DNA of 38,183 nucleotides from NCBI GenBank assembly GCA_002772115.1, contig PCRW01000068.1, positions 1 to 38,183 on the forward strand. The letters are read 5' to 3'. The position numbers and the translations under genes are program-made. Origin of the DNA: Candidatus Moranbacteria bacterium CG23_combo_of_CG06-09_8_20_14_all_35_22. Lineage in GTDB: Bacteria > Patescibacteriota > Minisyncoccia > Moranbacterales > UBA2206. Positions 1 through 38,183 of this stretch are shown one piece after another. Positions within the stretch are counted from its first letter, which is position 1; each line of letters starts with the position of its first letter. Under the pieces are notes generated by a model. It was not told the origin of the DNA. It did no database searches and was given only the letters and a program-made list of their open reading frames with translations.

Positions 1-151
1 TTCAAAATAAAAAATCAATTTCCAAAAATATTCTTGAGCCGGTTAAGAGCATCTTGATTGGCAATTTGGGGGAAATTGGGGTATAATCAAAATCACGCTG
101 GCGTATCGAAAAAAAATAAACATTGAATTAATTTATTTTATAATACAAAAC

Positions 152-1144
152 ATGAAGAAAAAAATAATCGACAAGATAAAAAGTTTTAAGTTTAAGAACC
201 TTAAAGTATTTATTTTAAAAAACAAAAATTTTTTAGAGATAATATTATTGGTTTTTGCGATTGCAATTGCAGTTGGAATTTTTGGTTTTAGCTCTCTAGG
301 GAAAAATGTTTCAAATTTTGTGGTTGAAAAAAATTGTTCAAATACTGTGGTTCAAAATGATGATGCAGGTGCAAATGATATTAAAGACGAGGAATTTGTG
401 AGCGAAAATTATTATAAGTTAAAGCCTGATTTGGTAATTAGTGTTATGGCGGATTCACAAGCTATTTTTGAAAGATTTAAACTGATTGGCGATTTTGCTA
501 AAAAAATGGAAGAGCAGGAGACAAAACCTGATTTTGTGATTGAAGCGGGAGATTTTATAGAAAATAGAACTAAAGCGGGTGGCGGAAGACAGCCCAGAGA
601 AGATGGTTTAGCGGATTTCAAAAAAGCGGACGCGCTTCTGGCTTACGAGCCTCGCTATCATGTTATTGGAAATCATGAGATGTTGAGTTTTAACAAAAAG
701 GATTATAAGGACTTAACCGGTTTTGATTCCTATTATTCTTTTATAGCAAAGGGCTATCAGATAATAGTTTTGGATGCTATGTATTGGCAAAGTTCCGAAA
801 AAGATGTCGATCCGGAAAAACAGAAACCAGGAGCTTATACCGGATATATTCCGTCAAAGGAAAAAATATGGCTAGAGGAAAGATTAAAAGAAAATGATCG
901 CAATATTATTTTTATCCATCATCCAATATATAATTTGACAAACAGTGTTGAAATTGAAAAGTTGTTGAAAAAATATCAAGATGATGTGATTTTGATTTCT
1001 AACGGTCACAAAAACAGAGCCAGAACTTTTACTTTTGCTGGAACTCATTATGCTGATATTCCTTCCTTGTATCATCAAAAACAATATATGATAATCAGTG
1101 TAAAAAACAAGATAGCCGAAGTTGAGTTTCTAAATTTATACTAA
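152..1144 (+). CDS. Membrane-anchored calcineurin-like metallophosphoesterase, paralogue 1 (catalytic motifs partly degenerate)
   Basis: K-rich N-terminus followed by one TM helix (ILLVFAIAIAVGIFGF). Metallophosphoesterase (MPE) motifs GDFIEN, GNHE, IHHP and NGHKN are present. Motif I reads MADSQ instead of DxH, and motif V reads GHKN instead of GHxH. The protein aligns end to end with the next ORF. Confidence 0.8.
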   Translation: MKKKIIDKIKSFKFKNLKVFILKNKNFLEIILLVFAIAIAVGIFGFSSLGKNVSNFVVEKNCSNTVVQNDDAGANDIKDEEFVSENYYKLKPDLVISVMADSQAIFERFKLIGDFAKKMEEQETKPDFVIEAGDFIENRTKAGGGRQPREDGLADFKKADALLAYEPRYHVIGNHEMLSFNKKDYKDLTGFDSYYSFIAKGYQIIVLDAMYWQSSEKDVDPEKQKPGAYTGYIPSKEKIWLEERLKENDRNIIFIHHPIYNLTNSVEIEKLLKKYQDDVILISNGHKNRARTFTFAGTHYADIPSLYHQKQYMIISVKNKIAEVEFLNLY

Positions 1145-1187
1145 TTAGTCGGTCGCTTGATAAATAATAAATTTAATTTAATTTCCT

Positions 1188-2168
1188 ATGAAGAAAAAAG
1201 TAATTGATAAAGTCAAAAATATTTTTTTGAAAAATAAAAAGAAAGTAAAAATAGCAGGATTGGTTTTTTTGGTTATAATTGCAGTTGTAATTTTTGGTTT
1301 CAGTTTTCTGGGAAAAAATGTTTCAAATTTTGTGGCAGAAAAAATTTATTCAAATAAAGTTCAAAAAAATCCTAATATTTCGATTGCAGTCGATGAAAAT
1401 TTTATTAGTGATGATAGCACAAATAAAAAATCGGATCTTGTTATAGGCGCAATGTCTGATTCCCATGCTGAAGGGAAAATTTATTCAATGATAGCTAAGT
1501 TTGCCAAAGAAGTGCATATACAAGAAAAAGGAGAAAGAAATCCAGAAAAGCCAGATTTTATTATTGAGCTGGGTGATTTTATTGAAAATAGGAATATTGA
1601 TGGGAATGGTAAACAGCCAAGGGCCGAAGGTATTGCTGAATGGAAAATAGCTGACGATAGTCTTTTGGGTTTTCAACCGCGATATCATGTAATTGGAAAT
1701 CATGAAATGTTTAGTTTATATAAGAAAGATTATAAAGAACTCACTGGCTTTGATAGCTATTATTCTTTTGTGGCGAAAAATTACCAAATTATAGTTTTGG
1801 ATGCTAATTATTGGTTTGATACCGGCGAAGATGTTGAGCGAGGAAAGGAAAAGCCGGGAGCTTATGAGGGATTTATTCCAGATAAAGAAAAAAAATGGTT
1901 GGAAGAAAAACTCCAAGAGAATAATCGGAATATTATCTTTGTTCATCATCCGTTGTATGGCTTATTTAATAGTATTGAAATTGAAGAATTATTATCAAAA
2001 TATAAAGATAGGGTAGTATTGATTGTAAGTGGACATAAGCATATAGCTAGAAGTTCAACCTTTGCTGGTATTAGTTATATTGATACGCCGTCACTTAATA
2101 TCAAAAAACAATATGTAATTATTAAGGTGAAAGATAATAAATCCGAGGTTGAATTTATTAATTTGTAA
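1188..2168 (+). CDS. Membrane-anchored calcineurin-like metallophosphoesterase, paralogue 2 (motifs intact)
   Basis: Same architecture as 152-1144. Motifs are SDSHA (DxH), GDFIEN, GNHE, VHHP and SGHKH. It is a tandem duplicate of the preceding gene. Confidence 0.85.
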   Translation: MKKKVIDKVKNIFLKNKKKVKIAGLVFLVIIAVVIFGFSFLGKNVSNFVAEKIYSNKVQKNPNISIAVDENFISDDSTNKKSDLVIGAMSDSHAEGKIYSMIAKFAKEVHIQEKGERNPEKPDFIIELGDFIENRNIDGNGKQPRAEGIAEWKIADDSLLGFQPRYHVIGNHEMFSLYKKDYKELTGFDSYYSFVAKNYQIIVLDANYWFDTGEDVERGKEKPGAYEGFIPDKEKKWLEEKLQENNRNIIFVHHPLYGLFNSIEIEELLSKYKDRVVLIVSGHKHIARSSTFAGISYIDTPSLNIKKQYVIIKVKDNKSEVEFINL

Positions 2169-2174
2169 TAGAAT

Positions 2175-4262
2175 ATGAGAATTCTAATTCTAAATTATGA
2201 ATATCCGCCTTTGGGTGGGGGAGCGGGCAATGCTGTTTTTTATCTGCTCAAGGAATTTTCCAAAAATTCAGATCTTTATGTTGATTTGGTGACTTCTTCG
2301 GCTGATAAAAAGTATCATTTGGAAAAAATAGGAGAGAATATAGAAATTCATAAATTACCAATCGGAAAAAATAATTCTAAAATGCATTTTCAGACCAATA
2401 AGGATCTTTTAGTTTATTCTTGGAAAGCTTATTGGTTTTCCAAGAAATTAATCAAAAAAGAAAAATTTGATGCGACGCTAGCCTTTTTTGGCATTCCTTG
2501 CGGTTATATTGCTAAGAAATTGGGTTTGCCGTATGTCGTGAGTCTGCGGGGAAGTGATGTGCCTTTTTACAATAACCGTTTTCATCTTTTAGATAAATTG
2601 TTTTTCCGCTATATGAGTAGAAATATTTGGAAAAAAGCGGGGGAAGTTGTGGCATTGAGTAATGATTTAGCTAATTTAGCCAAAAAATCGGCGCCAGAAC
2701 AAAAAATAACTATAGTGCGAAATGGGATAAATATTGAAGAATTTCATCCAGATGCTGAAATACTGAAAGAAGAAAAAACATTCAATATTCTTTTTGTCGG
2801 TAGATTGATCGAAAGAAAAGGGGGGATATATGCGCTGGAAGCTTTCAGAGATTTAGCCAAAAAACATAATAATGTCAAATTGCTAATTGCTGGTGAAGGG
2901 CCATTGCAAGAAGAGTACAAAAAATTTGCCAAAGAAAATAATTTAGAAGATATGATTGATTTTCTTGGTATTGTGAAACACTGTGAAATAGCTAAACTTT
3001 ATCAAAAATCTCATATATTTATTTTGCCATCGCTTAGTGAAGCACTTGGCAATGTGACGCAGGAAGCCTTGGCTTCGGGATTGCCAATCATCACGACTGA
3101 TACGGGTGCAGCTGAACTAATGAATGGAAACGGATTTATCATCAAGAAAAAATCGTCACAAGATATTTTTGATGGCCTTGAAAAAATAATCAACAACGAA
3201 AACTTGCGCCAAGAGATGTCGCAAAAAAGTCGAAAAATTTCGCAGTCAATGTCTTGGGCAGAAACAGCCAATCATTATATGCGAATATTAACTAGCGCAT
3301 CAGTGAAAAAAAACGAAATTAAAAAAAATAATAATAAGATAAAATTATTCCTAAAGCTTTTTGCGACCGCTCTTTTTCTGGGCTGGATTTTTTTCAAAAT
3401 TGATTGGTCGGAAGTGCTTATTTATTTTGAAAAACTGGATATTTGGTGGATGTTTGCTTTTGTGATAATTTATGCCGGTGGAACTTTGATTTCCTCAAGC
3501 AAATGGAAAATTCTGGCGGATTTCAAAGGAATTCATCTCAAATTTTGGGATATTTTCAAAATTTATCTAACAGGCGCTTTTATAAATAATTTTTTTCCTT
3601 CCATCATCGGTGGAGACACTTATCGTTCTTATACTCTAGGAAAGGCGGGAGGAAAAAAATATCTGGAAGCTACCTCAACGGTTTTGGCCGATCGAATTAT
3701 TGGTTTTGCCGGAGTGATGCTTCTAATTCTTTTTTTTAGCCTGCTTGATTTGAAAGCGGTTTTCAAAAATCACATTCTTTTGGTGGCTAATTTGGCGATA
3801 ATCGCATTTTTTGGAATCAATTTCCTTTTGGCAGTTATCAGAAAAAATTCAATTTGGAATAAGGTCAAAAGATTTATTCCGGAAAAAATAATCAAACTTA
3901 TTCGAGAAATATATTTTTATCAGCAGTATGGAGTATTGGCTAAAACTTTATTTTTAGGAGCAGCTTTTAATTTCATTGGAGTTGGATTGGCGTCGTGGAT
4001 GCTTTTTGTTGATTTGCATATTCCCATAAGCTTTATTGATTTTATGATTGCTATTTCCATTGTGAGTATAGTTTCTTCGATCCCCGTGAGCATTGGAAAC
4101 ATCGGCATCAAAGAATGGGCCTTTATCACTTTTTTTGGTATCTTCGGAGTGGATGGTGAAGCAGCGATTTCCATTGCCATTTTTGGCCGATTTTTGCAAA
4201 TGCTAGTGAGTTTTTTTGCAATACCATTTTATTTAAAAGAAAAAAAAGACCGCGATAAATAA
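2175..4262 (+). CDS. Fusion protein: GT4 (GT-B) glycosyltransferase fused to a C-terminal lysyl-PG-synthase/UPF0104-type flippase-like TM domain
   Basis: The N-terminal ~370 aa is GT4-like (ILNYEYPPLGGGAGNA; EX7E-type region PSLSEALGNVTQEALASGLPIITTD). The C-terminal ~320 aa has about 8 TM helices and the family-typical FFPSIIGGDTYR and PVSIGNIGIKE motifs. Confidence 0.75.
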   Translation: MRILILNYEYPPLGGGAGNAVFYLLKEFSKNSDLYVDLVTSSADKKYHLEKIGENIEIHKLPIGKNNSKMHFQTNKDLLVYSWKAYWFSKKLIKKEKFDATLAFFGIPCGYIAKKLGLPYVVSLRGSDVPFYNNRFHLLDKLFFRYMSRNIWKKAGEVVALSNDLANLAKKSAPEQKITIVRNGINIEEFHPDAEILKEEKTFNILFVGRLIERKGGIYALEAFRDLAKKHNNVKLLIAGEGPLQEEYKKFAKENNLEDMIDFLGIVKHCEIAKLYQKSHIFILPSLSEALGNVTQEALASGLPIITTDTGAAELMNGNGFIIKKKSSQDIFDGLEKIINNENLRQEMSQKSRKISQSMSWAETANHYMRILTSASVKKNEIKKNNNKIKLFLKLFATALFLGWIFFKIDWSEVLIYFEKLDIWWMFAFVIIYAGGTLISSSKWKILADFKGIHLKFWDIFKIYLTGAFINNFFPSIIGGDTYRSYTLGKAGGKKYLEATSTVLADRIIGFAGVMLLILFFSLLDLKAVFKNHILLVANLAIIAFFGINFLLAVIRKNSIWNKVKRFIPEKIIKLIREIYFYQQYGVLAKTLFLGAAFNFIGVGLASWMLFVDLHIPISFIDFMIAISIVSIVSSIPVSIGNIGIKEWAFITFFGIFGVDGEAAISIAIFGRFLQMLVSFFAIPFYLKEKKDRDK

Positions 4263-4296
4263 TTATTGGAAGTTGAAATTATTACGCAGTCTTTTT

Positions 4297-6117
4297 TTAT
4301 TCAGCTTTATAAATCTTTATAAAATTATCCGGTCGTCCGTCGATATACATCTCCCAAACGGGAGTTTTTGTTTCCAGAAAATTATTTAGCGGAATATATT
4401 TTCTTTGACAAGTATTTTTTCTTTTATTGCACCAATAATCATACATCATTTTTCCTTGTTGACTGAAAACATAATATTCAACTGGTTTCCAATTTTTTTT
4501 AGAAAGATATTCTCGGTAAGTTGTACCTTTGAAAAACTTAGAAAATCCGCCATAATCCGCCCAAACAACTATATTTTTTGCATCAGGGAGTGAATTTAGA
4601 TATTGCGCCACTTCATATCCGCCATATCCCCAAGCGCCGGACAAGATGTATTTTTGGGGAAGTAGAGAATTGATGTAGCTAAAATAAAAAGGCTTGGCTT
4701 GCCAAAGGCTCAAAAAACTTATGGCAATAATAGCCAGTGAAATATAAACCTTGTTGATATTTTTTAGTTTATTATGAGAAAAAAATTCATATAAGCCAAA
4801 AGAAGCTAAAATTGATACTAGCGGATAAAGAATAATGCTGTAGCGGACAGTGGAGGGAAGTTTTTCAGCAATTAAAGCGAAATAATAAACGATTATGAAT
4901 AATTGAAGAATGATTGAGGTAAAAGTCATATTTATTTTTTTAAATATTTGTTTTATCCAAATAAATAGTAAAAATATAATGACAAGTGGAGTGAGAGAAA
5001 AAGTTAAGGAATAAAATTGGTATAGTAATTTTTCTAAAAATAAAGAATCTTTTGTGAAATCAGATGAGCGAGTGGCATACTGCACGATATTTTCAGGATT
5101 TAAGAAGAATAAATTCGTGTTCCAGTTTATGATAACCGCTACAAAAGTTAATGTTAGTAATAGAGGAATAAATCTAAATATTTCTTCAAATTTTTTAGGA
5201 ATAAAGTTTATTATTTTGAGAGATAGTTTGCTGTTTAATTTGATAGCATCCGCAATGAGAAAAAATTGTATTATAAGTATAAGTGGCAATATCTTTTTCA
5301 TTGAGGAATAGCCGATTGTATAATCAAAAAAAAGTTGTTTATCAATAAAAACCGCCGGCATAAAAAAAGAAAAAACGGCTAATGATCCAATTATTGTTGT
5401 TAGATAAAAAATAGATATTTTTAATATTTTTTTATGGATTGGTATTGAATTTATTTTCCACTTTGGGATATTTAGAAAATAAAAAATCAGAGTGGCAATA
5501 AAAAGAAAAGGGAAAAAAATAACACTTACAAATTTTGTCAGAAGGGACAATCCCAGAAAAATAGGGGATAGCAATATGAACTTCTTTTCTTCCGTTTGTA
5601 GATAAGCGATAAAGTTCAGAAGTGTGGCAGTTGAAAAAAGCCAAAACAATGAATCGGGATTGATGATTTGGGAAATTCCTAAAAGAATAGGGGAAAGAAG
5701 CATCAAGGCGAAAGACCAAAAAGCAATCCAAAAATTGGCAGTTATTTTTTTTATCAGCCAGAAAATATAAAGCATAAAAAAAGCGTTGAAAAAAAGAATA
5801 GGCAGACGGAAAGATTTATACAGAGATTCAACTTTTAATATATTGCTAATATCTTTTTGTGGATTTTTTTCCCAAAAAAGAGAAATACCTGAAACAAGCG
5901 CAACTGGTATACCAGGTTTATCGCTAAGGACGGTAGCTGGCCAATCTTTTGGACTAAGACTATGCCAATATATATAAACTCTTTCGCCTATCCACAAATG
6001 TTCATCGGCAGTTTGAAATTGAGTCAGATGGTAAAAGCCAAAAGAAAAATAAATTACATAAACGATTAAAAACAAGAAAGCCAAAATACTTTTTTTCTTC
6101 AAATTTATTTTTTCCAT
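4297..6117 (-). CDS. Polytopic GT-C-fold glycosyltransferase (ArnT/PMT, GT39/GT83-like)
   Basis: 606 aa with more than 12 predicted TM helices. An acidic motif sits in the first extracytoplasmic loop (QTADEHLW). A soluble C-terminal domain of about 120 aa is present. Confidence 0.65.
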   Translation of the reverse strand: MEKINLKKKSILAFLFLIVYVIYFSFGFYHLTQFQTADEHLWIGERVYIYWHSLSPKDWPATVLSDKPGIPVALVSGISLFWEKNPQKDISNILKVESLYKSFRLPILFFNAFFMLYIFWLIKKITANFWIAFWSFALMLLSPILLGISQIINPDSLFWLFSTATLLNFIAYLQTEEKKFILLSPIFLGLSLLTKFVSVIFFPFLFIATLIFYFLNIPKWKINSIPIHKKILKISIFYLTTIIGSLAVFSFFMPAVFIDKQLFFDYTIGYSSMKKILPLILIIQFFLIADAIKLNSKLSLKIINFIPKKFEEIFRFIPLLLTLTFVAVIINWNTNLFFLNPENIVQYATRSSDFTKDSLFLEKLLYQFYSLTFSLTPLVIIFLLFIWIKQIFKKINMTFTSIILQLFIIVYYFALIAEKLPSTVRYSIILYPLVSILASFGLYEFFSHNKLKNINKVYISLAIIAISFLSLWQAKPFYFSYINSLLPQKYILSGAWGYGGYEVAQYLNSLPDAKNIVVWADYGGFSKFFKGTTYREYLSKKNWKPVEYYVFSQQGKMMYDYWCNKRKNTCQRKYIPLNNFLETKTPVWEMYIDGRPDNFIKIYKAE

Positions 6118-6170
6118 AATAAACTGTTGCTATTGATTATATTTTGTTTATTGTTTATAATTATTTTAGC

Positions 6171-7697
6171 ATGAATATTGGTGAAAGAAAAATAATAATA
6201 AGTTCGCTTTTTTTGATTGTGCTTTTGGGCGCATTTTTGCGTTTGTACAAACTTAATGATGAGGCTTTTGCGCGGGATGAATTTTTTGATATCAATACCT
6301 CGTATGGATATTTCAAAACAGGGGAGTGGTTAGCGTGGGATTTTAATTTAAATCAACCATTGGAATCAGCTTTGCAAAAAGATTATAGCAACACTCGCGC
6401 CCAGCTTTTTCGAATTCCCTTGGCTTTGGCGTATAATATTATGGAGCCAACTGAAGGCAATGCTCGGCTCATGAGTGTTTTCTGGGGGATTGTGAGTATT
6501 TTGGTTATATATTTTGTGACACTTTCTTTTACGGGAAATTATTGGATGGCGCTTTTGGCGGCACTGTTAGTTTCCATTGGCGAATCGGAAATTCTTTTTG
6601 GCCGGCGTTTGCGAATGTATTCAATGCTTTTTCCAATTTATCTCATTTTTTCTTGGTTGCTGTTTAAGTTTTATGAATCTGAATATAAAGGCAAAATAAA
6701 ATTCTTTCAAAAAATTTATCAAAAATTTAAAGTTAATTTGAATTATATTTTGCCGACGGCAATTTTTGGATTGGTGAGTTATGAAATTCAAGAGTTGAGT
6801 GTGCATATCGTTTTCGCTTTAGTAGCCTATTGTACTGTTTTGGCTTTATTTAATTTTTTTAAAAAACAAAAATATTGGGACAAATATAATCTAACTTTAT
6901 TTTTGAGTTTTTTGAGTTTTCTTGTGTTGAAAGTTGCTTTTAGCCAAGTTTATAAAGATTTTGACAAGGCGGTGAGTTTTTGGCAGGACAATTATCGGAG
7001 TATCGAATATTTTTTTACTGACTTTAAATATTTAGTTGTTGGAATAGCGCTTTTTTTTCTGGGTGGATTATTTTTGGCTTTCAAACTCAAACGAAAAAAA
7101 GAAGCTTTATTTATTTTTCTTTCCGCTTTCATTCCACTTTTTTACGCTATTTTTTCTTGGGTACGCGAACCAGCTTCACGCTATATTTATTTTATCCAAT
7201 CATTTGGAATTATTCTTGTCTCAATTGGAATTTATGCCATCTATTATTTTTTAGCAGGAAAATTTAAAAATCATAAAAAATTCATCGCTTTAGCGATTTT
7301 AGCACTAACTTTTTTATCCTTAGATTATTCTCATATTTTGGGCAAGGACAATCTGTATCAACAAAGAGCAACTTCAAATTTTATAGACTTTCGAAAAGTT
7401 TTTGCTGTGGCGAAGGAAAATATGAAACCAGGAGACATTATGATCACGCGAGCCTATCGTAGTTTCTATTTTCCCAATTGGAAAACAAAAGTGTATGATG
7501 TGAAAGTTTTGCCATTGGAAAAACAAAATTGCCAAGAAACATTTGCTAAAATTATTTCTGAAAATGAAAGCGGAATGGTAGTTTTACCAGAGATTGATCA
7601 TTTGTTAGTATGTAAAAACGGCCGGAAATATTTGGAAGAAAATTTGGAAAAAATAGATTCGCAGGTGAAAGGTGTGAATATTTATCGCTGGCAATAA
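6171..7697 (+). CDS. GT-C-fold membrane glycosyltransferase (ArnT/PMT-like), tandem paralogue A
   Basis: First-loop motif FARDEFFDINTSYGYFKTGEWLAWDF, multiple TM helices and a C-terminal soluble domain ending IYRW. The ATG at 6171 (MNIGERK) is preferred over the upstream TTG at 6144. Confidence 0.75.
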   Translation: MNIGERKIIISSLFLIVLLGAFLRLYKLNDEAFARDEFFDINTSYGYFKTGEWLAWDFNLNQPLESALQKDYSNTRAQLFRIPLALAYNIMEPTEGNARLMSVFWGIVSILVIYFVTLSFTGNYWMALLAALLVSIGESEILFGRRLRMYSMLFPIYLIFSWLLFKFYESEYKGKIKFFQKIYQKFKVNLNYILPTAIFGLVSYEIQELSVHIVFALVAYCTVLALFNFFKKQKYWDKYNLTLFLSFLSFLVLKVAFSQVYKDFDKAVSFWQDNYRSIEYFFTDFKYLVVGIALFFLGGLFLAFKLKRKKEALFIFLSAFIPLFYAIFSWVREPASRYIYFIQSFGIILVSIGIYAIYYFLAGKFKNHKKFIALAILALTFLSLDYSHILGKDNLYQQRATSNFIDFRKVFAVAKENMKPGDIMITRAYRSFYFPNWKTKVYDVKVLPLEKQNCQETFAKIISENESGMVVLPEIDHLLVCKNGRKYLEENLEKIDSQVKGVNIYRWQ

Positions 7698-7715
7698 TTA
7701 TTTTAGGATAAAAAT

Positions 7716-9248
7716 ATGCAAAATAAAAAAAATTTCTTAATTATGTTGATGCTAGTAGTTTTTCTTGGTGCGGGGCTGCGCATTTATAACTTAGGCAACA
7801 CTTCTTTTGATCGAGATGAATTCTTTGAGCTCAATTCTTCCTATGGTTATTTTAAAACAGGCACTTGGGTAGCCTGGGATTTTGGCAATGAGAAACCGTT
7901 TGAAGCGAGCTTGCAAGACAAAACTAGTACGGAGCGAGCGGAAATTTATCGCTGGCAATTGGCGCAGGTGTATAAATTTTTTGAACCGACAGAAATTTCA
8001 ACTCGCGCGATAAGTGTTTTTTGGGGAATTGTGAGTATTCTTGCCATATATTTTGTGACTCTTTCGTTTACGGGAAATTATTGGACAGCACTTTTGGCAG
8101 CTTTTTTGGTTGCAGTTGGTGAATCAGGCATAGTTTATAGTCGACGACTTCGTATGTACTCAATGCTTTTTCCTGTTTACTTAATTTTTTCTTGGTGTGT
8201 TTTCAAATTTTATGAAACGAAATATATCGGCAAGAATAAATTTTTTAAATTAGCTTCCGACAAACTAAATGTCAACTTGTTGTACATTTTGCCGGTAATA
8301 ATCACAGGGATTGTGAGCTACAATGTGCATATGCTTTCAGTGAGTATTGTGGTGGCAATTTTTTCTTTTTGTGTTTGCAGTTGGTTTTTATGGGAGAGAA
8401 AAAGTGGGAAAATAAATAAATATTCCATTACATTAGGAATGATTTTTATTGCCTATCTTATTGTGAGCTTGACTCCAAGTCTAGCTAAATTCTACAAATC
8501 ATTCAAAAAACAAGTCGAGCTTTTCAAATTTAATTATAATTATTTTACCGAATATTTTACGGATTTTATTTTTCCAATTGTCGGTTTAGTTTTGGCGCTT
8601 ATTGGAGTATGGTATTTATTTGAAAAAATGAAGAGAAAAAAAGAAGCAGTTTTTCTTTTTCTTTCGGCATTTGCCGTACTTGCTTTTGCTGTTTTCACTT
8701 GGGACAGAACTCCCTCTGGTCGTTACATCTATTTCATTCAATCTTTTGGCATAATTCTTGTGTCCGTTGGAATATACGCACTTTTCATCTATTTGACTGA
8801 TTATATTAAAAAACACAAGAAAATAGCGGGGATAATTCTGTTGATATTTTTTCTGGTGCTGATGGATTGGTCTTATTTCAAAAAAGAAAATAATATCTAT
8901 GCTCATACGAAAAATTCATATTATCCAGATTTTAAAAATATTTTTCCTTATATTTTAGAAAACAAAAAAGACGGAGATGTTTTTTTTACGCGATCATACC
9001 GTAGTTATTATTGGCAAGGAGAAAAAATAAAAGTAATTGATCTCCAGTCGCTTCCATTTGAGAAAAAAGATTGTTTGAAAAATGTCAGTGAAGTTATGGC
9101 GAAAAATCCAAAGGGCTGGTTTATTCTACCAAAAATAGATATGAATTTAATCTGCAAAGACGGGATAAAATATCTGGATGATAATTTTGAAAAAGTAAAA
9201 GATGAACATATTCCAACTTCTGTTTCAGTTTATCGTTGGGGTGGATAA
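7716..9248 (+). CDS. GT-C-fold membrane glycosyltransferase (ArnT/PMT-like), tandem paralogue B
   Basis: FDRDEFFELNSSYGYFKTGTWVAWDF. It shares long identical blocks with paralogue A (SVFWGIVSIL.IYFVTLSFTGNYW, RRLRMYSMLFP.YLIFSW, RYIYFIQSFGIILVS). Confidence 0.8.
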   Translation: MQNKKNFLIMLMLVVFLGAGLRIYNLGNTSFDRDEFFELNSSYGYFKTGTWVAWDFGNEKPFEASLQDKTSTERAEIYRWQLAQVYKFFEPTEISTRAISVFWGIVSILAIYFVTLSFTGNYWTALLAAFLVAVGESGIVYSRRLRMYSMLFPVYLIFSWCVFKFYETKYIGKNKFFKLASDKLNVNLLYILPVIITGIVSYNVHMLSVSIVVAIFSFCVCSWFLWERKSGKINKYSITLGMIFIAYLIVSLTPSLAKFYKSFKKQVELFKFNYNYFTEYFTDFIFPIVGLVLALIGVWYLFEKMKRKKEAVFLFLSAFAVLAFAVFTWDRTPSGRYIYFIQSFGIILVSVGIYALFIYLTDYIKKHKKIAGIILLIFFLVLMDWSYFKKENNIYAHTKNSYYPDFKNIFPYILENKKDGDVFFTRSYRSYYWQGEKIKVIDLQSLPFEKKDCLKNVSEVMAKNPKGWFILPKIDMNLICKDGIKYLDDNFEKVKDEHIPTSVSVYRWGG

Positions 9249-9286
9249 AAAGCAAAATTCTAAAAAATAAATTTTAAACTAAAACA

Positions 9287-10792
9287 ATGAAAAAAGAAAA
9301 AAATATTATTTTTGTTGCATTACTTTTTATACTAGTATTGGGATTTTTTTTGCGTTTTTATAAACTTGGGCAACAGCCATTTGTGACGGATGAGTTTTTG
9401 GATATTAACGCTACTTATGGATATTTTAAAACTGGGCAATGGTTGGCGTGGGATTTTAATCTAGATCAAGTGAGTGAAAATTTATATACTCAAAGAGAAG
9501 AACGCTCTTGGCTTTATCGCATTCAGGTGGCACAATTGTTTCATTTCTTTCCTTTGACAGAAGCAACGGCGAGGTCAGTGAGTGTCATTTGGGGAATAAT
9601 TAGTATTATTATTTTGTATTTTACAGCTACTTATTTTACTAAAAACAAAATCATTGGTCTTATCTCGGCTTTTCTTTTCGCAGTGAGTATCGCTGGAATA
9701 ACTTTTGATCGAATGCTTCGAATGTACGCCATGTTTTTTCCTGTTTTTCTCCTTTTTTCTTGGTTTCTCTTTCGATTTTTTGAGGAAGAATATGTGGGCA
9801 ATGTTGCAATTATGAAGCTCGTTTGGAATAAATTTGGAATAAATTTAGTCTGGTTTTTGCCAACAACATTTTTTGGATTATTGAGTTTTCATCTGCATCC
9901 GCTTACGCTTAATATTGGCGTGGTTTTTGGTGCTTATCTTGTCATCCAATCCTGCTTGGCTTTTTATCAAAAAAGAACCATATTAAATAAATATACAGTT
10001 ATTTTATTTTTAACATTGATTGGTTTGATTATAGTGTATATAAAAAATCCTCAAGTATATTCGTTTTATTCCAAAAAAGATCTGATTGCTTTTGATCATG
10101 CAAGATGGCGATATTTGCAAGCAATAGTTTCAGATTATATGAATATTATCTTGGCTTACGGATTGATTGTTTCCGGTTTTTATAATCTAAGAAAAAATAC
10201 TAAAATTAAAAAAGAATTAATTTGGCTGATTTGTTGTTTTTTTGCGATAGTTTTTTCGGCAGTTTTCTTGTGGAATGAAGTTTTTGGTTTGCGTTTTATT
10301 TTCTTTGCGATGTCTTTTGGGATAATCTTGCTTTCAAGCGGGATATATTTTTTTGCAGACAAAATTGGAAAATATTTTCTCGCGTATCAGAAAAAAGTTT
10401 TTATTGGTGTGCTAGCACTGGCACTTCTGATTGTTCCAAATTATGCTTATTTTTTTTCCAAAGAAAGTCCGTATCGAAAAGATGAAACTAAAACTGATTA
10501 TCGATCAGCTTTTCAATATTTTTTGGAGAATAAGAATGAAGGTGATGCTTTGCTTACGCGAAATTTTCGCAGTTTTTACTATAAAAACGCTAAAGCTAAA
10601 ATTATCAATAAGGAATGGAACAAAAAAATCAGTTTGGATGAATTGAATAAAATAATGATAGAAAATCCCAGTGGATGGATTGTGACAGGCGATCCAAAAG
10701 GGGACATGGAAAAAGACGCTTTGAAATATATAGAAGAAAATTCGTCAGATAAAAAAGAAATCAGTGGAGTTCAAATTTATCATTGGAATTAG
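9287..10792 (+). CDS. GT-C-fold membrane glycosyltransferase (ArnT/PMT-like), tandem paralogue C (most diverged)
   Basis: FVTDEFLDINATYGYFKTGQWLAWDF, with the same topology as A and B. Its C-terminal domain lacks the two Cys present in A and B. It overlaps the convergent gene by 4 nt. Confidence 0.8.
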   Translation: MKKEKNIIFVALLFILVLGFFLRFYKLGQQPFVTDEFLDINATYGYFKTGQWLAWDFNLDQVSENLYTQREERSWLYRIQVAQLFHFFPLTEATARSVSVIWGIISIIILYFTATYFTKNKIIGLISAFLFAVSIAGITFDRMLRMYAMFFPVFLLFSWFLFRFFEEEYVGNVAIMKLVWNKFGINLVWFLPTTFFGLLSFHLHPLTLNIGVVFGAYLVIQSCLAFYQKRTILNKYTVILFLTLIGLIIVYIKNPQVYSFYSKKDLIAFDHARWRYLQAIVSDYMNIILAYGLIVSGFYNLRKNTKIKKELIWLICCFFAIVFSAVFLWNEVFGLRFIFFAMSFGIILLSSGIYFFADKIGKYFLAYQKKVFIGVLALALLIVPNYAYFFSKESPYRKDETKTDYRSAFQYFLENKNEGDALLTRNFRSFYYKNAKAKIINKEWNKKISLDELNKIMIENPSGWIVTGDPKGDMEKDALKYIEENSSDKKEISGVQIYHWN

Positions 10793-11817
10793 TATTTTTT
10801 TGTGCTGACTGTCGCCGAATTGCCGTTTATTTTTACCACAGCAATCATTCTTTGATGATAGGCGGAAGGAATATTATAATTTTTCACTCCGCCAAAATCT
10901 ATAATTCCAAGTGTGGCTGGGTGCTTGTGTCCATTGGCAACTAAAATAATTCGATCTTTATTTTTCTTAAGAATTTTTGAGACTTCATTTTTATTCACCA
11001 AATTCCAAAGTGGATGATGGATAAAGATTATATTTTTGGAACTTTCTTTGAGTCGGCTTTCTAGCCAGTCTAGTGCACCAGAAGTGAGTGTGCCGGTGTA
11101 AATGAAATCGTCAGCATGCTTGGCGTCAATGTGAGTTTCTTCATCAGTGTAGTTGGCATCCAAGACTATAATTTGATAACCTTTAGTATTGGCAACAAAT
11201 CGATTTTTTCGGCCAGTCAAATTTTCAACATTATCCTTGCTCATACTTAGTAGTTCATGATTTCCAATGACATGATAAAGCGGAAAATAAGCAGAAATAA
11301 TGCCACTGGCTTTTTTATAATCCGCCTCGGCCGATTTTTTGGAAATTTCCTTATAGTCCACCCGACTTTCAATTAAATCTCCCAAATCCACAACGATATC
11401 CGGCTGAACTTGATTACGCAAAGTTGAAACAGCTAAATTCAATAAAGTGAAGCCATGTTTTTGTCCGGCATGAGCGTCAGCGATAATCCCAATCGTCAAA
11501 TCAGGGCGTGGAACTTCTTCCTTGGGAGTTTCCTCTTTAGCGGTTTCTTCTGAATTACTTTCTTCTGGCACGGCATTATTTTCCTCTGGTTTTATTTCTG
11601 GTTCCTTGGGCGTTGCTGACTCTGCTTGCACTTCCTGTACCGGTTGAATTTCGGTTAAAGTTATTTCTTGCTCTGGCTCTTTTTCGGCGCCAAAAAGCGC
11701 TACGAAATTTTTTGGATATTGAGAGAAAAAAATCAAAACTAGCGCCGGTAAAATCAAAAGTAAAGGCAGAAATTTTGCTTTGGTTGATTTTTTTTCTACA
11801 ATAACTAAATCATCCAT
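10789..11817 (-). CDS. Membrane-anchored calcineurin-like metallophosphoesterase, paralogue 3, with an E/P-rich linker
   Basis: N-terminal TM helix (FLPLLLILPALVLIFF), then a low-complexity E/P/T linker of about 60 aa. MPE motifs are ADAHAG, GDLIES, GNHE, IHHP and NGHKH. Confidence 0.85.
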   Translation of the reverse strand: MDDLVIVEKKSTKAKFLPLLLILPALVLIFFSQYPKNFVALFGAEKEPEQEITLTEIQPVQEVQAESATPKEPEIKPEENNAVPEESNSEETAKEETPKEEVPRPDLTIGIIADAHAGQKHGFTLLNLAVSTLRNQVQPDIVVDLGDLIESRVDYKEISKKSAEADYKKASGIISAYFPLYHVIGNHELLSMSKDNVENLTGRKNRFVANTKGYQIIVLDANYTDEETHIDAKHADDFIYTGTLTSGALDWLESRLKESSKNIIFIHHPLWNLVNKNEVSKILKKNKDRIILVANGHKHPATLGIIDFGGVKNYNIPSAYHQRMIAVVKINGNSATVSTKKY

Positions 11818-11820
11818 AAA

Positions 11821-13314
11821 TTATTTTTTCTTAAATATTATTTTTTTGAAAAAAGTAAAATCATCAAGGGTGAATTCTTTGAGGATAATTAAAACAAGAA
11901 GATAAATCCCAGCTAGGATAACGCTCCACAAAATGAAAAACCATTCTTGCGGAGGAAAAAAATTCGAAACAAGAAACATCAAAAATCCGGCGAAAATTAT
12001 TTTTGCAATGCTTTTTATTTGGATGAATTTTCCAAAATATCTTAGCGCATAAAATAATATTATCACAGTTATCAGTCCTGAAACAAGAGAAGTGGCGATG
12101 GCTGATCCGGAAATGCCAAATTTTAAAATCAAAATATAATTTAATCCAGCATTCAGAATCATTCCAAAAAGCGCAATGTACATTGGAATTTTGACTTTGC
12201 CGGCACCATTTAGCGCAAAACTTAGAACATAAAAAATTGTCAAAAATCCAACACCAGGAGCGAGGATTTGCATTGGCAAGACGGAATCGGCATAGCGGGA
12301 ACCAAAAAATAATTGAATGAGGGGTTCGGCATAAGCAACCATAAGAATTATTATCGGAACTAAAATCATCAGCATCAATCGAAAAGTCTGGCTCATTATC
12401 CGTTTTGTTTCTGTGAGATTATTTTGGGAAGTGGTTCTGGAAATCGAAGGCAACATTACCAAAGTTAGCGCGTAAAATAAATAATAGGGGATTCGGCCGA
12501 CAGTGAGTGAAGCGTTATAAATTCCAGTTAAATGATCATCAGCCAGCACTCCTTTGACTAGATATAAGTCCAAAGAAATCAGGAGTTCATAAAAAATCAT
12601 AAAAAGTGTCACGGGCCAAGCGTAATTAACTAGTTTTTTCCAATCAAAAAAATTCGCATTATTTTTGGGAAAATGCCGATTAATGAAAAATTTGTCAATC
12701 AGATAGGCGGTAAGAAAAACCGTAGCGGGAGCGAGAATATAGCCAGAGATGGAACCTTTCAATCCAAAAAAATAAGCTAGGCCAATAACAAAAATTATTC
12801 TGGCAAAAGAGCGAACTATTTTTAGGGTGGATTGCAGACTGAAGCGGTGAATGCCGATGTAATAATAAAGATAAAAAGAAGCGGCGGCAAAAGAGGGGAT
12901 AATCAAAGAAGAAATACGAAAAAGCGGAGTGAGAGTTGGATCACGCAAAATAAAGGATAGTACGGGAGCTAAAAGAAAAAATATTATCGTAATTATCCCA
13001 ATGAGGACAAATTGTAGTAAGGCCGCCTTTTTTTTGACACTCAAGACTAATTCTGGCTGACTTTCAAAAAAACCACTGATGTATTTACTCATAGCTGTCG
13101 GGATGCCATTGCCGATAAGCATAATGATCATTGTAGTGAGTGTCACAACTAATCCATAGCGTCCATAATCCGCGGGACCTAGCATTCGACCTAAAAATGC
13201 ATGGATAATATAACCAGAAAAATTGAAAAATATTTCTGCAATAGCCAGCCATAAAATTGAAGAAACTACGGTTTGTTTTTTTTCGCCAAAGGATGATTTT
13301 GCTAAATTTGACAT
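11821..13314 (-). CDS. Polysaccharide/oligosaccharide flippase (Wzx/MOP superfamily)
   Basis: 497 aa with about 14 TM helices and the typical polysaccharide-biosynthesis-protein layout. A 3-nt gap separates it from the downstream MPE gene, and its start overlaps the upstream gene by 13 nt. Confidence 0.75.
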   Translation of the reverse strand: MSNLAKSSFGEKKQTVVSSILWLAIAEIFFNFSGYIIHAFLGRMLGPADYGRYGLVVTLTTMIIMLIGNGIPTAMSKYISGFFESQPELVLSVKKKAALLQFVLIGIITIIFFLLAPVLSFILRDPTLTPLFRISSLIIPSFAAASFYLYYYIGIHRFSLQSTLKIVRSFARIIFVIGLAYFFGLKGSISGYILAPATVFLTAYLIDKFFINRHFPKNNANFFDWKKLVNYAWPVTLFMIFYELLISLDLYLVKGVLADDHLTGIYNASLTVGRIPYYLFYALTLVMLPSISRTTSQNNLTETKRIMSQTFRLMLMILVPIIILMVAYAEPLIQLFFGSRYADSVLPMQILAPGVGFLTIFYVLSFALNGAGKVKIPMYIALFGMILNAGLNYILILKFGISGSAIATSLVSGLITVIILFYALRYFGKFIQIKSIAKIIFAGFLMFLVSNFFPPQEWFFILWSVILAGIYLLVLIILKEFTLDDFTFFKKIIFKKK

Positions 13315-13916
13315 AATTTTTTTATTTCTTCAAAAACACTTTCTTTATTTTGATTGCCGTCAATTTTTTTCATATTCCAAAAGGAAAAATTAGCGTCATA
13401 CAATTCTTTTTTCTTTTTCAAATACTCCATTCCTTGATCAGGTTTTCGTTCGCGAGACATAATGATTTGCGGATCAGTTTGAAGATAGATCGCCAGATTT
13501 GGCTTCCTAACATCCGATGTTAGGAGTACTTTCCTAACATCGGATGTTAGGAGCGAAAGGTATTCAATATTCACAATGCTGTCATAAAAATATCGATCAC
13601 TTAATATATAATCAAATTTTTCTTTTTCCAATTTCTTGTATAATTTTTTAAAACGCCAAAGATCAATCATTAAAAATATTTTTCGTAAAAATATTTGAAA
13701 AAAATTGGCACGGATAACGCTTTTTTCTTTCTTGGACATTCGATGTCCAATTGGACATCGAATGTCCAAGAGACAACTAATTTTTTTAGCAAGGCCAAAC
13801 TCAATGGCATGAAAATAAAAGACCCGTTTATTTTGGGATTTTAGATATTCTTTTAGTAATTCTATTTGAGTGGATTTTCCAGAGCCATCTAGGCTGGAGA
13901 TTGTGATTAATTTCAT
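13302..13916 (-). CDS. Tmk-like P-loop NMP-kinase-fold protein carrying two palindromic in-frame inserts
   Basis: P-loop SLDGSGKSTQ, SDRYFYDS (DRY-type motif) and PNLAIYLQTDP (compare Tmk PDLTLYLD). The TMP-binding REPGGT-type motif is not visible, so true thymidylate kinase activity is uncertain. Confidence 0.6.
   Translation of the reverse strand: MKLITISSLDGSGKSTQIELLKEYLKSQNKRVFYFHAIEFGLAKKISCLLDIRCPIGHRMSKKEKSVIRANFFQIFLRKIFLMIDLWRFKKLYKKLEKEKFDYILSDRYFYDSIVNIEYLSLLTSDVRKVLLTSDVRKPNLAIYLQTDPQIIMSRERKPDQGMEYLKKKKELYDANFSFWNMKKIDGNQNKESVFEEIKKLCQI
13504..13557. repeat. Tandem 27-nt repeat (x2), each unit a 9-bp-stem hairpin, in-frame in the Tmk-like CDS
   Basis: ttcctaacatc[c]gatgttaggagtact / ttcctaacatc[g]gatgttaggagcgaa. 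The two hairpins differ only in the central loop base, so they are reverse complements of each other. They encode LLTSDVRKV-LLTSDVRKP. Confidence 0.9.
13731..13770. repeat. 40-nt perfect nested palindrome in-frame in the Tmk-like CDS
   Basis: cttggacattcgatgtccaa|ttggacatcgaatgtccaag. The whole segment is self-complementary and each half is itself an 8-bp-stem hairpin. It encodes ...LLDIRCPIGHRMS... Confidence 0.9.
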
Positions 13917-13925
13917 GTGATTCTC

Positions 13926-13972
13926 TACGAATTACGAATTAGTACGAATATACGAATGGGATTAATACGAAA
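13926..13972. repeat. TACGAAT heptamer array (4 exact copies plus 1 variant)
   Basis: tacgaat occurs at 13926, 13933, 13943 and 13951, and tacgaaa at 13966. The array fills the spacer between the RtcB-like stop and the Tmk-like start. Confidence 0.85.
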
Positions 13973-15278
13973 GGATTTCTACTGTTTCTAATTTTGCCAC
14001 TGTTTTAATTATTTTATTTTCTTCCATTTCGTGGACAATTTTTTCGGCGTATTCTTTGGGATTTTCCAAGCCAGTTATTTTGCCAATTTCATGATTAGCA
14101 GAGAAGAAGGTTTCTTCGTTTTGATCAGTGCCTACGCCAATATAAGCGATTTTATTGGCAAAAGGAGCAATTAGCACTGGTTCGCCAGTTTGGGAGAAAA
14201 TCGCGTGGGGAGTCATTTTTGAGGGTCCGTATGCGCGATTAGCACCATTTCGATGGATAATAACTTTTTGATTAAAATGTGTTTCCTCGTCAAAATAGAC
14301 ATGTGGAGCATCATAAAGCAGTTTGGTCGAAACGGATCTAGCGAATATTTTTTCCAGTGCTTTGTGGATTTCGCAAGTTATCAAGGTTCGATTGGCAAAA
14401 CCATAATTTCCGGTGGCACGAAAAGCTGTGTCAATTTTATTTTTGTCATTGATTTGAATTGAGGGTGAAAAAAGTTTGATAAAAAGCAGGATTAATTTTT
14501 GGGAAAAACTCTTTATTTTTCTGGAAGTATAGAGCGAGGCAGTGTAACGGCCAACAATACTTGAACCCGTATGTATAAAAAAAAGATATTGGTTATTTCT
14601 AATTCCCAGGGTTGAAGCGAGGTTTTCATCTAAAATTTCTGATACTCGCATAAGATAAATGAAATGACTGTTGGTTGCTCCAAGAAGCCCAAGGCGAAAT
14701 TTGGCAATCCAAGAAATTATTTTTGGAACGGCATTGGAAATTTCTTGTTTAGATATTTCTTGATTAGCAAAAAAATTACCTTGAGAAAAAGTATTTTCAA
14801 ATTCATTTTTTGTGCAAATTGGGAAAACTCTTTCCAAAGCTTTACTACCGAGTTGAAAAATATCCATTACCATTTCTTTGGAAATTTTTGTGCCAATTAT
14901 TTTTTTGGAAGGGATGTTTTTCTGGAGTTCAGCAAAAAGATTCTTTATATTTTCTTCAGTTAATTCTTTTCCGGCAAGATCAGTCAAAATAACTCGCATT
15001 CCGCAATTAGTGGCGGAATCCAACATTTCCGGGATAATATTTTTTGAAGCAACGACTGCGCCAGTAGGATTTTCTATGTTTGGCTTAGTGTGAGCTTCAC
15101 TAAGAACAGCAATGTCGTGAAAAACATTTTCATTTGCAGCTATTTTTTCAACTGCCTCCAAGACATCACTTTTTTCAAAATTTCTTTCTTCGGAAAACAA
15201 AATAGCCGGTACTTTCATTTTTTCCGTTTGGAAACTTTTTTTGTTTTCAGAAATATTTTCTAAATTATATTTATTCAT
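13962..15278 (-). CDS. Divergent RtcB-family protein (RNA 3'-phosphate ligase fold)
   Basis: It aligns block by block with E. coli RtcB. DIAVLSEAH...NIIPEMLDSATNCGM matches HIAVMPDVH...AIIPAAVGVDIGCGM, and GATNSHF matches GTGNHF. IHTGSSIVGR matches LHSGSRGIGN, and APHVY...HRNGANRA matches CHHNY...TRKGAVSA. SANHEIGK matches SCSHGAGR. Its start overlaps the upstream GT4 stop by 4 nt. Confidence 0.75.
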   Translation of the reverse strand: MNKYNLENISENKKSFQTEKMKVPAILFSEERNFEKSDVLEAVEKIAANENVFHDIAVLSEAHTKPNIENPTGAVVASKNIIPEMLDSATNCGMRVILTDLAGKELTEENIKNLFAELQKNIPSKKIIGTKISKEMVMDIFQLGSKALERVFPICTKNEFENTFSQGNFFANQEISKQEISNAVPKIISWIAKFRLGLLGATNSHFIYLMRVSEILDENLASTLGIRNNQYLFFIHTGSSIVGRYTASLYTSRKIKSFSQKLILLFIKLFSPSIQINDKNKIDTAFRATGNYGFANRTLITCEIHKALEKIFARSVSTKLLYDAPHVYFDEETHFNQKVIIHRNGANRAYGPSKMTPHAIFSQTGEPVLIAPFANKIAYIGVGTDQNEETFFSANHEIGKITGLENPKEYAEKIVHEMEENKIIKTVAKLETVEILSY

Positions 15279-16393
15279 AAAGTCTTATAAATATCTTCAT
15301 AAATTTCAGCAATTTTTTTGATATCAAAATTTTCCTCGCAAAATTTTCGGGCGTTTTTTCCAAGCAAGATTCGCTTTTCTTTATTTTGATATAAATCAAA
15401 AATCGCGTCAGTTAATTGTTGCAAGTTGTCTTTTTCAATTATAACAGAATTATTATTATTGCCCAATTCTTTTAGAATTTCCAGATCCGTTAAAATTATT
15501 GGTTTTTCACAAGCCATTGCCTCAATAACAGCGAGAGGGATATCAAACTTCCCTCGCATATTTTGCACTGGGAAAAGACTGATGTCACAGAGATTATAAA
15601 CTTCTGGCATATCGTATTTGCCATTATCAAAAAAAGAAACTTTCTCTCGAAGATTATTTTTCTTGATTTTTTCCATAACCTTTTCTTTTTTTTGAGCGTC
15701 TTTTTCGTTTTTAATTCGAACTGCTAAAGTTAGCTTGGCCGTGGGAATTTTTTTGGAAATTTCAATGAAACTATCAACGACTAAATCAATCGCTCCAAGA
15801 CGCACATATTCGCCAGAAAAATTTATCACAAAATCATCTTGCGAAATGTTTTTTTCTCGCATAAGCTCTGGATTTTTTTCTTGCAGTTGATATTTTTCTA
15901 GATCAATCCCTGGGTAAACTCTTCTGACATTTTGAAAGCCCAACGAATCCAATTTATTTTTAGCATGATCAGAGTAGGTGATAATGAGATCGGCAAACAT
16001 CAATTTTTTTATATCACAATCTGACCAAAGATCATCACGAAGAGAAGCGATGGTTTGAATTGTTTTAGTATGCTTAGATTTTAAGAAATTTTTAATCAAG
16101 TAGGAATTAAGTTTTGTCGGTGTGAAAAAATAATGATTGATATCAAATTGGCCTTTGGTTTTGAATTGGAAAAGTAGGGCACGCAGTTTTTGGGAAAAAT
16201 TAAAATCCGAAACCTTGGAAGTAGTATAGATATCATTAGAAACAACATTTTCTGGAAGTTCTGGTAAAATTCCCTTGGTCATTAAGTTAATTTCAAAACC
16301 AACTAGGTTTTTGGCTAGATAATAGGCGAAATTTTTAGAACCCTCATCCCAAGGCGGAGCAATCGGTCTTGTTACTAAGAGTATTTTTTTCAT
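15275..16393 (-). CDS. GT4-family (GT-B) glycosyltransferase
   Basis: 372 aa. The C-terminal EX7E-like region is FPVQNMRGKFDIPLAVIEAMACEKPIILTD. It is the first gene of the co-directional operon 16393->10789. Confidence 0.8.
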   Translation of the reverse strand: MKKILLVTRPIAPPWDEGSKNFAYYLAKNLVGFEINLMTKGILPELPENVVSNDIYTTSKVSDFNFSQKLRALLFQFKTKGQFDINHYFFTPTKLNSYLIKNFLKSKHTKTIQTIASLRDDLWSDCDIKKLMFADLIITYSDHAKNKLDSLGFQNVRRVYPGIDLEKYQLQEKNPELMREKNISQDDFVINFSGEYVRLGAIDLVVDSFIEISKKIPTAKLTLAVRIKNEKDAQKKEKVMEKIKKNNLREKVSFFDNGKYDMPEVYNLCDISLFPVQNMRGKFDIPLAVIEAMACEKPIILTDLEILKELGNNNNSVIIEKDNLQQLTDAIFDLYQNKEKRILLGKNARKFCEENFDIKKIAEIYEDIYKTL

Positions 16394-16439
16394 ATTGACA
16401 AATTTTAACTTTTAGTGTAGTTTTTATTTAGCACATTAT

Positions 16440-16745
16440 TAACCCGAGTTCGAAAGGCGAAACACGCATCAATTGTGAGTGGCCGTGCCATTCATTTCAT
16501 TACTGCGGTTTTCGGCTTCAGGACTCAATTTCCCCGAGGGTTGCGTAACTATAACGCGATTTTGGATTAGGTTTCTGTGTTTATGGAAACCAAATGCAAT
16601 AGTTTTTCAATATTATTGCAATAAATATCCGCCCTCGGGCCCCAACATTTTGGCTAGGAGGCTGTTAAAAACGCCTCTGCCTCACTCCTCAGCAGGAGAC
16701 AGTGGTTTCCCTCCTGTTTCCACTTTTCCCTCCTGCTGAGTTTTT
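16440..16745 (-). ncRNA. Structured GC-rich ncRNA, class unconfirmed; best guess is a reduced RNase P RNA on the minus strand
   Basis: An island of about 300 nt, much more GC-rich than its flanks, lies between two CDSs. It has many nested helices: cccgaggg 16533-40 pairs with ccctcggg 16632-39; ggat pairs with atcc around the hairpins ggtttc/gaaacc and tgcaata/tattgca; gcgt pairs with acgc; gaggc pairs with gcctc. On the minus strand, AAUGAAUGG followed by a P2-like 3' strand, and then CGAACUCGGGUUA, resemble RNase P CR-IV and CR-V. A P2/P3/P4-like pseudoknot order is possible. The universal GGAAAGUCC and a P1 helix are not recognisable. The 86-aa ORF at 16479-16739 is judged spurious. Confidence 0.4.
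16688..16745. terminator. Long GC-rich hairpin: candidate intrinsic terminator, or the terminal helix of the ncRNA
   Basis: An 11-bp stem (ctcagcaggag ... ctcctgctgag) encloses an inner agtgg/ccact hairpin. It is followed on the + strand by tttttattttt. On the - strand it begins about 10 nt after the stop of 16750-17109 but has no U-tract. Confidence 0.35.
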
Positions 16746-16749
16746 ATTT

Positions 16750-17109
16750 TTACAAATTTTTATAAATTTCTTTTTTCTCATCTTTCGAAATTACCAAAAT
16801 GGTAATTTTTTTATTTTCGCTCGCGAGAGCCAAATCAGGATTTAGTTGCAAGGCCGAACCTTTTTTAATCTCCGCTTCTCCTTCTTGAATTTTCTTTTTA
16901 TTAGATAGGATTTCCCAATGGAAATTATTTTCATCACTGTGATTTTCAATGATAAAATTAAGCTTGTCAGATTTTGGTTCGGCAAAATATAATACCCACC
17001 AATTTTTTCCAGTATTTTCATTAGATTGTTTTTTTTCAATCCAAGCCAAGGAAGAAGCGCTGAAAATAAAAAAGATTATGGTTGTAAAAATAATTGTTTT
17101 AGATTTCAT
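16750..17109 (-). CDS. Small exported or membrane-anchored hypothetical protein
   Basis: 119 aa. An N-terminal signal/anchor (IIFTTIIFFIFSASSLA) is followed by a domain of about 95 aa. The gene starts 5 nt downstream of the large membrane protein gene. Confidence 0.7.
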   Translation of the reverse strand: MKSKTIIFTTIIFFIFSASSLAWIEKKQSNENTGKNWWVLYFAEPKSDKLNFIIENHSDENNFHWEILSNKKKIQEGEAEIKKGSALQLNPDLALASENKKITILVISKDEKKEIYKNL

Positions 17110-17114
17110 AAAAA

Positions 17115-19043
17115 TTATTTTTTAGGTTTATAATAAGTTCCAATCAAATTGGAAGAATATATTTTCCAAAATTCTTTGGAGTTACTAAATTGTGAACTAT
17201 CATAATAGGGATTGACCACCACAAAATTTATTCCAGTTTCCGCAAAACATTCTTTAGCTTCAGAGGACTTTGGTTGAGAAATCATCCAGAGAGTGCACTG
17301 TTCGTGAGTTGGAGCGTCATAGCGAAAAAGAAAACTTCGGGTAAAAGGATAATTGTAATCGCGCATCAAAAAAACTTTCATCCAAGAATCAGCCAAAACA
17401 TAATTATGGTCTTTGAGAATAATATCCTCATAGTTTGTTTTTTGGGAAAGATATTTGGAAACCGCGAAAGTTTCAATGAAATCGGAATTAGATTTTTTCG
17501 GATTGATCGATTGCGCTTCGGACATAAAACCGCCGGTTGAAATATACAGCATTAGAATTAAAAAAGCGGATAATTTCCAATTTTTATTCAAATAATATCG
17601 GTCTTCTTTTTGGGCATAAAGATAATCAAAAAAAATCCAATTTATAGCAAAAGCCCCAGCAAGGATAAGAGGAAAAATCAAATAATTTCCGATGCGGGAA
17701 GAAGGAATGTCAATGTGAAGTAGTGTTGGTTTCCAAGACATGATAAAAATTGAAAAAAACCAGCCTAAAATCAAAGCACTGTGGTATTTATTTTTCTTGA
17801 AAAAAACAAGAAGTAAAATTATCCCAATTGTTCCTAGGGTGGCACGACTTTCTCCGACAGTGGAAAATATTTGCGCCAAGCTTAGTCCCGCCTTGGTTGA
17901 ACGGGATGGTTCGCCGACAATTGTTTTGACGGCTTGATTTTCAATGTAGCTAGGCATTCTTACAAAAAAGAAAAAAATAACTCCCAGAAAAATAATGGTC
18001 AAGACGCGGGGAGAAAAAATCAACACCAGCCATTTTTTTATTTCCGAAAAAAATTCTTTGCCTCTGAAAAGTAAAATAAAAAACAAAACAGATAGTAATG
18101 AAGAGGCGAAGATAAAAGTGCTAAGATGATGAGTATAAGCGAGGCCAAAAGAAGTGAAAATTCCCAAAGAAAAAAAGGCTGAATTTTTTTCACTTATCGC
18201 GCGAAAGAAAAAATAAAAAATTAAAGGAATGAGTAAATTACCAAGAAGATTTCCGATCACGCCACCGCTGACGAAGTTACCTTGCGAGCCAGAAAGAGCA
18301 AACAGGGCGCCAACAAAAAACAAAACCGTGATGGAAATATTTTTTCCGTATGGCAAAGAAGAAAAAAGTTTTTCCGCTAGAATGAAAAGAGAAAACATTC
18401 CCATAATATTTATCAAAAATAATATTATCGAAGGAAAAGCTGATACAACATTATTTTTTGAAATAAGTCCGATAGAAGCAAAAACCAAATGTTCGCCGAT
18501 TATGAAATCATCAATAGTTGCTGGTTGGCTAATAGAATAAGCATTATCTTTTTGGATTATCTCTATTTTTTCATAAGCGGGAATTTTTCCGGTCTCAATG
18601 ATTTTTTTGGTCCAATACATATGATGACCAAGATCAGTTCCCGTTGGGGCAATGGTGTGAGAAAGAAAAAAAGCGCGAATTAGAATACTAAAAAATATAA
18701 TTAGAATTATTAAGGATGTTTGTTTTTTGGAATAATTGGAGTTGCTCGAATTTTCTGCTTGTTTTTCTTTTTGAAGCAAAAACACTGCGTAACATAAAAT
18801 AATAAAAGCGATAAGAGAGAACAAAATAGAATTGGCATTGATGGACAATTTGAATTTATCCAGCAAAATCAAAATTATATCAACAGCAATGATACTTAAT
18901 CCGAAAGAAAGGGTAAATTTTTCTAGAGCACTTAATATTTTTGATTTGCCAAAAATTGCCAAAAGCAAAAAATAACCCGGGATAAATAAAATCACGGCTA
19001 TGGAGGTATAAAATAATATTTGATTAAAAATAAAATTTAACAT
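17115..19043 (-). CDS. Large polytopic membrane protein, possible GT-C-like glycosyltransferase or polymerase (function unassigned)
   Basis: 642 aa with more than 12 TM helices. It has an extracytoplasmic loop with TGTDLGHHMYW and a soluble C-terminal region of about 130 aa. I recognise no family-diagnostic motif with confidence. Confidence 0.55.
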   Translation of the reverse strand: MLNFIFNQILFYTSIAVILFIPGYFLLLAIFGKSKILSALEKFTLSFGLSIIAVDIILILLDKFKLSINANSILFSLIAFIILCYAVFLLQKEKQAENSSNSNYSKKQTSLIILIIFFSILIRAFFLSHTIAPTGTDLGHHMYWTKKIIETGKIPAYEKIEIIQKDNAYSISQPATIDDFIIGEHLVFASIGLISKNNVVSAFPSIILFLINIMGMFSLFILAEKLFSSLPYGKNISITVLFFVGALFALSGSQGNFVSGGVIGNLLGNLLIPLIFYFFFRAISEKNSAFFSLGIFTSFGLAYTHHLSTFIFASSLLSVLFFILLFRGKEFFSEIKKWLVLIFSPRVLTIIFLGVIFFFFVRMPSYIENQAVKTIVGEPSRSTKAGLSLAQIFSTVGESRATLGTIGIILLLVFFKKNKYHSALILGWFFSIFIMSWKPTLLHIDIPSSRIGNYLIFPLILAGAFAINWIFFDYLYAQKEDRYYLNKNWKLSAFLILMLYISTGGFMSEAQSINPKKSNSDFIETFAVSKYLSQKTNYEDIILKDHNYVLADSWMKVFLMRDYNYPFTRSFLFRYDAPTHEQCTLWMISQPKSSEAKECFAETGINFVVVNPYYDSSQFSNSKEFWKIYSSNLIGTYYKPKK

Positions 19044-19055
19044 TTTTAAAAACAG

Positions 19056-19083
19056 GTAATTTGTAAATAGTAATTTGTAATTT
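19056..19083. repeat. Tandem 14-nt AT-rich direct repeat in the spacer upstream of 17115-19043
   Basis: gtaatttgtaaata / gtaatttgtaattt, followed by three tttact units (19101-19127). Confidence 0.6.
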
Positions 19084-19108
19084 GGAAAAATTTAATCCAA
19101 TTTACTAA

Positions 19109-20233
19109 TTACACTTTACTATTTACTGATTTTATAATTTCTTCTAAATATCTCTGCGAAATTTTTTCCCAAGTGAAATTTTCCTCAACATATTTTCCGG
19201 CCATTTTGCCAAAATTTTTGGCAAATTCTGGTCCGGCGGAAAAAATAGCCTGGATTTTCTTGACCCATTGTTCGGTGTTTTCGCTTTCAACCAGAAAACC
19301 ATTCTTGCCATCCTTAATTGCTTCCGCCAAACCTTGATAATTAGAAGCAACAACTATTCGCTCACATGCTCCCGCCTCAATAACATTAATTCCAAAACCT
19401 TCCACTGATTCAGGATAGGGAATATTTGGAGATACAACTAAATCAACAGTATTCAAAAGCACTTCCAAATCTTTTTGTGGTAGATTGGGCATTAACTTTA
19501 CTCTGTTTTCTAAACCATTTTCCTTGATGGCCTTTTCGCAATCGGAAAAATTATCCGGATCGCCAGCGGTGTTTTTGGCCACTCGATATCCAGTTGCAAT
19601 CATAAGTGTATCTTCGGAGAGTTTTGGCATAACATTTTTTATAAACCAAGCCGTGCCTTTATGCGGAACAAATCTGCCAAGACGCAAAATAATTTTTTTG
19701 TTAGTAATATCGGAACCCCACAACGCAGACAAATCTTGTCGAGAAAATTCCTTTTTTAAATTTTCGATAAAAACCCCATTAGGAATGAAAACGCAATTTT
19801 CTTTGGGAATTCCAATTTTAACTGCTTCTTCGATAGTAAAATTTCCAATCATAAAAAGTTTGTCAAGTTTTTTGAGAGAGGGAATGTTAATCGCTTTGTA
19901 AATTTTTGGTAAATTTCCCTTTTTATAAGCAAAGGTTATATCTAATCCATGCACAACAGAAAAAAACTTTTTCTTAGGATGAAAAATTTTCAAAGCAAAA
20001 GCAATTGGCGCCAAAACGCCATTACCCACAAGACAAGCGTCATAATTCATCATTAAAAAAAATGCCCGTAGGAAAGTTATGGGTATAAAAACAGGAAGCC
20101 ACCATTTGCCTCGGCCATTGGCGATAATTTTAACAGTAGCAATTTTTGAAAGCCCTTGAGCTAAATTGTAATTTTGACTTTCCACTCCACCAAGAATTGG
20201 AGGATAGGAATGGGAGATAAAAAGAATATTCAT
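19109..20233 (-). CDS. GT4-family glycosyltransferase
   Basis: N-terminus ILFISHSYPPILGGVE. EX7E region ESVEGFGINVIEAGACERIVVAS. Confidence 0.8.
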   Translation of the reverse strand: MNILFISHSYPPILGGVESQNYNLAQGLSKIATVKIIANGRGKWWLPVFIPITFLRAFFLMMNYDACLVGNGVLAPIAFALKIFHPKKKFFSVVHGLDITFAYKKGNLPKIYKAINIPSLKKLDKLFMIGNFTIEEAVKIGIPKENCVFIPNGVFIENLKKEFSRQDLSALWGSDITNKKIILRLGRFVPHKGTAWFIKNVMPKLSEDTLMIATGYRVAKNTAGDPDNFSDCEKAIKENGLENRVKLMPNLPQKDLEVLLNTVDLVVSPNIPYPESVEGFGINVIEAGACERIVVASNYQGLAEAIKDGKNGFLVESENTEQWVKKIQAIFSAGPEFAKNFGKMAGKYVEENFTWEKISQRYLEEIIKSVNSKV

Positions 20234-20237
20234 ATTT

Positions 20238-20346
20238 ATGATGCAAATACACGAATCTTATGCTAATCTACGAATATGCAAATAATAGCGATTCGCATAT
20301 TTGTGTATTTGCATGAAAGCAATTCGCGTCATTCGTATTATAGTTT
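20238..20346. repeat. 109-nt dispersed repeat, copy 1 (fills the spacer between GT2 and GT4)
   Basis: tgatgcaaatacacgaatcttatgctaatctacgaatatgcaaataatagcgattcgcatatttgtgtatttgcatgaaagcaattcgcgtcattcgtattatagttta. I counted 5 differences from copy 2. Confidence 0.85.
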
Positions 20347-21321
20347 ATTATATTTATCCTTCTTCCATTGATAGAAAAATTCTTCGGTGAGTTGGCGGGT
20401 GGATTTTATCATATCGGCGATGAGAGCAAAAATTATCAGTTGGATTCCAAGAAACATGGAGATTGAAGAAAAAACAATATAATTGAGATAGGGTCGAATT
20501 TTGAAATCTTGGAAATAGAAAAAAAGAAAAAATATAAAACCAATTAAACCTAAAATCATAAAAAATATTCCTGGCCAGCCGAAAAATTTTAGCGGTCGGA
20601 CATCGCGGACTGCTTTGAGAATAATTTTTGTAGAATTACTTACAAATTTGAAAATAGATTTGGTGATTTTGGCTTGGCGATTGTCAAAATAAGTGACTGT
20701 GATTGGTACCCATTTCAATTTCAAATTTTTTCCAATAGCGTCAATTATCGTATCTTGAGTATAAGTAAAATACAGATTAGTCAAATTTAGCCGAAGAAGT
20801 GCTTCTCGAGAGTGAGCACGAAAACCACAAGTTAGGTCATTAGTTTTGTAATTTAGGAAAAAACCAATTACAGAAGCGGCAAAACGATTGAAGAAACTTC
20901 GTACCCACGGAATGTTTTTCGCTTTTTGTTCTCCAAAACGATTAGCAATTACTATATCTGCTTCTCCTTTTAGCACTGGCAAGAGAAGTTTAGGAATATC
21001 ATTAGGATCAAATTGTCCATCCGCATCAATATTTACCATAAAATCAGCGCCATTTTTGAGTGAGCTTTCCACTGCTTGTTTGAAAGAATAAGCCAAACGG
21101 CGATTAGGTTTATAAGAAACGACAATATCAGCGCCATTTTCTTTGGCAACTCGGGCAGTGCCATCAGTTGAGCCGTCGTTTACTACTTGAATTAATTTTT
21201 CATCTATCACGGTGCCTTCATTAGAATAAAAATTATGGGCAAAACTTTTTTTGATATTTTGAATTGTTTTTCCCAAATCCTTTTCTTCATTATAAGCGGG
21301 AATGTTAATGATTAGTTTCAT
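20338..21321 (-). CDS. GT2 polyprenyl-phosphate sugar synthase-like glycosyltransferase (Dpm1/GtrB/ArnC type)
   Basis: INIPAYNEEKDLGKTI, VNDGSTDGT and the DxD motif NIDADGQ are present, plus two C-terminal TM helices. This is the usual donor-making partner of GT-C enzymes. Confidence 0.8.
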   Translation of the reverse strand: MKLIINIPAYNEEKDLGKTIQNIKKSFAHNFYSNEGTVIDEKLIQVVNDGSTDGTARVAKENGADIVVSYKPNRRLAYSFKQAVESSLKNGADFMVNIDADGQFDPNDIPKLLLPVLKGEADIVIANRFGEQKAKNIPWVRSFFNRFAASVIGFFLNYKTNDLTCGFRAHSREALLRLNLTNLYFTYTQDTIIDAIGKNLKLKWVPITVTYFDNRQAKITKSIFKFVSNSTKIILKAVRDVRPLKFFGWPGIFFMILGLIGFIFFLFFYFQDFKIRPYLNYIVFSSISMFLGIQLIIFALIADMIKSTRQLTEEFFYQWKKDKYNKL

Positions 21322-21329
21322 AATAATTG

Positions 21330-21438
21330 TGATGCAAATCCACGAATCTTATGCTAATCCACGAATATGCAAATAAGAGTGATTCGCATATTTGTATATT
21401 TGCATGAAAGCAATTCGCGTCATTCGTATTATAGTTTA
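21330..21438. repeat. 109-nt dispersed repeat, copy 2 (fills the spacer between the small ORF and GT2)
   Basis: It has the same sequence and orientation as copy 1. Together the two copies directly bracket the GT2 gene at 20338-21321. Confidence 0.85.
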
Positions 21439-21666
21439 CTTTTTCTTAATTATTAACTTGGGGTCGATACATTTAAAATTACACTCGGCATTGTCGACAC
21501 CTTGATGATATATGTTATTAGTACATTCTTTCATTTTTTCCTCACATTGTTTTTTAGCGCCGGAAAAATAGTTGCGGTTTACTTCATAGCCAAAAAAATT
21601 CAGCACAAAATAGACTGCTACCAAGAAAAGAACCATCCAAATTGCAAATTTAATAATGCTAAACAT
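21436..21666 (-). CDS. Small membrane protein with a Cys-containing tail (hypothetical)
   Basis: 76 aa with one TM helix (WMVLFLVAVYFVLNFF) and four Cys in the C-terminal half. Confidence 0.55.
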   Translation of the reverse strand: MFSIIKFAIWMVLFLVAVYFVLNFFGYEVNRNYFSGAKKQCEEKMKECTNNIYHQGVDNAECNFKCIDPKLIIKKK

Positions 21667-21785
21667 AGCGAATTATAAGGCTTAAAAATTAAATTTAACT
21701 GCAAATTCAGTATAGCCTAAAATGGATTATTTGGCAAAGGTTTTTAGGGGATGACATAAATCGATTTTGGCTTTACAATATAAGT

Positions 21786-23003
21786 ATGAATAAAATAAAA
21801 ATAGGAATCAATGCCAGTTATCTTAGAAAGCCGAACACTGGTATCGGACAAGTGACAGCCAACTTTTTGAAAATGTTGGCAAGAGACAAAAATAATAACT
21901 TTGAATTTATTTTGTATTTAGAGGAAGAAATTCCAAAGGATTTCAAGCTTCCTAAAAATTTTACTAAAAAAATATTTTTGCCAATTTATAAGCGCGATGA
22001 TTTGATTCGAAAAATTTGGTGGGAAAAATTTCTTTTGCCGAGACAAGTCAAAAAAGACGGGTGTGATGTTTTTGTCAGTATGTACCAATGTCCCACTGTT
22101 TTCACAACGCTTAAGACGCCAAGCGTCTTGAATTCTGGACGCTTGGCGTCTTTGCGTCATATAATGCTAGTGCATGATATAATTCCAAAATTATTTCCCA
22201 AGTATTTGGATAATTTCAGAAAAAAAGTATATTGGAAATTGACGGAATATGGGATAAAAAAGGCGCACAAGATTATCGCTGTTTCCAAAAGAACGGAAAA
22301 AGATTTGATTGAACACTTGAATATCGGCGCAGACAGAATTACTACCAATTATATAGATGTCGATGAATGTTATAAGGTAGAGACGCAAAATTTTGCGTCT
22401 CTACGAGAGCGAAATATTTTAAAGAAATACAAATTAAATTCAGGATATATCTTAGCTGGTGGGGGATATGAGGTGCGAAAAAATGTCGAGGGTGTGGTGC
22501 GAGCCTATAAATTACTGTTAGAAAAAAACAAAAAAGAAAATTTTTTGCCAAATTTTCCGAAGTTAGCGATATACGGAAAGGTTTTGTCGGAAAGTTTGAG
22601 TCTGGCAACGCCGATAGAAAAAATATTGAGAGAATTAAATTTGACGAAAGATGTGATTCTTTTGGGTGAAGTCCCACAAAAAGACTTGCCGGCGCTGTTT
22701 AGTCATGCTATTGTGTTTGCTTACCCTTCGTTTTATGAGGGTTTTGGCATGCAAATTTTGGAAGCCATGAATGTGGGTACGCCTGCCATCACTTCCAAAG
22801 TTTCTTCACTGCCAGAAGTAGGCGGAGACAGTGTGTTATATTGTAATCCTGATGAAATTTCTGACATCGCAATGGTTTTGAAAAATATTTTAACGAATTA
22901 TGATTTACGAGAACAACTGAAAACTCGTGGCCAAGAACGCGCCAAACAATTTTCCTGGGAAAAATTTAGCGAGAAGATTTTAAATATAATTGAAGAAATG
23001 TAA
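21786..23003 (+). CDS. GT4-family glycosyltransferase carrying two palindromic in-frame inserts
   Basis: The motif YPSFYEGFGMQILEAMNVGTPAITS matches the paralogue at 24765-25925 (FPSFYEGFGMPIIEAMSLGVPTIVSD). Confidence 0.85.
   Translation: MNKIKIGINASYLRKPNTGIGQVTANFLKMLARDKNNNFEFILYLEEEIPKDFKLPKNFTKKIFLPIYKRDDLIRKIWWEKFLLPRQVKKDGCDVFVSMYQCPTVFTTLKTPSVLNSGRLASLRHIMLVHDIIPKLFPKYLDNFRKKVYWKLTEYGIKKAHKIIAVSKRTEKDLIEHLNIGADRITTNYIDVDECYKVETQNFASLRERNILKKYKLNSGYILAGGGYEVRKNVEGVVRAYKLLLEKNKKENFLPNFPKLAIYGKVLSESLSLATPIEKILRELNLTKDVILLGEVPQKDLPALFSHAIVFAYPSFYEGFGMQILEAMNVGTPAITSKVSSLPEVGGDSVLYCNPDEISDIAMVLKNILTNYDLREQLKTRGQERAKQFSWEKFSEKILNIIEEM
22113..22152. repeat. Near-perfect nested palindrome (double hairpin around a GAATTC centre), in-frame in a GT4 CDS
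   Basis: aagacgccaagcgtctt-gaattc-tggacgcttggcgtctt. It encodes ...LKTPSVLNSGRLASLRH..., which has no counterpart in the paralogue at 24765-25925. Confidence 0.85.
22377..22404. repeat. 28-nt perfect palindrome, copy 1, in-frame in a GT4 CDS
   Basis: gtagagacgcaaaattttgcgtctctac. It encodes VETQNFASLR. Confidence 0.9.
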
Positions 23004-24698
23004 ATGAATTTATTTTTTGAAAAAATAATTAATAACTTCAACAAGCCAAAAAATTGGCTTCTTTTGGCGAATGTGGTTTTGGTTTTTGTTTTGATAGTTT
23101 GCAATAATTTGGGAATTATTCCTTTGCGAATGGGGGATTTTGTTTTTTTTGCGATTTTAGTTTTGGGCTTGGCGCTGTATCGTCCTGGGTGGGCCTTTTT
23201 ATTTTTTGTTGGCACGATTGCATTGGAAAACATCAATTTGGCACCGGCCGAACTTGGAATTGCCATTCGACCCTATCAATTTATCGGCACGCTCACGATC
23301 ACGGCAATTATAACTCGATTACTTTCTGGAAAATTAAATTTCAAATTGGCAAAATTAAATTTTGTAGATTATCTAATTCTAATTATTACAGCGTCTAGTT
23401 TTGTAAGTGCGTTTATTTCTGCGGTAAAGATGCAAAATTTTGCGTCTCTACGGTTGGCGATAATTCTGGCGATATTTTCCGCGCTATATTTTTTAGTGCG
23501 AAATTATGTTCAAAATTTAGAAGATCTCAAAAAAATTATTCCTTTTTTTCTAAGTTCGGCGGTTGTCGTCGTGCTTTATGGCATTTGGCAAAATATTTGG
23601 TTTTTGAAAGGATTAAAAAGTTTTGAAACAATGTTGGGACGATCAAACGCAACTTTTTTCGAAGCGGATTGGCTGGGAATGTACTTAGTGTTGATAATAT
23701 CGATTTTAATAATTCTTTTTTCTGCCCTCTCCTCAACTCCCGCCTACCGGCGAGGCAGGCTCTCCCGATTACGGGCGAGGGGGTCATTGAAATTTCCTTC
23801 TCTCCCTTTGGGAGAGATATCCCGATGTAATCATCGGGACAGAGAGGGAAAGGGCGTATTAATAAAAATATTCTTATTTATATTTTTAACCTTATCTTTT
23901 ATTTTATTAATTCTTACTGTTTCACGCAGTGCTTGGCTCGGGGCATTTGCAATGACATTTATTTTTCTTTTCGCTATTCTAACAAATTTAAAATTTTATC
24001 TAAAACATTGGCAATGGAAAAAAACTATTCAAATGAAATTAATTATATTTCCGGCACTGTTAGTTGCAATTGGTGCAATTTATATTTTCCATCTGACTAA
24101 TTTCCAATTATTTAATCGAGTGCAATCAACTGGATCAGGAATGCAAAAAATTACCATTTCTTGTGATGCAAGGAACGCAAATTTGCATTCCCTACCGAAA
24201 GAAATTGAAAATATTTCTGAATTAGAAAAATATAATTGCCGGCATATAAATTTAGAAGAAATAGATTTTGAAAAAGCTAAAGGGAAATATGTTAGTGAAA
24301 TTTATCGTAAAGATCCAAATGTAAACATAAGAAAAGAAATTTATCAGAAATCTTGGCAAGAAATTAGAAATCATTGGATATTGGGAATTGGTTGGGGAAA
24401 TATTTCCAAAATATTAGGCAATGACGAAAAGGGGACGCCCTTGAATTCTTCCAATATATTTTTGGAAGTTTGGCTGGGCACTGGAATTTTAGGTTTTGCG
24501 TCTTTCGTTATTATGCTATCGTATATATTAGTAAGGGCAGTGAGAGATTATTATTTATCAAAAGATGATTTGCAAAAAATCGTCAGTTTATTTTTAATTA
24601 TTTCCTGGTTTGCAATTATTATCCCCAATCTTTTCAATGCCGGAATATTTTTAGGATTTTTGTGGGTTTGGCTGGGCATAGTACATATAAAAAAATAG
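23004..24698 (+). CDS. O-antigen ligase/polymerase-family (Wzy_C) membrane protein carrying three repeat-derived inserts
   Basis: Multi-TM protein with LTVSRSAWLGAF and a large outer loop followed by GIGWGN. Its ATG abuts the stop of the upstream GT4 gene. Confidence 0.7.
   Translation: MNLFFEKIINNFNKPKNWLLLANVVLVFVLIVCNNLGIIPLRMGDFVFFAILVLGLALYRPGWAFLFFVGTIALENINLAPAELGIAIRPYQFIGTLTITAIITRLLSGKLNFKLAKLNFVDYLILIITASSFVSAFISAVKMQNFASLRLAIILAIFSALYFLVRNYVQNLEDLKKIIPFFLSSAVVVVLYGIWQNIWFLKGLKSFETMLGRSNATFFEADWLGMYLVLIISILIILFSALSSTPAYRRGRLSRLRARGSLKFPSLPLGEISRCNHRDREGKGVLIKIFLFIFLTLSFILLILTVSRSAWLGAFAMTFIFLFAILTNLKFYLKHWQWKKTIQMKLIIFPALLVAIGAIYIFHLTNFQLFNRVQSTGSGMQKITISCDARNANLHSLPKEIENISELEKYNCRHINLEEIDFEKAKGKYVSEIYRKDPNVNIRKEIYQKSWQEIRNHWILGIGWGNISKILGNDEKGTPLNSSNIFLEVWLGTGILGFASFVIMLSYILVRAVRDYYLSKDDLQKIVSLFLIISWFAIIIPNLFNAGIFLGFLWVWLGIVHIKK
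23424..23451. repeat. 28-nt palindrome, copy 2 (2 mismatches), in-frame in the O-antigen-ligase-like CDS
   Basis: gtaaagatgcaaaattttgcgtctctac. It encodes VKMQNFASLR. Confidence 0.9.
23722..23856. repeat. GC-rich multi-hairpin block of about 135 nt, in-frame in the O-antigen-ligase-like CDS
   Basis: It contains cccgcctaccggcgaggcagg (23739-59), and the hairpins cccg-atta-cggg (23764-75), tctctccc-ttt-gggagaga (23799-817) and cccgatg-taat-catcggg (23821-38). It encodes STPAYRRGRLSRLRARGSLKFPSLPLGEISRCNHRDREGKG. Confidence 0.85.
24171..24192. repeat. Imperfect 22-nt palindrome in-frame in the O-antigen-ligase-like CDS
   Basis: aggaacgcaaa|tttgcattccc (9 of 11 arm positions pair). Its gcaaa-tttgc core is related to the 28-nt palindrome. 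It encodes ARNANLHSL. Confidence 0.6.
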
Positions 24699-24705
24699 GA
24701 AGGTT

Positions 24706-24752
24706 AAATTCGAGGTTTCACCTCGAGTAACTCGAGGTGAAACCTCGAATTT
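24706..24752. repeat. 47-nt perfect nested palindrome (double hairpin), intergenic
   Basis: aaattcgaggtttcacctcgagt-a-actcgaggtgaaacctcgaattt. Each arm contains the hairpin cgaggt-nnn-acctcg. It lies between the ligase-like stop (24698) and the GT4 start (24765). Confidence 0.9.
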
Positions 24753-24764
24753 ATTTAAATCATT

Positions 24765-25925
24765 ATGAAAATTGGCATTGACATTCGAAATATTGGCAAA
24801 AAAAGAACTGGCGACGAGGTGGTATTTTTCAATTTGACCAAAAATTTGGCTAAAATTGATAATGAGAATGAATATAAATTATTTACTGACATAACTGACA
24901 AAAATATTTTAGAAAGAGTTGGAAAAGATTTAGAAATCACAGATAAAAATAATTTTGAAATAATTTCACTGGAAGCTAAAAATAAATTCAGTTGGAATTT
25001 TTGGACGCTTCCGAAATATTTGCGAAAAAAACCAGTTGATGTTTATCTCACGCAATACATCACGCCGTGGTTTGTGCCAAATAAAGTGAAAATTATCACC
25101 ATTATTCATGATATTTCCTTCAATTTTTATCCGCAATTTATAAAAAAGTCAGATTTATTTTTTCTAAAAAGCTTAATTCCCTTGAGTCTAGAAAGAGCGG
25201 ACAAAATTTTGGCCGTTTCGCGCTTTACACAGGATGAAATAATTAAATATTATAAAATTGATCCCAAAAAAATTGATTGGTTTCATAATGCAGTTTCAGA
25301 TGATTTTTTGGTGCAAGATATATCAGAGGAAAAAATAAAAATAATCAAGAAAAAATACAATCTTCCAGAAAGATATATTCTATATCTTGGCACCTTACAA
25401 CCAAGGAAAAATATTCCAGCGCTTATTGAAGCGTTTGCTTTGCTAAAAGTAGAACTCGACTTGAAATTAAAACTTAATTTTACAAAGTTGGTTATCGCCG
25501 GAGGGAAAGGACATAATTATGACAAACTCATAGATGAAGTTGTTAGGGAAAATAATTTATCCGAGGATGTTTTTTTTCCTGGGTACATTGACGAAGATGA
25601 TAAGGCAGGAATATTGAAAGGGGCGGATATTTTTGTTTTCCCTTCATTTTATGAAGGATTTGGCATGCCAATTATCGAAGCAATGTCACTGGGAGTGCCA
25701 ACAATAGTTTCCGATATTCCACCTCACCAAGAAATAGCGGGTGATGCAGTGCTATATTTCAAACCGGAAATCCCTGGTGAGCTCACGCAAAAAATCAAAG
25801 AAATAATTAGCAGTGAAGTTGTGAGAGATAATGCATCGCGAAACGGAAAATTTCAAGCCCAAAATTTTTCTTGGGAAAAAAGCGCCCGAAAAATGCTGGA
25901 AATTTTTTCCCAGATGGTTGGTTGA
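24765..25925 (+). CDS. GT4-family glycosyltransferase
   Basis: FPSFYEGFGMPIIEAMSLGVPTIVSD. It is a paralogue of 21786-23003 without the inserts. Confidence 0.85.
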   Translation: MKIGIDIRNIGKKRTGDEVVFFNLTKNLAKIDNENEYKLFTDITDKNILERVGKDLEITDKNNFEIISLEAKNKFSWNFWTLPKYLRKKPVDVYLTQYITPWFVPNKVKIITIIHDISFNFYPQFIKKSDLFFLKSLIPLSLERADKILAVSRFTQDEIIKYYKIDPKKIDWFHNAVSDDFLVQDISEEKIKIIKKKYNLPERYILYLGTLQPRKNIPALIEAFALLKVELDLKLKLNFTKLVIAGGKGHNYDKLIDEVVRENNLSEDVFFPGYIDEDDKAGILKGADIFVFPSFYEGFGMPIIEAMSLGVPTIVSDIPPHQEIAGDAVLYFKPEIPGELTQKIKEIISSEVVRDNASRNGKFQAQNFSWEKSARKMLEIFSQMVG

Positions 25926-26010
25926 CTAAATGAAAAATTGTAAGTAGAATAATAACAATTGCCGAATCGATGATTTGGCAGTATTAATTTAAATTAAATA
26001 AAATAAAAAA

Positions 26011-27198
26011 ATGGCGTACATAGGAAATGATTATAATTCAAAAGAAAAAAGTCAACAAAAATTTTATAAAAAAAGATGGTTTAAAATTTTTGCGGTTGTC
26101 GTAATAATCTTACTTTTAGGCGGAGGAATTTTTATTTGGAAAACCGGAGGAATACTGAATAAAATTTCCAAAGGTGGAATGTTTCAGGCTTTGGTAAAAA
26201 ATATTCCAGGAGTCAATAATGAAATCAAAGGAGAAAAGGAAGGAAGAATCAATGTTTTAGTTTTGGGAATGCGTGGAGAAAATATCCCCAGTGGCGGGCT
26301 TTTGGCGGATACAATCATAGTGGCTAGTATTATTCCTAAAGAAAATAAAGTTTCAATGATTTCAATTCCGCGCGATTTATATGTGAACAATCCTAGTTGG
26401 GGAAACAAGAGTAAAGTTAATGCCGTTTATGTGGCTGGCGAAGAAAATGGCAAAAAACAAGGTTTGGAAGATATGAAAAAAGTGGCGCAGGAAGTGACGG
26501 GACTGCCGATTCATTACAGCGCCAGTATAAATTTTGCTGGCTTCAAACAGATTATTGATGCTATCGGTGGAGTAGAGATAACATTAGATGAGTCTTTTCA
26601 AGAACCAATACAATTCAATGAACCACATGTTTGTGATAGTCATGTTTTTACCATTCCAACCGGAAAATTTGAAATTAAGAAAAATAAAACCGGTCGAATT
26701 ACCGCCCAGTATCCGCTTTGCACCAATCCCGTCAAGGAATGTGGAGGAAATTTTAGCTTGCCAGCTGGCAAACAAACTTTAAATGGAGAAAAAGCTTTGT
26801 GTTATGTCCGTTCTCGAGCGACTTCCAGCGATTTCGAAAGAGCTAAACGGCAACAAATAATAATTCAATTAGTCAAAGATAAAATGTTTAGCACGGGAAC
26901 ACTTACGGATTTTTCAAAAATTAACGGTATATTAAACGCCTTGGGAAATAATGTGAGAACTGATATGGAACTTTGGGAAATGCAAAGATTTTATGAAATT
27001 TATAAAAATATTTCCAATTTGCAAATTTATCAAAGAGTTTTAGAAAACAGTGCAGAGGGGTTGCTATACAATCCAACCGATATACCTAAAGAAGTTGGCT
27101 ATATACTTCTTCCAATTGGAGGAAATTATAATAGTATTTATCAAATGGCAAAAGATATTTTTACTTTACCAGCGCAATCAGACATAAAACCAAAATAA
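26011..27198 (+). CDS. LytR-CpsA-Psr (LCP) family glycopolymer phosphotransferase
   Basis: N-terminal TM helix, then INVLVLGMRGE, ADTIIVASI and ISIPRDLYV, with a conserved Arg further on (YVRSR). Confidence 0.85.
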   Translation: MAYIGNDYNSKEKSQQKFYKKRWFKIFAVVVIILLLGGGIFIWKTGGILNKISKGGMFQALVKNIPGVNNEIKGEKEGRINVLVLGMRGENIPSGGLLADTIIVASIIPKENKVSMISIPRDLYVNNPSWGNKSKVNAVYVAGEENGKKQGLEDMKKVAQEVTGLPIHYSASINFAGFKQIIDAIGGVEITLDESFQEPIQFNEPHVCDSHVFTIPTGKFEIKKNKTGRITAQYPLCTNPVKECGGNFSLPAGKQTLNGEKALCYVRSRATSSDFERAKRQQIIIQLVKDKMFSTGTLTDFSKINGILNALGNNVRTDMELWEMQRFYEIYKNISNLQIYQRVLENSAEGLLYNPTDIPKEVGYILLPIGGNYNSIYQMAKDIFTLPAQSDIKPK

Positions 27199-28007
27199 TG
27201 GAATTATCTATCATCATTACTAGCTATAAAAATCCACAACTTTTGAAAGTTTGCCTTGATTCAATTAGGGAAAATTATAGCGGAGCTGATTATGAAATTA
27301 TTGTGGCAGATAGCGAAACAGAGGAAAATACGGAAATGATGATGAGAGAAGAATATTCGGAAATAATATTTATTCCTGCAAAAGAAAATATCGGCTTTAG
27401 TGGAACAGTCAATGCCGGATACAAAAAAGTCAAAGGTGACTTTGTGCTTATCTTGAATGGTGATACGATAATAAAAAAAGATTCCATTGAAAAATTATTA
27501 AATTATCTAAAAAACAATCCGAAAGTTGGTATCGTTGGTCCGCGTCTTATTGGTTTCAATGAAAAGTCACAAGATTCTTGTTTCCGCTATTATACTCCGC
27601 TAACCATACTTTATCGTCGGACATTTTTGGGCAAACTTGGTTTTGCCAAAAAACATTCAGATAATTTTCTAATGAGGGATTATGATCACAAAGAAACGAA
27701 GGAAGTTGATTGGATTCAAGGGTCGGTAATGATGACCAAAAAAGAAATTATGGATAAAGTTGGACCAATGGATGAAAAATTTAAGTTATATTTTGAAGAT
27801 GTTGATTGGTGTCGAAGATTTTGGGAAAAGGATTACAAGGTTATTTATTTTCCAGATGCTCAAATTTATCATTATCATGGTCGAGGAAGTGTTGGAAAAA
27901 ATGTTATTCAGGCTTTGCTTTTCAATCGTTTAGCTTGGCTACATATAAAAAGCGCTATGAGATATTTTTGGAAATATTGGGGCAAGCCTTTGCCAAAACA
28001 TAATTAG
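27198..28007 (+). CDS. GT2-family glycosyltransferase (soluble, rhamnosyltransferase-like)
   Basis: LSIIITSYKNPQLLKVCLDSI, LILNGDT and FEDVDWCRR. Its start overlaps the LCP stop by 1 nt. Confidence 0.8.
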   Translation: MELSIIITSYKNPQLLKVCLDSIRENYSGADYEIIVADSETEENTEMMMREEYSEIIFIPAKENIGFSGTVNAGYKKVKGDFVLILNGDTIIKKDSIEKLLNYLKNNPKVGIVGPRLIGFNEKSQDSCFRYYTPLTILYRRTFLGKLGFAKKHSDNFLMRDYDHKETKEVDWIQGSVMMTKKEIMDKVGPMDEKFKLYFEDVDWCRRFWEKDYKVIYFPDAQIYHYHGRGSVGKNVIQALLFNRLAWLHIKSAMRYFWKYWGKPLPKHN

Positions 28008-28031
28008 CAGTATGCGAATAAAGTATAAAAA

Positions 28032-29366
28032 ATGAATCAAGAAAATTTTAAAGAAAAAATAAATCAAGAAATAATCGGAGAGAAAGAGAAAAGAGAAAAA
28101 GAAAATCTGGAGAAAAATCTCCGGCTTTTTAAAAAATATGTATTTTTTTCAGTGGTTGTAATTTTTTTGATCATCAGTTTTTTCCTTGGTTATAAAAAGG
28201 GGCAAGACGAAACGCATTCAAAAAACAGAGAAGTTTTGTTGGAAAAAGCAATTATTGAAAATAAAGCCCTTCCACAAGGGGAAAAAGTTGATTTTGCCAT
28301 TTTTTGGAAAGTTTGGGAGTTGGTCAAAGAAAAGCATGTGGAAAAAAATAATTTAGATGCGCAAAAAATGGTTTATGGAGCGATTAATGGAATGCTTAGC
28401 GCTACAGGAGATCCTTACTCGAGTTTTTTTAATCCCGAGGAAAGTAGAATGTTTTCGCAGGATATTGCCGGATCATTTGATGGTATTGGAGCAGAACTGG
28501 GAATAAAAGATGAAATTTTGACTATTATTGCTCCACTGGACGGTTCTCCAGCGCAAAAATCCGGACTTCGCAGCGGGGATAAAATTTTGAAAATTGATGG
28601 CAAGTCATCGTTGGATCTGACAATTGATCAAGCAGTGAATCTTATCAGGGGGAAAAAGGGCACTTCTGTTGAATTGACAATTTTTCATGAAAATGATCAA
28701 GAGACCGTGGAAGTGACTGTAATTAGAGATACGATAAAATTAGATAGCGCCAAGGTAGAATTTAAGGATGATGGCATCGCGTATCTAAAAATAATCAAAT
28801 TTTCTGATGATGTGGATGATCAATTTAATTTGGCAATGAATAAGATTATTACTAATAAAAGCAAAGGTATAATTTTAGATCTTCGCGATAATCCCGGTGG
28901 TCTTTTGGATAAATCAATTTCTATTGCCAGTCGGATGATGCCGAAAGGTAAAATAGTTGTTTTGGAAGAAGATAGTAGCGGCAAGAAAGAAAATATTTAT
29001 ACTTTTGGCGGAGATAAATTGAGTTCGATTCCTATGGTGGCGCTTATCAATGAAGGCAGTGCTAGCGCTTCGGAAATTTTAGCCGGAGCTTTGCGGGATA
29101 ATCAGGAAATAGTTTTAATTGGTGAAAAAACATTTGGCAAGGGAAGTGTTCAAGAACTAGTTGATCTGCCAGATGGATCAAGCGTCAAAATTACTGTGGC
29201 CAAATGGCTCACGCCCAAAGGAGAGTATATTATGGACAAAGGAATTTCTCCTGATATTGAAATCAAAATGACACCGGAAGATTATGAAAATAAACGCGAC
29301 CCGCAATTGGAAAAAGCGCTGGAAGAAATAAAGAAAATCAGAACCACTGACCTGCCTCGCCGGTAG
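28032..29366 (+). CDS. ctpA: Carboxy-terminal processing protease (peptidase S41) with a PDZ domain
   Basis: PDZ domain (GLRSGDKILKIDG). S41 core NPGG, GSASASEILAG and TFGKGSVQ. The last five codons and the stop lie inside a dispersed 21-nt repeat. Confidence 0.85.
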   Translation: MNQENFKEKINQEIIGEKEKREKENLEKNLRLFKKYVFFSVVVIFLIISFFLGYKKGQDETHSKNREVLLEKAIIENKALPQGEKVDFAIFWKVWELVKEKHVEKNNLDAQKMVYGAINGMLSATGDPYSSFFNPEESRMFSQDIAGSFDGIGAELGIKDEILTIIAPLDGSPAQKSGLRSGDKILKIDGKSSLDLTIDQAVNLIRGKKGTSVELTIFHENDQETVEVTVIRDTIKLDSAKVEFKDDGIAYLKIIKFSDDVDDQFNLAMNKIITNKSKGIILDLRDNPGGLLDKSISIASRMMPKGKIVVLEEDSSGKKENIYTFGGDKLSSIPMVALINEGSASASEILAGALRDNQEIVLIGEKTFGKGSVQELVDLPDGSSVKITVAKWLTPKGEYIMDKGISPDIEIKMTPEDYENKRDPQLEKALEEIKKIRTTDLPRR

Positions 29367-29371
29367 GCGGG
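29351..29371. repeat. 21-nt repeat, the exact reverse complement of 23739-23759, spanning the ctpA stop codon
   Basis: cctgcctcgccggtaggcggg. It encodes LPRR plus the TAG stop of ctpA. Confidence 0.9.
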
Positions 29372-29456
29372 TTAGCACGTGATTACCTTGACGACACATG
29401 ATTAAAATTCAGTGAAATCATGTGAGCTCAGTGATAATCTGTGGTTCAGACAATAT

Positions 29457-29897
29457 ATGAAAATTATTCTATTTCAAGACATCAAAAGTTTAGGAAAAAA
29501 AGGAGACATTAAGGAGGTCGCGGAAGGCTATGCGCGGAATTTTTTGTTTCCTAAAAAAATAGCCCAGATTGCTACGGAAAGTGCTATTAAACAAATGGAA
29601 ATTCAAAAAGAGCGTGAAAAAAGCCTTGAATTAGCCAAAAATATTGAGCTTAAAAGTTTAGCCGAAAAGATTAAAGGCAAAAAAATAGTCATTACCGCCA
29701 AGGAAAAGAACGGAAAACTTTTTGGTTCAATCACAATTAAAAATATCGAGGAGGCGCTAAAAAAAGAAGGCTTGAATATTTTACCTTCTTCGATTATAAT
29801 AAAAGAGGTAATAAAAAAAGTGGGAGAATATGAAATTGAGATAAAATTAACCGAAAAGATTAAAGAAAAAATAAAAATAGAAATTAAGGGAGCCTAG
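29457..29897 (+). CDS. rplI: 50S ribosomal protein L9
   Basis: MKIILFQDIKSLGKKGDIKEVAEGYARNFLFPKKIA. The ATG at 29457 is preferred over the upstream GTG at 29412. Confidence 0.9.
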   Translation: MKIILFQDIKSLGKKGDIKEVAEGYARNFLFPKKIAQIATESAIKQMEIQKEREKSLELAKNIELKSLAEKIKGKKIVITAKEKNGKLFGSITIKNIEEALKKEGLNILPSSIIIKEVIKKVGEYEIEIKLTEKIKEKIKIEIKGA

Positions 29898-29960
29898 TTT
29901 TATTTAAGCAGTTTTAATAAATTATTTTTTAGGGGTCGTGCTTTAGCGACTTTTATATTT

Positions 29961-31613
29961 ATGAAAAACAGAAAATATATTTTTGTCGTCGGGGGCGTGA
30001 TGAGTGGAGTGGGTAAAGGAATAACTACTTCGGCGATTGGAGCAATTCTTCAAGCACGCGGGTTTAATGTAACAGCAATAAAAATCGATCCTTATATCAA
30101 TGTTGACGCTGGCACAATGAACCCAACTGAACACGGAGAAGTTTTTGTGTTGGATGATGGCGATGAAACTGATCAGGATATGGGAAATTATGAAAGATTT
30201 TTAAATATCACTTTGCCTCGCGATAATTATATGACTACGGGAAGAGTGTATGAAACAGTGATTCATAAAGAAAGAAACTTAGAGTACAACGGAAAATGTG
30301 TAGAAGTTGTGCCACATATTCCAATGGAAGTTATCGAACGGATTGAAAAAGCTTCCAAGAAGGCTGATTCTGATGTGACGATGATTGAAATCGGTGGAAC
30401 GGTCGGTGAATATCAAAATATTCTTTTTTTGGAAGCGGCCAGAATGATGAAGATAAAACATCCAGACGATGTGTTATTTGTGATGGTGAGTTATTTGCCA
30501 ATTCCTTCCAAGGTGGGAGAAATGAAAACCAAACCAACGCAATATGCTGTGCGAACACTTAATAGCGCTGGAATTTTGCCAGATGTGATTATCGCCAGAA
30601 GCGATACGCGCTTAGATCAAAAAAGAAAAGAAAAAATTGCAATGTTTTGTAATATTCCGGAAAGATATGTAATTTCTGCCCCAGATATCGAGAGCATCTA
30701 TGAAGTTGGAATAAATTTTGAACGGGATGATTTGAGTTGGTTGCTTTTGAAAAAATTAGGTTTATCGTACAAAAAAACTGATCTGAAAAAATGGTATGAT
30801 CTTTTGGAAAAAATCAAAAATCCTAAGGGAGAAGTGAAAATTGGAATAGTAGGAAAATATTTTGGTACAGGCGATTTTGTGCTTTCAGATGCGTATATTA
30901 GTGTAATTGAGGCGGTTAAGCACGCGGCTTATAAACTTCAAGTAAAACCAAAAATAAGTTGGGTAAATAGCGAGGCTTTCGAAAAAGAACCGGAAAAATT
31001 AGAAGAGCTGAAAAATTATGACGGGGTAATTATCCCTGGGGGCTTTGGTTCACGAGGAATTGAAGGAAAAATAAAAGCTATTCAATTTTTGCGAGAAAAT
31101 AAAATTCCTTTTTTTGGACTTTGTTATGGAATGCAACTAGCGGTGGTTGAATACGCGAGAAATATTTTGGGGCTCAAGGATGCCAACACGACTGAAATTG
31201 ATAGGGAAACAAAAAATCCGGTAATTGATATTATGCCGGAACAAAAAAAGAATCTAGCCGATCATAATTTTGGAGCTACAATGCGATTGGGTGCTTATAC
31301 GGCTGTTCTTGAAAAAAAGACCATGGCCTATCAAGCTTATGGAAAAAATAAAATTTCCGAACGCCATCGCCATCGCTGGGAAGTTAATCCGGAGTATATT
31401 GAAAGATTAGAAAAGGCTGGTTTAGTTTTTTCTGGAAAGTCAGCCGATAGAAAACTTATGGAAATAGTCGAACTGCCGATAGACAGACATCCATTTTTTC
31501 TGGGAACTCAATTCCATCCAGAATTTAAATCAGATCCGATAAATTCCCATCCTTTATTTTTTGAATTTATAAAAGCGAGCCACTTGCGAATTGTCGCGAA
31601 TAAAAAACAATAA
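29961..31613 (+). CDS. pyrG: CTP synthase
   Basis: KYIFVVGGVMSGVGKGITTSAIG. GATase domain motifs GLCYGMQ and HRHRWEVN. Confidence 0.95.
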   Translation: MKNRKYIFVVGGVMSGVGKGITTSAIGAILQARGFNVTAIKIDPYINVDAGTMNPTEHGEVFVLDDGDETDQDMGNYERFLNITLPRDNYMTTGRVYETVIHKERNLEYNGKCVEVVPHIPMEVIERIEKASKKADSDVTMIEIGGTVGEYQNILFLEAARMMKIKHPDDVLFVMVSYLPIPSKVGEMKTKPTQYAVRTLNSAGILPDVIIARSDTRLDQKRKEKIAMFCNIPERYVISAPDIESIYEVGINFERDDLSWLLLKKLGLSYKKTDLKKWYDLLEKIKNPKGEVKIGIVGKYFGTGDFVLSDAYISVIEAVKHAAYKLQVKPKISWVNSEAFEKEPEKLEELKNYDGVIIPGGFGSRGIEGKIKAIQFLRENKIPFFGLCYGMQLAVVEYARNILGLKDANTTEIDRETKNPVIDIMPEQKKNLADHNFGATMRLGAYTAVLEKKTMAYQAYGKNKISERHRHRWEVNPEYIERLEKAGLVFSGKSADRKLMEIVELPIDRHPFFLGTQFHPEFKSDPINSHPLFFEFIKASHLRIVANKKQ

Positions 31614-31621
31614 GCACGAAT

Positions 31622-31655
31622 AAAAAAACGAACCTTTCAATAAGTTCGTTTTTTT
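31622..31655. terminator. Bidirectional intrinsic terminator between convergent pyrG and rpmA
   Basis: aaaaaaacgaac-ctttcaataa-gttcgttttttt: a 7-bp stem flanked by an A-run and a T-run. Confidence 0.6.
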
Positions 31656-31681
31656 AGTTTATATGCGTTGTATGTTCATGT

Positions 31682-31954
31682 CTATTCTACAGAAACAAAT
31701 TTTTTGGAAATCATTTTTCCGGTAAATTTTATGACTTTTTTAGCCTTAAATTTAACTACGCCTTCTTTCATTGCAAAAAGAGTGTCATCTTCCGCGCGTT
31801 TAACATTTTTTCCGGGTCGGAATTTTGTTCCTCTTTGACGAACGATGATTTGTCCGGGAGCGACTTTTTCTCCGGCAAATTTTTTCACTCCAAGTCTTTT
31901 CGAAATCGAATCTCGTCCCAGTTGAGTGGAACCACCTGCTTTACGATGCGCCAT
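31682..31954 (-). CDS. rpmA: 50S ribosomal protein L27
   Basis: [29 protein letters not shown]...RQRGTKF. Confidence 0.95.
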
Positions 31955-32160
31955 AATTGTCTGCGAATATAATGAGCAGGAACAATTATGAGCGTCCCTG
32001 CACCTATTCTTAAATTAATCTTTATAATAAAAACAAATAAAGCCGAAGGCGTTTCCGTGACTATGCCTAAAAATTAGCAGAAAACTAATTTTGGAATAGG
32101 TGTGGGAAGCCAAGCTTTTAAGTATAATTAAGCTTACCAATTATATGCTATAATGTCAAT

Positions 32161-32559
32161 ATGAATAGTAAAGTAAAAGATTTTTGGCAAAAATACGAAT
32201 ATAAAATAGTCCTTGCGGTGGGCTTTGTTTTGGTAGCGGTAGTTTCTTTTGAAGGGGGAATTTTGAAAGGTCAAAAATTATCCCAAAATCCAGTGATTAT
32301 TGAAAAATCGATAGAGAACGCAGTGCCCATTGAAAATAATATTAATTCAGCAGTTCAAGGTGTTTCACAGAGCCAAAATTTGCCCACTGAAGTGAAAAAT
32401 AAGGATTGCGCCCTTGTAGGGTCAAAAAATTCTAACAAATATCATCTGCCGACTTGTCGTTATGCCAAATCTATCAAACCAGAAAACCGTGTTTGCTTTT
32501 CTTCCGAAGATGATGCAAAATCAAAAGGGTATCTGCCGGATAAAAATTGTATAAAATAA
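32161..32559 (+). CDS. Membrane-anchored protein with a C-terminal Cys-rich YHxPxC-type (Ada-Zn-like) domain
   Basis: N-terminal TM helix (IVLAVGFVLVAVVSF). The C-terminus reads CALVGSKNSNKYHLPTCRYAKSI...CF.SEDDAKSKGY.PDKNC. Confidence 0.6.
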   Translation: MNSKVKDFWQKYEYKIVLAVGFVLVAVVSFEGGILKGQKLSQNPVIIEKSIENAVPIENNINSAVQGVSQSQNLPTEVKNKDCALVGSKNSNKYHLPTCRYAKSIKPENRVCFSSEDDAKSKGYLPDKNCIK

Positions 32560-32567
32560 TTAACCGA

Positions 32568-32601
32568 TGCGAAACTACGAATCGTATGCGAATCTACGAA
32601 C
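32568..32601. repeat. T(A/G)CGAA(N) heptamer array upstream of pyrH
   Basis: tgcgaaa at 32568, tacgaat at 32576, tgcgaat at 32587 and tacgaac at 32595. Confidence 0.75.
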
Positions 32602-32615
32602 AAAATTAAAACACT

Positions 32616-33323
32616 ATGAATAATAAAAACGATATCATTGTAATTTCTCTTGGAGGATCATTGATCGTTCCAAAAAGAATTGATTGGCGATTTTTGAAAA
32701 AATTTCGCGAGTTGATTATTTGCGAAATTAAAAAAGGCAAAAGATTTGCAATTATCACGGGTGGGGGATATGCGGCGCGGGAATACGCCCAAGTGGCGTC
32801 AAAAGTTACAAAACTCACTCGAGATGACTTAGATTGGCTAGGCATTCATACAACCAGACTCAATGTGCATTTAATCAAAACTATTTTCAGGCAATACGCT
32901 AATCCGCGAATAAATAAAAATCCAAGGACAAAAGAAAATTTAACTAGTCATTTTGCCAAAGGCGAGGGGATTATGGTCGCGGCTGGCTGGCGACCAGGCT
33001 GGTCAACGGATTTTGTGGCGACAATTATCGCCGAGCGACTTGGCGCCAAAAAACTCATCAATCTTTCCAACATCAAATACGCTTATGATAAAGATCCGAA
33101 AAAATATCCAGATGCCAAAATAATCAAAGAAATTAATTGGAAAAATTTCAGAAAGATTGTTGGTAATCGTTGGGACCCAGGACTCAATATGCCTTTTGAT
33201 CCAGTGGCTTCAAAACTAGCGCAGAAAAACAAATTGGAAGTTATCATTGCCGAAGGCAAGAATCTAAAAAATTTGAAAAATATTTTAGAAGAGAAAAAAT
33301 TTCAAGGGACGGTGATAAAATAA
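32616..33323 (+). CDS. pyrH: UMP kinase, archaeal-type (amino-acid-kinase fold)
   Basis: IVISLGGSLIVP and ITGGGYAAREY. About 235 aa, and it lacks the bacterial KLSGE-type N-terminus. Confidence 0.75.
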   Translation: MNNKNDIIVISLGGSLIVPKRIDWRFLKKFRELIICEIKKGKRFAIITGGGYAAREYAQVASKVTKLTRDDLDWLGIHTTRLNVHLIKTIFRQYANPRINKNPRTKENLTSHFAKGEGIMVAAGWRPGWSTDFVATIIAERLGAKKLINLSNIKYAYDKDPKKYPDAKIIKEINWKNFRKIVGNRWDPGLNMPFDPVASKLAQKNKLEVIIAEGKNLKNLKNILEEKKFQGTVIK

Positions 33324-33559
33324 TGAAAAAGTTTTTAATAAGTATAAGTGCGATATTTTTTATAATTGCAATTGGATTGTTTTTTATCTTTGATGCAAAT
33401 AAGGAGAAAATAATGACAAACCCCTATATAAAATCAATTGTACAAAAAATAGCCGATTTTATTTATACTGAAGCTGGAAAGCACAATCCCCAAGGCGATA
33501 TATTGCCAGATAAGGTGGATGACGATATAATTAAGGAAATAAAGAAAAAAATTAATTAA
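33323..33559 (+). CDS. Small membrane-anchored hypothetical protein
   Basis: 78 aa with one N-terminal TM helix. Its start overlaps the pyrH stop by 1 nt. Confidence 0.5.
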   Translation: MKKFLISISAIFFIIAIGLFFIFDANKEKIMTNPYIKSIVQKIADFIYTEAGKHNPQGDILPDKVDDDIIKEIKKKIN

Positions 33560-33564
33560 AAAAT

Positions 33565-33954
33565 ATGAACAAAAGAATAATTAGCAATATAATATTTTCT
33601 GTAATTTTAGTTTTAATGGTCTTAATTTTTTTAGATTTTATTGGTATTTTTAATATTTTTTATTATGATAGACATCCTTTATTATTATGCCCAGGACAAA
33701 ATAAATATTGGAAAGATATATTTAATTCAGGAGTGCTATTTGACGAAAATAAGTTCGATGCTTATCAAGGTATTTTAAATATTATTATCTTTGTATTATA
33801 TCCAATTATATATTTAGTATTTGAAATACAATATTTTAGAAAAAAAAGATTAACGCTATTGGCAGTTTTTTTAACAATTTTTTTCATTGCATATTTTATT
33901 AATATTATTTCTTATGAATGTTGGGCGGAGTTTTTTAATTTTGATCCTTACTAG
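33565..33954 (+). CDS. Hypothetical integral membrane protein
   Basis: 129 aa with 3-4 hydrophobic segments. It begins 5 nt after the previous ORF. Confidence 0.5.
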   Translation: MNKRIISNIIFSVILVLMVLIFLDFIGIFNIFYYDRHPLLLCPGQNKYWKDIFNSGVLFDENKFDAYQGILNIIIFVLYPIIYLVFEIQYFRKKRLTLLAVFLTIFFIAYFINIISYECWAEFFNFDPY

Positions 33955-34412
33955 TCCTTACTAGTTTGTTTGAAATTTATCTTTTTATATTTCAACAAAA
34001 AATAAATCAAGAAATAAAAAACCAAAGAAATTGCTCCAGCGATTATTATGAAGCCAACACTTAAAGGCAATAATAATTTCAAAATAATAGTTTCGGAAAA
34101 AAATTGTTTGAAAGCAAGTGGATAAGTTTGATTGAAATTGACAATAAGTTCTTGCATTTCAACTCCAAAAATCCAACTTCCCAATTTGACGGCAAAGGGC
34201 ATAATTAAAATTGATGTCCAAAAATTAGTCGCTAATACTCCGGCAACAGCGGATAAACGGTTCACTCTTATTATCCAAGCAATTACAATAGCGGTTAAAA
34301 TTCCCCCCGGAATAATTCCCAAAAAAATTCCCAAAGCCGCTCCCGCAGCAACTTTATGCGGAGTGTCATCGATGAGAAAGAATTTTTTGAAAAAAGTTTT
34401 TAATTTATGCAT
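33951..34412 (-). CDS. DUF2062-like small integral membrane protein
   Basis: FFLIDDTPHKVAAGAALGIFLGIIP, followed by 3-4 TM helices. Confidence 0.6.
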   Translation of the reverse strand: MHKLKTFFKKFFLIDDTPHKVAAGAALGIFLGIIPGGILTAIVIAWIIRVNRLSAVAGVLATNFWTSILIMPFAVKLGSWIFGVEMQELIVNFNQTYPLAFKQFFSETIILKLLLPLSVGFIIIAGAISLVFYFLIYFLLKYKKINFKQTSKD

Positions 34413-34426
34413 ATAAATTGCTATAG

Positions 34427-34451
34427 GGATCCTGAAATAAATTCAGGATGA
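34427..34451. repeat. 25-bp inverted-repeat arm (left) flanking the nuclease gene; itself a hairpin or operator-like palindrome
   Basis: gatcctgaaataaattcaggatgac is the exact reverse complement of 35656-35680. Confidence 0.85.
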
Positions 34452-34488
34452 CAAAAACACAAGTTCAGGATGATTCCACTAAGCGGAA

Positions 34489-35643
34489 TCATTTTTTCTT
34501 CACGCTTAAACTTTTGGTTTCTTTGTTGAGAACTTTGGCTTTTTCAATTTCCTTTTTGGCATCAAATGGTAAGACACCCAGAATATTTCGCAGTGCAATG
34601 CCATCTACTTTCAACACATCTTCCCAATGATCAAGTGGTTCCAAAACTTCACGGAGTTTTTTCTCGTCATATTTATAAGTTTTGCGAAGTGACCTCGCAA
34701 TGACGCCTTGTGGCCCAAAAACTCGCTCCACGCCTTCTTGATCCATATAACTCAAGATATCCTCTTGCAGTTTTGCTAAACGATCTTTGGTAATATTTAT
34801 CGCTGATTTCAAATCTATGTATTCTTCGATAGATTTGTTAATTTCTTCTGTGTCGATGTGACGCAGTTCTTTGAATTTATGTTTCCACATTGGGCAAAGA
34901 TTTTGGTATCCGCACCAATCGCAAAGAGGGGACATAGTCGGCTCAAAATTACCAGCCTCAATGACTTTTATAGTGTCTAAAAAGAGTTGTTCACTTTTTT
35001 TCAATTGTTCTAAGGTTCTTGTGGCGGATAATTTCATGCCATGTTTCAAATAATATAAGCTAACTTTTATTTTATCTAAATTTTGAATTTCTTTGGGATA
35101 ATTAGAAAGAAATGCTTGCAGATAAACAGAGAGTTGAATGTCGTTGTCAACTTTTTCTTGATTAGGCATTTTCTTGGTAGTTTTATAATCAATAATTTCA
35201 AAACCATCGTCAGTTTTGTCTATGCGGTCGATGATGCCAGAGATGATATGTCTTTCTTGGGCTTGCCCCGCGGTCGCCGTAGGTGACTTTGCGGGGCCTA
35301 TTTCAATTTGAAAACGGGATTCCAAATTGATAATATTAAAATCAGCCGGATTATTTTTTTGATAATAATCTTGAATAATTTTGACGCCTTGGGAAAAGGC
35401 GGCACGCTCCTCAGTTTCTCCGTCGAAAACTGCTGGGTTCCAGGAATTTCCAAAATGTTCCATAGCTTGATCCAAAGTAGGGGAGAGAATTCCCGGTGTA
35501 TGGATAAATTTCATTGTTTCATGAATTGTCGAGCCAAAAACCGCCTCCTTGGATTTAGGAACTTTAATTCGATCAATATTTTGAAATTTATATTTCAGCG
35601 GGCAATTCTGATAGGCATCAAAAGCACTGTAGGATATACGCAT
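34489..35643 (-). CDS. PD-(D/E)XK nuclease, Cas4/AddB-like with a 4-Cys cluster
   Basis: N-terminal SAFDAYQNCPLKYKF. Nuclease core GIIDRID ... EIIDYKT. CDWCGYQNLCP, together with the N-terminal Cys, fits an Fe-S staple. A C-terminal extension of about 130 aa follows. Confidence 0.75.
   Translation of the reverse strand: MRISYSAFDAYQNCPLKYKFQNIDRIKVPKSKEAVFGSTIHETMKFIHTPGILSPTLDQAMEHFGNSWNPAVFDGETEERAAFSQGVKIIQDYYQKNNPADFNIINLESRFQIEIGPAKSPTATAGQAQERHIISGIIDRIDKTDDGFEIIDYKTTKKMPNQEKVDNDIQLSVYLQAFLSNYPKEIQNLDKIKVSLYYLKHGMKLSATRTLEQLKKSEQLFLDTIKVIEAGNFEPTMSPLCDWCGYQNLCPMWKHKFKELRHIDTEEINKSIEEYIDLKSAINITKDRLAKLQEDILSYMDQEGVERVFGPQGVIARSLRKTYKYDEKKLREVLEPLDHWEDVLKVDGIALRNILGVLPFDAKKEIEKAKVLNKETKSLSVKKK
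35266..35296. repeat. GC-rich hairpin in-frame in the nuclease CDS
   Basis: ccccgc-ggtcgccgtaggtgacttt-gcgggg. It encodes ...AKSPTATAGQAQ... in an otherwise AT-rich gene. Confidence 0.7.
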
Positions 35644-35653
35644 AAGAAATAAA

Positions 35654-35712
35654 TTGTCATCCTGAATTTATTTCAGGATCTCAAGAGATGCTGAAACAAG
35701 TTCAGCATGACA
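35654..35712. repeat. Right inverted-repeat arm plus a second related palindrome, enclosed by a 7-bp outer stem (double-hairpin module)
   Basis: ttgtcat-cctgaatttatttcagg-atctcaagag-atgctgaaacaagttcagcat-gacaa. Both inner palindromes share CTGAA-N5-TTCAG. Confidence 0.8.
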
Positions 35713-35748
35713 ATAAAATAATGATTTTATGAATGTAGTATATCACTG

Positions 35749-35776
35749 TTGACAAATTATTTCAAAAGAGTAATAT
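35749..35776 (+). promoter_or_regulatory. Candidate sigma70-type promoter of the Rrf2 regulator gene
   Basis: TTGACA (35749-54), a 16-nt spacer, then TAATAT (35771-76). It lies about 30 nt upstream of the ATG at 35808. Confidence 0.45.
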
Positions 35777-35807
35777 TAAAGCATACTAAATTAGTAGGAA
35801 TAAGCAA

Positions 35808-36206
35808 ATGTTAAATTTTTCAACAAAAGGGGAATATGGGCTTCGGGCGATGGTTAATTTGGCGCACAATTATCCTCAAATTAGAAATATAAAAAAAATA
35901 TCCAACGAAGAAAAAATTTCCACTAAATACTTGGAAAGGCTAATTAGTGACCTAAGAAAAAATAATTTGGTCAAAAGTATCAAAGGAAAAAATGGTGGTT
36001 ATGTTTTAGCTAAAAAACCGAAAGAAATTTCTGCGGGGGAGATTATTGAAATTATGGAAGGACCAATGACAGCTAAATGCCAAGGGATACATTGCTCGGC
36101 GATGAAGAAATGTCCTTCCAGTTTTGTGTGGATAAAGTTAGGCGAACAAATAAGGAAGACTTTATATGGAATAAGATTGAGTGATTTAATTCACCCTATA
36201 AAATAA
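35808..36206 (+). CDS. Rrf2-family (IscR/NsrR-like) Fe-S-sensing transcriptional regulator
   Basis: STKGEYGLRAMVNLA winged-helix N-terminus. Three clustered Cys (CQGIHCSAMKKC). Confidence 0.85.
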   Translation: MLNFSTKGEYGLRAMVNLAHNYPQIRNIKKISNEEKISTKYLERLISDLRKNNLVKSIKGKNGGYVLAKKPKEISAGEIIEIMEGPMTAKCQGIHCSAMKKCPSSFVWIKLGEQIRKTLYGIRLSDLIHPIK

Positions 36207-36224
36207 TAATGTTATAAATTTATA

Positions 36225-36254
36225 TTACTACCGTATTCTAGTATACGGTAGTAA
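36225..36254. promoter_or_regulatory. Perfect 12-bp inverted repeat (6-nt spacer) between the Rrf2 gene and nifS: candidate operator or attenuator hairpin
   Basis: ttactaccgtat-tctagt-atacggtagtaa, followed by the direct repeat aagaatattt(t)aaa x2. Confidence 0.5.
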
Positions 36255-36284
36255 GAATATTTTAAATAAGAATATTTAAAAACT

Positions 36285-37499
36285 ATGACAAAAAAAACAA
36301 TTTATCTAGATCACGCAGCAACAACAGCGGTCGACAAAAAAGTATTACAAGAAATGATGCCATATTTTAGTGATAAATATGGTAATGCTTCATCGCTTCA
36401 TTATTTTGGTCAAGAAGCCTCGCAGGCAGTGGAAAAAGCCAGAATACAAGTGGCTAAATATTTCAATGCTAATTTGAACGAAATTATTTTTACTAGCGGA
36501 GCAACTGAATCAAACAATCTTGTCATCAAGGGGGTTGTGAAAGCGTATTATAAAAAAGAAAAAAAGAAACCCCATATCATCACCACGGCTTTTGAGCATC
36601 ATTGTGTGTTAAATGCGGTAAAAAATTTAGAAAAAGAAAATTTAGTTGAGGCAACTTTCATCAATCCAAAAAAAGATGGCGTCATAAGTGTTGCGGATAT
36701 AAAAAATGCAATCAAGTCAAATACAATCTTGATTTCTGTGATGTATGTGAATAATGAAATTGGTACGGTGCAACCGATTGCCGAAATCGGAAAAATAATC
36801 CAAAAAAATAATCCAAAAATAATTTTCCACACTGATGCAACGCAGGCGGTAAATTATTTTGATTGTAATGTCGAAAAATTGGGAGTGGATTTGCTTTCAA
36901 TGTCTGCACATAAAATATATGGACCAAAAGGAGTAGGGGTTTTATATATTAAAAAAGGGCTTATTATAGCCAAAATTCAAGATGGTGGAGCGCAAGAATT
37001 TGGACTGCGCGCAGGAACAATTAATACCTCGGGAATTGTCGGACTAGGCAGTGCGATATCAATGATCAAAGATCAAAGAACAACGAACAATGAAAAAATT
37101 AAAAAGCTACGAGATTATTTAATCGCAAAAGTTTTAAAAGAAATCCCGGATTCAAGATTGAATGGTTCAAAAATAAAAAGATCACCAAACAATGTGAATG
37201 TAAATTTTTCGCGAGTAGAAGGGGAGAGCTTGCTTATGATGCTCTCGTCAGAAGGAATTTTTGCTTCGACGGGTTCAGCTTGTTCATCCGGTTCACTTTC
37301 TCCGTCGCATGTGCTTTTGTCACTTGGACTGAAACCAGAAGAAACTCATGGCTCACTGCGATTGACACTTGGGAAAAACACCACCAAAAAAGAAGTTGAT
37401 TACGCCGTGAAGGTAATTAAAAGATCAGTAGAAAAATTGAGAAAAGTTTCGGGGAGTGTACTCAAGGATTATTATAAGAACATGAAACATAAAGCATAA
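36285..37499 (+). CDS. nifS: Cysteine desulfurase (NifS/IscS class)
   Basis: IYLDHAATT. PLP lysine in SMSAHKIYGPKG. Catalytic-loop Cys in SSGSACSSGS. Confidence 0.9.
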   Translation: MTKKTIYLDHAATTAVDKKVLQEMMPYFSDKYGNASSLHYFGQEASQAVEKARIQVAKYFNANLNEIIFTSGATESNNLVIKGVVKAYYKKEKKKPHIITTAFEHHCVLNAVKNLEKENLVEATFINPKKDGVISVADIKNAIKSNTILISVMYVNNEIGTVQPIAEIGKIIQKNNPKIIFHTDATQAVNYFDCNVEKLGVDLLSMSAHKIYGPKGVGVLYIKKGLIIAKIQDGGAQEFGLRAGTINTSGIVGLGSAISMIKDQRTTNNEKIKKLRDYLIAKVLKEIPDSRLNGSKIKRSPNNVNVNFSRVEGESLLMMLSSEGIFASTGSACSSGSLSPSHVLLSLGLKPEETHGSLRLTLGKNTTKKEVDYAVKVIKRSVEKLRKVSGSVLKDYYKNMKHKA

Positions 37500-37542
37500 A
37501 ACATGAAACAAGATTCTAAATCAGGATTTTGAAATAAAACTT

Positions 37543-37570
37543 GTTACATGTTATATGTTACATGTTATAT
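37543..37570. repeat. Tandem 14-nt repeat immediately upstream of nifU
   Basis: gttacatgttatat x2. Its reverse complement (aacatgtaac) resembles the two forward aacatgaaaca boxes at 37479 and 37500. Confidence 0.7.
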
Positions 37571-37578
37571 GAAAAAAT

Positions 37579-37965
37579 ATGTATTCAAAAAAAGTTCTAG
37601 AACATTTTACCCGGCCACATAATCAGGGCGTGATAAAAAATCCATCAGGAGTTGGGATGGTTGGCAATCCAACTTGTGGTGATATGATGAAAATTTATAT
37701 CAAGGTAAAAAAAGATGTCAAAAAGAGGGAAGTGATAAGTGATATTAAATTTGAGACATTAGGATGCGCTAGCGCGATTGCGACCTCATCTATGATCACG
37801 GATTTGGCAAAAAACAAGACTTTGGAAGAAGCATCGAAGATTACCAGAAATGATGTGGCAGAAGCCTTGGAAGGTTTGCCACCAATAAAAATGCATTGTT
37901 CAAATTTAGCAGCCGACAGTCTTAGGGAGGCGATAAAGGATTATCAAAAGAAAAAAAAACAATAG
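37579..37965 (+). CDS. nifU: Fe-S cluster scaffold protein (NifU N-terminal / IscU type)
   Basis: Three ligand Cys in GNPTCGDMM, LGCASAIATSS and MHCSNLA. Confidence 0.9.
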   Translation: MYSKKVLEHFTRPHNQGVIKNPSGVGMVGNPTCGDMMKIYIKVKKDVKKREVISDIKFETLGCASAIATSSMITDLAKNKTLEEASKITRNDVAEALEGLPPIKMHCSNLAADSLREAIKDYQKKKKQ

Positions 37966-38183
37966 AAAATTTGAATACTGTTTAATTTTTTTAGATATTT
38001 TAAAGCTACTAATTGAAAGCAGTTTTATTATTAAAGGGGAGTATTAAAGACAAATATGTATAGTGTCGCACATTATATCTTTCGCGACACTGCACTAATT
38101 TCAATAAAATAGACTCGTTGCTTAATAACAGTGCTTTCGCACAGAATCATCCTAATGATTCTGGAATGATCAGCTCGTAGAAT

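What the first reader, a model, noticed from the sequence alone, without database searches (positions are those of the whole stretch)
22377..23451. The same 28-nt palindrome in two adjacent genes yields the shared peptide QNFASLR
gtagagacgcaaaattttgcgtctctac (perfect, 22377-22404, in GT4) and gtaaagatgcaaaattttgcgtctctac (2 mismatches, 23424-23451, in the O-antigen-ligase-like gene) are both read in the same frame. The result is that unrelated proteins share (E/K)(T/M)QNFASLR. A third, weaker relative (aggaacgcaaatttgcattccc, 24171-24192) lies 700 nt further on.

Because the element is a palindrome, it gives the same peptide in either orientation. This property may favour in-frame survival.
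Basis: seen in the sequence. Interest (0 to 1): 0.65.

Follow-up and report, generated by a model that had tools for sequence, protein, structure and literature searches.

The report
In-frame REP palindromes in envelope genes
The repeated 28-base palindrome is a known kind of tiny mobile DNA hairpin (a "double-foot" GTAG REP, tied to RayT/TnpA-REP transposases) that sits in-frame inside two neighbouring cell-envelope genes of a Moranbacteria (CPR) genome, and the identical 28-mer turns up in bacteria of a dozen phyla.

Summary
GTAGAGACGCAAAATTTTGCGTCTCTAC is perfect at 22377-22404 (GT4 gene) and 26/28 at 23424-23451 (Wzy_C gene). Both copies are read in the same phase, giving V(E/K)(T/M)QNFASLR.

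It is not ancestral coding sequence. Only the 5 closest of 120 GT4 orthologues and 3 of 120 Wzy_C orthologues carry it. The same 28-mer, with unrelated flanks, occurs in at least 118 stretches of species-representative genomes from about 12 phyla.

It matches the published "double-foot" long REP (5' GTAG, hairpin, CTAC 3') tied to subclass 2.4 TnpA-REP/RAYT transposases. Those genes carry this very 28-mer in-frame between their HuH and Y motifs and are flanked by further copies, including in CPR genomes.

Two results go beyond the papers I read. Different REP subfamilies have colonised the same loops repeatedly in different Moranbacteria lineages. The net length change at both window sites is +9 nt, not +28.

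No RAYT lies in the window.

Verdict: new member of a known kind; moderate interest.

The parts
22377..22404 (.). REP copy 1: perfect 28-nt double-foot GTAG REP (GTAG + AGACGCAAAATTTTGCGTCT + CTAC). It is read in phase 0 as VETQNFASL (GT4 residues 198-206).
   Evidence: The identical 28-mer is at the orthologous site in L088, and a decayed copy is in L132. It is absent from 115 of 120 orthologues. It maps to a coil and helix start with lowered pLDDT in the predicted GT4 structure.
23424..23451 (.). REP copy 2: 26/28 copy with two transitions in the left arm, read in phase 0 as VKMQNFASL (Wzy_C residues 141-149).
   Evidence: It is perfect in the orthologue L088. The site is empty in L132, L133 and L134. 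The peptide is present in only 3 of 120 orthologues.
24168..24195 (.). REP copy 3: decayed 28-nt double-foot REP of a sister subfamily, 25/28 to GTAGGGAACGCAAATTTGCGTTCCCTAC, read as ARNANLHSL.
   Evidence: L134 has the perfect 28-mer at the same codons. Other orthologues carry phase-2 REP peptides (RDAINRVST, RDALQCVST) at this site.
21786..23003 (+). Host gene 1: GT4-family glycosyltransferase (405 aa). The REP lies between the Glyco_transf_4 match (19-187) and the Glycos_transf_1 match (221-384).
23004..24698 (+). Host gene 2: Wzy_C / O-antigen-ligase-family membrane protein (564 aa). REP 2 lies in a short stretch between two hydrophobic segments. REP 3 lies in a variable loop inside the span matched by the Wzy_C model (residues 294-502).

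Best explanation
The 28-mer is a "double-foot" long REP. It has a 5' GTAG foot, a 20-nt perfect hairpin core, and the foot's reverse complement CTAC at the 3' end. This is the type that Quentin et al. 2018 associate with subclass 2.4 TnpA-REP (RAYT) HuH/Y1 transposases.

Shown here:
- The element has the defining anatomy.
- The identical sequence is dispersed with unrelated flanks across many phyla.
- RAYT-like genes carry the same 28-mer in-frame between their HuH and Y motifs and are flanked by further perfect copies. This holds in CPR genomes too.
- The window copies are derived, not ancestral.
- They sit in variable loops of their host proteins.

Inferred from published work on E. coli, Stenotrophomonas and Marinomonas TnpA-REP:
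- The hairpin forms on single-stranded DNA.
- GTAG acts as the guide tetranucleotide.
- The RAYT cleaves at a nearby CT (or CA) dinucleotide and transfers strands, so copies spread in trans.

Copies that land in genes survive only where the reading frame is restored and the extra residues fall in a tolerant loop. The GT4 copy came first, since a more distant orthologue shares it. The Wzy_C copy 1 kb downstream came later. Without a RAYT shown in this genome, the window copies may now be inactive relics. Copy 2 and copy 3 are already decaying.
For: Anatomy: GTAG, a 20-nt palindromic core and CTAC.

Dispersal: 132 core matches in 118 stretches of species-representative genomes. Both feet are intact in 63 and one foot in 48, although the search pattern left the feet free. 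Flanks are unrelated. Hosts include Bacteroidota, Chloroflexota, Cyanobacteriota, Ignavibacteria, Myxococcota, Acidobacteriota, Spirochaetota, Pseudomonadota, Elusimicrobiota, Goldbacteria and several CPR lineages, plus the isolates Nibrella viscosa and Marivirga lumbricoides.

Uniform length: every double-foot palindrome found in the loci is exactly 28 nt, in many subfamilies.

RAYT link:
- RAYT-like genes in L080, L082 and L086 contain the 28-mer between NH[VI]H and YIxNNP.
- They hit NCBIfam NF047646, REP-associated tyrosine transposase, at E = 3e-18 and 1e-15.
- 93 of the 120 best homologues carry ETQNFAS, nearly all between HuH and Y.
- Within three diverged RAYT genes the REP is 26/27 nt identical, including 9/9 third codon positions, against 22% identity at third positions elsewhere.

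CPR REPtrons: the Magasanikbacteria GW2011_GWC2_37_14 contig has a RAYT with one internal REP, one 13 nt after its stop and one about 5 kb upstream. Two further perfect copies lie on other contigs of that genome. The same arrangement occurs on contigs whose RAYT is named as Roizmanbacteria or Patescibacteria, or whose neighbouring proteins are named as Torokbacteria.

Derived state.

Literature: PMC6006769 sections 12 and 23 (double foot, subclass 2.4, in-frame REPs inside tnpA-REP); PMC3733652 section 15 (intragenic GTAG REPs, TAG stop donation); PMC8266576 section 28 (GTAG as guide, CT/CA cleavage).
Against: - No RAYT gene is in the 38-kb window or in any Moranbacteria locus I held. Activity in this genome is therefore not shown.
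- Only 2 (+1) copies are visible here, so "repetitive in this genome" is untested.
- The associated proteins score 48-66 bits against NF047646, below its 80-bit cut-off, and are below threshold for Pfam Y1_Tnp.
- A plain 28-nt insertion would shift the frame. The observed net change is +9 nt at both window sites, and 0 to +7 codons at the REP sites I compared in other genes and other orthologues. The integration step is therefore not a simple paste, or it was followed by deletions.
- RAYT-driven REP dissemination has not been worked out even for model systems (PMC8266576 abstract and section 29).
Confidence: 0.8

Rival explanations
1. The copies spread by homology- or foot-guided replacement (gene conversion or template-directed repair against another REP copy) at sites that already resemble part of the REP. 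A RAYT cut-and-paste of a fixed 28-nt unit is not the mechanism. This would explain the small and variable net length changes and the repeated use of the same sites.
For: - Net change is +3 codons at both window sites, not 28 nt.
- In Wzy_C the REP's ...ASL(R) overlies the ancestral (A/I)S(L/F)K. The empty L134 site already reads AAT AAA ATT TTA AGT TTA, which contains the REP's central AAAATTTT.
- In IleRS of L113 and L094 the REP's 3' foot is the non-canonical TCTGTAC. It overlies the S-V-H codons of the conserved SVHL motif, as seen in L117 and in the solved structure 8c8w.
- Five or more separate Wzy_C lineages carry REPs of different subfamilies at the identical site.
Against: - The resemblances are short and were noticed after the fact. 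AT-rich CPR coding sequence often contains AAAATTTT-like runs.
- The loops are variable, so the alignments are ambiguous.
- L117's V-E before SVHL could be the scar of a deleted REP rather than a target.
- Selection for tolerant loops alone can produce recurrent sites.
- No empty/filled pair of near-identical strains was found.
Confidence: 0.15
2. The hairpins are kept in these two genes because they do something in cis. They could act as an mRNA structure that slows translation or shapes decay within the envelope-glycan operon, or as a binding site for a dimeric regulator.
For: - The hairpin is strong (-20.6 kcal/mol, z = -6).
- The GT4 copy is 28/28 identical between the window and L088, although the genes are about 83% identical. 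A flanking block of about 70 nt is also identical.
- REPs elsewhere are credited with roles in mRNA stability and translation (PMC3733652, PMC8266576).
Against: - The same 28-mer lies in unrelated genes and in intergenic DNA in a dozen phyla.
- Copy 2 and copy 3 in the window, and the GT4 copy in L132, are decaying at about the rate of their genes.
- Most orthologues do without it.
- It is not terminator-like and matches no Rfam family.
Confidence: 0.07
3. The two palindromes are crossover sites for a recombinase that inverts or deletes the 1047-bp segment between them, giving phase variation of the glycosyltransferase and ligase.
For: There are two near-identical palindromic sites 1047 bp (349 codons) apart in surface-glycan genes. 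Deletion between them would give an in-frame GT4-Wzy fusion.
Against: - Inversion gives a stop 3 codons after the REP.
- Seven independent assemblies of this organism, and the orthologue L088, all show the same arrangement.
- No recombinase is nearby.
- Most genomes carry single, scattered copies.
Confidence: 0.02
4. Chance or ancestral coding similarity, or an assembly or adapter artefact.
For: None beyond the short length of the element.
Against: - 0 of 100 shuffles gave any match.
- It is absent from most orthologues.
- It is present in independent JGI and ENA assemblies, in isolate genomes and as mutated copies at orthologous sites. An artefact would not do this.
Confidence: 0.01

Closest known systems
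Double-foot long REP sequences associated with subclass 2.4 TnpA-REP/RAYT (Quentin, Siguier, Chandler, Fichant 2018, PMC6006769)
   Same: 5' GT[AG]G foot, long perfect hairpin and C[TC]AC 3' foot. In-frame copies lie inside the tnpA-REP gene between HuH and Y, and further copies flank the gene. The associated proteins have NH[IFV]H, WQ and YIxNNP motifs. Distribution is in Cyanobacteria and Bacteroidetes plus scattered phyla.
   Different: The sections of that paper I read do not mention CPR/Patescibacteria hosts, one 28-mer kept identical across phyla, or repeated colonisation of the same loops of host genes. In this window no tnpA-REP is nearby.
Intragenic GTAG-tagged REPs (Di Nocera, De Gregorio, Rocco 2013, PMC3733652)
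   Same: GTAG-tagged hairpins lie entirely inside ORFs and encode extra residues. The GTAG foot donates TAG stop codons. Hosts include DNA polymerase III alpha and tRNA synthetases, also seen here (DnaE in L059, IleRS in L094, L113 and L117).
   Different: Their families are mostly single-foot, with 6-9 bp stems and 2-3 nt loops, in Proteobacteria and a few other phyla. Here the element has a 12-bp stem including the feet, is exactly 28 nt long, and occurs as the same sequence in many phyla.
E. coli REP / TnpA-REP (RayT) and Pseudomonas REPIN-RAYT systems
   Same: A GTAG guide lies 5' of a hairpin, with an HuH/Y1 enzyme related to IS200/IS605 TnpA and a REPtron arrangement.
   Different: Those REPs are imperfect (bulged) or form REPIN dimers. 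They are extragenic, high in copy number, lineage-specific and mostly vertically inherited. The proteins here score below the NF047646 equivalog cut-off.
Rickettsia palindromic elements (RPE)
   Same: Palindromic repeats inserted in-frame into many unrelated protein-coding genes, adding a peptide segment in tolerated positions.
   Different: From my own knowledge, RPE-1 is roughly 100-150 bp, restricted to Rickettsia, and has no known transposase. Here the element is 28 nt, cross-phylum and tied to a RAYT. No sequence comparison with RPEs was run.

Membership tests
GTAG REP, double-foot type (subclass 2.4 associated) | 5' GT[AG]G tetranucleotide directly at the foot of the hairpin | tested here: met
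   GTAG at 22377-22380. Copy 2 has GTAA and copy 3 GCAA, both decayed.
GTAG REP, double-foot type (subclass 2.4 associated) | Reverse complement C[TC]AC at the 3' end | tested here: met
   CTAC ends all three window copies. 63 of 132 copies elsewhere have both feet intact although the search pattern left the feet free.
GTAG REP, double-foot type (subclass 2.4 associated) | Long stable stem-loop | tested here: met
   12-bp stem, -20.6 kcal/mol, z = -6.05.
GTAG REP, double-foot type (subclass 2.4 associated) | Many dispersed copies with unrelated flanks within one genome | tested here: inconclusive
   Met in other genomes: at least 5 perfect copies on 3 contigs of Magasanikbacteria GW2011_GWC2_37_14, and at least 10 contigs of Anaerolineae R24_80. 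For the window's own genome only 38 kb is available, with 2 copies plus 1 sister copy.
GTAG REP, double-foot type (subclass 2.4 associated) | Cognate tnpA-REP gene flanked by, or containing, the same REP (REPtron) | tested here: inconclusive
   Met elsewhere, including CPR (L161, L145, L148, L189, L155, L086, L080, L082). Not found in the window or in the Moranbacteria loci held.
GTAG REP, double-foot type (subclass 2.4 associated) | Cleavage and strand transfer of the single-stranded REP by its TnpA-REP | not testable with these tools
   Needs the in vitro assay of PMC8266576.
TnpA-REP subclass 2.4 (for the associated proteins) | Motifs NH[IFV]H (HuH), WQ and YIxNNP (Y), and a length of about 190 aa | tested here: met
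   L080, L082, L086, L078 and L161 have NH[VI]H, WQ and YIxNNP at 187-211 aa. L155 has YIIDNP and L145/L148 have Y[VI]RDNP.
NCBIfam NF047646 REP-associated tyrosine transposase (equivalog) | Whole-protein score at or above the 80-bit cut-off | tested here: not met
   48-66 bits, E = 1e-12 to 3e-18. They are homologues, not equivalogs of the E. coli-type RayT.
REPIN | Two REPs in inverted orientation separated by a short spacer, moving as one unit | tested here: not met
   The window copies are singlets 1047 nt apart in different genes.
MITE | 70-300 bp element with terminal inverted repeats and a target-site duplication | tested here: not met
   The element is 28 nt, and no duplication flanks either copy.
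Intrinsic terminator | GC-rich hairpin followed by a T-run | tested here: not met
   The scan does not call the REPs. The real terminator-like hairpin is at 24705-24753.
CRISPR repeat | Regularly spaced array of repeats with unique spacers | tested here: not met
   One or two copies per locus at irregular spacing.

The most novel reading that the evidence does not exclude
REPs of this family do not paste in as fixed 28-nt units. They overwrite short stretches that already resemble a REP foot or half-site, so they behave as in-frame "codon cassettes" that repeatedly re-colonise the same surface loops of orthologous proteins. The master copy embedded in the transposase's own coding sequence, kept identical at silent sites, is what lets one 28-mer seed genomes across a dozen phyla, including ultra-small CPR bacteria.
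Probability: 0.2. Interest if true: 0.65.

Novelty: new member of a known kind. Interest (0 to 1): 0.4.

Why it matters
The finding explains an odd shared peptide as the footprint of a REP/RAYT system. It extends that system to CPR/Patescibacteria genomes, which are usually seen as streamlined.

It also yields two concrete data sets that bear on an open question: how REPs actually move and choose their targets. The first is one 28-mer kept identical across phyla, including at silent sites inside its own transposase gene. The second is repeated in-frame colonisation of the same loops by different REP subfamilies.

For annotation, peptides such as VETQNFASL, RDAKFCVST, VETRLIASL and RDAINRVST should be read as REP-encoded segments. 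They are not conserved protein motifs.

Tried and rejected
- Full-text search for the 28-mer, its core and the peptides QNFASL, DAINRVS and RDAKFCVS found no paper.
- Rfam at a permissive threshold gave only sub-threshold noise away from the REPs.
- The terminator scan does not call the REPs.
- Pfam missed the RAYT domain at default settings, and the solved-structure sequence search found nothing for the Marivirga RAYT. NCBIfam was needed.
- Inversion between the two copies as a phase-variation switch was rejected because it gives immediate stops.
- CRISPR array was rejected because there is no regular spacing.
- Adapter or assembly artefact was rejected on independent assemblies, isolates and mutated orthologous copies.
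- The core of the sister REP (GGGAACGCAAATTTGCGTTCCC) has no exact match in viral contigs.
- DNA for orthologue P0156 could not be fetched.
- A profile built from 120 RAYTs found no RAYT in the window or in the CPR loci fetched by the genome scan. The CPR RAYTs came only from the metagenome scan.
- I could not define a constant insertion unit. Net changes of 0, +1, +3, +5/+7 and about +10 codons were seen at different sites.
- My first frame tally counted copies near ORF ends as coding. It was replaced by the stricter tally.
Full report
**Observation.** The window holds GTAGAGACGCAAAATTTTGCGTCTCTAC as a perfect 28-nt palindrome at 22377-22404. A 26/28 copy (GTAAAGATGCAAAATTTTGCGTCTCTAC) lies at 23424-23451. 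No shuffle of the window gave any match at up to 3 mismatches. The first copy lies in a 405-aa GT4 glycosyltransferase (21786-23003). The second lies in the adjoining 564-aa Wzy_C/O-antigen-ligase-family gene (23004-24698). Both copies begin on a codon boundary and read KVETQNFASLRE and AVKMQNFASLRL. The perfect copy folds at -20.6 kcal/mol (z = -6.05) and the second at -14.7 kcal/mol (z = -3.27).

**Context.** The organism is a Moranbacteria-type CPR bacterium, with window GC of 33.5%. The best named homologues are Candidatus Moranbacteria proteins. The same locus, with an identical GT4 protein, was assembled independently in at least seven JGI and ENA metagenomes. The surrounding genes form a cell-envelope glycan cluster: GT2 and GT4 glycosyltransferases, a polysaccharide flippase-family (Polysacc_synt) gene, Wzy_C and LytR-CpsA-Psr.

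**The element is not local.** I scanned one genome per GTDB species for the 20-nt core, with two degenerate positions and the outer four bases on each side left free.
- Among 132 core matches in 118 loci, 63 carry both GTAG and CTAC, 48 carry one foot and 21 carry neither.
- Chance would give each foot 1 time in 256. The flanks are unrelated.
- Record titles cover Bacteroidota, Ignavibacteria, Chloroflexota, Cyanobacteriota, Myxococcota, Acidobacteriota, Spirochaetota, Alpha- and Gammaproteobacteria, Elusimicrobiota, Goldbacteria and KSB1.
- They also cover Moran-, Falkow-, Magasanik-, Peri- and Parcubacteria, and the isolates Nibrella viscosa JCM 17925 and Marivirga lumbricoides CGMCC 1.10832.
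- Five IMG/VR viral contigs also carry the exact 28-mer.
- I scanned all fetched loci for GT[AG]G...C[TC]AC palindromes of 24-34 nt. Only 28-nt elements turned up, in many subfamilies that differ in the inner stem and loop, such as GTAGAGACGCGCCATGGCGCGTCTCTAC and GTAGGGGCGTATTGCAATACGCCCCTAC.

**What it is.** Clustering the ORFs of the loci showed one recurrent small protein of 180-210 aa with NH[VI]H, WQ and YIxNNP motifs. [quoted passage not shown]
- These proteins hit NCBIfam NF047646 (REP-associated tyrosine transposase) at E = 3e-18 and 1e-15, below the equivalog cut-off.
- JGI names many homologues "REP element-mobilizing transposase RayT".
- Ninety-three of the 120 best homologues carry ETQNFAS, nearly always between HuH and Y. 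This fraction is inflated, because the query profile contained the peptide.
- Quentin et al. 2018 describe exactly this arrangement (PMC6006769). Subclass 2.4 TnpA-REP (NH[IFV]H, WQ, YIxNNP; Cyanobacteria, Bacteroidetes and scattered phyla) is associated with long REPs. These include a "double foot" type with 5' GT[AG]G and 3' C[TC]AC, found flanking the gene and, uniquely, inserted in-frame within it between HuH and Y.
- Di Nocera et al. 2013 had already reported GTAG REPs lying entirely inside ORFs, including DNA polymerase and tRNA synthetase genes. They also reported GTAG feet supplying TAG stop codons (PMC3733652).
- Corneloup et al. 2021 give the biochemical model. GTAG is equivalent to the IS200/IS605 guide tetranucleotide, and cleavage occurs at CT or CA. 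They state that the dissemination mechanisms remain poorly understood (PMC8266576).

**CPR genomes have the system.** The window has no RAYT, and none was in the CPR loci from the genome scan. I therefore scanned metagenome contigs for the 28-mer followed by the FGPQ-coding motif. This gave 86 contigs, many with GC of 28-36%. Exact-sequence look-ups named four CPR sources:
- Candidatus Roizmanbacteria (PIU37171.1);
- a Patescibacteria group bacterium (MEK7598102.1);
- Candidatus Magasanikbacteria GW2011_GWC2_37_14 (KKQ27812.1);
- through its neighbouring proteins, a Candidatus Torokbacteria contig from the same Ga00666xx sample series as the window.

These genes show REPtron-like layouts. In the Magasanikbacteria contig there is one perfect REP inside the gene, one 13 nt after its stop and one about 5 kb upstream. 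In L145, L148 and L189 a perfect REP sits at or just before the start, plus the internal one. The same Magasanikbacteria genome has further perfect copies on two other contigs (L045, L107). Whether this Moranbacteria species has a RAYT remains untested.

**DNA-level constraint.** In the three RAYT genes of L080, L082 and L086, proteins 50-57% identical, the REP codons are 26/27 nt identical in all three. This includes 9/9 third positions. Elsewhere in the genes overall identity is 44% and third-position identity is 22%. The element is thus conserved as DNA, not as protein. Because it rides inside the transposase gene, it travels with that gene on horizontal transfer. This link between the embedded copy and the cross-phylum identity is my inference.

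**Are the window copies insertions?** Yes, in the sense of derived states.
- GT4: only the five closest of 120 orthologues carry (V/I)E(T/A)QNFASLRE. The consensus linker is YKK-xxSxxxxxxVLK-KYKL.
- Wzy_C: only three of 120 orthologues carry the peptide at residue 141. The usual sequence is ...NA-PD-KIASFK-LAII.
- L088 (Moranbacteria RIFOXYA12_FULL_35_19) has both copies perfect at the orthologous sites.
- L132 (GCA_000991855) has a decayed GT4 copy (ATAGAGGCGCAAAATTTTGCGTCTCTGC) and an empty Wzy_C site. L133 and L134 also have empty Wzy_C sites. The simplest order is therefore that the GT4 copy is older than the Wzy_C copy, though loss from L132 is not excluded.
- The window and L088 GT4 genes are about 83% identical, yet the REP is 28/28 identical. 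A roughly 70-nt flanking block is also identical, so this may reflect local recombination rather than selection.
- Copy 2 has two transitions relative to L088.

**The third element.** In L088 the core is a perfect 20-nt palindrome. In L134 the same codons hold a perfect 28-nt double-foot REP, GTAGGGAACGCAAATTTGCGTTCCCTAC, read as VGNANLRSL. The window copy is 25/28 identical to it. Other Wzy_C orthologues carry phase-2 REP peptides (RDAINRVST, RDALQCVST, LDARSCVST) at this same site.

**Recurrent sites.**
- In Wzy_C, at least five separate lineages carry REPs at exactly the residue-141 site. The subfamilies differ (VETQNFASL, VETQHAASL, VETRLIASL, METHNFASL, and a double VETRLIASL+HFASLR). Each lineage has REP-less nearest relatives.
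- The GT4 linker likewise holds REPs at three different offsets and of several subfamilies in other lineages. In L133 it holds an unrelated GC-rich element.
- The predicted GT4 structure (mean pLDDT 93) places residues 198-203 in coil and 204-206 at the start of a helix. Confidence drops locally to 77-85.
- Permissive loops under selection explain this recurrence. Target preference may add to it.

**Length problem.** Twenty-eight is not a multiple of three.
- Relative to REP-less orthologues, both window sites have gained 3 codons.
- At the REP sites I compared in other genes and other orthologues, the net change ranges from 0 to about +10 codons.
- In IleRS of L113 and L094, the REP's right foot is the non-canonical TCTGTAC. 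It overlies the S-V-H codons of the conserved SVHL motif, seen in L117 and in solved IleRS 8c8w.
- In Wzy_C, the REP's ASL overlies the ancestral (A/I)S(L/F).
- This hints at integration next to, or replacement of, foot-like sequence. The evidence is anecdotal, and I treat it as a rival or refinement rather than a result.

**Frames.** Phase 0 reads VETQNFASL, phase 1 reads TAG, and phase 2 reads RDAKFCVS(T). The tally of 132 copies is:
- 31 inside ORFs of at least 200 aa, more than 40 aa from the earliest start and more than 20 aa from the stop (22 in phase 0, 9 in phase 2);
- 5 ending the host ORF with their TAG;
- 3 in C-terminal tails;
- 10 near possible starts;
- 83 in no long ORF.

Hosts include AcrB-type transporters, a U32 peptidase, class II ribonucleotide reductase, aconitase B, HlyD, IcmF-like mutases, a restriction-modification methylase, DnaE and IleRS. 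ORFs were called mechanically, so the coding status of some is uncertain.

**Rejected alternatives.**
- Inversion between the two copies gives a stop after three codons, and no rearranged assembly exists.
- The REPs are not terminator-like and match no Rfam family.
- Chance, ancestral coding sequence and artefact are excluded by the results above.

**Verdict.** It belongs to a described class: double-foot GTAG REPs of subclass 2.4 TnpA-REP, already known to sit in-frame in genes. It is therefore a new member of a known kind. The added value is threefold: the CPR host, one 28-mer kept identical across phyla, and repeated same-site in-frame colonisation with a net gain of only 9 nt.

Noticed in passing
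window 22113-22152: A 40-nt near-perfect palindrome (arms AAGACGCCAAGCGTCTTGAA / TTCTGGACGCTTGGCGTCTT, 18/20) lies in-frame in GT4 and encodes roughly KTPSVLNSGRLAS. Its stem AAGACGC/GCGTCTT resembles the REP core stem. It maps to the lowest-confidence loop of the predicted structure (pLDDT 55). Most orthologues lack it. L088 has a different, roughly 90-nt insert at the same site. The 17-nt half is found only in this organism's loci.
   Followed up: partly
window 23725-23860: A GC-rich, roughly 135-nt in-frame insert in Wzy_C (…SSTPAYRRGRLSRLRARGSLKFPSLPLGEISRCNHRDREGKG…) folds very strongly (-63.6 kcal/mol, z = -4.0). L088 has an unrelated element (GTCATTCTGAGCG…GGATGAC type) at the same site. 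The loop is therefore a hot spot for several families of small elements.
   Followed up: partly
window 13505-13552 and 13725-13776 (thymidylate kinase gene 13302-13916, minus strand): Two more palindromic dimers sit in-frame inside the tmk gene: TCCTAACATCCGATGTTAGGA with its inverted copy, and TTGGACATTCGATGTCCAA with its inverted copy. The first gives the repeated peptide LLTSDVRKVLLTSDVRK.
   Followed up: no
window 20232-20347 and 21323-21438 (partial third copy 32566-32600): A 116-nt direct repeat, 94% identical, lies in the intergenic regions next to two minus-strand glycosyltransferase genes. A 35-nt core (GATGCAAATACACGAATCTTATGCTAATCTACGAA) recurs 11 kb away.
   Followed up: no
window 34421-34454 and 35654-35687: 34-nt inverted repeats (91% complementary) bracket a 384-aa gene of the PD-(D/E)XK / Cas4-like nuclease superfamily (34489-35643, minus strand). 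This could be a small mobile or regulated unit.
   Followed up: no
window 24705-24753: A perfect hairpin with 24-nt arms followed by a T-rich tail lies just after the Wzy_C stop. It is the one convincing terminator-like structure in the region.
   Followed up: no
L088 (MFSE01000020), between the GT4 and Wzy_C genes and inside both: The sister species has about 500 extra bases between the two genes, which directly abut in the window. It also has several further in-frame GC-rich palindromic inserts: in the GT4 N-terminal region, at window position about 24008, and at the Wzy_C C-terminus. One of these families also fills the GT4 linker in L133.
   Followed up: partly
L013, L036, L091, L105 (Anaerolineae R24_80, Muribaculaceae RGIG2290): Composite forms occur in which two 20-nt hairpin cores are separated by 16-52 nt and share one outer GTAG...CTAC pair. 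There are also partial duplications (L041) and back-to-back copies (L051, L070, L105). These resemble BIME- or REPIN-like mosaics of this REP.
   Followed up: no
L035 (REP at 629) and L098 (REP at 2134): Two Bacteroidota genomes carry the REP in phase 0 at about the same residue (662-666) of an IcmF-like fused methylmalonyl-CoA mutase/MeaB protein. This is another possible recurrent or inherited intragenic site.
   Followed up: no
window 6144-10792: Three tandem paralogous genes of about 500-517 aa share 70-80% identical DNA blocks at a spacing of about 1540 nt (families D1-D4, D8, D9).
   Followed up: no

What the first reader, a model, noticed from the sequence alone, without database searches (positions are those of the whole stretch)
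23722..23856. GC-rich multi-hairpin block of about 135 nt translated inside an O-antigen-ligase-like membrane protein
A sharply GC-rich segment interrupts an AT-rich gene between two TM regions. It contains at least four hairpins, including tctctccc-ttt-gggagaga and cccgatg-taat-catcggg. It is translated into an Arg-rich peptide (PAYRRGRLSRLRARGSLKFPSLPLGEISRCNHRDREGKG).

Its first 21 nt recur as an exact reverse complement 5.6 kb away at the ctpA stop. This shows that at least part of the block is a dispersed repeat. It could be a composite of several small elements nested into one another.
Basis: seen in the sequence. Interest (0 to 1): 0.65.

Follow-up and report, generated by a model that had tools for sequence, protein, structure and literature searches.

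The report
Nested mini-repeats translated inside a membrane-protein gene
The GC-rich block is not native gene sequence but a stack of small, widely dispersed hairpin and triple-helix-type DNA repeats that landed in a tolerant cytoplasmic loop of an O-antigen-ligase-like gene and are read through in frame; this is a candidate-phylum bacterium's version of the 'selfish DNA inside genes' known from Rickettsia.

Summary
The block is real: 135 nt at 58.5% GC in a 31.5% GC Wzy_C/O-antigen-ligase-family gene of a Moranbacteria-like (CPR) bacterium. It is in frame and contains four hairpins. One detail is wrong: the 21-nt repeat is 23739-23759, not the first 21 nt.

The block has two parts.
- **Two inverted modules.** Each is a pyrimidine/purine hairpin plus a tract that mirrors one hairpin arm. 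This is the signature of the known bacterial intrastrand-triplex repeats (BoxC/PIT/TMECO).
- **A nested 21-nt hairpin.** It sits in the second loop of the left module and is absent from the only orthologue that shares the block.

The right module's 20-nt core occurs exactly in more than 120 stretches of genomes from many phyla. Its second hairpin co-varies, and its tail tracks the hairpin arm as a mirror image. The 21-mer occurs exactly in more than 120 metagenome contigs with unrelated flanks and no target duplication. Copies of both elements inside genes strongly favour frames that give Pro/Gly/Ser-rich peptides.

The host loop is hypervariable in about 100 orthologues and holds at least five repeat families. 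It is inferred to be cytoplasmic and is modelled at low confidence.

Verdict: selfish, structure-defined DNA repeats tolerated in frame, a new variant of known kinds. How they move is unknown.

The parts
23004..24698 (+). Host gene: a 564-aa Wzy_C / O-antigen-ligase-family membrane protein. The ORF is intact across the insert.
   Evidence: ORF listing. Pfam Wzy_C 6.9e-17. 737 homologues, mostly Moranbacteria/Parcubacteria. Best PDB fold match is WaaL 7TPG.
23724..23731 (+). Left module, pyrimidine 'third-strand' tract GCCCTCTC. It is the exact mirror image of the left hairpin's 5' arm CTCTCCCG. Its GCCC also pairs with GGGC at 23852-23855, closing the whole block.
   Evidence: Coordinates. The outer stem appears in the fold. 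The same tract is present in L001.
23732..23738 (+). Left module, native second-loop linker CTCAACT (CCCAACC in L001).
   Evidence: Alignment of window and L001.
23739..23759 (+). Nested 21-nt hairpin element CCCGCCTACCGGCGAGGCAGG, read here as PAYRRGR. It sits in the second loop of the left module and is absent from L001.
   Evidence: A 21-nt indel against L001. Exact reverse-complement copy at 29351-29371. More than 120 exact copies in metagenome contigs with unrelated flanks, no target-site duplication and sharp ends.
23760..23779 (+). Left module hairpin CTCTCCCG-ATTA-CGGGCGAG, with one internal mismatch (a degenerate copy).
   Evidence: The L001 version has a second mismatch.
23780..23798 (+). 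Spacer between the two inverted modules (GGGGTCATTGAAATTTCCT).
   Evidence: Comparable 25-30-nt spacers separate inverted module pairs in Pedobacter and Gracilibacteria loci.
23799..23817 (+). Right module hairpin A: TCTCTCCC-TTT-GGGAGAGA, an 8-bp pyrimidine/purine stem.
   Evidence: The core 20-mer TTCTCTCCCTTTGGGAGAGA is exact in more than 120 genome stretches. Covariance-model hit 23795-23850 at 55.3 bits.
23818..23840 (+). Right module hairpin B (TATCCCGATG-TAAT-CATCGGGAC), occupying the second loop. L001 has a different 17-nt hairpin here (TGTCGCG-TACT-CGCGAC).
   Evidence: Pairing co-varies across 33 copies: pair 26-48 is UA 18 / CG 10 / GC 5, and the covariation score is 0.159 against 0.042 for shuffles (0 of 500 as high). 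A near-identical hairpin B occurs in Moranbacteria locus L042. L001's hairpin B is identical to the one in L122.
23841..23848 (+). Right module purine tail AGAGAGGG, the exact mirror of the hairpin A 3' arm GGGAGAGA. Geometry is that of a class II, purine-motif intrastrand triplex.
   Evidence: About nine in ten of the 130 copies of the core 20-mer have a recognisable purine tail within a short distance. The tail co-varies with the arm in diverged copies.
23849..23856 (+). Right end AAAGGGCG. Its GGGC pairs with GCCC at the left end.
   Evidence: Fold; coordinates.
29351..29371 (-). Second copy of the 21-nt hairpin element, in reverse orientation. It forms the last four codons (LPRR) and the TAG stop of the S41/CtpA-like gene 28032..29366.
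   Evidence: The close relative L003 ends differently (...KEKIHPVK*) and has no 21-mer here.

Best explanation
**What it is.** The block is non-native, selfish repeat DNA that inserted into a permissive loop of a Wzy_C-family gene. It survives because it is in frame, stop-free and tolerated by the protein.

**Layers.**
1. *Two inverted modules of one family.* Each module is a pyrimidine/purine hairpin (hairpin A), a second loop, and a tract that is the mirror image of one hairpin arm. This three-tract layout defines the intrastrand-triplex repeats described as BoxC, PIT or TMECO. In single-stranded DNA the + strand of the right module could form G*G-C and A*A-T triples. The left module could form the pyrimidine-type equivalent.
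2. *Loop occupants.* The second loops are occupied by small hairpins. The right one holds hairpin B, an exchangeable cassette that differs between the two lineages carrying the block. The left one holds a discrete 21-nt hairpin element that inserted later and has a second copy at the ctpA stop.

**How it works.**
- Shown:
  - Both element types are dispersed with exact sequence across unrelated loci.
  - The 21-mer has sharp ends and no target duplication.
  - Intergenic copies of the module show no strand bias and avoid divergent promoter regions.
  - Copies inside genes are filtered to frames that encode flexible Pro/Gly/Ser/Ala-rich peptides.
- Inferred:
  - The elements act at the DNA level, not as RNA genes.
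  - They are copied in through a structure-dependent, single-strand-DNA route or by gene conversion between copies. This would explain why the block's nucleotides are more conserved than synonymous sites.
  - Their only consequences for the host are a disordered cytoplasmic loop extension and local hypervariability.
- Unknown: the mobilising enzyme. None is encoded in the window.

**Confidence.** The figure of 0.7 applies to the identity of the block (a nested composite of dispersed repeats, tolerated in frame). The copying route on its own I would put at about 0.35.
For: **Insert, not native sequence**
- The loop segment is 41-45 aa in the shortest orthologues, 64 aa at the median and up to 102 aa. 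It carries at least five different repeat-derived peptide families.
- The closest relative by flanking DNA (L003, 87-91% nt identity) has an unrelated GTCATTCTGAGCG...CACTCAGGATGAC palindrome at the same site.
- Residues 245-280 are modelled at pLDDT below 50, between confident helices.

**Nesting**
- L001 has the same block minus exactly 21 nt, and with a different hairpin B.

**Dispersal**
- The 20-mer core is exact in more than 120 genome stretches across Bacteroidota, Patescibacteria, Planctomycetota, Binataceae, Chlamydiia, Acinetobacter and Kuenenia. My own estimate of the chance expectation is about 1.
- The 21-mer is exact in more than 120 metagenome contigs.

**Module structure**
- About nine in ten of 130 core copies have a recognisable purine tail within a short distance.
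- Hairpin B co-varies.
- The tail mirrors the arm when the arm changes. Examples: GGGAGAGG to GGAGAGGG, TAAAGGAAAGA to AGATAGGAAT, GGGAAAGA to AGAAAGGG, GGGAGGGA to AGGGAGGG.
- Among non-seed arms, 53 of 146 have their own mirror tail, against a mean of 19 (maximum 29) when arms are permuted.
- Most tail variants are A to T at A positions. T*A-T triples are allowed in the antiparallel motif (established knowledge).

**Known class**
- Holder et al. 2015 (PMC4666352) describe intrastrand triplex repeats and the TMECO pattern, and show triplex formation in vitro.
- Gracilibacteria copies (L089, L040) fit the TMECO pattern exactly.

**DNA-level behaviour**
- Between tandem genes, 15 module copies lie in the gene's orientation and 12 opposite. 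12 lie between convergent genes and 1 between divergent genes.

**Filtering by translation**
- Module: 19 of 32 copies inside ORFs are in the single frame SLPLGEM....
- 21-mer: 48 of 59 are in the frames PPTGEAG or PASPVGG.

**Nucleotide constraint**
- Block identity to L001 is 0.89/0.97/0.83 by codon position. The rest of the gene is 0.81/0.92/0.70.

**Not an assembly artefact**
- P0001 is seen on 9 contigs, and P0002 in two samples.
Against: - Only one strong module copy and two 21-mer copies lie in the 38-kb window. Dispersal within this particular genome is therefore not demonstrated.
- No transposase, RAYT or other mobilising gene is in the window. Holder et al. also found none for TMECO.
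- Triplex formation was not and cannot be tested here. The 23-nt second loop is far longer than the loops for which triplexes were demonstrated.
- The left module is degenerate, with a mismatch in its stem.
- The elevated nucleotide conservation of the block rests on 36 codons. It could also reflect a recent recombination tract rather than constraint.
- The frame counts include some orthologous copies and some doubtful ORFs in GC-rich genomes. About 10 independent events are in the favoured frame.
- Translation of the insert is inferred from ORF continuity only.
- The 21-mer shows no general preference for structured flanks, so nesting here may be incidental.
Confidence: 0.7

Rival explanations
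1. The module is a functional structured RNA. It could be a small non-coding RNA related to Rfam whalefall-1, or a cis-acting mRNA element that pauses translation or stabilises the message, and it merely overlaps the coding sequence.
For: - The fold is very stable (z = -4.2).
- Hairpin B shows compensatory changes.
- Whalefall-1 has the same order of parts: a UCUCUCC/GGAGAGA hairpin, an inserted stretch, then a purine tail. Its discoverers rated it a likely RNA (PMC2864571).
- Copies inside ORFs are mostly co-oriented with the gene (26 of 32, a stricter ORF definition: 21 same, 9 opposite).
Against: - Whalefall-1 scores only 12.9-20.3 bits against a gathering score of 37.
- No Rfam family reaches its threshold in the window.
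- Intergenic copies show no strand preference: 15 same against 12 opposite.
- The conserved mirror tail has no Watson-Crick partner in solo copies. According to the literature cited in PMC4666352, the purine-type triplex does not form in RNA.
- The element is absent from most orthologues of this gene.
- The strong reading-frame bias points to selection on the peptide, not the RNA.
Confidence: 0.1
2. The insert is an adaptive part of the protein. An Arg-rich cytoplasmic loop would have been recruited and kept by selection, for example to fix topology (positive-inside rule) or to bind a partner.
For: - The insert has 11 R+K in 45 residues, in a loop inferred to be cytoplasmic.
- The block has been kept in frame in two lineages that differ by about 22% in DNA.
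- Both indels between them are multiples of three, 21 nt and 6 nt.
Against: - Other orthologues have unrelated inserts or only an 8-aa loop at this site.
- The insert is modelled as disordered, with pLDDT about 40.
- Conservation is not codon-like: position 1 is about as conserved as position 3.
- The PAYRRGR frame of the 21-mer is the rare one, 3 of 59 copies inside ORFs. This looks like chance survival rather than design.
Confidence: 0.08
3. The palindromes arose locally. Template switching or hairpin-primed repair at this unstable site would have produced them, and similar sequences elsewhere would be convergent products of the same mutational process.
For: - The site is hypervariable.
- Triplex and hairpin sequences are linked to genomic instability (PMC4666352).
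- No transposase is at hand.
- The 21-mer leaves no target-site duplication.
Against: - Exact 20- and 21-nt identity across more than 120 unrelated loci each, in many phyla, cannot be convergent.
- The 21-mer is an imperfect palindrome, yet both window copies are identical at 21 of 21 positions.
- The boundaries are sharp.
Confidence: 0.05
4. The block is removed before or during translation, as a mini-intron or a ribosomal bypass ('hop') element like the GC-rich byp elements of yeast mitochondria. It would then not be part of the protein.
For: - It is a GC-rich structured insert in an AT-rich gene, superficially like mitochondrial GC clusters and byps (my own knowledge, not tested).
Against: - All length variants keep the frame: 135 nt, 108 nt, and indels of 21 and 6 nt.
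- There is no stop codon in frame.
- The strong frame bias of intragenic copies of both elements is expected only if they are translated.
Confidence: 0.03

Closest known systems
Intrastrand triplex repeats of bacteria (BoxC / PIT elements / TMECO; Hoyne and Maher 2000; Holder et al. 2015, PMC4666352)
   Same: - Three consecutive tracts: a pyrimidine arm, a purine arm, then a second purine tract that mirrors the first.
- GC-rich, highly conserved and dispersed.
- Often in palindromic pairs.
- No strand bias and no associated transposase.
- Linked to locally variable DNA.
- Gracilibacteria relatives of the window's module fit the TMECO pattern exactly.
   Different: - Arms are 8 nt (TCTCTCCC/GGGAGAGA) rather than CCCTCNCCC.
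- The second loop is a 10-26-nt co-varying hairpin instead of 3 nt, so published searches with loops of 1-6 nt would miss it.
- Distribution is mainly Bacteroidota and CPR rather than Proteobacteria and Cyanobacteria.
- This copy is inside a gene and read in frame, whereas E. coli TMECO is reported as always intergenic.
Rickettsia palindromic elements (RPE; Ogata et al. 2000, 2002) and other in-frame MITEs such as Coxiella QMITE (reviewed in PMC10969869)
   Same: - Palindromic non-autonomous repeats of about 100-150 bp.
- Inserted in frame into unrelated genes of a small-genome bacterium.
- Translated as extra surface or loop segments compatible with the fold.
   Different: - No sequence relation was tested or is expected.
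- The element here is modular and nested (8-nt tracts, 17-23-nt hairpins, a 21-nt unit).
- Its modules cross phylum boundaries.
- It carries mirror-repeat (triplex) symmetry, which RPEs are not known for.
REP elements, including intragenic REPs (Di Nocera et al. 2013, PMC3733652)
   Same: - The 21-mer is a 20-40-nt imperfect GC-rich palindrome.
- It is highly dispersed, without target duplication, and sometimes lies inside genes.
- The module is enriched between convergent genes, as REPs are.
   Different: - There is no terminal GTAG or CGTC tag. The flank profile shows only 'not T' at -1 and C at +1.
- No RAYT gene was seen.
- Copy number per genome is unknown.
Rfam whalefall-1 RNA motif (RF01762; Weinberg et al. 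2010, PMC2864571)
   Same: - Same order of parts: UCUCUCC/GGAGAGA hairpin, an inserted stretch of about 22 nt, then a purine-rich tail.
   Different: - It scores 12.9-20.3 bits against a gathering score of 37.
- Whalefall-1 was interpreted as a non-coding RNA. The data here (no intergenic strand bias, mirror tail) fit a DNA element better.

Membership tests
Intrastrand triplex motif (ITxF class II; BoxC/PIT/TMECO) | Three consecutive tracts on one strand: a pyrimidine arm, a complementary purine arm, and a second purine tract that is the mirror image of the first. | tested here: met
   Right module: TCTCTCCC / GGGAGAGA / AGAGAGGG, 8 of 8 mirrored. Left module, inverted: GCCCTCTC / CTCTCCCG / CGGGCGAG. 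The mirror relation co-varies in relatives.
Intrastrand triplex motif (ITxF class II; BoxC/PIT/TMECO) | TMECO consensus 5'-CCCTCNCCC N3-6 GGGNGAGGG N3 GGGNGAGGG. | tested here: not met
   The window arms are TCTCTCCC/GGGAGAGA and the second loop is 23 nt. Relatives L089 and L040 do fit: CCCTCTCCC TTT GGGAGAGGG CTA GGGTGAGGG. Pattern taken from PMC4666352.
Intrastrand triplex motif (ITxF class II; BoxC/PIT/TMECO) | Both loops are short (1-6 nt in the ITxF search definition). | tested here: not met
   Loop 1 is 3 nt. Loop 2 is 23 nt on the right (a hairpin) and 28 nt on the left (7-nt linker plus the 21-mer).
Intrastrand triplex motif (ITxF class II; BoxC/PIT/TMECO) | Forms a triple helix as single-stranded DNA (CD, NMR, footprinting). 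| not testable with these tools
   The folding tools model Watson-Crick pairs only.
Intrastrand triplex motif (ITxF class II; BoxC/PIT/TMECO) | Intergenic location with no strand bias (as reported for E. coli). | tested here: not met
   The window copy is inside an ORF. Intergenic relatives do show no strand bias, 15 same against 12 opposite.
REP (repetitive extragenic palindrome, RAYT-associated) | A 20-40-nt imperfect palindrome present in many dispersed copies. | tested here: met
   The 21-mer folds as a 7-bp stem with one mismatch. It has more than 120 exact copies with unrelated flanks. Copies per genome are not known.
REP (repetitive extragenic palindrome, RAYT-associated) | A conserved unpaired GTAG or CGTC tag at one end. 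| tested here: not met
   The flank profile of 106 unique copies shows only depletion of T at -1 and enrichment of C at +1.
REP (repetitive extragenic palindrome, RAYT-associated) | A RAYT (Y1 transposase) gene in the same genome. | tested here: inconclusive
   None among the window's ORFs scanned with Pfam. The rest of the genome is not available.
Rickettsia palindromic elements / in-frame MITEs | A palindromic repeat of about 100-150 bp inserted in frame into otherwise conserved genes and absent from orthologues. | tested here: met
   135 nt, in frame, absent from all but one of about 100 orthologues.
Rickettsia palindromic elements / in-frame MITEs | Sequence homology to an RPE family. | not tested
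   No RPE library is on hand. The relation claimed is 'works like', not membership.
MITE (classical, DDE-transposase derived) | Terminal inverted repeats plus a target-site duplication. | tested here: inconclusive
   The ends are complementary: GCCCTCTC... against ...GAGAGGG..GGGC. No flanking duplication abuts the ends; TTAATAA occurs on both sides but 11 nt from the left end. The 21-mer has no TSD in 106 copies.
Rfam whalefall-1 (RF01762) | Covariance-model score at or above the gathering score of 37 bits. | tested here: not met
   15.6 bits in the window, 20.3 bits in L014 and 12.9 bits in L019.

The most novel reading that the evidence does not exclude
The hairpin-hairpin-mirror-tail module could be a previously unrecognised, cross-phylum family of structure-defined mobile DNA. 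In this reading its triplex-capable fold in single-stranded DNA is what gets recognised and copied. Its second loop serves as a landing pad or exchange site for independent mini-hairpins such as the 21-mer. Copies inside genes are actively homogenised at the nucleotide level. In CPR bacteria, this process would continuously remodel permissive cytoplasmic loops of cell-envelope enzymes into translated, hypervariable segments. It would also imply that Rfam's whalefall-1 'RNA' is really a DNA repeat of this kind.
Probability: 0.25. Interest if true: 0.75.

Novelty: new variant of a known kind. Interest (0 to 1): 0.55.

Why it matters
**Annotation.** These inserts inflate and diversify predicted proteins in CPR and Bacteroidota metagenomes. 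Arg- or Pro/Gly-rich 'loops' such as PAYRRGR, PPTGEAG and SLPLGEMS..QRG are repeat DNA, not protein motifs, and should be masked in family building and structure prediction.

**Repeat biology.** The finding ties together three literatures that have been kept apart: triplex-type BoxC/TMECO repeats, REP-like mini-hairpins, and in-frame 'selfish DNA in genes' of the Rickettsia type.
- It shows a triplex-type module with a structured second loop that earlier loop-limited searches could not find.
- That module is spread with exact sequence over very distant phyla.
- It gives a clean natural example of nesting, through a 21-nt presence/absence difference between orthologues.
- It shows selection filtering insertions by reading frame.

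**Mechanism.** If the structure-dependent copying idea holds, these would be among the smallest mobile units known. They would give an experimentally tractable handle on how intrastrand triplex repeats spread, which has been open since 2000.

Tried and rejected
The first 21 nt (23722-23742) have no second copy. The k-mer scan relocated the repeat to 23739-23759.
- **tRNA, tmRNA or known RNA family.** ARAGORN found none. Rfam at gathering scores found none in the window. Permissive scans gave only sub-threshold hits, the only meaningful one being whalefall-1. The Flavo-1 hit in L102 lies beside a module, not on it.
- **Six-frame peptide census.** A protein search with the six translations joined by X runs returned nothing, not even the window's own protein, so it was uninformative.
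- **Viral origin.** The 21-mer has no match in IMG/VR contigs.
- **Further module copies in this genome piece.** The covariance model found only the one copy in the window, plus a weak inverted half on the minus strand, 13.6 bits, E = 0.15.
- **Abundance of triplex modules in CPR contigs.** The contigs fetched through the 21-mer hold only 16 perfect 8-bp pyrimidine/purine hairpins, few of them with mirror tails. The module is not common there.
- **Preference of the 21-mer for structured targets.** Flank folding energy and GC do not differ from control positions 400 nt away (median -5.65 against -5.35 kcal/mol, p = 0.28). Rejected as a general rule.
- **Transposase in the window.** None was found. 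The only nuclease-like gene is a PD-(D/E)XK protein flanked by a different palindrome.
- **Crude hydropathy segmentation for topology.** The output was too noisy to use. Topology was instead inferred from the model's helices, the invariant cysteines of the large loop and the Lys-rich short loops.
- **Reading the left hairpin as a shortened copy of hairpin B.** Considered, but the exact 8 of 8 mirror match of GCCCTCTC to CTCTCCCG favours the 'second, inverted module' reading.
Full report
**1. Setting**

The window is AT-rich (33.5% GC) and encodes a cell-envelope glycan locus: GT4 and GT2 glycosyltransferases, a Wzx/MurJ-like flippase, LytR-CpsA-Psr, a PMT-like protein, an S41/CtpA-like protease, ribosomal protein L9 and CTP synthase. 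The gene holding the finding, 23004..24698(+), is an intact 564-aa ORF. It hits Pfam Wzy_C at 6.9e-17. Its homologues are named Moranbacteria or Parcubacteria group by their sources. Syntenic contigs L003/L004 are 87-91% identical in DNA, and L001 is about 77% identical. The organism is therefore a Moranbacteria-like member of the Candidate Phyla Radiation.

**2. Checking the observation**

- Positions 23722-23856 are 58.5% GC, against 31.5% for the rest of the gene.
- The stretch folds much better than shuffles, as RNA (z = -4.2) or as DNA (z = -3.5).
- It is open in the gene's frame and reads ...SALSSTPAYRRGRLSRLRARGSLKFPSLPLGEISRCNHRDREGKG....
- The statement that the first 21 nt recur is not literally true. 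23722-23742 is unique in the window.
- The unit that recurs is 23739-23759, CCCGCCTACCGGCGAGGCAGG. Its exact reverse complement lies at 29351-29371.
- There it provides the codons LPRR and the TAG stop of the CtpA-like gene. The close relative L003 ends that gene differently and has no such unit.

**3. The loop is a dumping ground**

An alignment of 27 orthologues, and a regex survey that located the loop in 101 of the 120 retrieved homologues, show where the variation sits. The segment between the conserved EADWLG and TVSRSAW motifs is 41-45 aa at its shortest, leaving a loop of about 8 residues that is typically Lys-rich. It is 64 aa at the median and up to 102 aa.

The extra residues are recognisable translations of several unrelated repeat families:
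- NFQFSIFNQFS...
- CHSERSEAESKNL...SLRMTG
- VIARE...ARNDI
- SPQPPLPSGEGE...
- PAYR(Q/T)(A/G)G...

Only P0002 (loci L001 and L002, two samples) shares the window's block. L003, although closer in flanking DNA, has a GTCATTCTGAGCG...CACTCAGGATGAC palindrome at the same place. A comparison of the window with L003 over about 20 kb finds many further small, often GC-rich and hairpin-like indels. Those that fall inside genes (21, 24 and 78 nt) are multiples of three.

An AlphaFold2 model (mean pLDDT 69.5) gives confident helices on either side (221-243 and 277-305) and pLDDT below 50 for residues 245-280. Its best PDB match is the O-antigen ligase WaaL, 7TPG.

I infer that the insert loop is cytoplasmic, as follows. 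The large loop 364-484 carries invariant cysteines and is taken to be extracytoplasmic. Counting three helices back from it puts the insert loop on the cytoplasmic side. The Lys-rich native loops and the K-rich loop at 328-337 agree with this. This is inference, not a topology prediction. My crude hydropathy segmentation was too noisy to use.

**4. Nesting shown directly**

In the DNA alignment of the window with L001, the block is colinear except for two differences.
- The window has exactly 21 extra nucleotides, and these are the 21-mer.
- The hairpin next to the right end is TATCCCGATG-TAAT-CATCGGGAC in the window and TGTCGCG-TACT-CGCGAC in L001. Both arms differ and the length differs by 6 nt.

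Both differences keep the reading frame. L001's version of that hairpin is identical to the one in an unrelated locus, L122, where it sits inside a miaA-like ORF. The window's version is nearly identical to the one in Moranbacteria locus L042. These hairpins therefore behave as exchangeable cassettes rather than as a slowly drifting sequence.

**5. The right half belongs to a widespread module**

By my estimate about one match is expected by chance.
- Hosts include Flavobacteriaceae, Pedobacter, Gracilibacteria, Moranbacteria, Stieleria and other Planctomycetota, Binataceae, Chlamydiia, Acinetobacter and Kuenenia.
- In about nine in ten of 130 copies the hairpin is followed, after 1-30 nt, by a purine tail, most often AGAG[A/T]GGG or AGTGAGGG. 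When the gap is longer than a few bases it is itself a hairpin closed by G-C.
- On an alignment of 33 distinct copies, that second hairpin shows compensatory change. Pair 26-48 is UA 18, CG 10, GC 5. The covariation score is 0.159 against 0.042 for shuffles, with 0 of 500 shuffles as high, and it collapses when partners are slid.
- A covariance model built from this alignment finds 164 copies in 766 kb of the fetched loci, often as inverted pairs or alternating arrays. It finds one strong copy in the window, 23795-23850 at 55 bits.

**6. Mirror symmetry**

The tail AGAGAGGG is the mirror image of the hairpin's 3' arm GGGAGAGA, not its complement. In diverged copies the two change together:

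| 3' arm of hairpin A | Tail |
|---|---|
| GGGAGAGG | GGAGAGGG (three copies in L062) |
| TAAAGGAAAGA | AGATAGGAAT |
| GGGGGAGG | GGAGGGG |
| GGGAGAGGG | GGGTGAGGG |
| GGGAAAGA | AGAAAGGG |
| GGGAGGGA | AGGGAGGG |

Among pyrimidine/purine hairpins with arms other than the seed, 53 of 146 have their own mirror tail within 45 nt. Permuting the arms gives a mean of 19 and a maximum of 29 in 200 permutations. Most tail variants replace A by T at A positions.

A hairpin plus a mirror-image third tract is exactly what an intrastrand triple helix needs: G*G-C, A*A-T and T*A-T triples in the antiparallel purine motif, or the pyrimidine motif on the other strand.

This class is already in the literature. 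BoxC, also called PIT elements, were re-described as TMECO with the pattern CCCTCNCCC N3-6 GGGNGAGGG N3 GGGNGAGGG. They were shown to form triplexes in vitro. They are always intergenic in E. coli, show no strand bias, have no transposase nearby, and are associated with locally variable DNA (Holder et al. 2015, PMC4666352). The Gracilibacteria copies fit that pattern exactly. The window's module is a variant, with 8-nt arms and a structured second loop well beyond the 1-6 nt allowed in the published search.

**7. Re-reading the left half**

GCCCTCTC (23724-23731) is the exact mirror of CTCTCCCG (23760-23767). CTCTCCCG is the 5' arm of the hairpin CTCTCCCG-ATTA-CGGGCGAG. The left half is therefore a second module in inverted orientation, somewhat decayed, with one stem mismatch here and two in L001. 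The 21-mer occupies its second loop, the position equivalent to hairpin B on the right.

The full layout is: tail' - linker - [21-mer] - hairpin A' - 19-nt spacer - hairpin A - hairpin B - tail. The outer ends are complementary, which explains the closing stem in the fold. Inverted module pairs with 25-30-nt spacers are the common arrangement in Pedobacter and Gracilibacteria.

**8. The 21-mer is a discrete, dispersed unit**

- It has no match in viral contigs.
- Flanks are unrelated right up to the ends. T is avoided at -1 and C is favoured at +1. There is no target-site duplication and no extension of the stem.
- Flanks are no more structured or GC-rich than control positions, so a general preference for landing in hairpins is not supported.

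**9. Selection by reading frame**

- Of 110 unique 21-mer contexts, 59 lie in long ORFs. Of these, 27 read PPTGEAG, 21 read PASPVGG, and only 3 read PAYRRGR as in the window.
- Of 32 module copies in long ORFs, 19 are co-oriented and in the one frame reading SLPLGEM...(Q/D)R(G/E)G, although all six frames are open.
- After collapsing orthologous copies, I count about ten independent events in that frame.
- This is what is expected if the inserts are translated and only flexible, hydrophilic peptides survive. The same argument was made for Rickettsia palindromic elements (reviewed in PMC10969869).

**10. DNA-level behaviour**

- Between tandem genes the module lies 15 times in the gene's orientation and 12 times opposite. 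It is common between convergent genes (12) and nearly absent between divergent genes (1). This pattern is REP-like and argues against a strand-specific RNA function.
- Between the window and L001 the block is 0.89/0.97/0.83 identical at codon positions 1/2/3. The rest of the gene is 0.81/0.92/0.70.
- The insert thus changes more slowly than synonymous sites and without a codon pattern. This suggests constraint on the nucleotide structure, homogenisation by other copies, or a recent recombination tract. With only 36 codons I cannot separate these.

**11. Mechanism: what is shown and what is inferred**

Shown:
- Non-native origin.
- Nesting.
- Dispersal with exact sequence.
- Hairpin and mirror covariation.
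- Absence of a target duplication for the 21-mer.
- Frame filtering.
- Lack of intergenic strand bias.

Inferred:
- The elements are copied at the DNA level through a route that recognises folded single strands, as for REP/RAYT or IS200/IS605-type systems, or by gene conversion.
- The host consequence is a disordered cytoplasmic loop plus local instability.

Unknown: the enzyme. No transposase is encoded in the window.

**12. Novelty and score**

Each ingredient has a precedent: triplex-type repeats, REP-like hairpins inside genes, and in-frame palindromic elements. What I did not find described in the searched literature:
- the structured-loop variant of the triplex module and its exact conservation across distant phyla;
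- its frame-biased occurrence inside genes;
- a clean case of one mini-element nested in another's loop;
- a CPR membrane-protein loop that has collected at least five repeat families.

I rate it a new variant of known kinds, with interest 0.55.

Noticed in passing
window 22377-22404 and 23424-23451: A 28-nt perfect palindrome, GTAGAGACGCAAAATTTTGCGTCTCTAC, lies in frame inside the GT4 gene 21786..23003, where it reads VETQNFASL. A copy with 2 mismatches lies in frame inside the ligase gene, where it reads VKMQNFASL. The same peptide is present in some orthologues (P0002, P0003, P0013; variants in P0007 and P0026) and absent from others. This is a second in-frame palindromic repeat family in the same gene.
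   Followed up: partly
window 20232-20347, 21323-21438 and 32566-32600: A 116-nt direct repeat (94% identical) flanks the GT2 gene 20338..21321(-) on both sides. A partial third copy lies 11 kb away. The unit contains ACGAATCTTATGCTAATCTACGAA-type sub-repeats.
   Followed up: no
window 34421-35687: A 384-aa PD-(D/E)XK / Cas4-like nuclease ORF, 34489..35643(-), is bracketed by inverted copies of a self-palindromic element, GGATCCTGAAATAAATTCAGGATGAC (34-nt arms, 91% complementary). A related copy occurs in L003 at an unrelated position. This may be a mobile or homing-type cassette.
   Followed up: partly
L003 10961-10981, 11673-11750 and 19318-19437; window 24700-24742: The window and its 90%-identical relative differ by many small hairpin-like indels.
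- A 21-nt TTGTCCGCCGATGAGGCGGGG in L003's ligase gene, giving NLSADEAG.
- A 78-nt GC-rich C-terminal extension of L003's ligase.
- A 120-nt GTCATTCCCGCG...CGGGAATGAC element in L003.
- A 43-nt hairpin downstream of the window's ligase gene.
   Followed up: partly
window 16625-16716: A 92-nt intergenic stretch at 57% GC lies between the GT4 gene (ends 16393) and a 119-aa ORF. It is unrelated to the block and unexplained.
   Followed up: no
window 6144-10792: Three tandem paralogous ORFs of 501-517 aa, 70-80% identical in patches, have no Pfam match.
   Followed up: no
L001 9466-10000 and L003 9497-10000, against window 23003/23004: In both relatives about 500 nt, with a small minus-strand ORF, separate the GT4 gene from the ligase gene. 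In the window the GT4 stop codon abuts the ligase ATG.
   Followed up: no
L072 6245-7253, L087 4874-5517, L096 3975-4257, L102 6263-6941: In Pedobacter, Nubsella and Acinetobacter the module forms alternating-orientation or tandem arrays, with a period of about 42 nt in L096. In L102 three modules sit in about 230-nt tandem units next to a bona fide Flavo-1 RNA hit at 49.9 bits.
   Followed up: partly
L218 and L222 (metagenome contigs): Two otherwise colinear contigs both carry the 21-mer. They differ by a further 30-nt hairpin, CGGGCCTCTTCGGCCCGCCGAAGAGGCGAG, directly after it. This is another presence/absence case of a mini-hairpin beside the 21-mer.
   Followed up: no
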